Virus record (IMG/VR): IMGVR_UViG_3300043449_001984
Span: 1 to 60,064 of that record
Direction: 5' to 3' (one strand)
DNA: 60,064 nt
Source of the DNA: a virus
Lineage: Duplodnaviria; Caudoviricetes
In this document: in pieces, positions 1 through 60,064 of the stretch
How the letters are laid out: each line of letters starts with the position of its first letter
How positions within the stretch are numbered: the stretch's first letter is position 1
Notes under the pieces: generated by a model
Seen by the model: the letters and a program-made list of their open reading frames with translations, nothing else
Databases searched by the model: none
What the model was told of the DNA's origin: nothing
Program-made: the position numbers and the translations under genes

Positions 1-214
1 AGATTTCAATGGTATTCTAGTAGATTGGTTGATAGGGACGATTTTATGCGATGGTTGGTATATAGTTTGCTTATTAGGTTTTAGGTTAACAGCGATTTCG
101 TGGGTGGATTTGGGGAATTCTAATGTCCACCCACTTTATAATCAAAATAACATCATTATCGCAACAATTACCAAAAACCCTGCTGCTACTATATAAGGTT
201 CATACTTTAACATA

Positions 215-376
215 TTACAGCTTCTGAGTCTTACCGCAGACAGAACAAGTTGCCTCGGTTTTCTTTTGATCTAAAGAACAAACTCGCATACCTTGACCAT
301 ATTTAGAATCTTGGTAATCTGATGCGTGAGAAGGATTTCCCTTACAATTACACTTCTTAATTACTGTACCTGACAT
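215..376 (-). CDS. small Cys-rich (putative Zn-binding) protein, 53 aa
   Basis: Hand-translated MSGTVIKKCNCKGNPSH...CSVCGKTQKL; CxC and CxxC pairs; AGGAG upstream. Confidence 0.65.
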   Translation of the reverse strand: MSGTVIKKCNCKGNPSHASDYQDSKYGQGMRVCSLDQKKTEATCSVCGKTQKL

Positions 377-400
377 AATATATACTCCTATTGTTAATAA

Positions 401-739
401 CTACTTCGGACTTCCGTGGAAATCTCCTTGGAAACAATGTCTAACTTCGTGACCAAGAGTTGCCATTGAAGTCTTCTTTTCGGTAATAATGTGACAAACA
501 TCAAAACCTAATCTTTTTCCCCAGAAAGAACACGCTTCAACTTGAAACGAAAACCCTCCTAATCCTCTACTTCTACTTTCTTTATCACACCTTTTCTGAA
601 CATCTTTTGCCTGTTCCCAAGTAATAAGGCTCATGGATGTAAAGTTCTTCTTTGTAGAAAATAGTGCATTAGGATCTTCGTGATATTCAAATGCTGATAC
701 CGAAGAAGAAATAAAAGCAAGAACCAGAAGGATTTTCAT
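401..739 (-). CDS. exported protein with HExxH metallopeptidase-like motif
   Basis: N-terminal signal peptide (MKILLVLAFISSSVSA); TLGHEVRHCF; several Cys. Confidence 0.6.
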   Translation of the reverse strand: MKILLVLAFISSSVSAFEYHEDPNALFSTKKNFTSMSLITWEQAKDVQKRCDKESRSRGLGGFSFQVEACSFWGKRLGFDVCHIITEKKTSMATLGHEVRHCFQGDFHGSPK

Positions 740-769
740 TTTAGTTTACATTTTCAATCAAGGAAATAT

Positions 770-798
770 ATTTTACCTTGATGTGTTAAAAAAGTAAA
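770..798 (-). promoter_or_regulatory. sigma70-type early promoter
   Basis: TTTACT-17 nt-TAAAAT upstream of 739. Confidence 0.55.
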
Positions 799-799
799 G

Positions 800-1018
800 T
801 CATATCCCAAAGAAAATTTCCCAATGTTGATCAGGTTGAATTACATCATTTATTGGAGTATCAGACAACCTGACTCTAGTTTCATAATTTTTCTCTTTCA
901 TTTCATCCATATAAACAAAAGATTGTTGTAATGTTTCAAAATACTTCAAAGGTTCCCAATTTACTATATTAGTAAGGTAATCGGATTTATTATAACCTTC
1001 TACAAGAAATGCTTTCAT
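800..1018 (-). CDS. hypothetical protein
   Basis: ORF; likely start MKAFLVE overlaps the upstream stop (TAATG). Confidence 0.55.
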   Translation of the reverse strand: MKAFLVEGYNKSDYLTNIVNWEPLKYFETLQQSFVYMDEMKEKNYETRVRLSDTPINDVIQPDQHWEIFFGI

Positions 1019-1488
1019 TATGCTACCTTCAAAGTTTTGAAACGATCTGCACAATGTGATGCAACAAACGAATCAGGTTTGATGAATGGAACTACATTAC
1101 ATACACCTTTGATATAACCAATCGCTTCATTAACAACGCAAGAAGAACCATACTTTTCATCTTTATTAATATCTAGATGAACTTCTACATCTCTATCTTC
1201 TAAAACATCTGCCAACTTTAAGTAAAGTTCTGCAATTTTATAGACTTCTGTCATTAAACGCATTCTTGGTTTATTTTTCTTTTGATCGTAGTCTCTTTCT
1301 CTTTGAACTTCGCCAAAAACTTTACAACCGTGTTTGCCGTCAATATGTACTACAACAACTAACATATAATCTGCCCACCATTGCCCTTTATACTTAAAAC
1401 GTTCAGAGTCGCCTCCAATATAAATTTTTGTACTTGGACCTTGGTTGTCAATAAATTGTTTTACTTCATCTATGTTAATTGTTTGCAT
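1018..1488 (-). CDS. RNase H-like YkuK (DUF458) family protein
   Basis: IYIGGDS, RLMTEV, EVHLDIN and IKPDSFVASHCADR motifs. Confidence 0.75.
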   Translation of the reverse strand: MQTINIDEVKQFIDNQGPSTKIYIGGDSERFKYKGQWWADYMLVVVVHIDGKHGCKVFGEVQRERDYDQKKNKPRMRLMTEVYKIAELYLKLADVLEDRDVEVHLDINKDEKYGSSCVVNEAIGYIKGVCNVVPFIKPDSFVASHCADRFKTLKVA

Positions 1489-1519
1489 AAATCACCTACA
1501 TATTGTCTCCATTAAAATT

Positions 1520-1593
1520 TGGAGCGGGTAGATGGTACTGACCCATCTTTTTCTGTTTGGCAAACAGAGGTTTTACCTTTAAACTATACCCGC
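1520..1593 (-). tRNA. trnG: tRNA-Gly(GCC), atypical T-loop GTCAGTA
   Basis: Cloverleaf; TCTGT-TT GCC AA-ACAGA; encoded CCA. Confidence 0.85.
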
Positions 1594-1598
1594 AAATT

Positions 1599-1675
1599 TG
1601 GCATCCCAGGAGAGCCTCGAACTCCCAACCTGTGGTTTTGGAGACCACCGCTCTACCAAATTGAGCTACTGAGAT
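1599..1675 (-). tRNA. trnW: tRNA-Trp(CCA)
   Basis: GTGGT-CT CCA AA-ACCAC; GTTCGA; CCA end. Confidence 0.95.
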
Positions 1676-1676
1676 A

Positions 1677-1871
1677 TTACTCTTCTTTACTTCTATTTAA
1701 AAATGCTTCTGCTCTTAATCTCTTTTCTTCAAGTAAAATTAATACCTGAGAATAAATAATATCAATTTCTTTTGAACCAAGGATAAATTGTTCTTTATGC
1801 GCACAATCTCTTACTTTAAAGATTGTGCCTTCTACTAAATTGTAGATTAATTGTGCGTCTCTTTTGTTCAT
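1677..1871 (-). CDS. hypothetical protein, 64 aa
   Basis: Start moved to MNKRDAQ (AGAG upstream) because the longer ORF runs through two tRNAs. Confidence 0.55.
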   Translation of the reverse strand: MNKRDAQLIYNLVEGTIFKVRDCAHKEQFILGSKEIDIIYSQVLILLEEKRLRAEAFLNRSKEE

Positions 1872-1888
1872 AATATACTCTAATGAAT

Positions 1889-1964
1889 TGGTCCGGATTG
1901 AGAGATTCGAACTCCCGTCCCTGCGTCCCAAACGCAGTGCTAAACCAACCTCAGCTAAACCCGG
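1889..1964 (-). tRNA. trnP: tRNA-Pro(TGG)
   Basis: CTGCG-TT TGG GA-CGCAG; CCA end. Confidence 0.95.
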
Positions 1965-1973
1965 ATTAATTTG

Positions 1974-2048
1974 TGGAGAATATCGGATTCGAACCGATCT
2001 GAAATAAGTTTGCAAAACTTACGACCACCCCAAGCAGTCCCATTCCCC
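1974..2048 (-). tRNA. trnA: tRNA-Ala(TGC), CCA not encoded (CAA)
   Basis: TAAGT-TT TGC AA-ACTTA; G3:U70; A discriminator. Confidence 0.85.
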
Positions 2049-2054
2049 TAAATT

Positions 2055-2131
2055 TGGCTGTGCTCCAGGGATTCGAACCCCGCTACTTTCGATTAACAGT
2101 CGAAGCCTTTCACCTAGCCAGGACGAGCACA
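2055..2131 (-). tRNA. trnN: tRNA-Asn(GTT)
   Basis: TTCGA-CT GTT AA-TCGAA; CCA end. Confidence 0.9.
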
Positions 2132-2200
2132 TTAAACTTTTATTTATTTCTATAATGTTTAGTAATTTCTATCTGTTAACTAGAAATCCATTATAGTAAT

Positions 2201-2229
2201 ATCTTACTACGACTTATAAAGAAAGTCAA
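2201..2229 (-). promoter_or_regulatory. sigma70-type promoter inside the tRNA array
   Basis: TTGACT-17 nt-TAAGAT. Confidence 0.6.
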
Positions 2230-2239
2230 CCTTTATTTT

Positions 2240-2525
2240 TTATTCAGAATATTCGTCTTTTTTTGGAAATTTTTGTTGTAATTTTTTATCGAAAGCGTCT
2301 GTTGCCCATTTTCTAATTTTTTTATCTACTGGATGGTCTATATGGGGATTATCTATTTTGTGTTTTATATCAGACTTAAATTGTTTATACGTATGTTTTA
2401 TATTTCTTGGAGCATATGGATGTTGGAGTCTATCCATTATTTTTTCTAACTCTGCTTTTTTTTTGTTCTGGAGTTCTTTTATCTTCTTCATTGATTTCTT
2501 GTATAAATTTTTTGAAAGTTTTCAT
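2240..2525 (-). CDS. putative internal head protein, frameshifted at an A9 run (2456-2464)
   Basis: MKTFKKFIQE... begins at 2525 and joins the 2240-2491 ORF if the run is A8; TATAAATA at 2552-2559. Confidence 0.55.
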
Positions 2526-2551
2526 ATAATTTCCTTAATTGATTGATTATA

Positions 2552-2559
2552 TATTTATA
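2552..2559 (-). promoter_or_regulatory. T4-type late promoter
   Basis: TATAAATA. Confidence 0.65.
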
Positions 2560-2574
2560 AAAACTTTTTAAGAT

Positions 2575-2649
2575 TGGAGCTCCCTGCCGGAATCGAACCG
2601 ACTTCTCAAGATTACAAGTCTAGTGCATCGCCGCTTATGCTTAGGGAGC
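2575..2649 (-). tRNA. trnT: tRNA-Thr(TGT)
   Basis: CTAGA-CT TGT AA-TCTTG; CCA end. Confidence 0.9.
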
Positions 2650-2653
2650 ATTA

Positions 2654-2830
2654 TCATTCTTTCAACAAACAATACGAATATATTTCTGATCCAGTTTTAG
2701 AACTCATATTCGCATACAGAGGTAACATTGTATCATATGCTACCTGACATTTATCTTTAGAAGTAAATCCATCAACTTGAACAGTTTGAATTTGTCCTAC
2801 CATAACAAAATAAACTATTAAAGTATACAT
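2654..2830 (-). CDS. small hypothetical protein, 58 aa
   Basis: Hand-translated MYTLIVYFVMVGQ...YCLLKE; hydrophobic N-terminus; AGGA upstream. Confidence 0.55.
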   Translation of the reverse strand: MYTLIVYFVMVGQIQTVQVDGFTSKDKCQVAYDTMLPLYANMSSKTGSEIYSYCLLKE

Positions 2831-2838
2831 ACCATTTC

Positions 2839-3366
2839 CTACTTATTTGGATTTACTCTTGCCGCACCTTTACTAGAACGAAGAGGTCTTACCTGACTAT
2901 GATGAGTTATCATATAACTCGTTGAACCAGGATCTTCAAACACATTCTCATATGATAAAGTATGTATACCATTTTTTCTTAATGATTTTGCAACGTGCTT
3001 AAATGTCAAATCTCCTTTTAATACTTTATTCTGTTGATGCTGTTGTTGGGTAATATGCCCGGCTCTTAATAACATATTATTCAAATCGTGAGGAGTATGA
3101 TCTCCTTCAAAATCTGGTAAATGTGCAACTTTACCCAATTTAATTCTAACTGCGTGGTGATGTACTTCATCACCAGTACCTAAATCGCCAGACATTTTTC
3201 TATTTCTAACTAAATCTCTAGAAGCATTTGCAGTTCCAAAATGAGATAATGGTCTAAAATCTGTACCAGCAAATTTATATGGAGAAAGATGATGCAAAAC
3301 TTCGCTTTCCCCTTCTTGCGCTTTATATTCTTTACTTTCTTCTATAAATTTCTTAAACGATAACAT
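2839..3366 (-). CDS. putative ADP-ribosyltransferase (ART-PolyVal-like) with capsid-targeting N-terminus
   Basis: MLSFKKFIEE; VLHH...SHFGT...LRKNGIHTLSYENVFEDPGSTSYMI..SQV pattern. Confidence 0.55.
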   Translation of the reverse strand: MLSFKKFIEESKEYKAQEGESEVLHHLSPYKFAGTDFRPLSHFGTANASRDLVRNRKMSGDLGTGDEVHHHAVRIKLGKVAHLPDFEGDHTPHDLNNMLLRAGHITQQQHQQNKVLKGDLTFKHVAKSLRKNGIHTLSYENVFEDPGSTSYMITHHSQVRPLRSSKGAARVNPNK

Positions 3367-3406
3367 TTAAATACTCCAAAATATGATATTGAGTATTTAT
3401 TCAACT

Positions 3407-3481
3407 TGGCGGTTCTAAGGGGGAACGATCCCCTACTTATGCTGTGACAGAGCATCGTGCAGACCACTACACTATAGAACC
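3407..3481 (-). tRNA. trnD: tRNA-Asp(GTC)
   Basis: ATGCT-CT GTC AC-AGCAT; CCA end. Confidence 0.9.
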
Positions 3482-3489
3482 TTAAACTT

Positions 3490-3563
3490 TGGTGGCGATA
3501 GGAAGAATCAAACTTCCGCTCAGAGGATATGAATCTCTTGTTCTATCACTAAACTATATCGCC
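3490..3563 (-). tRNA. tRNA-CAT (Met or Ile2)
   Basis: AGAGA-TT CAT AT-CCTCT; CCA end; one mismatch in anticodon stem. Confidence 0.8.
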
Positions 3564-3572
3564 AATAATATT

Positions 3573-3649
3573 TGGTGGGTCCCCTCGGATTTGAACCGAG
3601 ACTCTCTCATGTTATGAGCATGGCGTTTTTACCCTTAAACTAGAGACCC
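3573..3649 (-). tRNA. tRNA-CAT (Met or Ile2)
   Basis: CATG-CT CAT AA-CATG; CCA end. Confidence 0.85.
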
Positions 3650-3656
3650 TAATATT

Positions 3657-3730
3657 TGGTGCTCCTAGATGGTATCGATCCACCGTCTGAATCTTATCAG
3701 GATTCTGTTCTACCTTTGAACTATAGAAGC
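3657..3730 (-). tRNA. trnI: tRNA-Ile(GAT)
   Basis: GAATC-CT GAT AA-GATTC; CCA end. Confidence 0.9.
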
Positions 3731-3736
3731 ATAAAT

Positions 3737-3822
3737 TGGTGGGGCGAGTGGGATTCGAACCCACTCGGAAATTAATCGCTAGATTAAAAGTCTAGTGCCG
3801 CAACCAATTCGGCGTCCGCCCC
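3737..3822 (-). tRNA. trnK: tRNA-Lys(TTT) with long variable region
   Basis: CTAGA-CT TTT AA-TCTAG; 14-nt variable region; CCA end. Confidence 0.8.
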
Positions 3823-3856
3823 ATGTATTCTAGACTTTACGATTAATTCCAATATT

Positions 3857-3932
3857 TGGCATCGCTAGAGGGACTCGAACCCCCGACCATTCGCTTAGAA
3901 GGCGAATGCTCTATCCACTGAGCTATAGCGAC
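3857..3932 (-). tRNA. trnR: tRNA-Arg(TCT)
   Basis: TTCGC-CT TCT AA-GCGAA; CCA end. Confidence 0.95.
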
Positions 3933-3939
3933 ATTATTT

Positions 3940-4016
3940 TGGTGCGCCCCCTCGGACTTGAACCGAGAACCAACAGATTATGAGTCTGCTACTCTGACCA
4001 ATTGAGCTAGAAGCAC
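3940..4016 (-). tRNA. tRNA-CAT (Met or Ile2)
   Basis: GCAGA-CT CAT AA-TCTGT; CCA end. Confidence 0.9.
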
Positions 4017-4022
4017 TTGTCA

Positions 4023-4559
4023 TTAAATTTTTTCTATTACAATAAATCCATTATTTTCTATGGTGGAATATACAAATTTCCAGTTATGATTCTTTGTCAT
4101 AAATTCTATTATTGCTGGTAATAATCCTATTCTATCGTCTTCACCATAAAGTCCAAACGTAAATGTGTCATGAAACGCAATATATTTTCTAACTTTATGA
4201 GAATGAATATTTAATTCCGCAATTAATTGATCATATGTATGTTTAGAATCTATAAACAAAAAATCAGTTTCTTGTATTTCAACGTTTAGCGTATTTCCTT
4301 TAATATATTCAACATCTCTACCTTGAGATTTTGCTAATTCAAACCTTTCGTTTAGAACTTCATCTATATAAAGATCATAAGATCGTAAAACTACTTCTAC
4401 GGATAATAATGCTCTTGTTGATATTCCATCACGAACTCCAAATTCTGTTACGTGATTACATTCTGATGCTATTGTTCTTAGCAGTGGCAAATGGAAATAA
4501 ATATCACCAAATGTATTGCAAGCAATCTCATATTCTTTTATAAATGATTCATCTACCAT
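4023..4559 (-). CDS. class I SAM-dependent methyltransferase (Methyltransf_24-like)
   Basis: VTEFGVRDGIST motif I; DFLFIDSKHTY; IAFHD. Confidence 0.75.
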   Translation of the reverse strand: MVDESFIKEYEIACNTFGDIYFHLPLLRTIASECNHVTEFGVRDGISTRALLSVEVVLRSYDLYIDEVLNERFELAKSQGRDVEYIKGNTLNVEIQETDFLFIDSKHTYDQLIAELNIHSHKVRKYIAFHDTFTFGLYGEDDRIGLLPAIIEFMTKNHNWKFVYSTIENNGFIVIEKI

Positions 4560-4580
4560 AATTTTTCTCTAGTTGTAAAT

Positions 4581-4665
4581 TGGTGGGGGTGGAAGGATTC
4601 GAACCCACTAACCCGAAAGAACTGATTTACAGTCAGCCGCCACTCGCCATCGTAGCCGCACCCCC
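4581..4665 (-). tRNA. trnY: tRNA-Tyr(GTA)
   Basis: GCTGA-CT GTA AA-TCAGT; long variable arm; CCA end. Confidence 0.95.
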
Positions 4666-4670
4666 CAAAA

Positions 4671-4775
4671 CTTTTTATAAGATAGAATAATCAATCCTAA
4701 CTTTGCTACCACAAAGATACTCGCTATTGGTAGATAACCGGGAACTATCCCGTCGAATATCCTATCTTATAAAAG
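4671..4775 (-). ncRNA. structured RNA with long closing stem and kissing loops
   Basis: TTTTATAAGATAG/CTATCTTATAAAA closing stem; internal hairpin loops CTACCA and TGGTAG are complementary. Confidence 0.65.
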
Positions 4776-4866
4776 AACCGATACTCTAAGAGTAATATTA
4801 ATCCTCGGTTCAACAGATATAGATGTCTATTTCCATCAGTCAAATGATATTTCCTATCATTATGTT

Positions 4867-4942
4867 TGGAAGCGAGTGGTGGAATCGAACACACCCTCTC
4901 TAGCTTATGAGACTAGAATAGTCACCAGACTACATACTCGCA
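4867..4942 (-). tRNA. tRNA-Met(CAT), initiator-like
   Basis: CTAGT-CT CAT AA-GCTAG; 1:72 mismatch; CCA end. Confidence 0.75.
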
Positions 4943-5778
4943 AGTTCTTTTATAACTTTTAAAGCAATATTCTTATATATTTTAGAAATTTCTTTCTCTG
5001 ATGTTTGAAATATTAATGGTATTCCTTTATCAGAATTATCTCTAATACTTTGGTTAATAGGTATTGATCCTAATAATTTAGTATTAAATTTTTTCATCAT
5101 CTTTTTTGCGCCACCCTCTCCAAATATATGAGAAGTGTGGTTACAATTTGGGCAGACAAACAAACTCATATTTTCAACAATTCCAAGTATTGGTATATTG
5201 GAATCTTTAAACATCTGTATACCTTTTTGTACATCAAGTAAAGCAATTTCTTGTGGAGTAGTGACAATCACAGCTCCCGCCAAATTCATTTTATTTGACA
5301 TAGAAATTTGAATATCACCAGTTCCAGGTGGCATATCAACAATCAAATATTCAAGAACGTCCCATTTAGTTTTATACATTAAATGGTGAATCATAGAGTC
5401 CAACATTGGACCTCTCCAAGTCACCGATTGATCTTCATCAATCATAAATCCAATAGACATTGCCTGAATATTATAAGCCATCACAGGAATATTTTCCTCA
5501 AAATGCCTTTCCGTTTTTGTATTATTTACTCCAAGAAGTAACGGAACACTTGGTCCATATATATCTGCATCCAAAATACCAACCTTATAACCCAGTTTTG
5601 ATATTGAAGCAGCTATATTAACAGCGGTTGTAGATTTTCCAACACCCCCTTTACAAGAAGAAACTGCAATAATTTTTGTATTTGCAAGAGGATTTTCCTT
5701 TGGCTTATATCTTGCCATTAATTGCTTCAATTCTTCATCAAGAAATTCTTCAGTATTATCTGTTTGAGTATCTTCCAT
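4930..5778 (-). CDS. mrp: Mrp/ApbC (NBP35 family) Fe-S cluster carrier ATPase
   Basis: KGGVGKST deviant Walker A; DADIYGPS; WRGPM; VDMPPGTGD; VENMS..CPNC. Confidence 0.92.
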   Translation of the reverse strand: MEDTQTDNTEEFLDEELKQLMARYKPKENPLANTKIIAVSSCKGGVGKSTTAVNIAASISKLGYKVGILDADIYGPSVPLLLGVNNTKTERHFEENIPVMAYNIQAMSIGFMIDEDQSVTWRGPMLDSMIHHLMYKTKWDVLEYLIVDMPPGTGDIQISMSNKMNLAGAVIVTTPQEIALLDVQKGIQMFKDSNIPILGIVENMSLFVCPNCNHTSHIFGEGGAKKMMKKFNTKLLGSIPINQSIRDNSDKGIPLIFQTSEKEISKIYKNIALKVIKELASM

Positions 5779-5808
5779 AATTTATCCTTACATAAATACT
5801 TATATATT

Positions 5809-5885
5809 TGGCGTCCCTACGGAGGATCGAACTCCGACTCTTCAGATTGAAAGTCTGACGATTTAACCAATTAATCTATAAGGAC
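5809..5885 (-). tRNA. trnE: tRNA-Glu(TTC)
   Basis: TCAGA-CT TTC AA-TCTGA; CCA end. Confidence 0.95.
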
Positions 5886-5891
5886 AAAATT

Positions 5892-5990
5892 TGGCCCCGT
5901 TATTACTCATAAGCGAGTAGCCCCAATGGTTTCTACTTATCAGTCATTTTAAGTCGGGAGAACGGGAGCACCGACATTAGTTGCAACACA
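5892..5990 (-). ncRNA. CCA-terminated non-tRNA structured RNA (possible pseudoknot)
   Basis: GTCGG/CCGAC stem whose loop CCCGTT can pair with 3' AACGGG; TACTCG/TGAGTA hairpin; ends GCCA. Confidence 0.5.
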
Positions 5991-5993
5991 ATT

Positions 5994-6284
5994 TGGTGCC
6001 GGTGGAGAGATTCGAACTCTCAATCCCGAAGGCGGCAGATTTTCTTACCACTATAGCTTTCACTACCATTTCTGTTTGTGGTCTGGACTATATCTTCACC
6101 ATATCATTAAGACTTAGGTGCTTGGGTATCTAGTCTCTACGGAGTCCTGTTTCCAGTTCCCTCGGTATTACCATCAGCATTATCTGTTAAGGTTTCACCG
6201 ATATCCCCAAGTCCACTTATACAATTTCTTATATAAGGCTCAAATTTCTCAAGTCTGCTGTGTATACCATTCCACCACACCGGC
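5994..6284 (-). tRNA. trnL: tRNA-Leu(TAA), interrupted by group I intron
   Basis: Exons 6284-6251 and 6053-5994 splice to GCAGA-CT T^AA AA-TCTGC; long variable arm; CCA end. Confidence 0.92.
6054..6250 (-). mobile_element. group I intron (trnL-UAA/IC3-like), 197 nt, no internal ORF
   Basis: Inserted after U34; P1 U.G pair (CTT/GAG); ATCGGTGAAACC and GGTAATACCGAG (P4/P6); GTAGAGACTAG and AAGATATAGTCC (P7); terminal G. Confidence 0.9.
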
Positions 6285-6290
6285 TTTTAT

Positions 6291-6710
6291 TCATTTACTA
6301 TACTGATTTTTACCTTCTTTGTTATTTGAAGGTTTTCCTTTCAACCCTTTTGCATTTAAGTTATTTAACATTTTTCTACTATTTAATTTTCTAGCTTCTT
6401 CTAAGCCATATTTTTCTACTAATTTCTGCCAACAGCTTTTCCAAGTTCCATTATCTTTAGCGTCTTGGATATTTTCTGATCTAGTTCCCCAGTATAAATG
6501 TTTTGGGTTAGAACATTTATCATTATGACAAGCGTGACATAAATCTATCCACGGATTTGGTTTATGGGGAATATTCGTATTCAAATATTGAGCAAGAACA
6601 CCTTTATGAACCGTACTGTTTCCACCACGCTCTATACAACATTCAGTCAAATCTAAATGCTCTGTTCTTGAATCTTTATTCTCTTTAATCCACTCTTCAA
6701 CCAAAATCAT
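6291..6710 (-). CDS. free-standing HNH (His-Me finger) homing endonuclease
   Basis: DLCHACHNDKCSNPKHLYWGTRSENIQD; basic C-terminal tail. Confidence 0.85.
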   Translation of the reverse strand: MILVEEWIKENKDSRTEHLDLTECCIERGGNSTVHKGVLAQYLNTNIPHKPNPWIDLCHACHNDKCSNPKHLYWGTRSENIQDAKDNGTWKSCWQKLVEKYGLEEARKLNSRKMLNNLNAKGLKGKPSNNKEGKNQYSK

Positions 6711-6723
6711 TTCATTTCCTTAA

Positions 6724-6783
6724 CCTCAACTACAGAACTATCTTAACCCATCAAGCCGCGAAAGTAAAGCGTTTTATTTTCGC
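6724..6783 (-). repeat. 60-bp promoter cassette, copy 1 (drives HNH)
   Basis: 52/60 identical to 6871-6930; TTTACT-17 nt-TAAGAT. Confidence 0.75.
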
Positions 6784-6789
6784 TAAATT

Positions 6790-6872
6790 TGGTGGATCTA
6801 TGGGAATCGAACCCATCCCTCTCTCACATTGCCTCGCGAGTCTATTTTTGAGAGGTCACACCAGCAAGACCC
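6790..6872 (-). ncRNA. tRNA-like RNA resembling a tmRNA tRNA-like domain
   Basis: GGGTCT/AGATCC-A-CCA with G3:U70; unpaired CTGGTGTGAC instead of D-stem; CTCTCA/TGAGAG helix; canonical T-arm. Confidence 0.6.
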
Positions 6873-6930
6873 TCAACTACAAAACTATCATAACTCATCA
6901 TTCAGCGAAAGTAAAGTTTTTTATTTTCGC
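6871..6930 (-). repeat. 60-bp promoter cassette, copy 2 (drives tmRNA-like RNA)
   Basis: TTTACT-17 nt-TATGAT; near copy of 6724-6783. Confidence 0.75.
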
Positions 6931-6931
6931 G

Positions 6932-7075
6932 AAAAGAGGACCGTCGCCAGAGGAACTTAATTCCCATCTCTTACGAGAACCCCGGTCAGAGTGGTATTAA
7001 ATGACCCCACCCACTGCTCATACGCAATCCTTCAAGGTCTATCGGATGCGCTTTCTTCTTCAGATTTCAAACTAT
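6932..7075 (-). ncRNA. GC-rich structured transcript, possibly containing an 11-codon ORF (6986-7021)
   Basis: Stems CGCATCC/GGATTGCG, AGTGG/CCACT, TCTC-GTAA-GAGA, GACCG/CGGTC; own promoter upstream. Confidence 0.45.
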
Positions 7076-7081
7076 AGAGTT

Positions 7082-7109
7082 ATTATACCTAACTCTTTGC
7101 GAAAGTCAA
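7082..7109 (-). promoter_or_regulatory. sigma70-type promoter
   Basis: TTGACT-16 nt-TATAAT. Confidence 0.7.
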
Positions 7110-7432
7110 GAACTTTTTAATTTCTCAATATCATCAGAATCTTTTATGTGGTGATCTGTGTGCATCGCCGGAGATCCTTCTATTTTTCCGCTATAATGAG
7201 CAACAGAAGCCATCAACTTTCCACCATCATTTCTAAAATTAAATTCTTTGTTTTTGTGTTGACCCATTGCATTATGAGGTAGGACATATTCCCCATTGCT
7301 GTATTTGGTATCAACATTACCTCTTGGAAAGTGTTTTCTAATTATATCTCTTTGTGGTTCTGTTAAATGTAAATATTCTTTTGTCTCTTTTTTCTTACCA
7401 AACCACTCATTAAATTGTTTAAACGTTTTCAT
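7106..7432 (-). CDS. putative internal head protein
   Basis: Capsid-targeting-like N-terminus MKTFKQFNE; GAGG RBS. Confidence 0.6.
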   Translation of the reverse strand: MKTFKQFNEWFGKKKETKEYLHLTEPQRDIIRKHFPRGNVDTKYSNGEYVLPHNAMGQHKNKEFNFRNDGGKLMASVAHYSGKIEGSPAMHTDHHIKDSDDIEKLKSS

Positions 7433-7499
7433 TAAACTATACCTCTTTTATATAAAGAAAGTATTTATTTTTTTTGGTACAAAAAATAAAAAAATAATT

Positions 7500-7574
7500 T
7501 GGAGTGCGCGACAGGATTCAAACCTGCATAAAACGAACTTGCAAATCGCTACCTAATCATTCGGTCACGCGCAC
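7500..7574 (-). tRNA. trnC: tRNA-Cys(GCA)
   Basis: GCGAT-TT GCA AG-TTCGT; U discriminator; CCA end. Confidence 0.85.
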
Positions 7575-7581
7575 ATTAAAT

Positions 7582-7655
7582 TGGAGCTCCTAGCAGGTTA
7601 CGATCCTGCGTTTCCGTTATACCAAAACGGTAGTCTTCCATTGACTTATAAGAGC
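7582..7655 (-). tRNA. trnT: tRNA-Thr(GGT); 5' half overlaps the nuclease CDS
   Basis: CCGTT-TT GGT AT-AACGG; CCA end. Confidence 0.85.
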
Positions 7656-8339
7656 ATTAATTTTATCCCATTCAAGATTATGTTTATCTAAAACGAACAC
7701 TTTTATACTATTTCTTTTTTCGGATTCTGATATTTTAATTTTATCTTTTTCAATCAAGAAATCGTTTTTTGGGTCTAAATAAACATCAAATTCTGTCAAA
7801 TAGAAATCTGGATAATACTTATTACCAGAATCATTCCAGACAAATCCAACCTTTGGTCTTTCCCATTTTATATTATTTTCGTCTAATGATTTTGCGGTAA
7901 TAATTTCAAAATTTGAATCAAACCAAATATCTTTGTAATATTTTCCTTTATTTGGATGGGGTCTATATCCCCCCAAATTTCGTTCTTTAGCAGCAACAGA
8001 TAATCTTTGTAATCCATCTTTTGTGAATTTTCTTTCGCCTCTCTCAATAGAGAGAATATTTGCTTCTCCTGTTGTTCTAGTTTTTAGATCTAATTTCGTA
8101 ATTGTTCCCAATGAAACATTATAATGTGTTGCCAACTTTCTGAGCGAAAGACCTGAATCATATAATTCTTGCGCTTCAATTTTATCTATATTTTTTGGAC
8201 CATAAACGTTTCGTACATTATTTAATTTTAATTTAAAGATAACATTAACCGAAACATCAAAATGATTCGCCAATTTTTTAAACGAAAATCCAGAATCATA
8301 TAATTCTTGCGCTTCAATTTTATCTATATTTTTAGACAT
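7617..8339 (-). CDS. putative homing endonuclease: tandem HTH repeats + PD-(D/E)xK nuclease
   Basis: Two KNIDKIEAQELYDSG repeats; FDSNFE...YYPDFYL...VYLDPK; GGAGG RBS and late promoter. Confidence 0.75.
   Translation of the reverse strand: MSKNIDKIEAQELYDSGFSFKKLANHFDVSVNVIFKLKLNNVRNVYGPKNIDKIEAQELYDSGLSLRKLATHYNVSLGTITKLDLKTRTTGEANILSIERGERKFTKDGLQRLSVAAKERNLGGYRPHPNKGKYYKDIWFDSNFEIITAKSLDENNIKWERPKVGFVWNDSGNKYYPDFYLTEFDVYLDPKNDFLIEKDKIKISESEKRNSIKVFVLDKHNLEWDKINALISQWKTTVLV
8155..8333. repeat. 41-bp exact direct repeat (8155-8195, 8293-8333)
   Basis: gaatcatataattcttgcgcttcaattttatctatattttt twice; encodes the duplicated HTH. Confidence 0.9.
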
Positions 8340-8355
8340 ACGTACCTCCTATTAT

Positions 8356-8363
8356 TATTTATA
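8356..8363 (-). promoter_or_regulatory. T4-type late promoter
   Basis: TATAAATA 16 nt upstream of the nuclease ATG. Confidence 0.7.
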
Positions 8364-8366
8364 AAA

Positions 8367-8399
8367 AAGGTTGCGTTCTACCATTTCTACTATAGGAGC
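8367..8399 (-). pseudogene. orphan 5' half of a tRNA-Thr
   Basis: GCTCCTA-TA-GTAGAAATGGTAGAAC-GCAACCTT; GCTCCTA pairs perfectly with TAGGAGC of the tRNA at 7582. Confidence 0.7.
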
Positions 8400-8406
8400 A
8401 ATAAAT

Positions 8407-8484
8407 TGGTGCCCTCGGTCAGATTCGAACTGACACTTTACGGCTTCTAAAACCGCTCACTCTACCAGATTGGTGTACAAGGGC
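8407..8484 (-). tRNA. trnL: tRNA-Leu(TAG), short variable loop
   Basis: GCGGT-TT TAG AA-GCCGT; A discriminator; CCA end. Confidence 0.85.
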
Positions 8485-8486
8485 GT

Positions 8487-8574
8487 TGGCGGAAAACTGA
8501 GGTCTCGATCCCCAAACCCGTGCGAGTTCAACAGGATTAGCAATCCGTTCCAGATCCCATCTGGTTAGTTTTCC
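8487..8574 (-). tRNA. trnS: tRNA-Ser(GCT)
   Basis: GGA-TT GCT AA-TCC; long variable arm; G discriminator; CCA end. Confidence 0.85.
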
Positions 8575-8589
8575 CTTGACTATGTTTAT

Positions 8590-8617
8590 ATCTTACTACA
8601 CTTTTCAAAAAAGTAAA
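8590..8617 (-). promoter_or_regulatory. sigma70-type internal promoter
   Basis: TTTACT-16 nt-TAAGAT. Confidence 0.5.
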
Positions 8618-8618
8618 G

Positions 8619-8708
8619 TGGCGGAAGCGGTAGGATTTGAACCCACGGAGGTATTACCCTCGACAGTTTTCAAGACTGTTCCAATAAACCAGACTCTGGC
8701 ACACTTCC
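8619..8708 (-). tRNA. trnS: tRNA-Ser(TGA)
   Basis: ACAGT-CT TGA AA-ACTGT; long variable arm; CCA end. Confidence 0.95.
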
Positions 8709-8715
8709 ATTAAAT

Positions 8716-8797
8716 TGGCATCGCAGAGAGGATTCGAACCCCCATTTTCAGTCCAATTACCTTTTTCTTGGGTCGTAACCAAGAGGGATACTGCGAT
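8716..8797 (-). tRNA. non-canonical tRNA-Arg(ACG) without a normal D-arm
   Basis: ATCGCAG/CTGCGAT-G-CCA; TCTTGG-TT ACG AC-CCAAGA only 6 nt after acceptor; GGTAATTGGA in variable region; canonical T-arm. Confidence 0.7.
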
Positions 8798-8806
8798 ATT
8801 ATAAAT

Positions 8807-8881
8807 TGGTAGTTGGGGAGAATTTCGAAATCTCGACCTTCGCTTTGTAAGAGCGATACTCTGCCTCTGAGTTACCCAACT
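8807..8881 (-). tRNA. trnV: tRNA-Val(TAC)
   Basis: TCGCT-CT TAC AA-AGCGA; CCA end. Confidence 0.92.
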
Positions 8882-8888
8882 AAAATTC

Positions 8889-8988
8889 TTGATACAGGGA
8901 ACGCTCGACCGATCGTTTTAGGACACTTGTTATTGGTTAGCATATAGCAACAAGGTTATGTATCAAAGGTCGCCCGAAGGTTAGACCT
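8889..8988 (-). ncRNA. structured RNA between tRNA-Phe and tRNA-Val
   Basis: AGGTC..cTTCGg..GACCT hairpin; TTGATACA/TGTATCAA stem enclosing CTTGTTG/TAACAAG and AACG/CGTT arms. Confidence 0.55.
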
Positions 8989-8992
8989 AAAT

Positions 8993-9067
8993 TGGTGCCG
9001 CCGAATGGTAACGATCCATCCTCCAGGGATTTTCAGTCCCTTGCTAATCCATCTCAGCTACAGCGGC
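8993..9067 (-). tRNA. trnF: tRNA-Phe(GAA)
   Basis: AGGGA-CT GAA AA-TCCCT; CCA end. Confidence 0.92.
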
Positions 9068-9069
9068 TT

Positions 9070-9144
9070 TGGGGTGGTTAACGGGTATCGATCCCGTGCG
9101 TACACTTTCACAGAGTGTGATGCTACCATTACATCATAACCACC
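9070..9144 (-). tRNA. trnH: tRNA-His(GTG)
   Basis: ACACT-CT GTG AA-AGTGT; G-1:C73; CCA end. Confidence 0.92.
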
Positions 9145-9152
9145 ATAAAATT

Positions 9153-9226
9153 TGGTTTCGGGACATGGACTCGAACCACGATTCACAGAGTCAAAGTCTG
9201 TTGTCCTACCATTAGACGATCCCGAA
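9153..9226 (-). tRNA. trnQ: tRNA-Gln(TTG), first gene of the array
   Basis: ACAGA-CT TTG AC-TCTGT; CCA end. Confidence 0.95.
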
Positions 9227-9240
9227 TTAATTTATCCTTT

Positions 9241-9271
9241 TTGTTAAAGAGCTGCGAACTTTTCAGTTCAC
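9241..9271 (-). promoter_or_regulatory. boxB-boxA (rrn-like Nus antitermination site)
   Basis: Hairpin GTGAACT-GAAA-AGTTCGC followed by GCTCTTTAACAA. Confidence 0.75.
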
Positions 9272-9286
9272 TTTCAACTTAGATAT

Positions 9287-9315
9287 AGTTTACGTCGGAA
9301 GCAAAAAATTGTAAA
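9287..9315 (-). promoter_or_regulatory. sigma70-type promoter of the tRNA array
   Basis: TTTACA-17 nt-TAAACT with A-tract upstream. Confidence 0.7.
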
Positions 9316-9365
9316 GCACTTTTTTGTAAACAATTTATTTCCAATCAGTAAACAATCTTACATAA

Positions 9366-9395
9366 TGAAAAAGCCCAGCGGTTTAGACTGGGCTT
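9366..9395 (-). terminator. intrinsic terminator of putative attenuator
   Basis: AAGCCCAG...CTGGGCTT stem running into TTTTTCATT. Confidence 0.85.
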
Positions 9396-9437
9396 GTTAT
9401 TTTTAAACTTATTTTATCTTTTAAAAATGACAAACCC
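9390..9437 (-). promoter_or_regulatory. antiterminator hairpin
   Basis: GGGTTTGTCATTTTTAA (9437-9421) pairs with TTAAAAATAACAAGCCC (9406-9390), 16/17 positions, sequestering the terminator 5' arm. Confidence 0.75.
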
Positions 9438-9543
9438 TCGTTGGCGTTTGGCGGTGACTATTGGTAAAATCGCAATATGTCACCTGCCACGCTTCGGGTG
9501 ACATTGGTAAATTGGAATTAATGAGTTTAAATGTTTTATTCAT
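9421..9543 (-). CDS. putative attenuator leader peptide, 40 aa
   Basis: MNKTFKLINSNLPMSPEAWQVTYCDFTNSHRQTPTRVCHF*; 19 of 20 amino acids; stop codon lies in the antiterminator 5' arm. Confidence 0.7.
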   Translation of the reverse strand: MNKTFKLINSNLPMSPEAWQVTYCDFTNSHRQTPTRVCHF

Positions 9544-9548
9544 ATTTC

Positions 9549-9556
9549 TATTTATA
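9549..9556 (-). promoter_or_regulatory. T4-type late promoter (predicts leaderless leader mRNA)
   Basis: TATAAATA 5 nt before the ATG. Confidence 0.7.
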
Positions 9557-9599
9557 CAAATTTTACACTTTTTTTACGATTTTTTTAACTTTTTTTAAA

Positions 9600-9842
9600 T
9601 TATTTTTCAAAAATCATAACAATATTATCAATTGAGATGATATATTTACCATCACCAACATCAGTTGCCCTATTCCAATCAACCATTGCTTCTTCACCAA
9701 CTGAAATTTCGGTCACATCAGGACCAATTGATTCAATTAAAGCTCTATCCGGATTAAGGGATTCTCTGAGAATAATTCCAGATTCAGTTTCTAGATTTGG
9801 TTTTACGCGACTAACAAGAACATTATTTTTTGTAGGTTTCAT
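9600..9842 (-). CDS. groES: GroES-like co-chaperonin
   Basis: MKP..NNVLV...ETESGIIL...IGPDV..ISVGE. Confidence 0.8.
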   Translation of the reverse strand: MKPTKNNVLVSRVKPNLETESGIILRESLNPDRALIESIGPDVTEISVGEEAMVDWNRATDVGDGKYIISIDNIVMIFEK

Positions 9843-9872
9843 ATTATTAATTATATAGTTTGTTTAGAAAGA

Positions 9873-9894
9873 TTGGGGAGCCGAAACTCCCCAA
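9873..9894. terminator. GC-rich hairpin after the 9915 gene
   Basis: TTGGGGAG/CTCCCCAA stem; weak U-tract. Confidence 0.5.
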
Positions 9895-9914
9895 GTAATT
9901 ATATAGTAATCAAG

Positions 9915-10826
9915 TTACATCCATTTTCCGCCGCCAGAACTTGGATCCTTCTTCAACGCAGAAGAAGAAAGTCTTGGTGGGGAAGCTGGCTTTGGAGCGG
10001 AAGCAACTGGTTTTGTTGGTTCTCCGCCAAGTTTAGCAATATTACTATGAATTTGTGAACTTGTCATACCACCTTTAGAAATTGGTCTTTCCATTCTTCC
10101 GGAAGGAGCAATCTTATTTAAAGAAGATACAGTTTTTCCAGTAGATTTTGTTAAATCAGAAGTTGCAGATTTCATTCTAGCAGCACTTCCTTTTAGATCG
10201 TTGATATAACCTTGATCTAACTTAGGTGATTGTTGAACTGGTTTAGTAACTGGAGTAACAACTTTTGGAATTGTTTTTGGTGCAGATTTTGCAACAGAAG
10301 CATCGCTTTTAACGTTACTTTGTCCAGTACTTGATTTAGGAATAATTGGCTTTGTAGAATTACTTGTTACTGGTCTTGGCGAAGACTTAGCAGAAGTATC
10401 AATCGGTTTTGGAGGTGTCATTTGTTTCGGTTTAGCTGATGTTTTATCGCCACCTCTCAATAAATCTAAAGGTTTTGCTAAATCAGCTTTTGCTGCAGCG
10501 GTAGTTTTTGGTCCCCATTTACCATCAACCTTCAAATTAGCACCGCCTAAATTTAATCCACTCTGCACAGCTTTCACTGCAGTGGATTTAACCTTATCCA
10601 AAAAAGAAGGTTCTTTTCCAGCAGCTTCTAATAATTCGTGTATATGATATTCGGAAAGTTCTACTTCATCTCTTTTATAGAGTTCTAAGATGGCTTCTGC
10701 AACAATTTCATTACTGTTATTTTCATCATTAGCAATGTTATATAGCACATCGCTAGGCATATTTTCCAACTGATTATCTGTATTATCATTTACAGATTCT
10801 GATATGAATTTTGAATATGATTTCAT
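9915..10826 (-). CDS. late protein: capsid-targeting N-terminus, peptidoglycan-binding motif, K/P/S/T-rich tail
   Basis: MKSYSKFISE; VKAVQSGL...LKVDGKWGPKTTAA (PG_binding_1-like); TATAAATA at 10849-10856. Confidence 0.6.
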   Translation of the reverse strand: MKSYSKFISESVNDNTDNQLENMPSDVLYNIANDENNSNEIVAEAILELYKRDEVELSEYHIHELLEAAGKEPSFLDKVKSTAVKAVQSGLNLGGANLKVDGKWGPKTTAAAKADLAKPLDLLRGGDKTSAKPKQMTPPKPIDTSAKSSPRPVTSNSTKPIIPKSSTGQSNVKSDASVAKSAPKTIPKVVTPVTKPVQQSPKLDQGYINDLKGSAARMKSATSDLTKSTGKTVSSLNKIAPSGRMERPISKGGMTSSQIHSNIAKLGGEPTKPVASAPKPASPPRLSSSALKKDPSSGGGKWM

Positions 10827-10848
10827 CTTTACTTCCTACAAATAAAAG

Positions 10849-10856
10849 TATTTATA
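10849..10856 (-). promoter_or_regulatory. T4-type late promoter
   Basis: TATAAATA. Confidence 0.65.
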
Positions 10857-11004
10857 AAAGATGATATTTTTGAATAAAATACACAAGAACCTCATACCAA
10901 GCATATATCGGAAAAATAACAGCTATCAAGAAAAGCCATCCTTTAGCTAAATAGATACCCATCAACCAAGCAATAATACCAAATAAAGTTAATAGTTCTC
11001 TCAT
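10852..11004 (-). CDS. small membrane protein, 50 aa
   Basis: Hand-translated MRELLTLFGIIAWLMGIYLAKGWLFLIAVIFPIYAW...; ATGA overlap with upstream gene. Confidence 0.65.
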   Translation of the reverse strand: MRELLTLFGIIAWLMGIYLAKGWLFLIAVIFPIYAWYEVLVYFIQKYHLL

Positions 11005-11195
11005 TCTTGCAAAAACTCAAGCAATTTAATCCCAGTATGGGTTAATCGGATACAAGATTTATCCGGGAAAACAAAATCTTCTTCTGGTAAATTAGAAACA
11101 GGTTTACCTTGATTTTCTAAAATGACGGATAACGCTTCTCCATAAGAAAAAGGTTTATTTACAAGGTTAGTATAAATTGATTTAGACGTATTCAT
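11001..11195 (-). CDS. hypothetical protein
   Basis: ORF overlapping both neighbours. Confidence 0.55.
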   Translation of the reverse strand: MNTSKSIYTNLVNKPFSYGEALSVILENQGKPVSNLPEEDFVFPDKSCIRLTHTGIKLLEFLQE

Positions 11196-11325
11196 TGTAA
11201 TTCTTCAAATAATGTTTTTTGTTTTTACGGGATGGATCGAATTTATCATCCGACTTTACTTTCTTCTTTCTTTTAGATTCAATTGGATCAAAATCTTTAA
11301 AGTTTTTAAGTTTTTTACTGTTCAT
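11182..11325 (-). CDS. small basic protein, 47 aa
   Basis: Hand-translated MNSKKLKNFKDFDP...NEYV; fills gap and overlaps neighbours. Confidence 0.55.
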   Translation of the reverse strand: MNSKKLKNFKDFDPIESKRKKKVKSDDKFDPSRKNKKHYLKNYNEYV

Positions 11326-11758
11326 TTTTCTCTGGTAGTAGTCCTGGAAACACTTCGTTAATTAAATTATAAGTCAAACCTTTTGTTTTTAGGTCTTTCT
11401 TAAGCATATTTACAAACACTTTTGCCTCGGTTGGCTCAAACGATTCTAATACTTGATTCAATAAAACATTTCTTTTTTCCTCCGACAATTTATCAGCAAT
11501 TTCATTTCCTTTAATAAACATATAAACCCTTTTGAGTTCTGACTGAATATCAGAAAAACTGATTCCAGGAGCAGTATCATTTGGCTCAATATAATCTTTC
11601 GGGAAATCTTTTACGTAGAATTCAATTCTTGGATCATAAGCATATACTAACATTTGTTTGAACCAAGGAGTCGCATTTTCCATCATAATTCTTTTCTTTT
11701 CATTTTTTGAATCAGTAGAATTGATCTCATTCAAAATTTCGTACATAAATTTTTTCAT
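11315..11758 (-). CDS. conserved T4-like hypothetical protein (DUF6433-like)
   Basis: YEIL...K.EK...YDP...LE..EP.EA...KK.L...GLT...FPGL pattern; lies next to rnh. Confidence 0.6.
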   Translation of the reverse strand: MKKFMYEILNEINSTDSKNEKKRIMMENATPWFKQMLVYAYDPRIEFYVKDFPKDYIEPNDTAPGISFSDIQSELKRVYMFIKGNEIADKLSEEKRNVLLNQVLESFEPTEAKVFVNMLKKDLKTKGLTYNLINEVFPGLLPEKNEQ

Positions 11759-11760
11759 TT

Positions 11761-12606
11761 TTAAAACTCATCTATAACTTCAAGTAAATTAATTAACTTC
11801 TTTTCAACCATATATTTATACAATTTTTGTCTACTAGAAGGTTCCGATTCATCGTATTCTTTGACAATATTTAATCTAATATCTTCAGGTATATTATCAA
11901 AATTAATTAGAGTATCGTTTCTACAATAATTACGATAAACTTCATCATCAAAACAAATTCTAGGATCTTGCTCCAACCATTCTATCAATTTCTTATTTGA
12001 CACAGGCGATTGTCTTCTACCAGTAACAAATACATCATCATTAGAAAATGTATTTGGAATACCGTCTCCAGAATCTCCCCTAATAATTTTTTCTTTTAGA
12101 TCCTTAATAGGATTCTTTGAAGTAACATAAACTCCTAACATTGGATTGTATTGTTTTACGTTAGGATATTTTTGTAATTGTACAAAATCTTTATCCGACG
12201 ATAAAATCAAAATCTTTTCGTGCGCACTAAGTCTAGGAGTAAGAGTTCCTATAATATCATCCGCTTCAGCGCCATCAACTTCAATAACTTTATAAGGAAA
12301 ATGATCCTTTAGATCTTGTTTAATTCCATTCAATGCTTTGAATATTATATTCCAATCAAGTGGAGATTTTTCTCTTGCAGCTTTCCTGTGAGCCTTATAA
12401 TGGGGGAATACTTGTTTTCTCCAATAAGTTCTAGAATCACAACAAAGAATAACTTCTCCATATTCGCCTTTAAACTTCTTGGCGTTTGCCCTAATAGAAT
12501 TAAGAGCAATATGTCTAATTAAATCTTCTTCAATTGATTGTTTAGGATTCACTTGAGCCAATACAGACGAAATCATTACTTGGTTCAAATCCACCAAAAT
12601 AGCCAT
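11761..12606 (-). CDS. rnh: T4 RNase H (5'-3' exonuclease)
   Basis: ILVDLNQ, YWRK..FPHYKA.R, EADDIIG, SSDKDFVQLQ, GDSGDGIPN. Confidence 0.95.
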   Translation of the reverse strand: MAILVDLNQVMISSVLAQVNPKQSIEEDLIRHIALNSIRANAKKFKGEYGEVILCCDSRTYWRKQVFPHYKAHRKAAREKSPLDWNIIFKALNGIKQDLKDHFPYKVIEVDGAEADDIIGTLTPRLSAHEKILILSSDKDFVQLQKYPNVKQYNPMLGVYVTSKNPIKDLKEKIIRGDSGDGIPNTFSNDDVFVTGRRQSPVSNKKLIEWLEQDPRICFDDEVYRNYCRNDTLINFDNIPEDIRLNIVKEYDESEPSSRQKLYKYMVEKKLINLLEVIDEF

Positions 12607-12616
12607 AATTTATTTC

Positions 12617-13708
12617 CTATTTTAACGCTTTAATAAGAATGGTATCACCATTCAATCTCCCATTAAGTGCAAAATCCTTGCCTTTAATAGTACCCATTAA
12701 TTTTCTAAGTTCAACTTTCTTTGCTTTTGACAGTTGAGATAATATTTCTAAAGGTTTTCTGAGAGTTTTTTGTATACTTAAATTCTCATCAAATCCTTCA
12801 ACACTGGAACCTTTTACCGAAAAACCTGAATCATCGGTACTAATATATAGTCCAAGTTTTTTGGTTTTTACATTAAATACCCAAAGTTGTCTGGCACCAA
12901 TAATTTCAGCTGGATTAATTGAAACCAATTGAAATTCAATATCATCCTTTTTGTATTTAACTTTCGCAACTTTCTTTTCTAGAGGAATTGCTTTCTTCTT
13001 CCTTGGCTTTTTACTTACCTTGGAATTATTTACAATCTTACCACAATCGTCAATAATACCAGAAATAAATTCATAGAATTTCTTCAATTCCATTTTCTTG
13101 AATAAGGAATATCCTTCAACCAATTGTTCATCTGTTTTATTAATTGCTTCTTGCAATTCTTCTTTCATAGGTTTAAAGTGTTCCGCAATTTGTTTTGCGT
13201 GAACAGCCTTAACCAATTTTCCAATCATCCAATCATATGCAGAAAATTCAACGGACTTTTTAGTTTTAATAAACTGATCTACATAATTTTCTATCTCATC
13301 AATAAACAGAGAACATTGATCATATATACGATCTTGAATTGTAACCGTATCATCTTTCTTTGCAAATTGAGAAACTGCAACAGGTTGATCTACTGAAGAA
13401 ATAATTTCTTTGATTCGAATATTGATCCATTCATCGCGATCAATTTCAGCCCCTCGTTGAATAATTCTACAAACAAATCCAAGATTATTAAACCTTTCAT
13501 CATCTGCAGAAGCAACTTTCTCTATTATTTCTTTATTGACTTTCTTTGATTTAAGATAATCTAGTGTAAACTTCTTAGAATCTTTAGGTGACATTTGATT
13601 AGCATACCAAGAAAGAGCTCTTGGTATAGATAATGCACGTTCATCCCAAGTAGGTTCTTCGCCAATAAACAAATGCTCAGCTTGAGCAGAGGTTCTAATT
13701 TTACTCAT
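12617..13708 (-). CDS. conserved T4-like hypothetical protein
   Basis: 363-aa ORF; GEEP.W, LWVFNVKTKKL, KTLRKP, NGRLN motifs. Confidence 0.7.
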   Translation of the reverse strand: MSKIRTSAQAEHLFIGEEPTWDERALSIPRALSWYANQMSPKDSKKFTLDYLKSKKVNKEIIEKVASADDERFNNLGFVCRIIQRGAEIDRDEWINIRIKEIISSVDQPVAVSQFAKKDDTVTIQDRIYDQCSLFIDEIENYVDQFIKTKKSVEFSAYDWMIGKLVKAVHAKQIAEHFKPMKEELQEAINKTDEQLVEGYSLFKKMELKKFYEFISGIIDDCGKIVNNSKVSKKPRKKKAIPLEKKVAKVKYKKDDIEFQLVSINPAEIIGARQLWVFNVKTKKLGLYISTDDSGFSVKGSSVEGFDENLSIQKTLRKPLEILSQLSKAKKVELRKLMGTIKGKDFALNGRLNGDTILIKALK

Positions 13709-13956
13709 TGTTTTATTTCAAAATTAATTACAGAGTCTTTCCTGAAACTTCTCCAACCTTTATCATCAACAGACCAAACAGAAATAATACTATCATTTAT
13801 CCTTTTCTTTTGTTCTGATTTAGTTGAAGTGGGTATATGATCACTAGAAAGAGTACAATTTAATACTCTCTCCTCGCCATTTATTTTTGTAAATTTTAGA
13901 TTAACAATGTTTTCGTGTAAAAGTTCAATTAATTTTTCAAATTCCAAATTTTGCAT
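13705..13956 (-). CDS. SH3-like beta-barrel protein (WYL_2/DUF2693-like)
   Basis: FTKINGEERVLNCTL...VW...KGWRSFR. Confidence 0.75.
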   Translation of the reverse strand: MQNLEFEKLIELLHENIVNLKFTKINGEERVLNCTLSSDHIPTSTKSEQKKRINDSIISVWSVDDKGWRSFRKDSVINFEIKQ

Positions 13957-14281
13957 AAAGTTCTTTCATCAATTTCGGGGATTTTTTGGTTTTCTTAACT
14001 ACTACACCGTAAAATCCGCTTTTAATTAAATTATCAACATAAACATAAGGATCAGTCAAAATTGCTTCGAAATTATCCTTATCAATTATTTCACCATCAA
14101 TATCAGCTTTATATAACATAATGTGATAATAATGCCCCAAATCACCTACAACATATTTCGATTTAGTTTGATATTCAAACCCTCTCAAATCCATTTCCCA
14201 ATCGTTTTTTGGAAAAAATGTAACACCATCAACGCCGCTTTCAAACATAGACTTTATTATAGATTTAATTGTACCGCTCAT
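13937..14281 (-). CDS. hypothetical protein
   Basis: ORF in operon context. Confidence 0.6.
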   Translation of the reverse strand: MSGTIKSIIKSMFESGVDGVTFFPKNDWEMDLRGFEYQTKSKYVVGDLGHYYHIMLYKADIDGEIIDKDNFEAILTDPYVYVDNLIKSGFYGVVVKKTKKSPKLMKELYAKFGI

Positions 14282-14297
14282 AGATAAAAATGTAAAG

Positions 14298-14690
14298 TTA
14301 TTTTTTTAAGTGTTTTTTTGTAACCTTGACTGAAATCCAAGCATTGTAATATTCTTCTGACAACAATACATCGTTTTCAAATTGTATTCTTGCTTCGTGA
14401 TAACTACACTCAGACTTTGAATTACACAATTTTACAATTTCCCGTTTAAAGTTTGATTCGCCGTGAATCTTCACTTGTTCGTTTAATTCTGCATTAGATC
14501 CAAAATATGTTTTCCAGTCAGAATCCACTAAAAACCGCTTCTTCTTCCCTTTAACCATTTTTGTTTTTCTAAAATAGAATTGCTTTTTACCAATGTATTT
14601 TTTATTATTTACATTGTCGTGTATTATATAAACAAATCCCCAATATTCTTGGGGATCTTCGAATGGCAGATCTTGAAATAACCAGGACAA
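14298..14690 (-). CDS. denA: GIY-YIG endonuclease, T4 endonuclease II-like
   Basis: GFVYII...KYIGKK; SDWKTYFGS; F.REI; YYN. Confidence 0.75.
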   Translation of the reverse strand: MSWLFQDLPFEDPQEYWGFVYIIHDNVNNKKYIGKKQFYFRKTKMVKGKKKRFLVDSDWKTYFGSNAELNEQVKIHGESNFKREIVKLCNSKSECSYHEARIQFENDVLLSEEYYNAWISVKVTKKHLKK

Positions 14691-14694
14691 ATTA

Positions 14695-14877
14695 TTAATC
14701 CCATTCTTCTTGGGACAAATAATCCTCTTCTTCTGGAATATCTTCTTCTACAGTTTCAATTTGAGCGCCGCAAAAAGGACAAAAAATATCTTCGTGTTCT
14801 TTTACCAAATTTTCATTAAAAGATAAATTAAATTCAGAATCGCAATCATCACAAACGCTAGAAATAACTTTTTTCAT
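14695..14877 (-). CDS. small zinc-ribbon protein with acidic tail
   Basis: CDDC...FCPFCG; TATAAATA at 14903-14910. Confidence 0.7.
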   Translation of the reverse strand: MKKVISSVCDDCDSEFNLSFNENLVKEHEDIFCPFCGAQIETVEEDIPEEEDYLSQEEWD

Positions 14878-14937
14878 ACAAAATTCCTTTTTAAAATTAA
14901 GTTATTTATATTTAGCGTTTCAATAAACTCTAAGATA

Positions 14938-15915
14938 TTAATTAGCCCATACGTCTTTCCATCCTCCAGACAAAGCACCTTTAGCGTATGCTGTAGCTCT
15001 ATTTTCGAAGAAATTTGTATGTTGAGGAGCGGATATTAATTCATCAACCCAAGGCAAAGGATTCTTCTTAACTTTAAACACTCCTTTTAGACCCATTGAA
15101 ATTAACCTACGATCACAGATATAACGTATATATTTCTTCAAATCTTCAATTGGCAACCCTTCACATTCTCCGATATCGTAACATATATCAATAAAAGCAT
15201 CTTCAAGATCTACCATCTTCTCAGCAATAGTATATAATTCAGATTTTAATTCATCTTTCCAAATATCTCTATTTTCTTCAACAAAAATACGAAATACTCT
15301 AATCATCGCTTCGCAATGAAGTTGTTCATCAAGAATAGACCAAGAGATAATTTGTCCCATTCCTTTCATTTTTCCGCGACGAGGAAAATTAAGTAACATC
15401 ACGAAAGAACTAAACAGTTGCATACCTTCAGTAAACGCCGAAAATAGAGCAATTTGTTGAGCAATATGTTTATTATCTAATCCAACAAACGATTCAATAT
15501 AATCGTGTTTATTTTTCATCGCTTCGTATTTAAGAAATTCTGTATAGGTTGATTCAGGCATTCCTAAAGTTTCAATTAGATGAGAATATGCAGCAATATG
15601 TACAGCTTCCCTAGCAGCAAAACCAAGAAGCATCATTCTAAGTTCTGGTTGTTTTAAAATTGGTAAATAATTGTTGACATATCCACCCGCAACATCAATA
15701 TCAGATTGAGTAAAAAATCTAAAAATATTTGTGAGAAAATGTTTTTCTTTCTCAGTTACATTATTTTGCCAATCTTTAATGTCCTGGACCATTTCTACTT
15801 CAGAATGTATCCAATGCATTTGCTCATGAGCTAACCAATATTCATAAAACTCTGGATGCGTGAAAGGTTTAAATGTAGTTCTAGAATCTGTTAATTTTAA
15901 TTTATGCTTTACCAT
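14938..15915 (-). CDS. nrdB: ribonucleotide reductase class Ia beta subunit
   Basis: FFTQSD, REAVHIAAYS, EGMQLFSSF, DEQLH, NFFE; start set at MVKHKL after GAGG. Confidence 0.95.
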   Translation of the reverse strand: MVKHKLKLTDSRTTFKPFTHPEFYEYWLAHEQMHWIHSEVEMVQDIKDWQNNVTEKEKHFLTNIFRFFTQSDIDVAGGYVNNYLPILKQPELRMMLLGFAAREAVHIAAYSHLIETLGMPESTYTEFLKYEAMKNKHDYIESFVGLDNKHIAQQIALFSAFTEGMQLFSSFVMLLNFPRRGKMKGMGQIISWSILDEQLHCEAMIRVFRIFVEENRDIWKDELKSELYTIAEKMVDLEDAFIDICYDIGECEGLPIEDLKKYIRYICDRRLISMGLKGVFKVKKNPLPWVDELISAPQHTNFFENRATAYAKGALSGGWKDVWAN

Positions 15916-15929
15916 ATAAAATTCCTCTA

Positions 15930-17018
15930 TTAAGAATGGCACGCTAGGCATTCTTCGCCTGCAATAATATCGTTCATATTAATTTCTTCAATAATATGAC
16001 GTTCAATTTGTTTGGACACTTTATCGGATTTTTTTAAACTATCAGATCTGCAGTAATATAATGTTGGAATTTTTTGTTTCCAAGCCATAAAATGAACAGC
16101 GTGTAAATATTTAATATGAACATTTGGTCTGAAAAACAAGTTCACTGATTGAGTTTGATCGATGTATTTTTGACGATCTGCAGCCAAATCAACAACCCAA
16201 CGTTGATCTATTTCCATAGCAGTTTTGAATACTTCTTTTTCTTGGTCTGTAAACATATCCATATGTTGAATAGAACCGTCGTTAGAAATAATATCTAACC
16301 AAATCTCATCATAGTTTAATTTTGAATTGTCTTTCAATTTTTCTTTAATAAGATTATCTAGAACGTGATTTTTATTTAAATAAGAACCAGACATAGTATC
16401 TTGACGATAAGCATTTGCTCTAATTGGTTCAATAGAAGGAGAAATATTTCCCATAATAATAGAAGTAGATGCCGTTGGAGCAATGGCAATTACGTGACTG
16501 AATCTTTGGTAATAAGGTTTTTCTCCTCTAATGCCTTCTTCAAAATCTGGACAATTGCCTCTCTCAAATCCAAGTTCTTTATTTGCTTGGTCTAAATGAG
16601 TTCTAATATTTTTAAATATTTGCATATTCCTAGATTTAGCAAGAGCTGATTCAAAAGGAACATTATTTTGTTGTAAATATGTATGAAATCCTAGAGTACC
16701 AACACCAATCGCCCTTTCTCTAGCAGCAGAATACTTTGCTCTAGAAATAGCATCTGGAGCATTATCAATAAAAACGGTAAGAACATTATCAAGCATTTCA
16801 GCAACATCGCGGAAAAATTGATAATTATCCTTAAAATCGTCATAATAACGAAGATTGACAGATGATAAGCAGCATACCGCAGTCCTTTCTTTATCAGTAG
16901 GAAGTATAATTTCAGAATTATGAACTAACACATCATTGGCGAAAAAGTTATTCACTTTTTCAACAGAAATATCATAAACTTTTGTCTTTTCTACAATCTT
17001 CTTTCTAATCTTAATCAT
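15930..17018 (-). CDS. nrdA: RNR alpha subunit C-terminal fragment fused to C-intein
   Basis: 34-aa IntC ending VYDISV...NFFANDVLVHN, then SEI; VCCLSS, RAIGVG, IAPTAS, DQTQS.N, LYY, C-terminal CLACHS. Confidence 0.95.
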   Translation of the reverse strand: MIKIRKKIVEKTKVYDISVEKVNNFFANDVLVHNSEIILPTDKERTAVCCLSSVNLRYYDDFKDNYQFFRDVAEMLDNVLTVFIDNAPDAISRAKYSAARERAIGVGTLGFHTYLQQNNVPFESALAKSRNMQIFKNIRTHLDQANKELGFERGNCPDFEEGIRGEKPYYQRFSHVIAIAPTASTSIIMGNISPSIEPIRANAYRQDTMSGSYLNKNHVLDNLIKEKLKDNSKLNYDEIWLDIISNDGSIQHMDMFTDQEKEVFKTAMEIDQRWVVDLAADRQKYIDQTQSVNLFFRPNVHIKYLHAVHFMAWKQKIPTLYYCRSDSLKKSDKVSKQIERHIIEEINMNDIIAGEECLACHS

Positions 17019-17874
17019 CTTTTTTTACCTTTAATTTATTAAATTTTGCGGCATTATTTCTTTGTTGTATTGATCTGAAATATGGATCGTATTTAACATC
17101 ACTATCAAACTCTTTATTATATTCCGAAATAAAGTTTTGATAAGATCCAAAATTATTTTCAATCCACTTAACACTAATTTTATTAAATTCCTTAAATTCT
17201 TTTTTCAAATTATCATCCAAAAGAGAAATTTTCAAATGGTTTTCTATTAAACTATTTTCTAACACCTTAAACGCTCTATACTTTCTTTCCTCAGTCATTT
17301 TTTTGAAATTAGAATTATTACTTCCAATTTGAGATTTTCGGTTTTTTCTTTCCTCTTCCGATATTTTCCTACCTTTAGTATGATGAACCCATTTTCCGGA
17401 AACAACATTCGGATTATTGACTGAAACTCTACCAATCAGTTCTCCGCTAAAACAATCTTTGACTGTAATAAATCCCTTGTTTGCTTCTGATATATTTTTT
17501 AATCCCAATAATCTAAATTTTTCATATTTTTTGCTCTGATAATTAAAGTTTGTTAATCTTGGATGTTGAGGATCAATAACTTTTGAAAAGAAAAATATCA
17601 AAGAACTTCCTATTTTATATCCATATGCGGTGTCTTTATATATTTTGTATAATAATACATGACACAAGAAATGTTCTCTTGCAGTCAACAAAACTTTATT
17701 ATTCTTTTCTTCCGGATTTCCTTCTATGAACCCAGAAATTCCTTTCCTTTTTCTAGTTTTGAAAAGGCATTCTGGTATAATATGATGTTCTTCAAAATAT
17801 TGTCCGGAGTTTTTAGTTCTATTTTCTTTTTTTGCTTTTTGTATTATGTTTTTATATATTTTTTTATAGTTCAT
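17011..17874 (-). CDS. HNH homing endonuclease between the nrdA halves
   Basis: YFEEHHIIP...VLLTAREHFLCHVLL; NUMOD-like KGRKISEE. Confidence 0.85.
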   Translation of the reverse strand: MNYKKIYKNIIQKAKKENRTKNSGQYFEEHHIIPECLFKTRKRKGISGFIEGNPEEKNNKVLLTAREHFLCHVLLYKIYKDTAYGYKIGSSLIFFFSKVIDPQHPRLTNFNYQSKKYEKFRLLGLKNISEANKGFITVKDCFSGELIGRVSVNNPNVVSGKWVHHTKGRKISEEERKNRKSQIGSNNSNFKKMTEERKYRAFKVLENSLIENHLKISLLDDNLKKEFKEFNKISVKWIENNFGSYQNFISEYNKEFDSDVKYDPYFRSIQQRNNAAKFNKLKVKKDD

Positions 17875-17920
17875 AATTCTGCTCCAAATAAACGCGCAAG
17901 TATTTATACTAAGCAGAATT
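17875..17920 (-). promoter_or_regulatory. late promoter inside an RBS-sequestering hairpin
   Basis: AATTCTGCTT/GAGCAGAATT 10-bp stem enclosing TATAAATA (17901-17908) and covering GGAG. Confidence 0.7.
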
Positions 17921-17961
17921 TCAGAACATACTAACTTATAGTATTCTATTGACTTTTTATT

Positions 17962-19125
17962 TCAAATTTCTAATAATTCATCAGACTCTTGTAAATCCTT
18001 TGCCATTACATATCCCCTATTAATTGTCCAAACCAAATGATCTGAAGTACATTCAATAATGTTTCCAGAAGGAGTTTCAATTTCATAAAGCTCTTCAACT
18101 TCGCCAGAAACCTTAGCACCATTGACTAAATTCCATTCAATTTCTTTTGTTTCGGTATTATAACTTTTTACATATACATCATCGTCGTAATATCCTAAAT
18201 TATATTTTTCAACAAAAGAATCCATATTATCAACTAGTAAGGTTTCTCCTTTCTTATCAAAAGAAAATTCCAATTCCGTTCCACCAACTAAACAACAAAT
18301 ATTAGATTGTTTAATTTCCAAACCAAGATTCTTTTGAAAATCTGGCATTTGTTCATTAGCAGTATCAATAAACAAAATATATGGTTCGCCAGTTTGCATT
18401 CTTAGTTCAAGAATTTTTTGCCAAAGTTCTTTTGCAGATACGGTTTCCTTGATTTTATCTGGATTATGAGTATCGTAAAGATTCCACGAATCATCAAAAT
18501 CAGGATCGATCATACATTGTTCGATAATATTCATAAACTTATCAGTTAGAATAATACCGTGATGTAAATTAAGGCATTTAATATTTTGATCTCCGGTTGG
18601 TTTACGCATCTCAAGAAACATCATAACATCTGGATGATCTACTCTAAGATAGGCAGCATAAGAACCGCGACGTGTCTTACCTTGACGATAAGCAAGACAA
18701 GAAGCGTCATAAATCTTTAGGTGGGGCATAACTCCAACACTTTTGTCGTCAGCAGAGCGAATATCAACGCCAATTCCGACTCCACCACCGAGCATTGAGA
18801 GGGTATTAACCTCAGAAAGAGTATCAACAAGACCAGAAGCAGAGTCTTGCATGTAAGAAAGGAAACAAGAAATTGGTAATCCATTTTTAGACCTCCCATA
18901 TGAAAGTATTGGAGTAGCAAAACTTAACCAATGCTTAGAAGCATAATCATATAATCGTTGAGAATGTTCTAAATTAGAACCAAAAGACTTAGCAACAAAA
19001 GCAAATCTTTGTTGCGGCGAAGTTTCTGCTTCCGTCATATATGATTCTTTTAATCGTTTGATCCCCAATTCATCAAACAGATTATCTCTTTCTGGATTTA
19101 TTTTTATACCAAGATAGTCTTCCAT
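17962..19125 (-). CDS. nrdA: RNR alpha subunit N-terminal fragment fused to N-intein
   Basis: ATPIL, PISCFL, GGGVG, RRGSYAAYL, TGEPY, QSNIC then intein CLVGGT...ECTSDHLVWT.NRG...DL. Confidence 0.95.
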   Translation of the reverse strand: MEDYLGIKINPERDNLFDELGIKRLKESYMTEAETSPQQRFAFVAKSFGSNLEHSQRLYDYASKHWLSFATPILSYGRSKNGLPISCFLSYMQDSASGLVDTLSEVNTLSMLGGGVGIGVDIRSADDKSVGVMPHLKIYDASCLAYRQGKTRRGSYAAYLRVDHPDVMMFLEMRKPTGDQNIKCLNLHHGIILTDKFMNIIEQCMIDPDFDDSWNLYDTHNPDKIKETVSAKELWQKILELRMQTGEPYILFIDTANEQMPDFQKNLGLEIKQSNICCLVGGTELEFSFDKKGETLLVDNMDSFVEKYNLGYYDDDVYVKSYNTETKEIEWNLVNGAKVSGEVEELYEIETPSGNIIECTSDHLVWTINRGYVMAKDLQESDELLEI

Positions 19126-19164
19126 TTTATTCTTCCTTTCTTTGTTAATTCGGTTTTTTATTTA

Positions 19165-19374
19165 TTACCATTCTGATACATCTACAATTGGAATTACCAA
19201 TTCGCCATCAACTCCATTCACAGATGTTTCTAAAATCATATCAACAGTGCTTCCAAGTTCGCAACTACTATAATTTAATATAAAATTTTTATCTTTATAT
19301 TCTGGAAATTTATCAATAACATTCAACATTTTTATTAAATCTTGTTTTTTTAAATATATTCTATATTCACTCAT
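19165..19374 (-). CDS. hypothetical protein
   Basis: ORF overlapping upstream gene. Confidence 0.6.
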   Translation of the reverse strand: MSEYRIYLKKQDLIKMLNVIDKFPEYKDKNFILNYSSCELGSTVDMILETSVNGVDGELVIPIVDVSEW

Positions 19375-19624
19375 AATTTAATCCTAATTCTTCAGCATTT
19401 TTTGTCATTTTATTTAATGCTTCTTGTCTATCGTCAAAATTTAGAAATCCAAAATGTTCTAATAAATGTTGAGTTGATATAAAATCAATAACTGATTCAC
19501 CCTCTCTTATAATCAACTCAACGAACTTTTCTAAATCTTTAGTATCAAAACAAATTGTATCTTCGCAACAATCTTGATAAAATCCATTCGCTTCGTATAC
19601 TAATTCTTTAATTTTTGAATTCAT
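19367..19624 (-). CDS. hypothetical protein
   Basis: MNSKIKEL...LEKFVELIIRE...EHFG pattern common in phage small proteins. Confidence 0.6.
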   Translation of the reverse strand: MNSKIKELVYEANGFYQDCCEDTICFDTKDLEKFVELIIREGESVIDFISTQHLLEHFGFLNFDDRQEALNKMTKNAEELGLNYE

Positions 19625-19808
19625 TAGATTTAGCATCCCATTCTTCCAATTTTATCATATAAGGATATTCTTCGCAAGTTATGTGTTTACTATAACTTTT
19701 AAGGTCTTTTTTTGCGGATTCTGGACTATCATAAGCGGCAATGATAGTAAACCTTCTTGGTTTGATAAATCTATGTTCTTCTATTAATAGATATACCTTA
19801 TCAGACAT
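19608..19808 (-). CDS. hypothetical protein
   Basis: ORF coupled to mazG-like gene. Confidence 0.55.
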   Translation of the reverse strand: MSDKVYLLIEEHRFIKPRRFTIIAAYDSPESAKKDLKSYSKHITCEEYPYMIKLEEWDAKSNEFKN

Positions 19809-20227
19809 TACAAATCGCCGTCTTGTCTGTTTTCGGAATAATGAACATCAAACTGTCCGGCAGGATAACGATTAATCAATTTATTAACATTCTCTCGGAT
19901 AACATCATTTGGATCAAGATTAAGAGCACGACAAGCATTAACCCAATACCAAGCAATGTCACCAAGTTCTCTGTATAAATGATACTTAGTATCTTCATCT
20001 AAAGGTTTACCTTGGAAAAGAACCTTCTTAACAATTTCATCAAACTCGCCACCCTCGGAAGCAAGTCCAATACCAGCAGTCATCAATAAGGGGATATTAG
20101 CAACCCCTTGCTGATGTAAAGACTTTACTCTATTAATGAAAAATTCTACATCATTAGATTCGTTTGAAGTCACCGAAGCAACAAATTCCTTATAACGATT
20201 CAAATCGACTTTACTTGCTTTATTCAT
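19808..20227 (-). CDS. mazG: MazG-like nucleoside triphosphate pyrophosphohydrolase
   Basis: GLASEGGEF.EIVKK; ELGDIAWY; N..KL..RYP. Confidence 0.85.
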   Translation of the reverse strand: MNKASKVDLNRYKEFVASVTSNESNDVEFFINRVKSLHQQGVANIPLLMTAGIGLASEGGEFDEIVKKVLFQGKPLDEDTKYHLYRELGDIAWYWVNACRALNLDPNDVIRENVNKLINRYPAGQFDVHYSENRQDGDL

Positions 20228-20235
20228 AATTATTC

Positions 20236-21054
20236 TCACTTTTGTTGGTTAAATTTATATTCAATATCTGCTCTATGTTGTTTCCAACCTCTAAAGTTTT
20301 TGTGATACTCTTTATCTTTCATAGGGGTTGCTTGATGTTCTGTTGGAGAAGCGTGAATTGGTACAGAACCAACCAAATCATCATACAATTTAAAATCCTT
20401 TTCTTTTGATGGGGTTTTGCCATCGTGCGTAAGATAACTAACTCTAGCGCACCTTGCCGCAGACATAGCAATACAATCTACTATCAAATTATTACAAATT
20501 TCAGAATCGGTGATATATGGTAGATGCCATTCTCCATAACTCAATTTAGTTGGAACAGAATTAAGATATTCAGAATACATCTCACAAGTAAGAACATAGA
20601 TTTCTGGTTGGGCATCGCTGTGCATTCTCAATTCAAAGAAGTTATCCCATTCTGTAGATGTTACAATAGTTTTTGTCCACATCCAAGGTTCAATAATTCT
20701 GTTAGAAATTTGTTTATGTAGTCCAACTTTGTTTAAAAGATATGCTACAAAACAAGCTGGATATCTGCTAGTCTTCCAAAGGAATTGAGCAAAAGATAAT
20801 TCTCTACCAGTTAGTTCTTCCTTCGCTTGCATTCCCGGTTGATTTTTTCCCCAAAAAACAGGAATAACAGGATCGGTAATAACATCCTTAATCATTTTCT
20901 TTACGGGGATTGCTCTAGATGAAGCAGAATTCCTAGAGAATACTCTGTGAGTATTAAACTCAGCTAAAATAAATCTTGGATATTTCAATTCAAAAGTAGT
21001 AATTCGAACTCCTTCTGGTGAAATACTATCTTTAATAACTTTCGCTTCAATCAT
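20236..21054 (-). CDS. thyX: FAD-dependent thymidylate synthase
   Basis: EFNTHRVFSRNSASSRA; FFELR....AQPEI; ARCARVSY; HASPTEH. Confidence 0.85.
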   Translation of the reverse strand: MIEAKVIKDSISPEGVRITTFELKYPRFILAEFNTHRVFSRNSASSRAIPVKKMIKDVITDPVIPVFWGKNQPGMQAKEELTGRELSFAQFLWKTSRYPACFVAYLLNKVGLHKQISNRIIEPWMWTKTIVTSTEWDNFFELRMHSDAQPEIYVLTCEMYSEYLNSVPTKLSYGEWHLPYITDSEICNNLIVDCIAMSAARCARVSYLTHDGKTPSKEKDFKLYDDLVGSVPIHASPTEHQATPMKDKEYHKNFRGWKQHRADIEYKFNQQK

Positions 21055-21063
21055 TCAATTCTC

Positions 21064-22074
21064 CTAACATTTTTTCCAATTATTAAATTCTAACGTAGCC
21101 TGTAAACCCTGAACAGTGTTTTCATTTATTATACGTTGTACTTGAGGTTTAGTAAATCCATTCAATACAGCTTCGTTGATATCTTTCCCTTGAAATTCAT
21201 TGGGAAATAAACAAACTTTAAAACCTTTATCAATGGCTTTTTTAATTTGTTTAACAATGCTCGTATTTCTTGGTTCATTGTCAAAAATTAAAACAAGTTT
21301 TTCTTTGCCTAAGAATTCAGCAACCGTAAGATTAGAATCCGCAGTCGCTACAGCATTTTTAATAAACAAAGAATCTATTGGCCCCTCAGTAACGTATATA
21401 GTTTCTTTTTTGTTTATTCTATCAAGACCAAATATTTTTTGGGATTCATCATCAAGTTTAATGGTTATATACCTCAATGGATTTTTATTTAACGCTCTAC
21501 CTTGAAAAGCAAATAAATCTCCATTTTCATTCCTGAATGGGATTATCAACCTAGGATCATTATCTATCAATTCTTTATCATACGCAGGATAAATTTCTTT
21601 TACAAATTTCTTGAAATCTTCAGCATAATAAAGATCTTTAAATTGACCTTTAGGAATTTTCCTATCTAATGCATATTTTTTTGCAATATTGTCATCAGGC
21701 AATACATTAAGGGCAGGAATATTTAGGGTTGTCTTTTTCTTAAAAACTGGTTTTTTAAATTCAATGGTTTTTGGTTTTTTATAATTACCGTGTTTCGACG
21801 AACCAGACGCAAATCGTTCTAGAGAATATTCTTTCGCAAGAGTTGGATCAAGATATTCTAATACTTTATAGAAGGTAGTAGAAACCTCGCAATTAAAACA
21901 TCTAAAAAATAGATTATCAGCTTTCTTGTAAAAGAAACCGCGTTTTTTGGATTTCTTTTTAGCAGAATCACCACAGTAACAACAACGACAAGTCCAAAGA
22001 TCAGATTTCTTTTGTGTAAACCCTTCTAATTTGGAAGAAACGAGATTTAAATATTTTGTATCAAGGTAAAACAT
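21064..22074 (-). CDS. gp61: DNA primase
   Basis: Zn finger C..CGDS...C.NC; RLIIPF; FQGR; TEGPIDS; DNEPRN; KDIN. Confidence 0.95.
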   Translation of the reverse strand: MFYLDTKYLNLVSSKLEGFTQKKSDLWTCRCCYCGDSAKKKSKKRGFFYKKADNLFFRCFNCEVSTTFYKVLEYLDPTLAKEYSLERFASGSSKHGNYKKPKTIEFKKPVFKKKTTLNIPALNVLPDDNIAKKYALDRKIPKGQFKDLYYAEDFKKFVKEIYPAYDKELIDNDPRLIIPFRNENGDLFAFQGRALNKNPLRYITIKLDDESQKIFGLDRINKKETIYVTEGPIDSLFIKNAVATADSNLTVAEFLGKEKLVLIFDNEPRNTSIVKQIKKAIDKGFKVCLFPNEFQGKDINEAVLNGFTKPQVQRIINENTVQGLQATLEFNNWKKC

Positions 22075-22102
22075 AATAAAAAGAAGCGGATGAAAGAAGT
22101 AT

Positions 22103-22130
22103 AGTGTACCTCTTTTCGTTAAAAAGTAAA
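22103..22130 (-). promoter_or_regulatory. sigma70-type promoter for primase operon
   Basis: TTTACT-16 nt-TACACT. Confidence 0.5.
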
Positions 22131-22206
22131 GTAGGAAAAAAGTTCTTTACTTTTTATTTTTTCAATATAGAATTAGTATGTAGCCAGTTGAATGTATATC
22201 TATATT

Positions 22207-22704
22207 TTAATTTAATCGTTTGAATGCTCTGGTACAACTATCATCAGCATCCACACAATAAGTTAATCTTGAATCATATGATATAGTTATTGTTCTATCC
22301 ATACCAAATACCTTATTAAGTTGAATTGGTATACGATTTTCTGTTGTACATTCTTTTGATATATCACAAATACTAAAGTTTACTATTCCAAATAATCCAT
22401 TAACTTTATTAATTTTTTCGATTTTATATTTTGTTTGTGTTTTTTTATCTTTTAATACTTCAATAATTATAAAATCTTTACCTTTATCAATATTGATTTT
22501 AATAATTACATCTCCAACCGAAGAAATCCATTCGCCGTCAATGTAATTTACTAATCTTTCTTCTGAATCTTGTTTAAATTCTTCTATCTTTATTGATTGT
22601 TGTAATTCTGAAATGCCGCGATTATGATTAAAAAAATAATCCCAAAATAAAAAGCATATGGCTCCAAATATAGAACCTACTAGAAAATATTTTCCTTCGT
22701 ACAT
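22207..22704 (-). CDS. membrane-anchored protein in lysis region
   Basis: N-terminal TM (FLVGSIFGAICFLFW); Cys pairs in predicted periplasmic domain; start uncertain. Confidence 0.55.
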   Translation of the reverse strand: MYEGKYFLVGSIFGAICFLFWDYFFNHNRGISELQQSIKIEEFKQDSEERLVNYIDGEWISSVGDVIIKINIDKGKDFIIIEVLKDKKTQTKYKIEKINKVNGLFGIVNFSICDISKECTTENRIPIQLNKVFGMDRTITISYDSRLTYCVDADDSCTRAFKRLN

Positions 22705-22738
22705 AAGATTACATTTACGCCTTTCTTTTTTATTGGGA

Positions 22739-23158
22739 TTATTTTGTTGATCCATTTTTTCTATACTCTTCTGCAATTCTTTTGGCAATATCGTCCATAA
22801 CTACTTCAGTTTTCTTTGCTGGAGAAATTGTAGTATTCCAGATAAGACCTAAAAATGCAGTTAGTATAAATGCAATCATCCCTAATATCAATTTCTTTAC
22901 AAGACGAAATTCGGGTAATTCCAATTCTACGGAATTTAATTTATTATTCAACTTATCTAAAGAATCTTCAATAGAATCTAAGTCTTTTTTATGAGCTAAA
23001 TCATACTTTATCAATTCCAATCTTTCTTTTAATTTAGAAAACGCTTCATTTCCCGATTTAGATTCTTTTTCTAATTCAAGGATTTGTTTTTCTAAATAAG
23101 ATATCTTGGTTTTTATTTCAAAAATATGATCTTTAAGTTCTTGATTTGTTTGAGTCAT
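22739..23158 (-). CDS. coiled-coil protein with one TM helix (possible holin)
   Basis: Heptad-rich N-terminus; LILGMIAFILTAFLGLIW; directly downstream of endolysin. Confidence 0.5.
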   Translation of the reverse strand: MTQTNQELKDHIFEIKTKISYLEKQILELEKESKSGNEAFSKLKERLELIKYDLAHKKDLDSIEDSLDKLNNKLNSVELELPEFRLVKKLILGMIAFILTAFLGLIWNTTISPAKKTEVVMDDIAKRIAEEYRKNGSTK

Positions 23159-23235
23159 ATCCTTATAGCTTGTTGATTTGATCCATCAATACAGGGAAAT
23201 GTCCCAACAATCATAAATAGTTTCTATTATTTATA

Positions 23236-24030
23236 TTATTTTAAAATTGTTAAATATTTGTTAAATCTAACTTTTCTGTCAGTGAGTCCATTACTCCCAC
23301 CATTTATTCTTTTTGTCATTCCAACCAAATCTTTTTTATCACAAAAAGCGTTAATATTATTTACAGACCAAAACCAACACGCTGACATAATACAAATTTT
23401 CTTATCCAACAAAATTAAATCTGGTTTTTCTACCAATCTTAAATCATTAAATAAGAATTTTGAACAATTAATATAATTAGATTTTCCAGTAATTTGAATT
23501 GGACCCCTTCCTCTAAACTTATATCCATCTCCAGAAGCAACGTTACCATTACCTAATCGGTTACCATATACCAAATTAGCAATCATCTGAGGTTTTTTGG
23601 CATATTTTGTTGCAGTGGCAATAGAACCAAAATACTTAGGAAAAGTTTTTCTTAATCCTGCAGCGGAATAATATAAGTTTTCTTGTAAAACGTTATAATC
23701 TTGACTTTCGTGACAAGTTTGAGCTAAAAACCCAGCAACTCTTTCTGGAGTGTTAATACCGTATTGAGGCAATATATTATACATTGCATCAAACCAAATT
23801 TTTTCTTCAGGATTTATTAATATTTTACAGAATTTTTCTTGAGTGAATTTAAACGTATAAGGGTTTTTACTTAATTTGCTAACTTCTTCTTTTGTAACCA
23901 CAATAGTTTCTGTTGGTTTTTTATCAATAACTATCGTTGGAATTTTTTCATCCAATGCATTTTGAATAATTCGCTCTTCGTATGTAGTGGGTCTTTTAAA
24001 CGTTTCTAGTATTTTTGAAAAAATGCTCAT
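23236..24030 (-). CDS. glycoside hydrolase family 19 endolysin
   Basis: FLAQTCHES, ENLYYSA, YGNRLGN, DGYKFRGRGPIQITG.SNY, SACWFW, TKRINGG. Confidence 0.92.
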   Translation of the reverse strand: MSIFSKILETFKRPTTYEERIIQNALDEKIPTIVIDKKPTETIVVTKEEVSKLSKNPYTFKFTQEKFCKILINPEEKIWFDAMYNILPQYGINTPERVAGFLAQTCHESQDYNVLQENLYYSAAGLRKTFPKYFGSIATATKYAKKPQMIANLVYGNRLGNGNVASGDGYKFRGRGPIQITGKSNYINCSKFLFNDLRLVEKPDLILLDKKICIMSACWFWSVNNINAFCDKKDLVGMTKRINGGSNGLTDRKVRFNKYLTILK

Positions 24031-25331
24031 TTTATTTCTATCCAGTTCATTGATGCTCGTAAATTAGTATTAACTCCAGAAATTCTATATGCAATCAAGG
24101 CTAAAATTTGACTATCTGTTGAATCGTAATTTTGATATATTGAACTCGTTATATTGTTAATTATATTAGTTTCTACTGCACCGGATTTATTTCCTTGACT
24201 TCCTGTCGCAAATCCATCAGAAAAACAAGTATATTCATTAGCAGAATCCCATCCATTATTTAAAGCAAAATTAGTAATATATTCACACCATCCATATCCA
24301 GGAACACTAGTAAAAACAGTATTAGCATTTGCTAAGTAAGATTTTCCAGGTAAGACTACAAGTTTATATTGAACATCTTGATCAGTAACAATAGTATAAT
24401 CTTTTAACCTTGCAAACGAATGATTTGGTTTATTTACCAAAGTATTTTTTAATCTTATACCCAAAACTCCGTACGCAGTATTTATTAATGGATTGGTATT
24501 TGCAGTTAAAGTTATTAAAGTACCATCGGTACTTGTTGATCGAGTAAAACCAGATTCTAAATCCGCTCCTTCGCAATAAACAGAACCACATATAACCATC
24601 AATTGAGAATTGCTTGAAGAAATTCCTTTATTTTCAATTTCCCATCTACAAGGTAATGAAGGTTGGTGCATATAAACTTCAGTTACTTTATTAGAATGCG
24701 TAAATTGATGGCAATAATAAACAATACCATCAATTACAAATCCAACTCTTACTCTTCCGACACCCAACCATTGATAATCCACCACTAGAATTTGAGATTT
24801 TGTCCAATCTATTGTAATCCCTGATTGATTATATTCATCCATAGAACCATCAAACCGTTCTATATTCCAATTAGTTAAATCAACTATTTGTTCTGAAGTA
24901 TTAGCAGTAGTATAATCGGCACATTTTCTTATAACAACTTGTGGCGTAGTTCCATTCATTCTGAAAAATATGCCATTATAATCATCAAATAAACCAACTG
25001 ATTGAGAAACGTTTGCTTTTGGAGAATTTAAAGTAAATGTTAAAAATCCTAAATTGGATGTTCCTGCAATGTAAGGATGATATTGTTTTGATTGTCTAAC
25101 AACTCTATCTCCAGAAGATGTTCCAACGTTTGCCAAAAAACAATTTCTATTATGATCGGCAACTAATGTTCCGCTTCCTACGATTTTATCGTTAAATTGT
25201 GCTGATGCACCAGATCCATACATATATCTATATTCACCAAGCAACCTTGCATCTGCAGTTCTTAATCTACTAAAAGCAGTTAAATTTGGGCTATCATTAT
25301 ATGAAATTTTTGTATCGTAAATAAAAGTCAT
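24027..25331 (-). CDS. putative virion structural protein (beta-rich)
   Basis: AFSRLR, DYQWLGVGRVRVG, PSLPCRWEI; T/N/S/G-rich. Confidence 0.6.
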   Translation of the reverse strand: MTFIYDTKISYNDSPNLTAFSRLRTADARLLGEYRYMYGSGASAQFNDKIVGSGTLVADHNRNCFLANVGTSSGDRVVRQSKQYHPYIAGTSNLGFLTFTLNSPKANVSQSVGLFDDYNGIFFRMNGTTPQVVIRKCADYTTANTSEQIVDLTNWNIERFDGSMDEYNQSGITIDWTKSQILVVDYQWLGVGRVRVGFVIDGIVYYCHQFTHSNKVTEVYMHQPSLPCRWEIENKGISSSNSQLMVICGSVYCEGADLESGFTRSTSTDGTLITLTANTNPLINTAYGVLGIRLKNTLVNKPNHSFARLKDYTIVTDQDVQYKLVVLPGKSYLANANTVFTSVPGYGWCEYITNFALNNGWDSANEYTCFSDGFATGSQGNKSGAVETNIINNITSSIYQNYDSTDSQILALIAYRISGVNTNLRASMNWIEIK

Positions 25332-25332
25332 T

Positions 25333-26112
25333 TTAAACTATCCACCAAGAATTATTTTTATAAATTAATTGTAACGAAGCATATTTAACTCTTATTTCTG
25401 CTCCATTTATATCGCCATCAATCATTCCATTTATATGTATAGGTGTTAAATGGGCGTGACCAGAAATATCTTTAATAATCACTCTTCTTTCATCGTGCGC
25501 AGGAGGAAGATTTATATATGTTTTAACTGAAGGATTTACCAATAAACAATAATCTTTTCTATTCATAGTGTAATCAGAATTAACTTCTTTTATTGGATAG
25601 GAAAGAGTTATTGCATCAGATGCACCTCCACCTGGTCCTGTCATTGAAATTTTAGAAACCCAATCTTCAAGAAATTTTAATTTATCTTGCAATACTTTAA
25701 TAGAAGGGTCTGATTTTATTGAATTTGGTTGATTGAATAAATCGGTATGTTCTTTTACAGATTTTATTTTTTCTTCTTTATTAATTGAATCAATAGTAGC
25801 AGAAATTAAATCTATATGTTCAAATATAGTTACTGGTTCTTCTACAACTTCTTCTATTATTTCTTTTTGTTCTTTTTGTATTTCTTGACTAGTTTGTTCC
25901 AGTAAATCAAATAAACCAATTTGTAGATTTAATTTTGTGGTTTCTTTTCTTTGTTCCAGCAAAGACTTTTTGAATTGTAAAACTTTATTGTTTTCAATTT
26001 CCGCTTTTAATTCTTCTGAAATTTGGTCCAGAAATGTTGAAGAGTTGGAATATTCCAACTCTTCGGCTTTCTTTTTTAGCTTGTTCTTGAAAACTTCACT
26101 AAAATCCGACAT
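25333..26112 (-). CDS. hypothetical late/structural protein
   Basis: Coiled-coil N-terminus, GPGGG linker, C-terminal LP...IIKD...ID beta module. Confidence 0.55.
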   Translation of the reverse strand: MSDFSEVFKNKLKKKAEELEYSNSSTFLDQISEELKAEIENNKVLQFKKSLLEQRKETTKLNLQIGLFDLLEQTSQEIQKEQKEIIEEVVEEPVTIFEHIDLISATIDSINKEEKIKSVKEHTDLFNQPNSIKSDPSIKVLQDKLKFLEDWVSKISMTGPGGGASDAITLSYPIKEVNSDYTMNRKDYCLLVNPSVKTYINLPPAHDERRVIIKDISGHAHLTPIHINGMIDGDINGAEIRVKYASLQLIYKNNSWWIV

Positions 26113-26113
26113 A

Positions 26114-26530
26114 TTATTTTAATTCACGAAGTTTATATATCGTAGAAGTACAAAGATCTGAAATCTCGTCAATAATATTTTGAATTTCTGAATCATCGGT
26201 AATATTTTGGCGATTGGTATCGATCCATTGTAATAAATTTGCTACAATTGCCAACCCATCGTTATTTTGTGGAATTTTTACATTTGGCATAGATTCAAAT
26301 TTACCATATCTTCCAATAAATGCTTCTGCAAATTTATCAACCAAAGGAATAATACCATCATAAAAAGTATTACTTGCCATATGAGCAGCATAACTAGATG
26401 TCGCTAGATGAAAAATATGCATTGCAGTTGCAGCTTGGCGGCATTGAAGAAATAGTTCGGCTGCTTTTTGTTTTCCAGTTCCCACTGTACCTTGGTTTAA
26501 GGCTTCTTTTAATTCTTTATAACTAACCAT
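26114..26530 (-). CDS. ferritin/Dps-like protein (DUF5856-like)
   Basis: HIFHL.T.SYAAH.A...FYD.....DKFAE...GRYG; NIIDEI...YKL. Confidence 0.75.
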   Translation of the reverse strand: MVSYKELKEALNQGTVGTGKQKAAELFLQCRQAATAMHIFHLATSSYAAHMASNTFYDGIIPLVDKFAEAFIGRYGKFESMPNVKIPQNNDGLAIVANLLQWIDTNRQNITDDSEIQNIIDEISDLCTSTIYKLRELK

Positions 26531-26543
26531 TTGTAAAAATCCT

Positions 26544-26750
26544 CTATTTTTGTGGTGGTTTTCTTGTAAACATTTTCATTACAGGAGTCTTTGGTTTTGG
26601 GAAGTCAGACTTTCTTTTTGTAGTTGTTGTAACTCCAGCAGGAACTCCTGGTTCTCCTTGCGGACCAACGCCAGCTCCAGCAATATGCCCAGTCCCCACA
26701 ACGCTGGCACCCGCTGACATTTCTTCCGTAAATTCTTTAAAACTTTTCAT
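26544..26750 (-). CDS. small putative internal head protein
   Basis: MKSFKEFTEE; Gly-rich IAG...GEPGV. Confidence 0.65.
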   Translation of the reverse strand: MKSFKEFTEEMSAGASVVGTGHIAGAGVGPQGEPGVPAGVTTTTKRKSDFPKPKTPVMKMFTRKPPQK

Positions 26751-27133
26751 ATTTGTCTAAGTATATTTGCTATAACAAAATCTATTGGTATTTCAGATGA
26801 AATAATTGTCGTTCCTTCAACGTTATATATTTTTTCTGGCATATAATTTAAATATATAAGAAAAGTTTTTAGTGCAGAATAGTTATTTGGTTTTAGTCGA
26901 AAAAACAACATCTTCGTACACGCTTCTGTTTCAAATACATTATACGTCATAATAATATGATTTAATATTAACCTTTCTTTTAATACGCCATAAGTTCTAT
27001 ATTTCTGAATTAAACTTTTAATATATTTAATTCTTCTAATATCAGAAAAAAATTCTTCTTCAATATAATGCGGCGAAATATAATTATTCGCCGCAAACAA
27101 TAAAAAATTTTCGCTAGTCAAATTATAATTCAT
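26747..27133 (-). CDS. conserved T4-like hypothetical protein (DUF7207-like)
   Basis: L..ENFLLFA...Y..P....EEF..D..R.KY; ERLILNH; LKTFL.YLN. Confidence 0.75.
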   Translation of the reverse strand: MNYNLTSENFLLFAANNYISPHYIEEEFFSDIRRIKYIKSLIQKYRTYGVLKERLILNHIIMTYNVFETEACTKMLFFRLKPNNYSALKTFLIYLNYMPEKIYNVEGTTIISSEIPIDFVIANILRQI

Positions 27134-27139
27134 TAAATT

Positions 27140-27535
27140 TTATTTTTTGACTACCTCGGCATCAACAACATATTTTCCATTTACTAATTCAAATTTAAAT
27201 TTAAAAATATGATGTTCGTCAAATTCACCAAAAGGCTTCGTAACATTTCTATGATTTTCCCCAGAACTCTTGTGGGTTGAAATCGGAATATTTATAGATC
27301 CCTTCTTTGCAAAAGTTCCTTCCACTTTCCCGAGTTCTATACTATACATAGATAAAACCTTTCTGATTTTATCAAATGCTTCTCCTAAATCGGAAAATCC
27401 GATTGAAGTTGCAATAGAAAGGTTCTTATTAATTTCATTAACAGTTTCAGGATCATCAAGATCAACCTTAGTTTTTTCTATAGAAACTATAGGAGCGTTG
27501 TAATTTTCCAACACAAATTCCTTAAACTTTTTCAT
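27140..27535 (-). CDS. putative internal head protein
   Basis: MKKFKEFVLE N-terminus. Confidence 0.65.
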   Translation of the reverse strand: MKKFKEFVLENYNAPIVSIEKTKVDLDDPETVNEINKNLSIATSIGFSDLGEAFDKIRKVLSMYSIELGKVEGTFAKKGSINIPISTHKSSGENHRNVTKPFGEFDEHHIFKFKFELVNGKYVVDAEVVKK

Positions 27536-27538
27536 TTA

Positions 27539-28048
27539 TTATACACCAGTAAAATATGGTAATCCAGAATTTGCATCGTTTACAGTGGGTTCTGATAATG
27601 TAACTAGAGTTTCTGATTGAACTCTACCCATTCTACCACCAGGAACTACTGTCAATACCAAGCCACCATTATTTGCAGAAGAACCAGCTGATACCGTTGG
27701 AGCAGATTCATATCCTGCACCCACAACGTTCATCGCGACAGAAACTTGGTTTCCGTTTAGAACTACAAGTTGGCCATTTGCAGCAGTTGTATTTGTTCCA
27801 GTAAATGTTAAATACGCATTAGCATAAGTTAAAGTAGAACTTACATTTGCAACTTCCACTCCTTTAACAAATCCAGATCCCTGAGTAATTTTAACCCAAC
27901 CTTGGTGAGCAACTGCTTCACCATCGCCAAAAGTAGCATTTGCTAATCTTGATGCGTTTACCAGATAAACGTCAGTATTTCCTGGATGATTTGTTTGTAA
28001 GTATTTTGGTTCGTTATTAGCGAAATCTATTTTGCCCCATTCAGACAT
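27539..28048 (-). CDS. putative virion structural protein
   Basis: MSEWG..D...PKYL; HQGWV; GRVQSETLV; TATAAATA at 28091-28098. Confidence 0.65.
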   Translation of the reverse strand: MSEWGKIDFANNEPKYLQTNHPGNTDVYLVNASRLANATFGDGEAVAHQGWVKITQGSGFVKGVEVANVSSTLTYANAYLTFTGTNTTAANGQLVVLNGNQVSVAMNVVGAGYESAPTVSAGSSANNGGLVLTVVPGGRMGRVQSETLVTLSEPTVNDANSGLPYFTGV

Positions 28049-28090
28049 AGTTTTTACCCTTTATAATTGAAATTGAAAAGAAATATATAA

Positions 28091-28098
28091 TATTTATA
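28091..28098 (-). promoter_or_regulatory. T4-type late promoter
   Basis: TATAAATA. Confidence 0.65.
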
Positions 28099-28110
28099 AA
28101 TAACTGGTTT

Positions 28111-28833
28111 TTAAGTTTGTAATCTGGTCGTTGATGATATCGTTGGATTAATTTCAATCACATTAGTATTTGCACTATTTCCAGTCATAGTTTTTTGTAT
28201 TTCAAATTCTTGAGCATTAGCTTGATCTCGCTCTTTCATTTGTTTACTTTTGTTTAGTAATTTATCTACTTGATTCATTTCTTTCTCTAGTAATTTGGTT
28301 GATTGATTTTCAACATCTTCAAATCTTTTTAAAGCCATCTTTCCGTGTATTTCATACCCTTTTGGTAATCTCATTGAAACGTGTCTAGTTCCGTGACCAG
28401 GTATATCTTTATGAAACTTTTTTGTTAAAGGGTTTGGTGCTTTGAAACCTCTATGTCTTGGTGATCCACTTTTTGATTTTGGTAACTTGTAACTCATTGA
28501 ATAGCCTTTATTTATCAAATCAACTATTCTTTTCTTTTTTGACATATGGGCAGGATTCATTTTATGAAAATTGTGCAAATCATATTGTCTTGGTTGGACA
28601 TCTTTTGATTCTTGGACTGAAGAATTTTGTATATTTTTATCAATGGTTTTTTTAATTTTTCTTAATCCCTTAAATTGTTTATATGCTTGTGTTCTAGCAA
28701 TCTTATCTATTTGTTTTTCATTCATTTTAGTCCAATCTAATCCAATATATCGAATATATTTTCTTAGAGGAGTTAATCTTCTAGCTTCTTCTTTAAAATA
28801 ATATTTTTCTAAAATTTTGTTTTTGAATGACAT
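28111..28833 (-). CDS. basic hypothetical protein
   Basis: 240-aa ORF; MSFKNKILE. Confidence 0.6.
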   Translation of the reverse strand: MSFKNKILEKYYFKEEARRLTPLRKYIRYIGLDWTKMNEKQIDKIARTQAYKQFKGLRKIKKTIDKNIQNSSVQESKDVQPRQYDLHNFHKMNPAHMSKKKRIVDLINKGYSMSYKLPKSKSGSPRHRGFKAPNPLTKKFHKDIPGHGTRHVSMRLPKGYEIHGKMALKRFEDVENQSTKLLEKEMNQVDKLLNKSKQMKERDQANAQEFEIQKTMTGNSANTNVIEINPTISSTTRLQT

Positions 28834-28835
28834 AA

Positions 28836-29744
28836 TCAGCCTTTAAAAAGAATTTTTTTAATTCTTGTTGGTAATTGCTTAGTTCTATTAACATCTTGGT
28901 CTTTCTCAAAATTTTTCATTCTATTTGGATTTTTCTTTTGTGAAAAAACGTATCCGTGATGATTTTGTATATCGTCACCAACTTGAGGACTATTTTGTAC
29001 ACCGCCCATCATTCCAGTATCAATAGGATTTGGAGAATCAATAGCTTCTTTGGCAAATGTATATGTTTGTATTAAATTAGTATCGCCAGTTTCTCTTGTA
29101 TCAAAAGTTTGTGTAAGTCCAGTTTTTGGTATTAAATTTCCAATAACTTTTTGAGTATCAGATTTTTTTACTTTTTTCGTTTCTTTATCTTGTTTAAATT
29201 TATTGTATAATCCGTTCGTTTCTTCAAATAATTTATTTCTAAATTTATTAATAAAAGGGTCTATGTCAATTTCAGCAAATAATTCTAAATTATTTGAAAA
29301 TATTTCTATATCCAGTTGTTTATTGATTTTTTGTAATTGATCTTGGATTTCCGTAGATTCTAGTAAATAACTATTATCAAAAATATAAACAGTTTCAAAT
29401 ATAACTTTAAATTTATTAAGGTTTTCTTTTGATTCAATCAATCTTGTTATTCTCAGATTTTCATCAATATCTCTATTGGATAATCTCTCTTTTGATATAC
29501 TATTAGATACATCAACATAAATCATAAATGTATTATAATTTAAGTTTTCAAATAGTTTTTGAGCTTCTTTTATCTTATCAAAAGAATATGCATTTGCGGT
29601 CACAACAACATTTTCTTCGAATAATTTTATATTCTTTATTTGTTCTATGTTATACTCTTTAACATTGCGGTTAACTAATGATTCTTTGATAATTATATCT
29701 TTGCCGGAACCTGGTCCACCAACTAGGAATATTACATTTTTCAT
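28836..29744 (-). CDS. P-loop kinase (zeta/AAA_33-like)
   Basis: VIFLVGGPGSGKD Walker A; MIYVDV....S.ER...R lid. Confidence 0.7.
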   Translation of the reverse strand: MKNVIFLVGGPGSGKDIIIKESLVNRNVKEYNIEQIKNIKLFEENVVVTANAYSFDKIKEAQKLFENLNYNTFMIYVDVSNSISKERLSNRDIDENLRITRLIESKENLNKFKVIFETVYIFDNSYLLESTEIQDQLQKINKQLDIEIFSNNLELFAEIDIDPFINKFRNKLFEETNGLYNKFKQDKETKKVKKSDTQKVIGNLIPKTGLTQTFDTRETGDTNLIQTYTFAKEAIDSPNPIDTGMMGGVQNSPQVGDDIQNHHGYVFSQKKNPNRMKNFEKDQDVNRTKQLPTRIKKILFKG

Positions 29745-31660
29745 ATACTTAGTATCTGTTTTACTTTATAAAATAAACTTTCTGAAACTGGTTTAGATCT
29801 TTTTTTAATAGTTTTCATCAATTCTTGAGCATCTTCATCAGAATAATCTGGATGTAAAAGTTTTTTAAATTCTGCAACGTGAGAAGGGTTATTATGATCT
29901 AATTTCTTTGCAGCGTTTCTCATAACTGAACCAGAAACTGTTCCTCTTTCGTTTGGAACAAAATTAGTTGATTCATAATCCATTCTCAAATCTCCACCTC
30001 TTGTTGATCCATCTGGATTAGTAGACTGTGGAAATCTTGTTTTATTGTATTTATCAACCAGCGATTTATATCCTTCCAACGATCCACCAGCAGAAGATTT
30101 ATTTTTTATACCTTCTTCTCCAGAGCCAGCTATGACAGTTAAATGAACTTTTCTTCCTGGTTTTTTCAAACTATGCCAAGTGTGTACTAATGCTTTTTGT
30201 GGGTTAGATGTATGTCTTTCATTTCCAGGAATAAAAGAATCAGCTTTCTCTGGGTATAGTTTTTTTAGTTGAGCAACTTTCTCATCTACAGTTAAAGGAT
30301 CTTTATCTGTGGTTTGCTCTTTTGATGATGGACCCATCACATATACTCTATGTGAATCCGCTGGAGTATTAAAAATTTTTGATAAAAGTTTATGATGTTC
30401 TACAGTTGGTCCAGTAAATCTACCCGCACCAAAAACAACGTGATGATGCTCATCTTCTGATTCTTTTACTATTGAAGTTGGGTTATTTTCGGTTTCTGTA
30501 GAAGGGATAGTAGTCGATTTTTTTGACATTTTAAATTTCTTTGGATTATTTTCATCATAATATTCAGCTTTTTGTTGATCAGTTTTTTGTTGTCTGGCCA
30601 GAGCTTCACCGGGGAAATGTCTGGCCATAAAATCGTAAGCATTTTGTTTTACTTTTTTATCAGTATCCCTATCAACACTTGTTTCTTGTGCAGTTGGATG
30701 CCAAAGTTTATTTACAAAAGCATCGAACACTTTTCCGTGGTGTTCCTGTGGAATATGTTTTTTGATATGATCAACTAGTCCACCAGTATGATGAATATCA
30801 GCAATATCTTGTTCGCTTGCGTCTCTATTAAATAAAGTCTTATAAATTGTTGGAAGATCTTTAGTATACTCTGACTCGCTTGGAGATTTTTCTCTTACAA
30901 CATCTTTACCATTTTCTTCTCCAACTTTTTCCCATTTTTGTCTTAAACCTTTATCAACGGAAAAAGTGTTTGGGTTGTAATTACCTTCTTCCCTAGTTTC
31001 GGCTCTTGCTTTACCTCTACCAGTCATTTTGGAAATTAGACCTGGTTTTTGACCAGCAGCAGTAATGCTTTGTAATAGATATTTATGGTGGACGCCTTTT
31101 AAACCTTGTTCTAAATCGTTAATATGACTATTATGTGCAAATCTTTCGTATGGTGTCGGTTCTTGTGTTTTTGGATCATATTCAACTGGTTCAAAATCTA
31201 TTTGATGATGTTGTCCAGTTCCTAAATGTTGCACAACTGCGTGTGTTTGGCTACCACTATTTCTGACGTGGGCCACTTTAAATTGACCGTGCACTTGTCC
31301 AGGTTGTAGATATTGATTTAATTTTTCTCTGTGTTCTTGGGGAATTTGTACATCAAAATCTCCCATTGTAGGTTTTGCTTTTGCAAATCTTTCGTGGGAT
31401 ATATTTGGGTCCATATATCCTTCAGCTGAACCGGAAGCAAATCTATTATTTGTTAAAGCGTTGCCAAAAAGATTATGACCGTGTTTTTGTTTAAATCCGG
31501 TATCAAGAGAATTAAAAAATTCTTTGAAATGTCCTTGTTGTTCAGCTCTTCTTGATGAATCTATCGAATCTGATACCCTATTTCCTTTTGATGGATCGTT
31601 TGGGTCGTGAGGAAATGGTAAATTTCCACCCTCAGCTAAAAATTTTTTAAACCTTAACAT
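29741..31660 (-). CDS. fusion: Pol-beta-type nucleotidyltransferase + HIGH-class cytidylyltransferase-like domain, capsid-targeting N-terminus
   Basis: Start MLRFKKFLAEGGN; SGSA...MGDFDV...QIDFE; GAGRFTGPTVEHHKL, DPL...K, VIAGS, SGSVMR. Confidence 0.7.
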   Translation of the reverse strand: MLRFKKFLAEGGNLPFPHDPNDPSKGNRVSDSIDSSRRAEQQGHFKEFFNSLDTGFKQKHGHNLFGNALTNNRFASGSAEGYMDPNISHERFAKAKPTMGDFDVQIPQEHREKLNQYLQPGQVHGQFKVAHVRNSGSQTHAVVQHLGTGQHHQIDFEPVEYDPKTQEPTPYERFAHNSHINDLEQGLKGVHHKYLLQSITAAGQKPGLISKMTGRGKARAETREEGNYNPNTFSVDKGLRQKWEKVGEENGKDVVREKSPSESEYTKDLPTIYKTLFNRDASEQDIADIHHTGGLVDHIKKHIPQEHHGKVFDAFVNKLWHPTAQETSVDRDTDKKVKQNAYDFMARHFPGEALARQQKTDQQKAEYYDENNPKKFKMSKKSTTIPSTETENNPTSIVKESEDEHHHVVFGAGRFTGPTVEHHKLLSKIFNTPADSHRVYVMGPSSKEQTTDKDPLTVDEKVAQLKKLYPEKADSFIPGNERHTSNPQKALVHTWHSLKKPGRKVHLTVIAGSGEEGIKNKSSAGGSLEGYKSLVDKYNKTRFPQSTNPDGSTRGGDLRMDYESTNFVPNERGTVSGSVMRNAAKKLDHNNPSHVAEFKKLLHPDYSDEDAQELMKTIKKRSKPVSESLFYKVKQILSI

Positions 31661-32537
31661 TTCCTTCTTCCTTTTGTTTTGCTTTAAATTCTTTAAATTG
31701 TGGAGATTGAATCTTAAATCTCCCGGTATCAGTATGGAAAACGTCCCCTTCAGATTCTCCAGCAACTTCCCAAGGTCTTGGTTTTATATTTGCAGTATGG
31801 TTTGCTAATTTCTTTTCTAAGGAAGATTTTATTCTAGCAAGTTTCTCTTCTTCTTGGGATCTATAATCTTTGTGTTCAGCTTTTCTTGATTTTAATACAT
31901 CCGGATTTATTGTAGAATACAATTTACTCTCATCCGACGCATCAATATTAAAATCCGAATTTTCTGATCTATCGTGATCAAAGGTAACGTGTTTATCACC
32001 AAGAGTCGCTATATGATTTGGATCGTGGCAAGAATTTTCTGGTAATTTGTGATGCATAATAAACATACCAGAATGTCCCATTGCCGCAGGATTATATGAA
32101 GTATTTACAAACTTTATGCCTTTATCTGTTTGTTGCCCTAATCCTCGAAGAAAAAACTCTCCTTTAACAGAAGCAGGTTGCCCAGCTTCGTGTTTACTTT
32201 TTAGATAATTAACTAGAGCTTTATTGTTTTGTAATTTATGGTGCATATCATCATATTGGTCTGATATAGAAGTATCTGCATCTTCCCCTCTTTTATTTCT
32301 TGTATATGCAGAATATTCTCCAGGATTTCTTATTTTATCAGATCTTGCTGATCTTGTGTAAAATCCGTTTTCGTCGTAACCAACCTCGCCAGCAGCCCCA
32401 TCGGTTTTCCTTGTCGAAGAACCTGATAATGTTCCTGTTTTTAACAATTCTCCCAAACTAGAATGATCTAATTTTGAAAGATGTTCTAATCCTTGTCGAA
32501 GTTTTTGTTCGGAAATAAAATTCTTAAATGATAGCAT
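31647..32537 (-). CDS. ligase-fold nucleotidyltransferase-like protein (DUF6267-like), capsid-targeting N-terminus
   Basis: MLSFKNFISE; GLEHL; KTDG (motif I); VKGEF; SEGDV; RFKI. Confidence 0.6.
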   Translation of the reverse strand: MLSFKNFISEQKLRQGLEHLSKLDHSSLGELLKTGTLSGSSTRKTDGAAGEVGYDENGFYTRSARSDKIRNPGEYSAYTRNKRGEDADTSISDQYDDMHHKLQNNKALVNYLKSKHEAGQPASVKGEFFLRGLGQQTDKGIKFVNTSYNPAAMGHSGMFIMHHKLPENSCHDPNHIATLGDKHVTFDHDRSENSDFNIDASDESKLYSTINPDVLKSRKAEHKDYRSQEEEKLARIKSSLEKKLANHTANIKPRPWEVAGESEGDVFHTDTGRFKIQSPQFKEFKAKQKEEGNVKV

Positions 32538-32564
32538 AAATTAAATAAACTAATTATTAATTAG

Positions 32565-33272
32565 CTATTTATAATTTTTATATTTGTCAATACAATATTG
32601 ACGTTCTTTTGCGTCTAATTCTCTATATTTTGAATCCAGAAAAGCAGAATCTTGATGTTCTCTGAATGCCACAAGAGTATCTTGAATAATTATTGGATCG
32701 CCGTAATGATAATAAGAACGATAAAAATATTCCCCATCAACTAACCATAGAAGATTTTCGTCCATTTTCAAGACACATTCTTTTCTAACTGCATAAGTAG
32801 ACGGATTTCCTGTAGTATTATCACCATTAACATACCTATTCTCAAACCAAGGTATTCTCGTATCATAAAAATTGGTTTTATTTTGATCGCAATGCGTAAA
32901 ACCACAAATCAACCACTTACCGTTATTTTTATAAAAAGCATCTGATATTTTTTGTAAAGCATAAACATCAACAAAAAAATCATCCATATAAAGCAATTTT
33001 ATGATTTCTCCAGTTGCTAATTTTATTGCGTTGTTGACATTATTAGCAGCATTTTTAATTGAACTTTTATTTGTATAATATTTAATATCTAATACTGAAG
33101 AAAATACGTCGCAAACATTTTTTAATTTAGAGTTTGAGTCTTGGTCAGAAACAATAACATCAAAATCTCTAAATGTTTGATGCATAAGATTTGCGAAATA
33201 TTCAACAAGAAATTTTTCGCTATTCCCGTTCTTCATTTCATAAACAGGAACACAAATAGAAATTCTAGGCAT
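32565..33272 (-). CDS. glycosyltransferase family 2
   Basis: ISICVPVY, DFDVIVSD, GEIIKLLYMDD, GNPS. Confidence 0.9.
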   Translation of the reverse strand: MPRISICVPVYEMKNGNSEKFLVEYFANLMHQTFRDFDVIVSDQDSNSKLKNVCDVFSSVLDIKYYTNKSSIKNAANNVNNAIKLATGEIIKLLYMDDFFVDVYALQKISDAFYKNNGKWLICGFTHCDQNKTNFYDTRIPWFENRYVNGDNTTGNPSTYAVRKECVLKMDENLLWLVDGEYFYRSYYHYGDPIIIQDTLVAFREHQDSAFLDSKYRELDAKERQYCIDKYKNYK

Positions 33273-34023
33273 TATTATTTTCCATTAAATTAATATAATA
33301 ATTCATTTTTTCTCTGAGATCTTTACAATTAGGTAACATATTTCTATACATATTCAATAATGATTCCAAAGTCAATCCAGACCCATTATTTGTATGTTCC
33401 CCACCAAGCCCTTTGGATTTATCGCTATCAGGAATTTTATTTTGTATTTGGAGTTTTCTTTGATAAAATTCTTTAGTCATTGGAGAAAACCCATAATTAA
33501 AAATAACAAAATCTTTAGTATTATTTGCGTTCCTAAAGTGTCTTCCGGGACTATACCAAATTCTGTTATTATGTAATACTCTAGATCCTCTCGAGAATTT
33601 TGTATCAGGGATATCTAATCCAAAAAATAATTGTTCATATAATGGTTTAGTTTTATCAATAAAATTTCTTGTTTCTAAATCATCAATAAAATAAAAACAA
33701 GGAATATAAATCTCAGAAGATGTTGAAGTATCTAAAGTTTTATAATCTCCAATTAAAAATTCAGTAGTGTTCAAAGCAATTTTCCAACCAGAAATATTTG
33801 CTTCTATATCCATAACTTCTTCATCGACTTCGACAGCTGAAAAAGAAGAATTTCTAGAATCAATTACTTTCCAATCTGGGCAGTATGATTTAATAATATT
33901 TACCGAATTATCAGTAGATCCGTAATTTATCATAATACCATCATCAAAATATTTTCGATGATGTACTAACCACCAAGGAAGTAAGTATTCTTCGTTATAA
34001 AAATGAGAAATTATTGTTTTCAT
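33265..34023 (-). CDS. GT2-like glycosyltransferase
   Basis: YNEEYLLPWWL.HH...FD....NYGSTDNS; GRH. Confidence 0.75.
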   Translation of the reverse strand: MKTIISHFYNEEYLLPWWLVHHRKYFDDGIMINYGSTDNSVNIIKSYCPDWKVIDSRNSSFSAVEVDEEVMDIEANISGWKIALNTTEFLIGDYKTLDTSTSSEIYIPCFYFIDDLETRNFIDKTKPLYEQLFFGLDIPDTKFSRGSRVLHNNRIWYSPGRHFRNANNTKDFVIFNYGFSPMTKEFYQRKLQIQNKIPDSDKSKGLGGEHTNNGSGLTLESLLNMYRNMLPNCKDLREKMNYYINLMENNNA

Positions 34024-35219
34024 TCAATATCAATAGAAGGGAAGTATCTGACAAAAATTACATTTTTGATTCTTTCAGAAACATTTCTTTTTATTTCGTC
34101 AAAGAAATTCCAGGCTAATGGTATAATTACTACAGTTTCTTTTTCATCCAATAAAGCATCTGGAGACTTTATTGGAATATTTCTTCCTGGAGTATATAAA
34201 CCTTGTTTTAAAGGATTATCATCAACAATATAATCCAGATCTATTTCTCCGAAATTTAGAAGAGTATTCCCTTTTGCTGCTGCTCCGTATCCAATAATTT
34301 TGTATCCTTGAGCAATAAATGATTGGATGGTATCTTTTAAATCATCAACAACTCTATAACAATTATTTGAATATTGTTTCATAATCGAAGAGTTTAGTTC
34401 ATTTTCTATAAATAAGAGTTTATCGGATTTATCATCTTCAGTTTTAGAAATAACAAAAACGAAACTTGTTCCGTGAACGCTGGTTCTTTCAATATTTACC
34501 ACATTTAATCCGCAACGTTTAGCTAAAGTGCAAAACGATTTGGGGCTAAAGAATGAAATATGTTCGTGATAAATTGTATCGAATTCATTATTCGCTACCA
34601 TATTTGCCTGGGAAGTTTGGATATACATATATCCGGTATCGCTTAAAACTTCTTTACAAGCTAATAGAAATTGTTCGGGATAATCATTGTGAGCAAAAAC
34701 ATTTTGCGCAACAATAGCATCAAATTTTACTCCAAACGATTTTACATTTTCTTCCGACAAATAATCACAAATAACATTATGTTCTTTTGAGCTTATCTCG
34801 TATAAATTTTCAGCTGGATCAACACCAAAAGTATTATATCCTAACTTTTTGAATGAATTAAGTTGTGATCCGTCATTACAAGCAATATCAAGAACATTTT
34901 TCGTTTGATTCTTATTGTCTTTATCAACGAATTCAGCAAACCAATCAAAATAATCTCTCAAAGTTTTACTTGTTCCTGAAACATACAAATAATTCTTAAA
35001 AAGATAATCAGGATGTACAGCGTGGCTTAATTGAAGGTGAGTACAATCTTTACAAAAATTAAGTCTCAAAGGAAAAAATGTTTCTACTTCACCAATTTCT
35101 TTTACATATGAATTAGCAAGAGGTTGTTTATTTAAGTCTATAACAAATTCAAGATTTTCTCCTCCGCAACAAACACAATTTTTTAATTCTTTTATAATTT
35201 CGCTTGTTTTATATAACAT
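34020..35219 (-). CDS. NDP-hexose C-methyltransferase
   Basis: C..CG, QPLAN, C..C..LQL, DIACNDG, FDTIYHEH..FF, GYGAAAKGNT, VDDN.LKQG..TPG, LAWNF. Confidence 0.92.
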   Translation of the reverse strand: MLYKTSEIIKELKNCVCCGGENLEFVIDLNKQPLANSYVKEIGEVETFFPLRLNFCKDCTHLQLSHAVHPDYLFKNYLYVSGTSKTLRDYFDWFAEFVDKDNKNQTKNVLDIACNDGSQLNSFKKLGYNTFGVDPAENLYEISSKEHNVICDYLSEENVKSFGVKFDAIVAQNVFAHNDYPEQFLLACKEVLSDTGYMYIQTSQANMVANNEFDTIYHEHISFFSPKSFCTLAKRCGLNVVNIERTSVHGTSFVFVISKTEDDKSDKLLFIENELNSSIMKQYSNNCYRVVDDLKDTIQSFIAQGYKIIGYGAAAKGNTLLNFGEIDLDYIVDDNPLKQGLYTPGRNIPIKSPDALLDEKETVVIIPLAWNFFDEIKRNVSERIKNVIFVRYFPSIDIE

Positions 35220-35937
35220 TTATATAATCTCTCAAATAATTAATCACTTCATTTTTTGAATTCTGATTCCATCTTCTATGCGAACCAGCAACATAATGAA
35301 CACCCATCATTTCTCCGTTTTCATTTTTGAAGTAACAGTTTCCATAACCAATAGAATCTGATTTCCAACTTAATGTTTTAATTTTATTCTCAAATATATA
35401 TTTCCTAATTCTCCAACCAACTTCAATATAAGAAGTTGATCTGTCTATTTCCCAAGGAGCTATTGCCCAAGAATTAGATTTTGCTATTATAGAATCATAA
35501 TATCCACAAAAACAACAAGGAATATCTTTGAACTTTTCTGGAAAAGCGTTTACAACAGGAATAGTTGCATCACCATCGTGCCATTCAGCCCCAACAGCAA
35601 CATATCCTTCTTTAAATTTTTCAATTACATAATTATGTATATTTTTATTCAAAATAAAGAAATCTGAATCTAAGATACAAACTATTTTAGATTTTGTAAA
35701 AGTTAGACCATAATCTATAGCAAATCCGTGAGAAATTCCATCAAATTCATTAACACTATTTCTATAAACTATTACTTCGTTATTCTCTGCTTCTATTGGT
35801 TTCTTTTCAGAATCAGGCGTATTATCAACTATAATAAATCTATACTGTTCTGAAGAAAATAAAGATTTAAGTATTGATCTCTGTATATCCAATAATTCGT
35901 AATTCTTAAATATAACTGTTAAATAATCTATCATCAT
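35209..35937 (-). CDS. GT2-like glycosyltransferase
   Basis: IIVDN; SHG.AID; CILDSDFF. Confidence 0.7.
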   Translation of the reverse strand: MMIDYLTVIFKNYELLDIQRSILKSLFSSEQYRFIIVDNTPDSEKKPIEAENNEVIVYRNSVNEFDGISHGFAIDYGLTFTKSKIVCILDSDFFILNKNIHNYVIEKFKEGYVAVGAEWHDGDATIPVVNAFPEKFKDIPCCFCGYYDSIIAKSNSWAIAPWEIDRSTSYIEVGWRIRKYIFENKIKTLSWKSDSIGYGNCYFKNENGEMMGVHYVAGSHRRWNQNSKNEVINYLRDYINVI

Positions 35938-36814
35938 TTCTGGGTAAAAAATTATCAATTGAGTCTAAAGTTTCAAAATCAGAAGCTATGTCTTTTATCG
36001 TTTCTTTGAATTGAAAATTATAAGTCATAGAAAATAAAGAAGTATCCAACATAAAATCATAAACATCAGAATAATTATCATCACCTTGATCAATAATCGG
36101 AACATTCCAAATTTCAGAAACAGTTTGTGCAATTTCTTTTACTGTCGAATTAAACGAAGAAATATTATATTGACCACTAACTATACGACTATTAATCAAT
36201 TTGTCAATAGAATTTACTAGATCTTTGGTGGATAAAATTGGCCTATGTATATTTGAATTCTTAATTAGAATCTTATTCTGCGTCTTTGCTGAATAATACA
36301 TAGAATTTATCATTAAATCAGATCTAATATTCTTAGAAACTCCATTTATTGTACCAAATCGTAATCCAACAATTTTTTTATTTTGATGTATAAAATTATT
36401 AGCTATAATATCGTTGGTAATTTTTGTTAAATCGTAGTTGTTTATTGGATAAAGATTTAATTGATCTTCAGTAGAAAGACCAGGATTCCTACCATAAACT
36501 GATGCTGAACTAGCATATATTAATGTTTGATGTTCTTTTAATTTTGAACAAAGTTCATAAAAATATGATACGTTATTTAACCAAGCATTTTCTTTGTTAT
36601 AATCAGCCATTTTAACTGACGAATGGGCAGCCAATAGTACAATATGCGAATAATTATCAGTATAAAAATTATTATAATTTGTTTTTATAGAAAATCCTAA
36701 ATCTTCCCCAAATAAACATAAATCTACTGAATCAACATCATAATTTTTAGTTTTGAAATGGTTATACAGAGTTGAACCCGCATAACCATTTCCACCAATT
36801 AATAGAATTTTCAT
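35906..36814 (-). CDS. NAD-dependent epimerase/dehydratase
   Basis: IGGNGYAGS; YASSASVYG; Y...K; LRFGT. Confidence 0.9.
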   Translation of the reverse strand: MKILLIGGNGYAGSTLYNHFKTKNYDVDSVDLCLFGEDLGFSIKTNYNNFYTDNYSHIVLLAAHSSVKMADYNKENAWLNNVSYFYELCSKLKEHQTLIYASSASVYGRNPGLSTEDQLNLYPINNYDLTKITNDIIANNFIHQNKKIVGLRFGTINGVSKNIRSDLMINSMYYSAKTQNKILIKNSNIHRPILSTKDLVNSIDKLINSRIVSGQYNISSFNSTVKEIAQTVSEIWNVPIIDQGDDNYSDVYDFMLDTSLFSMTYNFQFKETIKDIASDFETLDSIDNFLPRNDDRLFNSYI

Positions 36815-37884
36815 TGAAAATTATTCAGAGCATTAACAATATGAGCCAAATCTTGATCAGTTAACCACCAACCATTTGGAATACAAACTTGCGTTTTATC
36901 AAATTCTGTAACTCCAGGAAGGTCGCCTTCTTGGAATTGTTCTGTACAACTATACTTATCATTTCTAAAATGCACAGGACTTGAAGAAATATACCTTTCG
37001 TTTAGATATTCAATAAATTCTTGTTTTCTGCCATTCAATACGTGCATACTGAACAACCAATAAGAACAAGTATCGTCCCAATCCGGTAGAATTAAATTTG
37101 GGTTATTTACGTTGTCGATAATATATTTCGAATTTTTTCTTTGTTGATATACTGATTTTCTTGCTTCTGGTAAATTAGAAATACCAATAGTTGCGGCAAT
37201 ATCGTTCATATGATATTTAAACCCAGCAGATTCAATATTCTGAGTACAACGGAACGATTGACCCTTTGTTCTATCTAACCCATACCAACGAAGAATTCTA
37301 GCAGCTTCTTCTTTTTCTTTTGGGCAAATAAGAATTCCTCCATCACCAGTAGTGAGGAATTTTATTGCTTGGAAGCTGTAGCATATATAATCCCCTCGTT
37401 CAATACCAGAAACATCAAATACGTCCCAAGTGTGAGCAGCATCTTCAACAATAGGAATACCGAAAGACTTCATTGTAGCATAATCGCACAATTTACCCGC
37501 CCAATTAACACAAATAATTGCTTTTGTTTTTTCTGTAATCAGAGATTTAACAGAATCAGTATCAATCAATCCTGTTAAAGGATCAATATCAGCCCAACGA
37601 ATTTTTGCGTGTCTATGAATTGCTCCAACTTGGCTTGCAAAACAAGTTTGTGGGGTAGAAATAACTTCATCACCAGGACCAACACCAATCAATTCCAACG
37701 CTAAGTCAATAGCAGATGTACAAGAATTAACAGTGACAGGTCTAGTTGCGGTTTCTAATTCAATTTGAAGCAAATCTTCAAATTCTTCAACCTTTTCGCC
37801 TTGTCCTATAAATCCAGAATGTAAAACTTCTGAAACATATTTGTCAACAGAATTAGAAACTCTAACTTTAAATAACGGAATCAT
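36811..37884 (-). CDS. DegT/DnrJ/EryC1/StrS PLP-dependent sugar aminotransferase
   Basis: NSCTSA, GPGDEVI, EDAAH, SFQAIK..TTGDGG, G.KYHMND. Confidence 0.93.
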   Translation of the reverse strand: MIPLFKVRVSNSVDKYVSEVLHSGFIGQGEKVEEFEDLLQIELETATRPVTVNSCTSAIDLALELIGVGPGDEVISTPQTCFASQVGAIHRHAKIRWADIDPLTGLIDTDSVKSLITEKTKAIICVNWAGKLCDYATMKSFGIPIVEDAAHTWDVFDVSGIERGDYICYSFQAIKFLTTGDGGILICPKEKEEAARILRWYGLDRTKGQSFRCTQNIESAGFKYHMNDIAATIGISNLPEARKSVYQQRKNSKYIIDNVNNPNLILPDWDDTCSYWLFSMHVLNGRKQEFIEYLNERYISSSPVHFRNDKYSCTEQFQEGDLPGVTEFDKTQVCIPNGWWLTDQDLAHIVNALNNFQ

Positions 37885-38335
37885 AATGATACTCCATAGT
37901 AATTACTTTACCATCGTCTTTAACAACTCTAAAACCAAGTTTATTGTATATAAAAAACGCTCTGGTATTATTTTTTAACACTTCCAATTTAATCGGCATT
38001 TCTTTATCAAGATTTTTAATTAAATAGTCAAACAAAATTTTACCGTACCCTTTACCTCTACAAGATTCCACTAACCCACCAGAAACTAATGAAAATCCAG
38101 CTTCTTCTCGAATTAACCCATAACCAACTGGCGAAGAGACAACCCCAAATTCAACCAAATACAGTAAATAAATTTTAACGTTTGGATCGAGATTTTCAAA
38201 CCATCTCTTTTGTTGATCTTCCGAAATATAAGAACAATCTCTTGTCATAAAATCTTTACATTGATTCCTAATATTCCTGAGAATCATAGCTTCTTCAAGA
38301 GTTTCAATTTTTTTCAACACAACAAAATCAGACAT
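37868..38335 (-). CDS. GNAT N-acetyltransferase (PseH-like)
   Basis: RN....FM...IS..QQ..WF; RGKGYG; LEVL..N.RA...Y.KLGF. Confidence 0.85.
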   Translation of the reverse strand: MSDFVVLKKIETLEEAMILRNIRNQCKDFMTRDCSYISEDQQKRWFENLDPNVKIYLLYLVEFGVVSSPVGYGLIREEAGFSLVSGGLVESCRGKGYGKILFDYLIKNLDKEMPIKLEVLKNNTRAFFIYNKLGFRVVKDDGKVITMEYHYDSVI

Positions 38336-38337
38336 AA

Positions 38338-39321
38338 TTAATTCCTCAAAAATATTTTTTCAAATTTTTGCATAACATTCATTGGAGAATATTCTTTAAC
38401 AATACATTGATAACAATTTTTATAAATTCCATATTTCAATTTAAAAATCTTATCCAACAATTCATATTGATTATTATATATTAGATCGTATTTTTTCAAT
38501 AATTCAACGTTATTTTTATCCCTACCGCCACCAAAACTTATTACTGGTTTATTATGAAATAAAAATTCACAAATTGATAATCCGAACGATTCACCATCAG
38601 ATCTTGCGTGTATCATTGCATCACAAGAAGAAATAAAATCAGTTTTTTCTTGCGGATCAATAATTGATCCCAAAAACAAAATTCTAGGGTGTTGATAATT
38701 TATAAAATTTCTAGTATTGACAAATACAAAAGTGATATTCGGATCATTTTCCGCAACAAACAATACCATTTGTTTGGCGAATTCAATGTCAAACTGATCA
38801 AACCCGCCATATCTACCAATCACAAATTGGTCTTTATTGATTTTTAATTTTTCTCTATAATCGGTGGTTGTACTTTTTGGTAAATCTACAATATGGGGAA
38901 CATAATTTGTTTGATTCCCAGAAGCAGCTTCACTCAACCATCTTGAAACATAAGAATACTTATATCCGTGCGGTTGATTATAATTAAAAACACAATGTAT
39001 CAAAGATTTTGTACTTTTCGATTGTATCCCATCATTAAATCCTGCTTTTAAAAAATATGCATAATCGCACTTATTTGATTGCAATTTCGATTCAAAATCG
39101 TTTATATCTGAATATTCAATTACATCAAATAAAGATTTATATCTATTAAGGACTTCCATTCTATGGATATAATTTTCATCCTGTTCGGAATATTTTATTG
39201 ATTTATCTAAAAAAATAAATGACTTATTATTTAATAATTTCTCATTATAGAAAGCATAATCTTTAACAGCAGTTGTCGTGCCCCTAAAAGAAAGATTATC
39301 AATGTGAAATGCTATTCTCAT
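38338..39321 (-). CDS. GT-B (family 4-like) glycosyltransferase
   Basis: RGT..A..DYA; IGRYGG..FD; CDAMIHARSDGESFGLSICE. Confidence 0.85.
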   Translation of the reverse strand: MRIAFHIDNLSFRGTTTAVKDYAFYNEKLLNNKSFIFLDKSIKYSEQDENYIHRMEVLNRYKSLFDVIEYSDINDFESKLQSNKCDYAYFLKAGFNDGIQSKSTKSLIHCVFNYNQPHGYKYSYVSRWLSEAASGNQTNYVPHIVDLPKSTTTDYREKLKINKDQFVIGRYGGFDQFDIEFAKQMVLFVAENDPNITFVFVNTRNFINYQHPRILFLGSIIDPQEKTDFISSCDAMIHARSDGESFGLSICEFLFHNKPVISFGGGRDKNNVELLKKYDLIYNNQYELLDKIFKLKYGIYKNCYQCIVKEYSPMNVMQKFEKIFLRN

Positions 39322-39322
39322 A

Positions 39323-39997
39323 TTAATATTCCGTACAACTAATCATCCCTTCGGTTGTAAAAGTTCCATCAATAATCTGTTTACAACGTTCAGCAAATAA
39401 TTTATTATTCTCGCCATACCTACCTTGAAACAGGTTATAAATTCCTCCAGGGTAATATGTTCCAATACCAAAATAACCATAATTATTTAAACGCCACTTT
39501 CCTTCGGATGGTTCCCTATCATAACATAACGGATAAATTGATCTGTACGTTTTACCCATTTCATCCGCAACGTGACTAATTTCCTGAGAAACGTCAGACC
39601 TGTGATTTTCCAAAAACGAAGGGGATCCTAGATATTTGTAACATTCTTTTGTGATAAAATAAAATGTACAAGCAGCAGAAACGTGAATTGCCGGTTTAAT
39701 ATGATTACTTGATTGAGCTAATCCAATAAAAGAGTTATTGTCAACTGACCATTTAATACAACGTTCAACAATTTCTTTATTAGTTGGAACGCAATCAATA
39801 TCCATAAAACCAATAATATCACAATCAGATTGTCGCATTACTTCATTACAAAAATGACCGTGACGCATTCCGTCTAAATTATGATATTGAACAGGAATCC
39901 CAAGATGTTCAGTTACTGATTTATGCAGTTCAGCTAAATCTGATGTATTATTCCAATACAAAGAATGAATAGAAACTTTCATGACATTGAACACCAC
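39323..39997 (-). CDS. putative GT-A fold glycosyltransferase
   Basis: FMDIDCVP DxD motif; in sugar cluster. Confidence 0.6.
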   Translation of the reverse strand: MVFNVMKVSIHSLYWNNTSDLAELHKSVTEHLGIPVQYHNLDGMRHGHFCNEVMRQSDCDIIGFMDIDCVPTNKEIVERCIKWSVDNNSFIGLAQSSNHIKPAIHVSAACTFYFITKECYKYLGSPSFLENHRSDVSQEISHVADEMGKTYRSIYPLCYDREPSEGKWRLNNYGYFGIGTYYPGGIYNLFQGRYGENNKLFAERCKQIIDGTFTTEGMISCTEY

Positions 39998-40320
39998 TTA
40001 TTTAATCTGTGTAAAACCATATCGCTTGTATGTCCATCCCATTCAGGAGCAACATCTAACGTTTTAATATTTGACAAAATATCCCAAAATTTGTCTACGA
40101 TGTGATAAGTAATATCACCCGTTGGCAATTTCATACCAGCAATAAAATATCCTTCATATTCAGTATTGTCAAAATGTTTTTTTGACTTCCAAGAAATATG
40201 TGGATACGATTTCATCAATGAAATAAACAATACCATTCTATGAGAATATAATTCTGCAAAAGTATGATAGCCGTCGCTAATTTTCGATGGGTCTTCTACT
40301 TCAATTGTAATTTTAGGCAT
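39979..40320 (-). CDS. WDGH-motif phage protein
   Basis: SDGYHTF.ELY.HR; WKSK.H; ITYH; APEWDGHT. Confidence 0.75.
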   Translation of the reverse strand: MPKITIEVEDPSKISDGYHTFAELYSHRMVLFISLMKSYPHISWKSKKHFDNTEYEGYFIAGMKLPTGDITYHIVDKFWDILSNIKTLDVAPEWDGHTSDMVLHRLNKWCSMS

Positions 40321-41032
40321 TTTTTCTCCAAGGAAAAGATTTTGACATTTTTGCAACTTGTTCATTGCCTCTTAAAAAGAACTCTGAACTCACCGATCCT
40401 TCGTTTCCACCAAGTCTATAATTTAATGTGTATTGTCCAGAACAATCATATTTTTGAAAATGTTGAGAAAGAGCTTGATAAAATATTCTATCTTGACCCC
40501 ATTTTCCGTGGAACACTTGACTAATTTTAATTGCTATATCAGTTCGTAAACAATAGCAGTTTGTATCAATATGATTATAATTAGTTAATGGTCGCCATTT
40601 TCCGAGACTTTCGCATTCATCATTACAAATATATACACCGTCTTTATCCACTATTTTTCTCAAACTATATGACCAATAACAATCATTTTCTTCAATCACT
40701 TTCACCAAAGAATTAACGTGATTATTATCAATCCAACAATCTTGGTCTAGATATAAAACGTAATCCGAATTAACAAGATGAGTTGTAGCTGCATATATTC
40801 TATGTCCATAGAAACCATCTGCCCCAACGTTTTCCGGAACAATCATAGTAACTATATTTTTATTTGGACGTTCTATTTTTGAAACGATATTTTCTACTTT
40901 TTCTTTATATTGATTTCCATCAACAACAACATATGCTTGTACGTTCTCATATTCTTGGTTAAGAACCGATTCAATAGTTTGTTGTAAAGTGTCGGAGCCA
41001 GTTGTTGGTATAATTACAGTTGCTTTTTTCAC
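40313..41032 (-). CDS. glycosyltransferase family 2
   Basis: VIIPT, SVL.Q.Y, VVVDG, YLDQD, IDTNCY, DR. Confidence 0.88.
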   Translation of the reverse strand: MKKATVIIPTTGSDTLQQTIESVLNQEYENVQAYVVVDGNQYKEKVENIVSKIERPNKNIVTMIVPENVGADGFYGHRIYAATTHLVNSDYVLYLDQDCWIDNNHVNSLVKVIEENDCYWSYSLRKIVDKDGVYICNDECESLGKWRPLTNYNHIDTNCYCLRTDIAIKISQVFHGKWGQDRIFYQALSQHFQKYDCSGQYTLNYRLGGNEGSVSSEFFLRGNEQVAKMSKSFPWRKNA

Positions 41033-41457
41033 AGGATCATCACTCCAAAATTCTCAACAATATTTTCTTCATAATCTAAAGTATATATTACACTTTTTAT
41101 ACCATATTCTTGAATACATCGCATACAACCAGAACAAGGTTTCGCTAAACCAGAAACAAACCCGTCTTTCTCTGTACCATTATATTTAACTCTTACAACA
41201 TACAATACAGACTTTTTAAATTTATCAAAATTTAATTTTTTATCAGCGTTGTAAATTGCAAGAGTTTCTGCGTGCCAATAAACGCATTGATCATTTTTTC
41301 CGTATCTATATTGGTACGGATGCGTCTTCATTTGATTCGTTCCATATGAAACGATTTTGTTCCTATGAACCAAGGCGGAGGCAACCCAAACTTTTGGATG
41401 ACCTGCGCTCAAAGCCAGCGTCTTCAGATTTTTTATCAAGGTAGTATCAATATTCAT
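41029..41457 (-). CDS. Zn-dependent cytidine/adenosine deaminase-fold protein
   Basis: HAE...KPCSGC...GI..V.YT. Confidence 0.75.
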   Translation of the reverse strand: MNIDTTLIKNLKTLALSAGHPKVWVASALVHRNKIVSYGTNQMKTHPYQYRYGKNDQCVYWHAETLAIYNADKKLNFDKFKKSVLYVVRVKYNGTEKDGFVSGLAKPCSGCMRCIQEYGIKSVIYTLDYEENIVENFGVMIL

Positions 41458-41463
41458 ATAAAA

Positions 41464-41492
41464 ATTATACTACCAAAAGACAAAAAAGTCAA
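41464..41492 (-). promoter_or_regulatory. sigma70-type promoter at head of deaminase/sugar cluster
   Basis: TTGACT-17 nt-TATAAT. Confidence 0.75.
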
Positions 41493-42040
41493 ACGTAATT
41501 TATATAAGTGGTAAGAATATACTTAGGACCTGATTTTGGCTTTTTACCTTGATGAGGATGAGTCCAAAGAGGAGGAAACATCAAAAGATTTCCTCGTTTC
41601 GGTTTAATTACCCATTCCCCTTTTAATCCAAAAGTCGTTTCTCCCCCTTCTTCCACATCATTAAGATAAAACAAATATGATATCATTCTCTTTGAAGATT
41701 CCGCAGTATCAGCATCAACGTGAAAATTAAATTCATCGCGATTATTTGGATAATATTTTTTTATTCTAATTTCTTCTAAACCATACTTTTGAGGAAATTG
41801 TTTCTCGTGTATTTTAAAATCTCTCCTATAATGCCCAAGATATTCTCCACAAACTTCGAGTAAATATTTTGTTACAATTTCCCAATTTTTACTTTGATTT
41901 AAATTAATTTCCGTAAATTTTACATATTCGTCAATATTCCTAATAACTTGTTCTTCATTATATGTTTCAAACATATAAATTAATTTTTTACAAATATCTT
42001 CTGATAAAGCATTACCATATATTTTTGAATAAGGAAACAT
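41489..42040 (-). CDS. 2OG-Fe(II) oxygenase
   Basis: FHVD...YLNDVEEGGET.F...PK.G..LMFP..WTHPH.G...KY. Confidence 0.9.
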   Translation of the reverse strand: MFPYSKIYGNALSEDICKKLIYMFETYNEEQVIRNIDEYVKFTEINLNQSKNWEIVTKYLLEVCGEYLGHYRRDFKIHEKQFPQKYGLEEIRIKKYYPNNRDEFNFHVDADTAESSKRMISYLFYLNDVEEGGETTFGLKGEWVIKPKRGNLLMFPPLWTHPHQGKKPKSGPKYILTTYINYV

Positions 42041-43419
42041 TATACTTTAAACCCCTCAAATGATTTCTTAGTTGGCCTTTGAATGTTATCTACATAATCC
42101 TCTTGCCCAGAATTAATCAAGTCATCTTGAGCTGACATTTCTACGTCATATAAACGCATTTTTAACGTATCAACCCCAATAATAAACTTGTTATCTCTAT
42201 TGAGATCTCTATATCTATTTTTAATTTGTTTAATCAAAATCTGATTTAAATTTCTCATTTCTTCAGTATTAATAATACCAAACATAGAATCGCAAGTTGC
42301 GTTTAGTGCAAAACTTTCGCTTACTGAAGCCATATCCAAATCACTATTGTTAACACCACCCTTATTAGTTTGTGTGGCTGTTATGATTGGTATATTAAAT
42401 TCTTGAGATACTCCTCGTATTTCTTCAGAAATACTTTTAATCAAATAATAACTATTAACGGAACCGTTGGACTTTATCCTACTTGAAGAACAAATATTCA
42501 AATAGTCTATAACAACAACCTCAGGAACAAAATTAACTTTTAAATTTAATTCATTAATTAACGCTCTAAAATGATTCGCACTACCAACTCCAGTAGGATA
42601 TTCTTTAATAATCAATTTTCCAGAACACTTTTCTTTTAGTTTACCAACCTTCTTTTCAAAAGTTGATCTATCTAGGCGCATAAGATCTTCAATAGAAACA
42701 TTCAACAGATTAGCATCAATTCTTTTTGCAATTTCTTCTTCCGCCATTTCAAGAGTAATATACAGTACATTTTTACCTTGTAATAAATATGCGGCAGTCA
42801 AGTGACACATCAACAACGTTTTACCAGAATGAGGTGGGGCAAGAAATACGTTTAATGTTTTCTTTGAAAACCCTCCATTTGTAACTTTGTTGAAAAATTG
42901 TAAATCAAAAGGAATTTTCTCTTCTTTTCTATGATAATATTCATATCGATCAGTATAATTTTCAAGAAAATCGTGTCCAACATTTGTATCAAAACCAACC
43001 GATAAAGCATCTGATAAAATTTGCGGAATCGCTCCTTTATCTTTTGTTTTATTTTTGCCATCGGCAATAGAAATTGATTCTAACAACCCATTATAAATTG
43101 CTTGATTTTTACAAAATTCTTCAGATTGATCTATCAACCAATCCAATTTACAAGTTTCGTCTTTGGTTGAATGTATATCATTAATAATTTCAAGAGTAGA
43201 TTTATATTCTTCTTCAGAAATAGTTTTATTATTTAACTGTATTACTAGACTTTCATATGTTGGATTTGTATTATACTTATCAATAAATTCTTGTATCTCA
43301 GTAAAAACAATTCGTTCATTTCTATCAGTAAAATATTCATCTTTTAAAAATGGGAGAACTTTTCTAGTATACTCTTCATCATAAATTAAATGCTTTAAAA
43401 TAGCAGTTTCAATTCGCAT
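42040..43419 (-). CDS. gp41: replicative DNA helicase
   Basis: APPHSGKT; YITLEMAEE; KEYPT; IDYLNIC; TATQT; SESF. Confidence 0.95.
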   Translation of the reverse strand: MRIETAILKHLIYDEEYTRKVLPFLKDEYFTDRNERIVFTEIQEFIDKYNTNPTYESLVIQLNNKTISEEEYKSTLEIINDIHSTKDETCKLDWLIDQSEEFCKNQAIYNGLLESISIADGKNKTKDKGAIPQILSDALSVGFDTNVGHDFLENYTDRYEYYHRKEEKIPFDLQFFNKVTNGGFSKKTLNVFLAPPHSGKTLLMCHLTAAYLLQGKNVLYITLEMAEEEIAKRIDANLLNVSIEDLMRLDRSTFEKKVGKLKEKCSGKLIIKEYPTGVGSANHFRALINELNLKVNFVPEVVVIDYLNICSSSRIKSNGSVNSYYLIKSISEEIRGVSQEFNIPIITATQTNKGGVNNSDLDMASVSESFALNATCDSMFGIINTEEMRNLNQILIKQIKNRYRDLNRDNKFIIGVDTLKMRLYDVEMSAQDDLINSGQEDYVDNIQRPTKKSFEGFKV

Positions 43420-43430
43420 AAATTCTCTCC

Positions 43431-43739
43431 TTATTCAGTAACCACCTCGCTGTCTTTTTCCATATTCATATTTTTCACCATAATGGTACTTAGAATATCT
43501 CCAATGTGATTTTTAAAACCAATATTAGACTCTATATCTTCAATTCCGTTTGGGTCAACAACATTATATTCAAAAGCCAAATATGCTTGATCATTATCCC
43601 TATCTTCTTCAACCGAAACTTTTCCATAATTATATACTACACCAAAATATTCTCCACTATTAATTCTGATATCAACAGAATTATTGTCATCTTCTGGTAT
43701 AACAAATACGTAATCAACTCCTTCTTTATATTCACTCAT
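43431..43739 (-). CDS. gp40-like protein (between uvsX and gp41)
   Basis: Synteny; G..Y.YG.V...L.FEY...F...IGDIL. Confidence 0.55.
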   Translation of the reverse strand: MSEYKEGVDYVFVIPEDDNNSVDIRINSGEYFGVVYNYGKVSVEEDRDNDQAYLAFEYNVVDPNGIEDIESNIGFKNHIGDILSTIMVKNMNMEKDSEVVTE

Positions 43740-44814
43740 CATCCACCTCAATATTTTCTACTTTATCAAATTCTTTTGCCACATCTTCATCGATCATAAT
43801 AGAACCAGAAGAAATTGCATATCTATTATATACAGCATCCTTAAATGCTTGAGAATTTAAAATAGGATCCCAAAATTCTTTATTACTGGTATCTTTTATT
43901 CTGTATTTCTTTTCCTCAACTTCTCCTGTTTCAGTATTTACTCTAGCATACCACCCCATTGATGGTTTGGTAACAAATCCCAATTCCAAAGCAATATCAA
44001 TCAAACCGGAATATTTACTAACACCGTTATCAAAAGAAATGTTAATTGGAATCTTTGATTTTTCTCTAACAAATCTTGATTTTTCAACATTAATAATAAA
44101 GTTGTATCCGCTTAACTCGGTCCCTTCCTTTTCTTGTTGTCTACCAAGAATATAGATATTATCTGCAGCATAAACAGAACCAGTACCACCACCAACAACA
44201 TCTTTGGCATACAATTCCATAGTTTTATATGTATGATTAATAACAACCATAGGAATATCTTTGATAGCCAAATGAGGAGTAATCATACGAAATAGTGATT
44301 TAAGATTTTTTGCTCTACTCATATCTACGGTAGATTTAGAATCTAAAGCATCCTCAACTTCCTTCTTTGATGCAAGATTACCAATAGAATCAATTAAAAT
44401 AATAATCTTATCAGATCTTTCGATTTGATTTAGTTGTTGCATAACATCAAACTTTAATTGTTCAACATCAGTAATTGGTGTATGAATAACACGATTCAAA
44501 TCAATATCGAAAGACTTAAAATATGATTGCGGAGAACCAAATTCGGAATCATAAAATAATAAAACTGATTCGGGATACTTATCCATAAATGCTTTTGCCA
44601 TCATAAGGGAAAAGCCAGTTTTGAACATTTTGCTAACGCCTGCCCACATAGTCAAACCGGAACTAAATCCCCCATCAATTTTTCCAGACAAAGCAATATT
44701 TAAAACTGGAATCTTAGTCGTAATCAAATCTCTGTCAGTAAAAAATTTTGAATTTGATAATACTGACGTTTCTTTAATTGTGCTGTTCTTTTTAATCTTT
44801 TCCAATAAACTCAT
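43732..44814 (-). CDS. uvsX: UvsX RecA-like recombinase
   Basis: NIALSG..DGG; SK.FKT; FYDSEFG; DSIGNLASKKE; NHTY; VEKSR. Confidence 0.95.
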   Translation of the reverse strand: MSLLEKIKKNSTIKETSVLSNSKFFTDRDLITTKIPVLNIALSGKIDGGFSSGLTMWAGVSKMFKTGFSLMMAKAFMDKYPESVLLFYDSEFGSPQSYFKSFDIDLNRVIHTPITDVEQLKFDVMQQLNQIERSDKIIILIDSIGNLASKKEVEDALDSKSTVDMSRAKNLKSLFRMITPHLAIKDIPMVVINHTYKTMELYAKDVVGGGTGSVYAADNIYILGRQQEKEGTELSGYNFIINVEKSRFVREKSKIPINISFDNGVSKYSGLIDIALELGFVTKPSMGWYARVNTETGEVEEKKYRIKDTSNKEFWDPILNSQAFKDAVYNRYAISSGSIMIDEDVAKEFDKVENIEVDDE

Positions 44815-44825
44815 AATATATTTCC

Positions 44826-45233
44826 TCAATGAATAACTTTCTTTTCTTGTTCCTGTTCAACAAATCCATAACTTTCCAAATTGATTCCATCCAAATCAAT
44901 TTCCTCGTCATTTAAATCAAATTCTTCAATTACTTCATTTTCCTCACCAAATACCATTACTTTAGAACCAATTTCTTCAAAAAGAGTTGCAGCAATTTCA
45001 GCAACTATTACTGCACACTTTTTAGAATCGTCCATAACAACATCCGTAAAAAGTGTAATTGTTTTTTCTTCGTACTTATCGTCCGAAACGCCATCATCCA
45101 ACCAAATCAACAACGCTCCATAGTAAAAGAATTCTCCATTAATTACTTTTTGGAAAACATTAACTATTGCTTTTTTCACTCCAAACATAGACCAATTTGG
45201 AATAGTTACATCTAACGTTCTTTTTGTCATCAT
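44826..45233 (-). CDS. acidic hypothetical protein
   Basis: ORF with AGGA RBS. Confidence 0.6.
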   Translation of the reverse strand: MMTKRTLDVTIPNWSMFGVKKAIVNVFQKVINGEFFYYGALLIWLDDGVSDDKYEEKTITLFTDVVMDDSKKCAVIVAEIAATLFEEIGSKVMVFGEENEVIEEFDLNDEEIDLDGINLESYGFVEQEQEKKVIH

Positions 45234-45246
45234 TTTTTCCTATTAT

Positions 45247-47838
45247 TTAAAAGAAATCTTCAATAGAATTTCGCTTTTCTAGTTCCCAACCAATAACTTC
45301 TGTTAACGATTTCAACGGTTCCAAAAAAGCCTTTGACCACATTAAATCATAATCTACAAATCTATTTAAGTCAAGTTCTTTTGGCAATTTTTCTGGAAAA
45401 CTCAACACATTCTCTTTGGTAGGATTTGGCATTTTCAAATAACAAAATTTGATTTTATCGCCTTCTTTAATTAATTCGTAATTATAATCTAATTTTCTTT
45501 CGGTTAAAATATTATTGAAAATAATTGAACCTCTAACGTGAATCGGAGTTCCCTTTTTATATAGCATAACAGAATCTATATATTTACTTAATCCATTCAC
45601 TCCTCTAGGAAAAGCAATCTCTTCGATTGATGAGCTATAAAAGACCTTTTTAAAATCATTAACACATTTAATCAATTCTTCTTTTTCCTCATCAAGAATC
45701 AATTTAATACACTGTTTAAGACTAGTCCTTACCAAGTAAGGACTAGAAGACTTTACAATTTCTAGTCCAGTAACTTTAATCTTGGGTTCAGAATAAACGA
45801 CTCCTTCGTTTGAATAAACATTCAAAGCATACCTTTTCTTAGCAACAAAAACTCCAGAAGAACAAATTTTCTCAAGTTTATAAGAAATGGCGTCTTTGTA
45901 TGAGTTAACATATTCTTTTAATTGTAGACAAAATTCGTCAACTTTTGGTTGAATTTTTTTCTCAACCATTTTTAACAGAAAATTAATCTTTTGTTCTCTT
46001 GTATATTCCGGAGGACAAACTGTTTCCACAATCTTTTCCATTGTGACACCAACAGAGTCAGTATCCATAAAAATGACAAAATCATCATTGGTCTTAAGTA
46101 TACCGTTGAAATATTCATTGATATGATTTGCTGTCCAACGATTCGCAAATTGACCCTCAAGAGTAATTGCCTCTGCCATTTTTAATTCAAAGAATCTAAA
46201 ATATCTGGAACCAAGACAACCATAAAGAGAATTTAGGCACAACTTTTTTGAGCTTTGCAGATTATCAAATTTTGATATTTTGTAACTTAACTCGTTTAAT
46301 TTATTTTTTATAGAAGGATCTTTTGTTTTCTTGTATTCGCCAGTCAATAACTCATATTCTTTTTCTGCATTTAACTTTTCTGCTTTATAATATTTACGTT
46401 CTTTGAACATCTTTTCAACCATTTCTGGAAGAAATCCTTTTTTATCAGTTCTAAAGAACTGTCCGTTTGGAGTTATTGTTACATCATTCTCTTTTAGTTT
46501 CGATAAATCAATTTTTTCGTTTAGAAGGTTTTCGACGTTAATTCCACTAGACAAAATATCAACCATATCTTTGGTATATTCTTCAGGGGAAACCATTGTT
46601 TCCGGAGAGATATTTTTAGCCATAATAATCGAAGGATATAGACTGGTGGCATCCAAAGTAGCGATCCATTTATGATATCCAACTAAAGGAGGTTTAACGT
46701 ATGCCCCTTCATACGAAGAATCTTCTCCAATCTTTATCTGCGGAATATGTATATTCTTTTTCTTCAAGAAGTCATATACTAAACTGTCCCACATTTTAGT
46801 CTGTTGAAATATATCTTCATAATTCGTTTTTGAATCATAAGCCAAGGTTAATGCCAATTCAAACAACTTACACTTATGATCCAATTTCTCGATCAAATTA
46901 ACGTCTTGAATATTATATTCAAAAAACTTTTGTTTATCGCTCGTGTATAGCTTGTGAAGCGAACCTTCATATTCCACTTTCTTTTCGCCAATTTCATTTT
47001 CAGCAATATTATCAAGTTTGTACGATTCTTGCGAATTTCCTCCAGGTTGATATTTTTTAAATAGATCAAGATAATCCAGAGACGATACTCCAATGATCTT
47101 AAAACTAAGATCTTCTTCGTATCTATTAAACCTAGAATTAAATTTCTTAGATTTCTTTTCTTGAATTATTCCCCAAGGAGACAATTTTTTGGTTTCTCTA
47201 TCGGAGACAATCTTATTAAACCTACCAACCAAATATGGAATATCGAAACCTTCTGTATTCCATCCAGACACAATATCTGGATAATCGTTTGACCAAACAT
47301 CAATAAACCTTTTACACAAGTCATACTCATCGCGACATTTAACAAGTATTACATTGTCAGCAGGAATATAATCTTGACAATCATAAGCAAACATATAAAA
47401 CTTGTCTTCACCAAAAAATTTCAGAGCAATAGAAATGATTGGTTGAAAAGGATCTTCAGTCGAGGCAAATCCTCCATTATCTGGATCGGAATTTACCTCG
47501 ATGTCTATAATTGCAATTCTTAATTTAGAAAATTCCCAATCAACTTCATTTGGGAATAGATCAGAAATTAAGCAATATTCAAATTTTGTATTGCCATATA
47601 TTTTAAAATTTTCAACATCAGAATATTTGCTAAGAAATTCCTTAGATTCAGCAATAGTTTTAAATTTGATTTTAGTTAGTTGTTCTCCATAAATAGTTTT
47701 GTATTTACTTTCTTCATTTGTTGGAACAAATAAACTTGGAGCATAAGGAATTTTCGCTCTTACTTTTTTCCCATTTTTAAACCCAGTGTACAAAATGGAA
47801 TTTCCAAATTGTTTGGAATTTATATAAAAATTGCTCAT
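45247..47838 (-). CDS. gp43: family B DNA polymerase
   Basis: DIEV, GWN..FDIPY, YNIQDV, DATSLYPSII, K...NSLYG, DTDS, KKRY. Confidence 0.97.
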   Translation of the reverse strand: MSNFYINSKQFGNSILYTGFKNGKKVRAKIPYAPSLFVPTNEESKYKTIYGEQLTKIKFKTIAESKEFLSKYSDVENFKIYGNTKFEYCLISDLFPNEVDWEFSKLRIAIIDIEVNSDPDNGGFASTEDPFQPIISIALKFFGEDKFYMFAYDCQDYIPADNVILVKCRDEYDLCKRFIDVWSNDYPDIVSGWNTEGFDIPYLVGRFNKIVSDRETKKLSPWGIIQEKKSKKFNSRFNRYEEDLSFKIIGVSSLDYLDLFKKYQPGGNSQESYKLDNIAENEIGEKKVEYEGSLHKLYTSDKQKFFEYNIQDVNLIEKLDHKCKLFELALTLAYDSKTNYEDIFQQTKMWDSLVYDFLKKKNIHIPQIKIGEDSSYEGAYVKPPLVGYHKWIATLDATSLYPSIIMAKNISPETMVSPEEYTKDMVDILSSGINVENLLNEKIDLSKLKENDVTITPNGQFFRTDKKGFLPEMVEKMFKERKYYKAEKLNAEKEYELLTGEYKKTKDPSIKNKLNELSYKISKFDNLQSSKKLCLNSLYGCLGSRYFRFFELKMAEAITLEGQFANRWTANHINEYFNGILKTNDDFVIFMDTDSVGVTMEKIVETVCPPEYTREQKINFLLKMVEKKIQPKVDEFCLQLKEYVNSYKDAISYKLEKICSSGVFVAKKRYALNVYSNEGVVYSEPKIKVTGLEIVKSSSPYLVRTSLKQCIKLILDEEKEELIKCVNDFKKVFYSSSIEEIAFPRGVNGLSKYIDSVMLYKKGTPIHVRGSIIFNNILTERKLDYNYELIKEGDKIKFCYLKMPNPTKENVLSFPEKLPKELDLNRFVDYDLMWSKAFLEPLKSLTEVIGWELEKRNSIEDFF

Positions 47839-47839
47839 A

Positions 47840-48136
47840 TTAAAGAATCAAGGATTGTGTGGGGGCAATAATATTACTAAACAAAGTGTTATATTGTGTA
47901 ACAAATTCTTCCGCAGGTTCGCAAACAAATACAATCTTATCAGATTCTAAACTAATAATTTTATCGTTTGACACCAAAGGAAAAGGAATAAATCCAAAAT
48001 TAGGTTGACCAGAACTTCTACTTGGAACCATAGAAACTTGCACAGGGTTTTCCAATTTAACAGTTGTACCGGACAACGAATATTCAGCAATCACATCTTC
48101 GCCAGTAACTAACTTCACGCACTTAATATTACTCAT
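47840..48136 (-). CDS. conserved T4-like small beta protein
   Basis: KLVTGEDVIAE...L.NP...QY...F. Confidence 0.65.
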   Translation of the reverse strand: MSNIKCVKLVTGEDVIAEYSLSGTTVKLENPVQVSMVPSRSSGQPNFGFIPFPLVSNDKIISLESDKIVFVCEPAEEFVTQYNTLFSNIIAPTQSLIL

Positions 48137-48530
48137 CATTTTCTCCTTCATCATTTACAACTCTAATTTGTGGCGAATTAAATTTCGTAGGAATAATTAT
48201 GACCTTATTACCCAAAGAAATCAACTTTTCTTTAATATAACTTAAATACTTTTCAACTTTATTTTCTTCTAAATTAGTTGTATCAACATATACAGCCAAT
48301 TTATCATTTTCTTCCATTCGTAAAATTTCTACTCCAATACCACTATATGTAACAAAAACTTTATTTCCTTGATCTTCAATATATCGAATAAATTCATCAT
48401 CACGAATATTGGACAATTTTTCTACAGCTTCTTCTTCTGTTAGACCATACGTATTTACTTTGATAACTAAACAATCGTCTTCTTTCAAATTTAGTTTTTG
48501 AAATTCTACTTCTAAATCTACTTTGCTCAT
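48129..48530 (-). CDS. hypothetical protein with internal duplication
   Basis: Two L..E.D.L...V.T..L.E...GNKV units. Confidence 0.6.
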   Translation of the reverse strand: MSKVDLEVEFQKLNLKEDDCLVIKVNTYGLTEEEAVEKLSNIRDDEFIRYIEDQGNKVFVTYSGIGVEILRMEENDKLAVYVDTTNLEENKVEKYLSYIKEKLISLGNKVIIIPTKFNSPQIRVVNDEGENDE

Positions 48531-49030
48531 AATTTTACCACCTTTATGCCACAATTTTTTAAAAAATGTATACCAGAATCATCTCTATAATCAAATGAAT
48601 AATAAACTTCTTTAATTCCGGCACCGTATATCATTCTTGAACAAATGAAACAAGGATTATGTGTGACAAACATAATACCACCTTCTGCAGATTCCGTTGA
48701 TCTAGACAGTTTCATTATCAAGTTTTCTTCTGCGTGTGAAACTTCAGGTTTAGTTTTTAAGTCGAACCTAATATAGTCATCGCCAATTTTTTCAGAAAAA
48801 GGATATTTTTTATATAGTTCTGGATAATCTAAGCTGACTGCATCATCCATACTTACAAATATTTTATCTTCTGCGGTATTATTCCACCCTGAAGGTGTTC
48901 CGTTATAACTAAACCCTATAATATTATCATTTTTTACCAATACTGCCCCAACTTTAAGTTTGGTTGCATAAGACAATTCAGCAGTCCTATGCGCAATATC
49001 CATAAAATAATTAATAAATTTATCTTTCAT
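48527..49030 (-). CDS. cd: dCMP deaminase
   Basis: YFMDIA...A.LS....KVGAV.V; YNGTPSG; HAEEN; THNPC..C. Confidence 0.9.
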   Translation of the reverse strand: MKDKFINYFMDIAHRTAELSYATKLKVGAVLVKNDNIIGFSYNGTPSGWNNTAEDKIFVSMDDAVSLDYPELYKKYPFSEKIGDDYIRFDLKTKPEVSHAEENLIMKLSRSTESAEGGIMFVTHNPCFICSRMIYGAGIKEVYYSFDYRDDSGIHFLKNCGIKVVKL

Positions 49031-49033
49031 ATA

Positions 49034-49429
49034 TTATTCAAGTTCAAACGCACTATTCCAATATTCTTTGGTATGACCGCCATTTGAACAATGAATGTAA
49101 TAATGAAGATCTTCGCAAATGTCATCAATATATTTTCTGGGGGTATTTTCTTTTTGAGAAATTATAGACAAAATATCAGTGGCGATATTAAAAAATTTGA
49201 TTTTATCTTTTTCAATTTCAAATACATCGCTATAATTTGAGTCATTTGACTCCAACCTTTCGAGAGCAATTTTCCTACCCTCTGCCTTCTTAAATTTGTC
49301 GTGATTATTACGAAAAGCCCAAGCAAATTTCACAAAAGTCTTATCACCTTCATCAAATAAATTTGATACAATGGTAATATCGCGATTTTTCCATTCATTT
49401 CTTACATACAAGAATTTCACATTACTCAT
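49034..49429 (-). CDS. hypothetical protein
   Basis: D.F.K..GRKIALERL motif. Confidence 0.6.
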   Translation of the reverse strand: MSNVKFLYVRNEWKNRDITIVSNLFDEGDKTFVKFAWAFRNNHDKFKKAEGRKIALERLESNDSNYSDVFEIEKDKIKFFNIATDILSIISQKENTPRKYIDDICEDLHYYIHCSNGGHTKEYWNSAFELE

Positions 49430-49437
49430 CATTAACC

Positions 49438-49635
49438 TCACTCGTTAGAATATTTTTTCATATTTGATTTAAGCATATAATGCAACATTTTATCAGACGG
49501 AGACTTTTTCACTCCCATAAAAACTTGACCATCAATAATTCTTTCTGGAAAATCTTTTGAAGAATAATACAGATCTGAATTAATGATACTTTTAACTTTA
49601 AAAAGAGGTGATCGCTCTTGAAGTTTTTTTACCAT
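49438..49635 (-). CDS. small hypothetical protein
   Basis: IDG..F..VK pattern; GGAG upstream. Confidence 0.55.
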   Translation of the reverse strand: MVKKLQERSPLFKVKSIINSDLYYSSKDFPERIIDGQVFMGVKKSPSDKMLHYMLKSNMKKYSNE

Positions 49636-49654
49636 AACGCTCTCCAAAAATATA

Positions 49655-49683
49655 ATTATAAATCCAAACGCAAATAAAGTAAA
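49655..49683 (-). promoter_or_regulatory. sigma70-type promoter for gp43 operon
   Basis: TTTACT-17 nt-TATAAT. Confidence 0.7.
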
Positions 49684-49705
49684 GGGGGAAAACTCCCCCT
49701 TTACA
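49678..49705 (-). terminator. intrinsic terminator after hsp20
   Basis: AAAGGGGGA...TCCCCCTTT hairpin followed by ACTTTATTT. Confidence 0.75.
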
Positions 49706-49712
49706 ATTTTAC

Positions 49713-50171
49713 TTATTTTTCTTGTGTAAGAAGTTTTTTATCATCCATAACGATCGGAATTTTTTTGGGTTTCCTTTCTTCTGGAATAACATTTTCGATT
49801 TGAATTTTTAAGATACCATTTACAATATTTGCTGATCTTACAACAGAAATATCGCTTAATGTATAAACGTGTTTAAAATCTCTATTTGCTAGACCGTGAT
49901 GCAAATATTCGACCTCAATTTCTGGTTTATCAGAAACACCAGAAACAGTCAGTTTATTTTGTGTCGTTTCCACATCAATATCTTCTGGAGCAAATCCAGC
50001 AACAGCGATTTGAATCTCATAATTGAGTTCGTCTAGCTTTACGATATTATATGGTGGATATGATGGCGCTTTTGAATTACCAAAAATTCTGTCCATTTCT
50101 TCCATTGTGGAAAATAGACGATCAAAACCAACAGTCATTGGTAATATATTTTTGCCGTATGCGTATGACAT
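49713..50171 (-). CDS. small heat shock protein (IbpA-like Hsp20)
   Basis: VGFDRLF; SYPPYNI; IAVAGF; YLHHGLA.R.F; NGIL.I; PEE.KP.KI. Confidence 0.93.
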   Translation of the reverse strand: MSYAYGKNILPMTVGFDRLFSTMEEMDRIFGNSKAPSYPPYNIVKLDELNYEIQIAVAGFAPEDIDVETTQNKLTVSGVSDKPEIEVEYLHHGLANRDFKHVYTLSDISVVRSANIVNGILKIQIENVIPEERKPKKIPIVMDDKKLLTQEK

Positions 50172-50334
50172 AGTATTTCTCCTTTATTATAAGCAAGATT
50201 AAACAAATATACTTCCCCAATCGGGCAAAGTATTACTGGTTCCGCCGCCAGCATCCCTTTTTCGTATGGATCGGTTACTTGATACGCTTTCTGTTATTTT
50301 AGTTCGTTTCCAGTTTCGAACATTACTATTTATA
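50172..50334 (-). promoter_or_regulatory. structured hsp20 5' leader with ROSE-like thermometer and late promoter
   Basis: TCTTGCT opposite AGGAGA; upstream hairpins; TATAAATA at 50327-50334. Confidence 0.55.
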
Positions 50335-50749
50335 TATTTTGATTATATTTTTTCGCTCCAACAGAATATTTATGCGAAATATTCCACTCAGATTTTTCTT
50401 TGTGTGTTAGTATTTTAATTTGACTCATATCTACTACATTATTTTCTATTTCTTTATTATCAGAAATTTTTAATAATTCCCAATCTTGTAAAAGCAGAGC
50501 AATTGTATTTCTACGAGCAACATCATTTTCACAAATATCAGTCGGTTTACCATCAAGTGCAAATAACTCTTTAAAGTGTAATATTGCATATTGACCTCGT
50601 TTATGCAATATATAACAACTTGGGAAAAGCGTTTTTTCCTTCCTAGATGCTATTCCAATTCTAGTCAACGTTTCTCTAACTTTAAGAAAAGAATCATCAT
50701 CTTCTAATAAGATTTGAACTCCAAATCCTTTAAATAAATTATCATCCAT
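50330..50749 (-). CDS. regA: translational repressor RegA
   Basis: FLKVRETLTRIGIASR...ILHKRG.Y.I.HFKELFALDG; RRNTIA.LL.DW. Confidence 0.95.
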   Translation of the reverse strand: MDDNLFKGFGVQILLEDDDSFLKVRETLTRIGIASRKEKTLFPSCYILHKRGQYAILHFKELFALDGKPTDICENDVARRNTIALLLQDWELLKISDNKEIENNVVDMSQIKILTHKEKSEWNISHKYSVGAKKYNQNI

Positions 50750-50794
50750 ACTAAATAATCTCCATCTTTTTATGACTTAATATTATTTAGTAAT

Positions 50795-51184
50795 TTACGA
50801 TTTCCCACCTTTATCTAACTTATTTTTTATAAAGATCAAATCTTCTTTGGAAAATAAAGGTAAAACTTGTTTTGCTTTATCCGTTGAATAATTATAATAT
50901 TCTTTTATTAGTTGAAGATCTGATGATTCAGTATTTTTATACCACTTTTGATATCCTCTATTATACCTCCTTAATGAATGAAAAAGATAATCATATTGCA
51001 TCTTTTTATCAAGGTGACAATTAATATTCATCTCATTCACATAAAAAATACAATCAATATGTTGCGCCAATGCCTTATTTACTATAAACGGAGTATAATC
51101 AGATTCTTCTATTTCATTGTTTATTAGATGTTCGTTTATTTTCAGCAAACTTGGAATGATTTCTTTAAATAAATCTAAACTCAT
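50795..51184 (-). CDS. gp62: clamp loader small subunit
   Basis: Y.PFIVN.AL; NEMN; MQYDY; KEYY.YS..KA; KGG. Confidence 0.92.
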   Translation of the reverse strand: MSLDLFKEIIPSLLKINEHLINNEIEESDYTPFIVNKALAQHIDCIFYVNEMNINCHLDKKMQYDYLFHSLRRYNRGYQKWYKNTESSDLQLIKEYYNYSTDKAKQVLPLFSKEDLIFIKNKLDKGGKS

Positions 51185-52123
51185 TTACTTAAACTCTGCT
51201 TCTACCATAATCTCTGTCATACAGGCAAGCAACTGAATTTCAGGATCAGCAACAAATCCCGTTTGATATTGATACTTGGCAATAATTAAGACAATATGAG
51301 GGATAGAATTTGGTTTTAGGAAACTGTACATACCATCATACAACCTCCTATAAACGGTATTATAATCATTATTAAGGTTAAGATTAATCCATTCCCGTAC
51401 TTTCGCAAAATCTTTGTCTTTCATAAACTTAATCAAGTCTTTAAGATTAATATCTCCTACTTGAGAAAGAATACCAACATCGATTTTTCCGCTTACAGAA
51501 TAGCGTTGCAGTTCATTTAGAATCTTTCTATTATCAGGATAATATTTTGTAATAAATTCCGCAACAGAAGTTTTATCATATATAACATTTTCAGTATCAA
51601 GAATATTACAAATTCTTTTAAAGAATTGTGTAATAAGTTGTTTCTTTTCGTCTTTACCAATAGCAAAATCTATACTAGAACACCTTGATTGTATCGCTTC
51701 TGGAAACTTGTTTTTAAAATTCCCAGTAAGAATAAATGTACAATTTTTTGAAAATGATTCAATTCCTGCCCTCAAAGCAGCAAATACTTGTGGTGTAAGA
51801 AAATCTGCCTCATCAATAATAATTACCTTTTTTCCTCCAGATAAACTTACTGAAGAAGCATAATTTGTAATTTTAGTTCTAAAAGTATCAATACCATTTT
51901 CGCTGGAACCATTCAAAAACAAATAATCACAACCAACTTCATTACAAAGTGCTTTTGCTAGAGAGGTTTTACCACTACCAGCTTGACCAGTAAGAAGTAA
52001 GTTTGGGATTTCTTTCTTATTTACATATTCTTGAAAAGTATTTTTTACTGAATCCGACAAAATACATTCGGATACAGTTTTTGGTCTGTATTTTTCACAC
52101 CACAAGAAATCATCATTAAACAT
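51185..52123 (-). CDS. gp44: clamp loader ATPase subunit
   Basis: LW.EKYRP; GSGKT; IIDEAD; SRC. Confidence 0.95.
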   Translation of the reverse strand: MFNDDFLWCEKYRPKTVSECILSDSVKNTFQEYVNKKEIPNLLLTGQAGSGKTSLAKALCNEVGCDYLFLNGSSENGIDTFRTKITNYASSVSLSGGKKVIIIDEADFLTPQVFAALRAGIESFSKNCTFILTGNFKNKFPEAIQSRCSSIDFAIGKDEKKQLITQFFKRICNILDTENVIYDKTSVAEFITKYYPDNRKILNELQRYSVSGKIDVGILSQVGDINLKDLIKFMKDKDFAKVREWINLNLNNDYNTVYRRLYDGMYSFLKPNSIPHIVLIIAKYQYQTGFVADPEIQLLACMTEIMVEAEFK

Positions 52124-52138
52124 AACAAAAACCTCAAA

Positions 52139-52369
52139 TTATTCAATAATATCATACGTCTTTTCAAAGATTTCCTTATCACAAGGATACTTCTCACCAT
52201 TAACACCGATCATTAAGTAATCGCCACATTTCCCATTAACAAGACCTTCCATGGTCGTAACGGTAAATCCTTCTGGATTGTTAATTTGAATTGCTTTGAT
52301 AATGATTGGTTTTTTACGAACGTTTAGAACTTTCGACTCATCTAACAATACATTATCGACGTTAATCAT
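52139..52369 (-). CDS. PGDYG-like hypothetical protein
   Basis: KKP...AIQ; TMEG....GDY...GV.GE.YPC...FEKTY. Confidence 0.7.
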   Translation of the reverse strand: MINVDNVLLDESKVLNVRKKPIIIKAIQINNPEGFTVTTMEGLVNGKCGDYLMIGVNGEKYPCDKEIFEKTYDIIE

Positions 52370-52370
52370 T

Positions 52371-52658
52371 TTAATTTTCTTGAGATTGTGAAATCACACC
52401 TTCATACAACGCTTCAAATTCTTCATTTTCAGCAGTTACTTCAGAAAAGTTTTTTTTATGATATGTTACAGCCATCTTACGAATAAGTTTCTTTGGAATC
52501 TTCAACTCATCATAAAGAGTTCCAAGAATATCTTTGATTACTTCCCTTTGTGATTCCATCATCGTCATCACATCAGAAAATTCTCTTAACCCTTTTTTAA
52601 GGGTATTTAATTCTTCATCAGTAAACGTACCAAATGCACTAACTACAGTTTTTGCCAT
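52371..52658 (-). CDS. T4 DsbA-like dsDNA-binding protein
   Basis: E.S..M...E..RE.IK....KK...KMA..YHK..F.E....E.LYE. Confidence 0.65.
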   Translation of the reverse strand: MAKTVVSAFGTFTDEELNTLKKGLREFSDVMTMMESQREVIKDILGTLYDELKIPKKLIRKMAVTYHKKNFSEVTAENEEFEALYEGVISQSQEN

Positions 52659-52670
52659 TTATATCACCTA

Positions 52671-53348
52671 TTAATATTGACTAGAAGTTTCCAGAGTTAC
52701 ATAATATACAATATCGTCAGTAGTACCAACAAATTTTGCAATCCCCCTAGAACTAATTTCTACATCATAACTCCCAGGAATCATTTTTAGATTTTCAGTT
52801 TTAAAGATCAATTTGTAAGATTTACCTTCAGGATTCACATTTTCCAAAATCATATCATTACTATGAGCAGCATCGTTTGAAACATCAAATGTTGTCAAAG
52901 AAACGGTTGTACCATCGCTTTGAATTGCTACATTAGGAGAACCTAGCACGCTTGCTGTACGCAAAATCCAAGAAAAATCATCTTGAGTAAAGACGAACTT
53001 AACATCAACTTCTTGGATATTTGGGCGCTTATCTGGTGCACCAACAACCATAGAAGAATCTGTATAACGATACCTAATTTTTGATCGACCTCCCATACCA
53101 GAAACTAAAACATTCTTTTCATCAAACTCGAGTTCAGCTCCTTCCTTGAAGAGAGAAATTACTGATAGAAAATTAGTTAGATCGTAAATACAGAAATCTC
53201 TAGGAATTGTTTCCTCAATAGAAGCATCAGCAAGAATATTCTTTTGAGCAGACACTGTAGAAATCTTATTCCCAGCTTTAAATGCAATACCAGAATTAAT
53301 GGTTGCAAAATTCTTAAGAATAGATAGAGTTTTTTCACTTAGTTTCAT
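52671..53348 (-). CDS. gp45: sliding clamp
   Basis: MKLS..T..ILKNFA.IN; IYDL..FL; ENLK..PG.Y.V. Confidence 0.95.
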   Translation of the reverse strand: MKLSEKTLSILKNFATINSGIAFKAGNKISTVSAQKNILADASIEETIPRDFCIYDLTNFLSVISLFKEGAELEFDEKNVLVSGMGGRSKIRYRYTDSSMVVGAPDKRPNIQEVDVKFVFTQDDFSWILRTASVLGSPNVAIQSDGTTVSLTTFDVSNDAAHSNDMILENVNPEGKSYKLIFKTENLKMIPGSYDVEISSRGIAKFVGTTDDIVYYVTLETSSQY

Positions 53349-53380
53349 TTTATAAACACCTCAAATTACCAAAAATAAAA

Positions 53381-53617
53381 TTATACCTTATCTTTTTTGG
53401 ATTGTAAAGAATTACTTTCCAAAGATTCAATTAGCCAATTCAAATAGTCACGCGCCTTATACAAATCATTTAATTCAGTACCCTTATATTCACACCTCGA
53501 CGTATATTTAATAACATTTCCCAAACAAAACCCTTCATATCGCTCTTTTGACATTTTTTGTTTCATATATTCAATAGGTTGGATTCCACCAACTGTATAA
53601 TGGGAATTTTGTTTCAT
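53381..53617 (-). CDS. DUF3310 family protein
   Basis: SHY..GGI.PI; GF..GNVIKY..R...K...DL.KA..YL. Confidence 0.85.
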   Translation of the reverse strand: MKQNSHYTVGGIQPIEYMKQKMSKERYEGFCLGNVIKYTSRCEYKGTELNDLYKARDYLNWLIESLESNSLQSKKDKV

Positions 53618-54414
53618 TACAACTCTCCAATATATTGAGCAACTGCAGGCAGATTCCCGCTAAACATATATGAACCAATATGAATTAATCTCATCCAAGG
53701 ACATAGCCACGAATCAATACCAATTTCTCTGCATTTTTGCGTAAAGAAATAATCTTCCGACAAATACCGTTTACTAACCGGATCAATGATACAATCAAAA
53801 AATGCACATATTTCCCTTTCTCCACCGAAATTAGCTTGTCCTACGTGATCTGGGCGGTACATATTTTCAGGATAAGATTTTTCAAACTTTTCAAAAACTT
53901 CGCGCTTAATTAACATAAAACCTGTACCCAAATCCATAACACGCAAAGGTTCTGTGATACTAAATTTAGAAGTACCTGCAACTGGATTAAATACCATCGA
54001 GCCAGTTAATTTTTCAAAATCTGAAGCTGGAATTTCTGGATTCTTTTGTAACGCTTTGTGGAGTTGATTCCATTCAATACTTTTCTTTGGATAAGGTCCG
54101 CCAATAATTTCCTTATCGAGAGCTAGTAAAGCAATAACATCGTGTGGATTGAATGCAATATCAGCATCAATAAACAATAGATGAGTACAATCTGATCGAT
54201 GATAAAATTCATCAACCAAATAATTTCTTGCTCGTTGAATCAAACTTTCATTAAAAATAAACGAAAACTTTATTTCAACACCATACTGCGCCATAACACC
54301 TTGTAGGTCTAAACAAGACTTCATAAACATTCCTGTGCACTGACCACCATACATCGGTGTAGCTACAAAAAGTTTTTTAGTTTTCAATTCTTCTGGACTA
54401 ATTTGTATTTTCAT
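53617..54414 (-). CDS. GT-A fold glycosyltransferase-like protein
   Basis: ATPMYGG; NESLI.RARN; THLLFIDADI; YPKK; GTGFMLI; YLSEDY.F. Confidence 0.8.
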   Translation of the reverse strand: MKIQISPEELKTKKLFVATPMYGGQCTGMFMKSCLDLQGVMAQYGVEIKFSFIFNESLIQRARNYLVDEFYHRSDCTHLLFIDADIAFNPHDVIALLALDKEIIGGPYPKKSIEWNQLHKALQKNPEIPASDFEKLTGSMVFNPVAGTSKFSITEPLRVMDLGTGFMLIKREVFEKFEKSYPENMYRPDHVGQANFGGEREICAFFDCIIDPVSKRYLSEDYFFTQKCREIGIDSWLCPWMRLIHIGSYMFSGNLPAVAQYIGEL

Positions 54415-54423
54415 TATTCACCT

Positions 54424-55743
54424 TCATAATTTTTCACCCTTTTCAAAACCCCTTAAACGCATAAATACTGGAAACCTTAACGAATATCCTCCGTTTTGAT
54501 TTTGTGTAATTACATCACATTTAACTTCAGCAATTTTACCAATTACACCATATTTATTTGACCAAAACAGTTCTCTTTGTTCATCCGTAAACCCGGAACC
54601 AACATTAACTTCAATTTCCTTACCATCTTCAATTCCTCTACAAACAATTGCCCCAAGTTTGCCTACATATTTATCATCCCCTTCAATAAGATCAACAACC
54701 TCTAAATCAAAAGTTAATACAGGCTTTAATTTAAGCCAGGACGAAGAACGTTTGCATTCATAAGGAGCCATAGGATCCTTAATCATAACACCTTCTTTTC
54801 CGGATTCAATACATTGTTTGTTGAAAATATTAAATTCTAGTTTACCTTGTTCTGTATCCAAATCAACATATTTATTAGTCAATACTTTAATATTATCAAG
54901 ATCATCTACAAATAAATCTTCTAAATCAGTCGTTCTAATCGTTTGTGGAACATCTGAATATCCAGCTTTAAATTCTTCTAGAGTAAGTAAATCAAAAAGA
55001 TACAAAACTGAATCATTTGTTTGTACATCTTCTTTTCTGTACAATTGAGTCATTAATGCTTGAAACGACGAAGACATAACTTCGCCATCCAATACAATCG
55101 GCTTCTTCAACTTTAGAGCTATATTGGAAAGTTGATTCTTAATTTCGGTAAAGTTAGGTAATTCTTTACCGTTTCTGGAAAATTGATCAACTTTTCCGTC
55201 AGGATATAAAATACTTAATACTCTCGTTCCATCAAGTTTTTCCGACAACATTTTTCTGCCTGTCATCTTCTCCGAATAATTTCTAGAATCTTGAGCTAAT
55301 TGGCAAGAAAAAGTTGGAATCTCAAATTGTTTCTTTTTAGATTTCTTTGAACAATTATTAATCGTCTTTTCATTGACACCACATTTTAAATCTTTTACTA
55401 GAATCCTACGATACCAATTATTCCAAGTATGATTAGAAGTTTTGTTACAAATTTCAAGCAGTAAATCTTTAGCTGCATTTCCAGTAACACTTCTTTTGAT
55501 AAGATCTTCAAGAATTTTATTGAATTCCGAAAAAGGCACTAAATCTACATTTGATTCCTCTTTTTCATTATATGGAACGGTTTTTTCACTAACACCAAAA
55601 GTTATTAATTTATCACAAGCATAACGAATACCATCAAAAAACTCTTCATTGTTCAATTCCATTTCACGAATAATAACAGATTCTTTAAATAGTCTACTAT
55701 TATTCGATTCCAATTCAACAATAATGTCAGCTGGTTTTTTCAT
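54424..55743 (-). CDS. gp30: ATP-dependent DNA ligase
   Basis: EKLDG.R; SRNGK; LDGE; EGVMIK; KRS..WLKLK; VGSGF; SLRFPVF. Confidence 0.95.
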   Translation of the reverse strand: MKKPADIIVELESNNSRLFKESVIIREMELNNEEFFDGIRYACDKLITFGVSEKTVPYNEKEESNVDLVPFSEFNKILEDLIKRSVTGNAAKDLLLEICNKTSNHTWNNWYRRILVKDLKCGVNEKTINNCSKKSKKKQFEIPTFSCQLAQDSRNYSEKMTGRKMLSEKLDGTRVLSILYPDGKVDQFSRNGKELPNFTEIKNQLSNIALKLKKPIVLDGEVMSSSFQALMTQLYRKEDVQTNDSVLYLFDLLTLEEFKAGYSDVPQTIRTTDLEDLFVDDLDNIKVLTNKYVDLDTEQGKLEFNIFNKQCIESGKEGVMIKDPMAPYECKRSSSWLKLKPVLTFDLEVVDLIEGDDKYVGKLGAIVCRGIEDGKEIEVNVGSGFTDEQRELFWSNKYGVIGKIAEVKCDVITQNQNGGYSLRFPVFMRLRGFEKGEKL

Positions 55744-56336
55744 ACAGTTTTATTATTCCTCACAAGTTCTCTTGCAAATTGTTTCATTTGTTTTTCTCTA
55801 CGCTTTAAACCCATCTTTAAAGATAAAGGTTTTGCAACTTTATTGAATGTTATACCATTTAAATGATCCATTTCGTGTAAAAATATTCTAGCAGAAATCC
55901 CAGAAAAAACACGATTTATTCTTTCTCCTAAGTCATTTTGATATTCAACTTCTATTTCCTTTGACCTAGAAACTGCTAAAGTTAAAAATGGAAAAGAAAG
56001 ACAACCTTCCTCCATATGAAGGATTTCTGTAGACGAAGAAATAACTTTTGGATTAAACGCAGTTATATAATCTCCCTCTGCCCCCATTACAAATACTCTA
56101 TGCTCCAGACCACATTGAGGTGCAGCTAATCCGAACGCTCGATGCAATTTTAAAGTCTCTGTTAATCTTCCAGATAACTCAGTTGCGTCAATTGTTCCAT
56201 CAAAAACAAATTCGTCTATGTATTCACATAGAATGGGATCATCTTCTGAAACCAATTTATAAGGTTCATAAGATATCTTAATTTTCGTTGCGGTCTTAGC
56301 AGCAACTTCAGTGTCTATAGTAATTAGTTCATTCAT
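55740..56336 (-). CDS. def: peptide deformylase
   Basis: GLAAPQ; EGCLSFP; HEMDHL.G. Confidence 0.93.
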   Translation of the reverse strand: MNELITIDTEVAAKTATKIKISYEPYKLVSEDDPILCEYIDEFVFDGTIDATELSGRLTETLKLHRAFGLAAPQCGLEHRVFVMGAEGDYITAFNPKVISSSTEILHMEEGCLSFPFLTLAVSRSKEIEVEYQNDLGERINRVFSGISARIFLHEMDHLNGITFNKVAKPLSLKMGLKRREKQMKQFARELVRNNKTV

Positions 56337-56342
56337 AAAATT

Positions 56343-56370
56343 ATTATACCTGTTTTCGTTTTTTTGTAAA
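56343..56370 (-). promoter_or_regulatory. sigma70-type promoter
   Basis: TTTACA-16 nt-TATAAT. Confidence 0.6.
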
Positions 56371-56373
56371 GCA

Positions 56374-58095
56374 TTAAATTTGCATCATCCTCGTAAAGTC
56401 TTTCTTCTTTTCAAATTTCAAAGTTCTATCAAATTTATCACCAATCTGATCCCCTCGATGAGAGATCACGATGATATTTGTATTATGATCTAAATTATCA
56501 ATTAAGTCAAAAAATTGTTCAGCACCTTCCAAATCAAGTGAACCATCAAGAATTTCATCCATAATTAACAAATTTGTATTTACTGAATTTTTCATTTTAG
56601 CAATTTGTCTAAATGTAAAAAGAATTGCTAAATCAATTCTCAACTTTTCTCCTTCAGAAAAATTCTCATACCTAAATTCGTCTCTATAACGACTTTTAAT
56701 TATTTCTTCAAAATTTTCATTAATATTAAAATTTACAAAAAAGTTTAGTTGTGATAAATATGCATTAATTAATTTATTCATCACTGGTAAATATTGTTTA
56801 ATGATTCTTGTTTTAATGCCACCATCTTTCAACAATACTGCAGAAAAATCGTAGTATTTTTTTGATTGTTGTAACTCTTCTTGTTCAACTGTAAACCTAT
56901 TCAATTCTTCCATCAATAAATTCAATCTACCATTATTATCCTCAATATTATCAAACGTATCAGATATTTCAGATAAATTATTTAATTCTTTTTGTACAAA
57001 TTTTTGAATTGCTGATATTGAAGCATTTATTCTCACAATTTCAGATTGATGTTCTTGAATATGTTCATTAATACCAATAATCTCATTTAATCTTAAATCC
57101 AACTTAACCATTTCTTCATTAAGTTTTACTAATCCATCAGAAAATTCATTTTGTTTTTTTGAATTAATTTCTATTTGAGATTGTTTAAATTCTTCATTAA
57201 TCTGTTGTCTACAAGTTGGACAACTATCATTAGATTGAAAAAAATCGGAATCTTTTTTTAATCTATTTAAATTGGTTTCCAATTTAGATTCAATTGAAAC
57301 CATTTTATTTTTCTTTGATTCTAACGACAGTTTATCCTTAACTTTAATTTGAAGAACTTCTATATGTTTTTGTATTAAATAAACGTCTTTTTGCAAATTT
57401 TCAATTTGTTGATTGGATTTTTCTATTTCCAATTGTTTTTGTTTTATTTGGTCTTGTGTACTTTTCTTATGTTCCTTAATATTTTGTTTTTGTAAATTAA
57501 TTTTTTCATTAGTTAGTTCAATATTGTATGTCAATTTTAAATTTTCTTCTTTTAATTTTGATATTTTATCTTTGACTAAAAGATTCATCGTTGAGAAAAT
57601 TTGAATATCCAATAATTCTTCAATAATACCTCTTCTGTCTGAAGCCGGCATACTCATAAATGGTGTATATCTAGCAGAACCTAAAATAACAACATTTATA
57701 AAAGATTTATAATTAACTTTTAAAATGTATTTTTCAAGATATTCTTGATAATCTTTACTTTTAGCGTCTTGATTTACAAGAACTCCATTACAATATATTT
57801 CAAATACATTTGGTTTAATTCCTCGAACAACTTTATATTGCCGACTACCAATATTAAATTCTATTTCAACTAATAAACCTGATTTATTTTTTGAGTTTAC
57901 AATTCCAGGTTTTGTCGTTTTACGAAACGGTTTCCCATAAAGAGCAAAAACAATAGAATCTAAAATACAAGAACTTTTAGATGCTCCATTTTTACCAATA
58001 ACAAGAGTCTTTTTATGAGTATTGAGGTCAATCTCGATTGGAGTATTTCCAACCGAGAAAAAATTACGCATTTTTACTTTTTGAAAGATTATCAT
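56374..58095 (-). CDS. gp46: recombination endonuclease ATPase subunit (Rad50/SbcC-like)
   Basis: NF.SVGN; G.NG..KS; CPTC.Q zinc hook; FSEGEK.RID; MDEILDGSLD; ISH. Confidence 0.95.
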   Translation of the reverse strand: MIIFQKVKMRNFFSVGNTPIEIDLNTHKKTLVIGKNGASKSSCILDSIVFALYGKPFRKTTKPGIVNSKNKSGLLVEIEFNIGSRQYKVVRGIKPNVFEIYCNGVLVNQDAKSKDYQEYLEKYILKVNYKSFINVVILGSARYTPFMSMPASDRRGIIEELLDIQIFSTMNLLVKDKISKLKEENLKLTYNIELTNEKINLQKQNIKEHKKSTQDQIKQKQLEIEKSNQQIENLQKDVYLIQKHIEVLQIKVKDKLSLESKKNKMVSIESKLETNLNRLKKDSDFFQSNDSCPTCRQQINEEFKQSQIEINSKKQNEFSDGLVKLNEEMVKLDLRLNEIIGINEHIQEHQSEIVRINASISAIQKFVQKELNNLSEISDTFDNIEDNNGRLNLLMEELNRFTVEQEELQQSKKYYDFSAVLLKDGGIKTRIIKQYLPVMNKLINAYLSQLNFFVNFNINENFEEIIKSRYRDEFRYENFSEGEKLRIDLAILFTFRQIAKMKNSVNTNLLIMDEILDGSLDLEGAEQFFDLIDNLDHNTNIIVISHRGDQIGDKFDRTLKFEKKKDFTRMMQI

Positions 58096-59174
58096 ACTGA
58101 GTCTAGATTAACTGCTTCATTATATAAGTTGTTTAGAATACCTTTCAATTTATTTGAATCCAAATCTTTTGCTTTTATATTGTCAACATATTTGGATAAA
58201 ATTGTTAGAGTATCTTCAGTTTCATCCACATCATTAATTTCTTCGCTCAAAATTTCAGACATATCTTCAATAATTACCAAATCAATTGGATTAATCTTAT
58301 AAATTGCATCAATAAAAAGATCAAAGAGATATGGATTTTCTTTATTCTTGACTATAACTTTTATATAGCTTCCGTGGTACTCTTCTAATTTTGAATTTTC
58401 CAATTGATCTTTTATCACTTCTTCAGAAATAAGATCATCGTAATATATTTTATTAAACATATTATATGGATTTTGGATAAATTCCAATTCTCTAGTTTCA
58501 AGATCAAAAATATGAAATCCTTTTGGATCAGAATTATCGTGCCAAGTTAATTCATAAGGTGTTCCGAGATAATAGATATTACCGCGATTTGATCGGTGGT
58601 GGTAATGTCCGGTGAAGACGAATTCAAATTTATCAAATATTGAAGGTTCCATTCCTTCGTCAGAAACGATGCCTTTATGCATAGCAAAATCTCTGAGTTC
58701 TAGATGACCAAAACAAATATCTGATTTGCTAGAATTTATTTCGTTAATAACGTCATCATAATTTTCTTTACAAATCCAAGGAACAAAAGTCATATCTAAC
58801 GAACTATTACTGATAGAAGTAGTAGTCGGTTGTTCAATAATTTTTATTTTTTTATATTCTCCTAACAATAATTTTGGAGAATTTACTGAAATTGTATCTT
58901 TAAAAAACGAATCGTGATTTCCAACTAAAGTTATTAACTCGATGTCAAACTCTTCAAACTTATCAAAAAAATATTTTTTACATTCCGATAATCCCTGAAG
59001 ATGTGTCGTTTTTCTATTATCAAATATATCACCTAATTGTACAACAGTCTTTATATTGTTGTTTACAAGATGCGGAAAAAATACGGTTTCATAAAATTTT
59101 TCAAAATAAGAATTAAACGATTTACTTCCATTACGAACTAAAAAATGTGCGTCACCTAATATCGCTATTTTCAT
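58092..59174 (-). CDS. gp47: recombination endonuclease nuclease subunit (Mre11/SbcD-like)
   Basis: GD.HF; LGDIFD.RK; GNHD; GHLE; GHYH. Confidence 0.95.
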   Translation of the reverse strand: MKIAILGDAHFLVRNGSKSFNSYFEKFYETVFFPHLVNNNIKTVVQLGDIFDNRKTTHLQGLSECKKYFFDKFEEFDIELITLVGNHDSFFKDTISVNSPKLLLGEYKKIKIIEQPTTTSISNSSLDMTFVPWICKENYDDVINEINSSKSDICFGHLELRDFAMHKGIVSDEGMEPSIFDKFEFVFTGHYHHRSNRGNIYYLGTPYELTWHDNSDPKGFHIFDLETRELEFIQNPYNMFNKIYYDDLISEEVIKDQLENSKLEEYHGSYIKVIVKNKENPYLFDLFIDAIYKINPIDLVIIEDMSEILSEEINDVDETEDTLTILSKYVDNIKAKDLDSNKLKGILNNLYNEAVNLDSV

Positions 59175-59176
59175 AT

Positions 59177-60064
59177 TTACTTTAATATATGTTTAATATC
59201 TTTTACATCTAAAGTTTCCTTTTCAACTAATAATTTGGAAATCTCCAGAACTTCATTCCAATGAGTCTTTAAAATTTTTCTAGATCTTTCATAATTAACT
59301 TTAATTATCTTTTCTATTTCAATTTCAACTTTCGAATTTAATTCGTCTAATCCTGATTTTAATCTAGATTGACCAGTAAATCCATCTCTTTCAACATATT
59401 TTATTGGAGCAAGATTCTTACACATTCCCCACTCAGTTACCATTTTAGTTGCAATTTCTGTTGCTCTATCAATATCAGAACTTGCCCCTGTGGTTATCTT
59501 TTCCCTGCCAACAAACAATTCTTCAGCTACTCTTCCACCAAATAAAGTTGCAATTTGGCTTTCAAGTTTAGTCTTAGAAACCGAAACTGTATCTTTTTCT
59601 GGAACAAATATAGTAACTCCTAAAGCTCTTCCTCGCGGGATGATACTCATTTTATAGGCTGGATCGTGATCCTCGGAATAATATGCCGTTAAAAAGTGTC
59701 CGACTTCGTGAACTGCTGTCAACATTTTTTCTTCATCATTCATCAAAGAATTACTTCTTTCAGATCCCATCAAAATTTTATCAAGAGATTTTTCAAAATG
59801 TTCGCTATACACTTCTTCATAATTTTCTCTTGATGCAAAAATAGCAGCTTCATTTACCAAATTAGCCAAAGAAGCTCCAGAAAATCCAGGAGTTCTTTTT
59901 GCAATATTAATCAGATCAACACTTTCATTCAGAGGAACTTTTTTTGTATGTACTTTTAAAATTTCTTCCCTACCTTTTAGATCTGGTAATCCAACAGAAA
60001 TTTCCCTATCAAACCTTCCAGGTCTTAATAATGCCGCATCTAGAAGATCAGCTCTATTAGTTGC
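59177..60064 (-). CDS. ftsH: FtsH ATP-dependent Zn metalloprotease (C-terminal part; 5' end outside window)
   Basis: Frame open to window edge: [63 protein letters not shown]. Confidence 0.93.

What the first reader, a model, noticed from the sequence alone, without database searches (positions are those of the whole stretch)
9366..9556. Pan-amino-acid ribosome-stalling attenuator gating the phage tRNA operon
Seen (minus strand, directly upstream of the 27-tRNA array): late promoter TATAAATA (9556-9549); 5 nt later the ATG of a 40-codon ORF, MNKTFKLINSNLPMSPEAWQVTYCDFTNSHRQTPTRVCHF*; then an intrinsic terminator (AAGCCCAG/CTGGGCTT + U-tract). The ORF uses 19 of 20 amino acids (only Gly absent); the 20-residue core LPMSPEAWQVTYCDFTNSHR has 17 different residues, unlike the K/N/I/E-rich proteins around it. 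The last codons and stop (GGGTTTGTCATTTTTAA) pair at 16/17 positions with TTAAAAATAACAAGCCC, which takes up the terminator 5' arm. An internal ATGTCACC/GGTGACAT hairpin and a second GTCACC copy offer alternative (pause-type) folds. Established: this is the trp/his attenuator logic, and T4 late-promoter spacing puts +1 at about the A of ATG (leaderless). Inference: a ribosome reaching the stop masks the antiterminator and transcription terminates; stalling at any codon because a host tRNA is uncharged or cut by a defence nuclease allows read-through into a complete tRNA set. Classical attenuators sense one or a few amino acids; I know of no described all-codon sensor controlling phage tRNAs.
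Basis: partly seen in the sequence, partly recalled or inferred. Interest (0 to 1): 0.95.

Follow-up and report, generated by a model that had tools for sequence, protein, structure and literature searches.

The report
Leader-ORF RNA switch before phage tRNAs
An uncultured T4-like phage carries, just ahead of its tRNA genes, a tiny late-expressed reading frame using 19 of the 20 amino acids whose last codons compete with a transcription stop signal, so it probably ties late tRNA production to how well ribosomes are decoding; this is predicted from sequence, not shown.

Summary
On the minus strand lie TATAAATA (9556-9549), an ATG 5 nt later, a 40-codon ORF (9543-9421), an intrinsic terminator (9395-9371) and a hairpin (9437-9390) that contains the stop codon and takes up six bases of the terminator's 5' arm.

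- **Pairing:** it beats 2000 of 2000 shuffles.
- **Close relatives:** the element is kept in L004, L087 and L088. Changes fall in loops and linkers: 4 of 68 stem columns vary against 29 of 105 others.
- **Diverged lineages:** L178 and L109/L119 (23-31% peptide identity) keep the 5-nt promoter spacing, 40-41 codons, 19 amino-acid kinds and a re-matched antiterminator/terminator pair.
- **Other families:** unrelated leader families before other phage tRNA arrays also hold 18-20 kinds.

I read it as a ribosome-read attenuator of late transcription into the tRNA array (confidence 0.55).

Limits:
- A conserved sigma70-type promoter lies after the terminator, so the element is not the only gate.
- Equilibrium folding does not make every codon a sensor.
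- There are no expression data.
- The whiB7 uORF is a published broad translation-stress attenuator.

This scan has noted the same architecture before on other DNA.

The parts
9549..9556 (-). T4-type late-promoter-like box TATAAATA, 5 nt before the ATG
   Evidence: The box and the 5-nt spacer length are kept in L004, L087, L088 and L178, and as TATAAGTA in L109/L119. Nucleotide conservation with L004 begins at this box. By the T4 rule (8-bp box about one helical turn upstream of the start, first base at -13; PMC2988020, passages read), +1 falls at about the A of the ATG.
9421..9543 (-). 40-codon leader ORF plus stop (TAA 9423-9421), with no Shine-Dalgarno sequence
   Evidence: It is open and 40 codons long in L004, L087, L088 and P0001-3, 41 codons in L178 and 40 in L109/L119. 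Variable columns by codon position are 7:7:9, so the peptide sequence itself is not conserved. It has 19 kinds of amino acid.
9514..9530 (-). Nucleotide-conserved 5' stretch (UUUAAACUCAUUAAUUC) that can pair with the loop region of the antiterminator hairpin, giving a long-range helix in the terminator-form fold
   Evidence: MFE folds of the window and L004. It is invariant at third codon positions in 3 of 4 sequences. The helix is imperfect in the window; this part is inferred.
9485..9503 (-). Hairpin A (UGUCAC...GUGGCA)
   Evidence: RNAalifold consensus. The only variable column lies in its loop.
9453..9484 (-). Hairpin B (GGUGACAUAUUG - 9-nt loop - CAAUAGUCACC)
   Evidence: Four of its 9 loop columns vary. 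One stem column varies, as G-C to G-U.
9438..9452 (-). Hypervariable linker (codons 31-36)
   Evidence: Eight of its 15 columns vary with no indel.
9390..9437 (-). Antiterminator hairpin C. Its 5' arm is the last codons plus the stop codon; its 3' arm ends in AAGCCC of the terminator
   Evidence: 0 of 2000 shuffles. Arms are conserved and the loop is variable, with one indel. Equivalent but differently spelled pairings occur in L178 (7 of 1000 shuffles reach it) and L109 (0 of 1000).
9366..9395 (-). Intrinsic terminator (9-bp stem, 7-nt loop, T-run)
   Evidence: -13.3 kcal/mol. The stem is invariant and the loop varies in L004.
9287..9315 (-). Sigma70-type promoter TTTACA-17-TAAACT downstream of the terminator; it serves the tRNA array independently
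   Evidence: Both hexamers are conserved and the 17-nt spacer is variable in 4 of 4 sequences.
9241..9252 (-). boxA-like GCTCTTTAACAA in the tRNA leader
   Evidence: It is exact in L109, L119 and L178. The name 'boxA' is recalled and taken from the scan's note, not tested.
9153..9226 (-). tRNA-Gln(UUG), first gene of the array

Best explanation
This is a cis-acting, ribosome-read transcription attenuator at the head of the phage's tRNA array.

**Proposed mechanism**
- Late in infection, polymerase starts at the TATAAATA box, so the RNA begins at or next to the AUG (a leaderless message).
- The 40-codon frame is translated while the RNA is being made.
- The RNA just behind it can fold in two nearly isoenergetic ways. 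One is an antiterminator hairpin whose 5' arm is the last five codons plus the stop codon. The other is the intrinsic terminator, whose 5' arm is the tail of the antiterminator's 3' arm.
- A ribosome that reaches the last third of the frame in step with polymerase holds the 5' arm open. The terminator then forms and a roughly 175-nt RNA is released.
- If the ribosome lags or is absent, the antiterminator competes and part of the polymerases run on. They pass the array's own promoter and boxA-like site and enter the tRNA genes.
- The frame's near-complete amino-acid set would make its transit time depend on the supply of almost every charged tRNA.

**Shown here:** the anatomy, its non-randomness, its conservation, helix-level covariation across lineages, the persistence of the frame and of its amino-acid diversity, and the thermodynamic effect of a modelled footprint.

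**Inferred:** the transcription start, translation of the frame, read-through, and the physiological signal.
For: 1. The antiterminator pairing scores -17.2 kcal/mol against -6.2 +/- 1.6 in shuffles, and 0 of 2000 reach it.
2. L004 keeps 80% nucleotide identity over 363 nt, although the neighbouring GroES-like protein is only 51% identical.
3. Across four aligned sequences, 4 of 68 stem columns vary against 29 of 105 non-stem columns (Fisher p = 2.9e-4). Three of the four stem changes convert one standard pair into another (G-C to G-U, A-U to G-U), and at the fourth the window alone is unpaired (A.G) where the other three have A-U.
4. A scan of all held loci for late box + 3-8 nt + ATG + 20-70 codon ORF + perfect-stem terminator returned only this element. 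The hits were the window, L004, L087 (L088 has the same peptide), L178 and L109 (L119 has the same peptide). All have a 5-nt spacer, 40-41 codons, 19 kinds and a terminator 24-30 nt after the stop.
5. In L178 and L109 the terminator arm is spelled differently, and the best upstream partner is again the stretch holding the stop codon. Seven of 1000 and 0 of 1000 shuffles reach it.
6. L178 has no promoter between the terminator and tRNA-Gln.
7. Amino-acid diversity, tested against composition-matched shuffles that stay open, gives P of 0.010 to 0.051 for the seven leaders tested, from six lineages outside the window. The Fisher combination of one value per lineage gives 1.2e-5, or 1.6e-4 for four clearly unrelated families. 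Independence is assumed.
8. With a ribosome footprint at A-site codons 32-41, P(terminator) is 0.95 in the window and L004, from codon 34-35 onward in L087 and L109, and at every position in L178.
9. The local antiterminator and terminator states differ by 0.9 kcal/mol or less in 4 of 5 lineages.
10. A more distant relative (G001) has a bare TATAAATA 20 nt before its first tRNA. Late transcription of tRNA arrays is therefore normal in this group.
Against: - There are no expression or translation data.
- There is no Shine-Dalgarno sequence, so translation has to be leaderless. I know of no T4-type example of that.
- A conserved promoter lies after the terminator in the window and most relatives, so the tRNAs do not depend on read-through.
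- Within the close clade, substitutions show no codon periodicity (7:7:9) and nonsynonymous changes dominate. The relatives staying open is weak evidence there (P about 0.43-0.46 each).
- Equilibrium folding of the window keeps the terminator at 0.8-0.95 for most stall positions. In L178 it stays at 0.9 or above for all positions.
- The barrier from the antiterminator to the terminator state is only 3.9-5.4 kcal/mol. The antiterminator is a poor kinetic trap, and the dynamic range may be small.
- The element is absent from more distant relatives that have tRNA arrays: L005, L006, G001 and seven further loci.
- Three of the 17 ORF-plus-terminator heads in the panel have ordinary diversity of 11, 12 and 15 kinds.
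Confidence: 0.55

Rival explanations
1. It is a stand-alone late small RNA (about 175 nt, non-coding or incidentally open) that ends at its own terminator. The hairpins serve stability or a trans-acting role, and the terminator mainly insulates the tRNA promoter from upstream late transcription.
For: - The fold is strong: -48.7 kcal/mol, z = -5.97.
- Constraint is at the nucleotide level, with no codon periodicity.
- There is no Shine-Dalgarno sequence.
- The array has its own promoter after the terminator.
- The peptide has no family beyond one cluster.
Against: - The frame stays at 40-41 codons with a fixed 5-nt promoter spacing in lineages whose nucleotides no longer align. nhmmer finds nothing, and chance openness is 0.03-0.08 per lineage.
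- Amino-acid diversity is kept.
- The stop codon always sits in the arm that competes with the terminator.
- L178 has no promoter after the terminator.
Confidence: 0.2
2. It is an RNA switch read by something other than the ribosome. A protein, an uncharged tRNA or a small ligand binding hairpins A/B would shift the antiterminator/terminator balance, and the open frame would be a by-product.
For: - There are two near-isoenergetic, conserved alternative folds.
- Hairpins A and B are invariant in the close clade.
- The element sits in front of tRNA genes.
Against: - No Rfam family, T-box included, matches 9364-9556 at E <= 1.
- By eye, hairpins A and B have no evident counterpart in the L178 and L109 sequences, while the frame and the stop-in-arm geometry are kept. 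This was not tested with a model.
- This reading does not explain the amino-acid diversity.
Confidence: 0.1
3. It is an ordinary small late gene for a 40-residue protein with its own terminator, and the overlap of its 3' end with a hairpin is incidental.
For: - The frame is open in all relatives.
- M1, N2, I8, W19, C24 and R31 are invariant across the three lineages.
Against: - Identity is only 23-31% between lineages and residues 33-36 and 39 are hypervariable.
- Nonsynonymous changes are not avoided.
- Third codon positions are conserved where stems lie.
- There is no protein family.
- The arm pairing beats all shuffles.
Confidence: 0.08
4. It is a mobile terminator-promoter cassette of the PeSL kind, conserved only because it was exchanged recently by recombination.
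For: - A terminator followed about 55 nt later by a TTTACA-17-TAAACT promoter resembles the composite elements of PMC4122927 (abstract and passages read).
- The flanks are mosaic: tRNA-Gln types swap while the leader stays.
Against: - There is no second copy in the 60-kb window.
- Conservation is patterned (stems against loops, hexamers against spacer), not uniform.
- This reading does not account for the late box, the frame or the antiterminator.
Confidence: 0.05

Closest known systems
Leader-peptide transcription attenuators of enterobacterial amino-acid operons (trpL, hisL, pheL, thrL, ilvL; pyrBI leader). Recalled textbook knowledge; the pheL paper PMC3082878 and the his-leader papers were seen only in a search listing
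   Same: There is a short frame in the leader. There is an intrinsic terminator and an alternative hairpin that shares the terminator's 5' arm. A ribosome reaching the end of the frame favours termination. In the window and L004 there is also an upstream partner for the antiterminator arm, giving a four-region layout.
   Different: There is no run of codons for one amino acid; the frame instead holds 19 of 20 kinds. The message is leaderless and driven by a phage late promoter. The genes downstream are tRNAs, not biosynthetic enzymes. A second promoter lies after the terminator.
whiB7 (wblC) uORF attenuator of mycobacteria and other Actinobacteria (PMC10274678, abstract read)
   Same: Stalling in an upstream ORF is believed to cause antitermination. 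Deprivation of many amino acids, and knock-down of tRNAs and tRNA synthetases, activates it. It is therefore a published broad translation-stress sensor.
   Different: It is a bacterial chromosome gene. Its uORF is enriched for alanine. The output is a transcription factor, not tRNAs. There is no sequence relation.
Stress-induced long tRNA operon of Anabaena (PMC8421152 and PMC10272220, search listing only)
   Same: An extra array of tRNA genes is switched on when translation is impaired.
   Different: By the listing, control is through a transcriptional repressor (TrcR). It is not a leader frame with a terminator, and it is cellular, not viral.
T4 tRNA cluster transcription unit (PMC2330249, passages read, citing Broida and Abelson)
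   Same: A T4-type phage tRNA cluster has its own promoter just upstream and is made as one precursor. tRNA-Gln being first in T4 is recalled, not checked.
   Different: No leader frame or attenuator is described there.
PeSL composite terminator/promoter elements of T4-like phages (PMC4122927, abstract and passages read)
   Same: A stem-loop followed by a sigma70-like promoter (TTTACW-N17-TAYWAT in the T4/PST pair), lying at mosaic joints.
   Different: PeSLs are multi-copy and carry no late box, frame or antiterminator. Here the element is single-copy in the window.

Membership tests
Leader-peptide (ribosome-mediated) transcription attenuator | Short ORF in the transcribed leader upstream of the regulated genes | tested here: met
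   The ORF has 40 codons at 9543-9421. It is kept in L004, L087, L088, L178 and L109/L119.
Leader-peptide (ribosome-mediated) transcription attenuator | Intrinsic terminator between the ORF and the regulated genes | tested here: met
   Terminator at 9395-9371, a 9-bp stem plus T-run.
Leader-peptide (ribosome-mediated) transcription attenuator | Mutually exclusive antiterminator sharing the terminator's 5' arm | tested here: met
   (0 of 2000 shuffles). It is re-matched in L178 and L109.
Leader-peptide (ribosome-mediated) transcription attenuator | Ribosome position decides the fold | tested here: inconclusive
   With a modelled footprint at A-site codons 32-41, P(terminator) is 0.95 in the window and L004, from codon 34-35 onward in L087 and L109, and at every position in L178. 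Earlier stall positions give lineage-dependent results, and in the window only codons 12-13 and 30-31 favour the antiterminator. The barrier between states is about 5 kcal/mol.
Leader-peptide (ribosome-mediated) transcription attenuator | Regulatory codons: a run or excess of codons for the sensed amino acid | tested here: not met
   There is no run. The frame has 19 kinds in 40 residues. This is the point of difference, not a failure of the mechanism.
Leader-peptide (ribosome-mediated) transcription attenuator | The ORF is translated and read-through responds to translation | not testable with these tools
   No RNA run was listed.
Leader-peptide (ribosome-mediated) transcription attenuator | Downstream genes depend on read-through (no promoter after the terminator) | tested here: not met
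   TTTACA-17-TAAACT at 9315-9287 is conserved in 4 of 4 sequences. The feature is met in L178 only.
PeSL composite terminator-promoter element | Stem-loop followed by a sigma70-like promoter | tested here: met
PeSL composite terminator-promoter element | Many similar copies in one genome | tested here: not met
   There is one exact promoter match, and no repeat family covers 9287-9395 in 1-12000. Only 36% of the genome is held.
Any Rfam family (T-box, amino-acid leaders, riboswitches) | Covariance-model match | tested here: not met
   There is no hit in 9364-9556 at E <= 1 among 4227 families.
Known protein family for the 40-aa product | Profile or sequence match | tested here: not met
   PHROGs gave 0 families. 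The 5.8-billion-protein set gave one 40-aa cluster. Among the 1.84 billion representatives, only P0001 scored better than E = 1e-4.

The most novel reading that the evidence does not exclude
Several lineages of uncultured T4-like phages head their tRNA arrays with a 'decoding-speed gauge'. This is a short frame that selection keeps stocked with nearly all 20 amino acids. A transcription switch reads the transit time of the ribosome through it, so that late tRNA synthesis rises whenever any charged tRNA runs short, whether from starvation, codon mismatch with the host, or tRNA-cleaving defences. That would be homeostatic control of tRNA genes by leader-peptide attenuation. I found no published account of this in five searches.
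Probability: 0.45. Interest if true: 0.9.

Novelty: new variant of a known kind. Interest (0 to 1): 0.8.

Why it matters
Phage tRNA genes are usually treated as constitutive helpers for codon usage or as spares against tRNA-cutting defences. How their expression is controlled is largely unknown.

A leader frame that samples almost every amino acid and sits in a terminator/antiterminator switch would be a general sensor of translation capacity wired to tRNA supply. That extends trp/his-type attenuation from 'one amino acid, one pathway' to 'all amino acids, the adaptor pool'.

The idea is directly testable with reporter fusions. It would also give a compact part for building translation-stress reporters. 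The recurrence of unrelated leader families with 18-20 kinds before other phage tRNA arrays suggests a common design rather than a curiosity of one contig.

Tried and rejected
- **Phage records:** a blastn of 9200-9900 found no match.
- **GroES-based locus search:** no relatives.
- **Exact-pattern scans:**
  - Searches found only L082, which is the same contig as L004.
  - One search also hit L083-L086, which share just 21 nt and have no tRNAs. I treated these as chance.
  - L089 and L090 matched 10 residues only and were also treated as chance.
  - The genome-contig scan found nothing.
- **nhmmer:** the four-sequence profile found nothing in the 120-locus panel.
- **Peptide searches:**
  - The window's peptide gave one cluster.
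  - The profile search added three marginal hits, P0004-6 (E = 1e-4 to 9e-4, proteins of 114-479 aa), not followed up.
  - The L109 and L178 peptides gave nothing.
- **Expression:** Those three were found by a protein search, so their being open is ascertainment, not evidence.
- **Frame openness in close relatives:** weak evidence.
- **P(open) combination:** biased, because selected open frames. I do not rely on it.
- **Repeat search:** no other copy in 1-12000.
- **More distant relatives:** L005, L006, G001 and seven other loci lack the element.
- **Structure caveat:** the stems used came from RNAalifold on the same four sequences, so that test leans towards the structure.
- **Panel caveat:** It is neither random nor complete.
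- **Supplements of papers:** not opened.
- **Complex prediction, structure prediction and the protein atlas:** not used. A 40-aa unconserved peptide gave no reason to.
Full report
**What is there**

The window is a 60-kb fragment (36% complete by CheckV) of an uncultured T4-like phage. Its DNA polymerase is at most 42.5% identical to that of any phage record held, and the nearest are cyanophages.

Read on the minus strand, the layout is:
- a GroES-like gene at 9842-9600, followed by an A-rich spacer;
- TATAAATA at 9556-9549, then five bases, then the ATG at 9543;
- a 40-codon ORF ending in TAA at 9423-9421;
- an intrinsic terminator at 9395-9371;
- a TTTACA-17-TAAACT promoter at 9315-9287, then a hairpin and GCTCTTTAACAA at 9252-9241;
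- tRNA-Gln at 9226, first of an array of 22 tRNAs by ARAGORN plus three weaker Rfam hits.

**Is it more than chance?**

The stretch holding the last codons and the stop pairs with the 18 nt that end in the terminator's AAGCCC. The duplex energy is -17.2 kcal/mol against -6.2 +/- 1.6 for 2000 dinucleotide shuffles of the upstream RNA, and none reaches it. For the G+C-rich 8 nt alone, 0.35% of shuffles do. The whole 180 nt folds at -48.7 kcal/mol, z = -5.97.

The 5-nt distance from TATAAATA to the ATG is exceptional. Ten of the other eleven minus-strand copies have a qualifying ATG 16-72 nt away, several of them with a Shine-Dalgarno-like motif, and one has none. By the T4 rule, the 8-bp box lies about one helical turn upstream of the start with its first base at -13 (PMC2988020, passages). 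That puts +1 at about the A of the ATG.

Nineteen amino-acid kinds in 40 residues is only mildly unusual taken alone, with P of 0.03-0.06 under three nulls.

**Close relatives**
- L004 (the same contig as L082) keeps 80% nucleotide identity from the TATAAATA box to the tRNA, although its GroES-like protein is only 51% identical.
- A degenerate-pattern scan of metagenomes added L087 and L088.
- A protein search added one cluster of three 40-residue peptides, P0001-3. Their DNA could not be fetched.
- In all three DNA relatives the element sits directly before a tRNA-Gln-first array.

Across the four aligned sequences, 4 of 68 columns in stems B, C and T vary, against 29 of 105 other columns (p = 2.9e-4). 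Three of the four stem changes convert one standard pair into another, and at the fourth the window alone is unpaired where the other three have A-U. The loops of B, C and T and the linker (codons 33-35) take most of the changes.

Variable columns fall 7:7:9 on codon positions, and nonsynonymous changes dominate. The RNA fold is therefore constrained and the peptide sequence is not. Staying open in these relatives is weak evidence, with P of about 0.43-0.46 each.

The promoter after the terminator keeps both hexamers and the 17-nt spacing while its spacer varies. That is the mark of a real promoter.

**Diverged lineages**

A scan with an 18-mer of the window's tRNA-Gln gave a panel of 120 phage tRNA loci. 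nhmmer with the four-sequence profile found nothing in it.

A rule-based scan of all held loci then looked for a late box, 3-8 nt, an ATG, a 20-70 codon ORF and a perfect-stem terminator within about 120 nt. It returned only this element, in the window, L004, L087, L178 and L109 (L119 is identical). Each has a 5-nt spacer, 40-41 codons, 19 kinds and a terminator 24-30 nt after the stop.

The L178 and L109 peptides are 31% and 23% identical to the window's. M1, N2, I8, W19, C24 and R31 are invariant.

Their terminator arms are spelled differently (AACCCCAAG and AAAACCCUAG). In each, the best upstream partner of the arm is again the stretch containing the stop codon. L178 scores -14.0 against -6.9 +/- 2.0, reached by 7 of 1000 shuffles. 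L109 scores -17.2 against -5.4 +/- 1.8, reached by 0 of 1000. This is covariation at the level of whole helices.

L178 has no promoter between the terminator and tRNA-Gln. L109 and L119 carry TTGACT-17-TATAAT there.

**Is the amino-acid diversity maintained?**

Starting from the window's peptide and replacing 69-77% of residues at random, 19 or more kinds survive in 10-12% of trials. L178 and L109 both keep 19.

With looser rules, I examined 110 array heads in the panel. Of these, 27 have a terminator-like hairpin upstream. Seventeen also have an ATG ORF of 22-65 codons ending -5 to 60 nt before it. Fourteen of those 17 ORFs hold 18-20 kinds:
- the two lineages above, at three heads (L178, L109 and L119);
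- a 32-33 codon family before tRNA-Lys-headed arrays (L124, L127, L149, L158, L172, L182, L186, L197);
- L144 (32 codons, 19 kinds), L211 (44 codons, 20 kinds) and L139 (46 codons, 20 kinds).

The other three hold 11, 12 and 15 kinds (L204, L144-Met, L163).

Against shuffles of each ORF's own bases that stay open, P(kinds >= observed) is 0.010-0.051. The Fisher combination gives 1.2e-5 for six lineages and 1.6e-4 for four clearly unrelated families, with independence assumed.

In the second family the antiterminator arm lies inside the ORF, 18-30 nt before the stop (1 of 1000 and 0 of 1000 shuffles for L124 and L144). In L139 it lies 6 nt before the stop (P = 0.02). L211 shows none.

**How it would work**

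With a modelled ribosome footprint (A-site -15 to +14) at codons 32-41, the terminator pairs form with P = 0.95 in the window and L004. They do so from codon 34-35 onward in L087 and L109, and at every position in L178.

Without a ribosome, or with earlier stalls, the outcome differs by lineage:
- L109: 0.08 with no ribosome.
- L087: 0.51.
- Window and L004: 0.95, with dips to 0.03-0.31 at A-site codons 12-14 and to 0.19-0.31 at codons 30-31 in the window.
- L178: always 0.90 or above.

Folding the RNA as it exists just before the terminator's 3' arm is made gives the antiterminator in the window, L087, L088, L178 and L109. L004 is the exception.

Locally the two states are nearly isoenergetic. 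The window is -15.9 against -16.8, and four of five lineages lie within 0.9 kcal/mol. The direct-path barrier between them is 3.9-5.4 kcal/mol.

The switch is therefore poised. A ribosome on the arm tips it fully to termination. Otherwise a fraction of polymerases should read through. This supports 'ribosome arrives in time, so stop'. It does not by itself support 'a stall at any codon gives full read-through'.

**Context and limits**
- A more distant relative (G001) has an early-type promoter and a bare TATAAATA 20 nt before its first tRNA, with no frame and no terminator.
- L005 and L006 have a 62-residue SD-led ORF before tRNA-Lys.
- Seven other loci have tRNAs directly after protein genes.
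- The element is thus confined to certain clades. In the window it can only modulate the late-promoter contribution, because the array has its own promoter, as T4's cluster does (PMC2330249, passages).
- No expression data could be obtained.

**Comparison with what is known**

The layout is that of leader-peptide attenuators. It differs in lacking a run of codons for one amino acid, in the leaderless late start, and in controlling tRNA genes.

The claim that no broad sensor is described is too strong. The whiB7 uORF attenuator responds to shortage of many amino acids and to tRNA or synthetase knock-down (PMC10274678, abstract). The Anabaena tRNA operon is induced by translational stress, through a repressor (PMC8421152 and PMC10272220, listing only).

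Five literature searches found no account of leader-peptide control of phage tRNA genes. No Rfam family matches.

**Earlier scan notes**

Earlier notes of this scan describe the same architecture in other freshwater T4-like and giant phages. None shares sequence with this window.

They prompted me to look for diverged and unrelated leaders. What I report on that rests on my own.

**Verdict**

I judge it a new variant of a known kind of regulator, with confidence 0.55 for the ribosome-read attenuator and interest 0.8.

Noticed in passing
window 9241-9315 (minus): The TTTACA-17-TAAACT promoter, a hairpin and GCTCTTTAACAA lie just before tRNA-Gln. The hexamers and the boxA-like word are conserved in L004, L087 and L088. 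GCTCTTTAACAA is exact in L109, L119 and L178 even though their leaders no longer align.
   Followed up: partly
L124:3781-3882 region and equivalents in L127, L149, L158, L172, L182, L186, L197: A second, unrelated leader family lies before tRNA-Lys-headed arrays. TATAAATA sits about 20 nt upstream, followed by a 32-33 codon ORF with 18-19 amino-acid kinds. The antiterminator arm lies inside the ORF, and the terminator is GGGGAGAGAAAC...GUUUCCUCCCC.
   Followed up: partly
L211 about 10365-10555; L139 about 4307-4500; L144 about 10400-10560: Three further short ORFs (44, 46 and 32 codons with 20, 20 and 19 kinds) end 25-30 nt before a terminator at tRNA-array heads. L211 has no significant antiterminator.
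   Followed up: partly
window 9153-9226 against L088:1189-1263, L087:343-418, L004:9746-9821: The leader is conserved but the tRNA-Gln behind it comes in two unlike versions. L087 and L004 share an identical 76-nt gene, while the window and L006 share another type. This points to a recombination joint at the leader/tRNA border.
   Followed up: partly
L091 (G001:C1:90850-90970): A 126-kb relative has TTGACT-17-TATAAT, a hairpin and then TATAAATA only 20 nt before its first tRNA. There is no leader ORF and no terminator.
   Followed up: partly
L006:9760-10120 and L005:4600-5000: In these relatives a promoter, a hairpin, TATAAAT and an SD-led ORF of 62 residues precede tRNA-Lys directly. This is a different arrangement at the array head.
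   Followed up: no
window, whole: TATAAATA occurs 12 times on the coding (minus) strand and twice on the plus strand. Base composition predicts about 12 per strand. Several minus-strand copies sit 16-42 nt before ORFs that have a Shine-Dalgarno-like motif.
   Followed up: partly
window 9600-9842 (minus): An 80-residue GroES-like co-chaperonin gene (phrog_3188, E = 7.8e-7) lies directly upstream. It is 89% identical in L088 but only 51% in L004.
   Followed up: no
L083-L086: An exact 21-nt match to the terminator region (AATAACAAGCCCAGTCTAAA plus one base) occurs in four contigs that have no tRNAs and no other similarity.
   Followed up: no
window 7503-7574, 4872-4941, 8719-8797 (minus): These are tRNA-like Rfam hits that ARAGORN did not call (45.7, 33.1 and 27.4 bits).
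   Followed up: no
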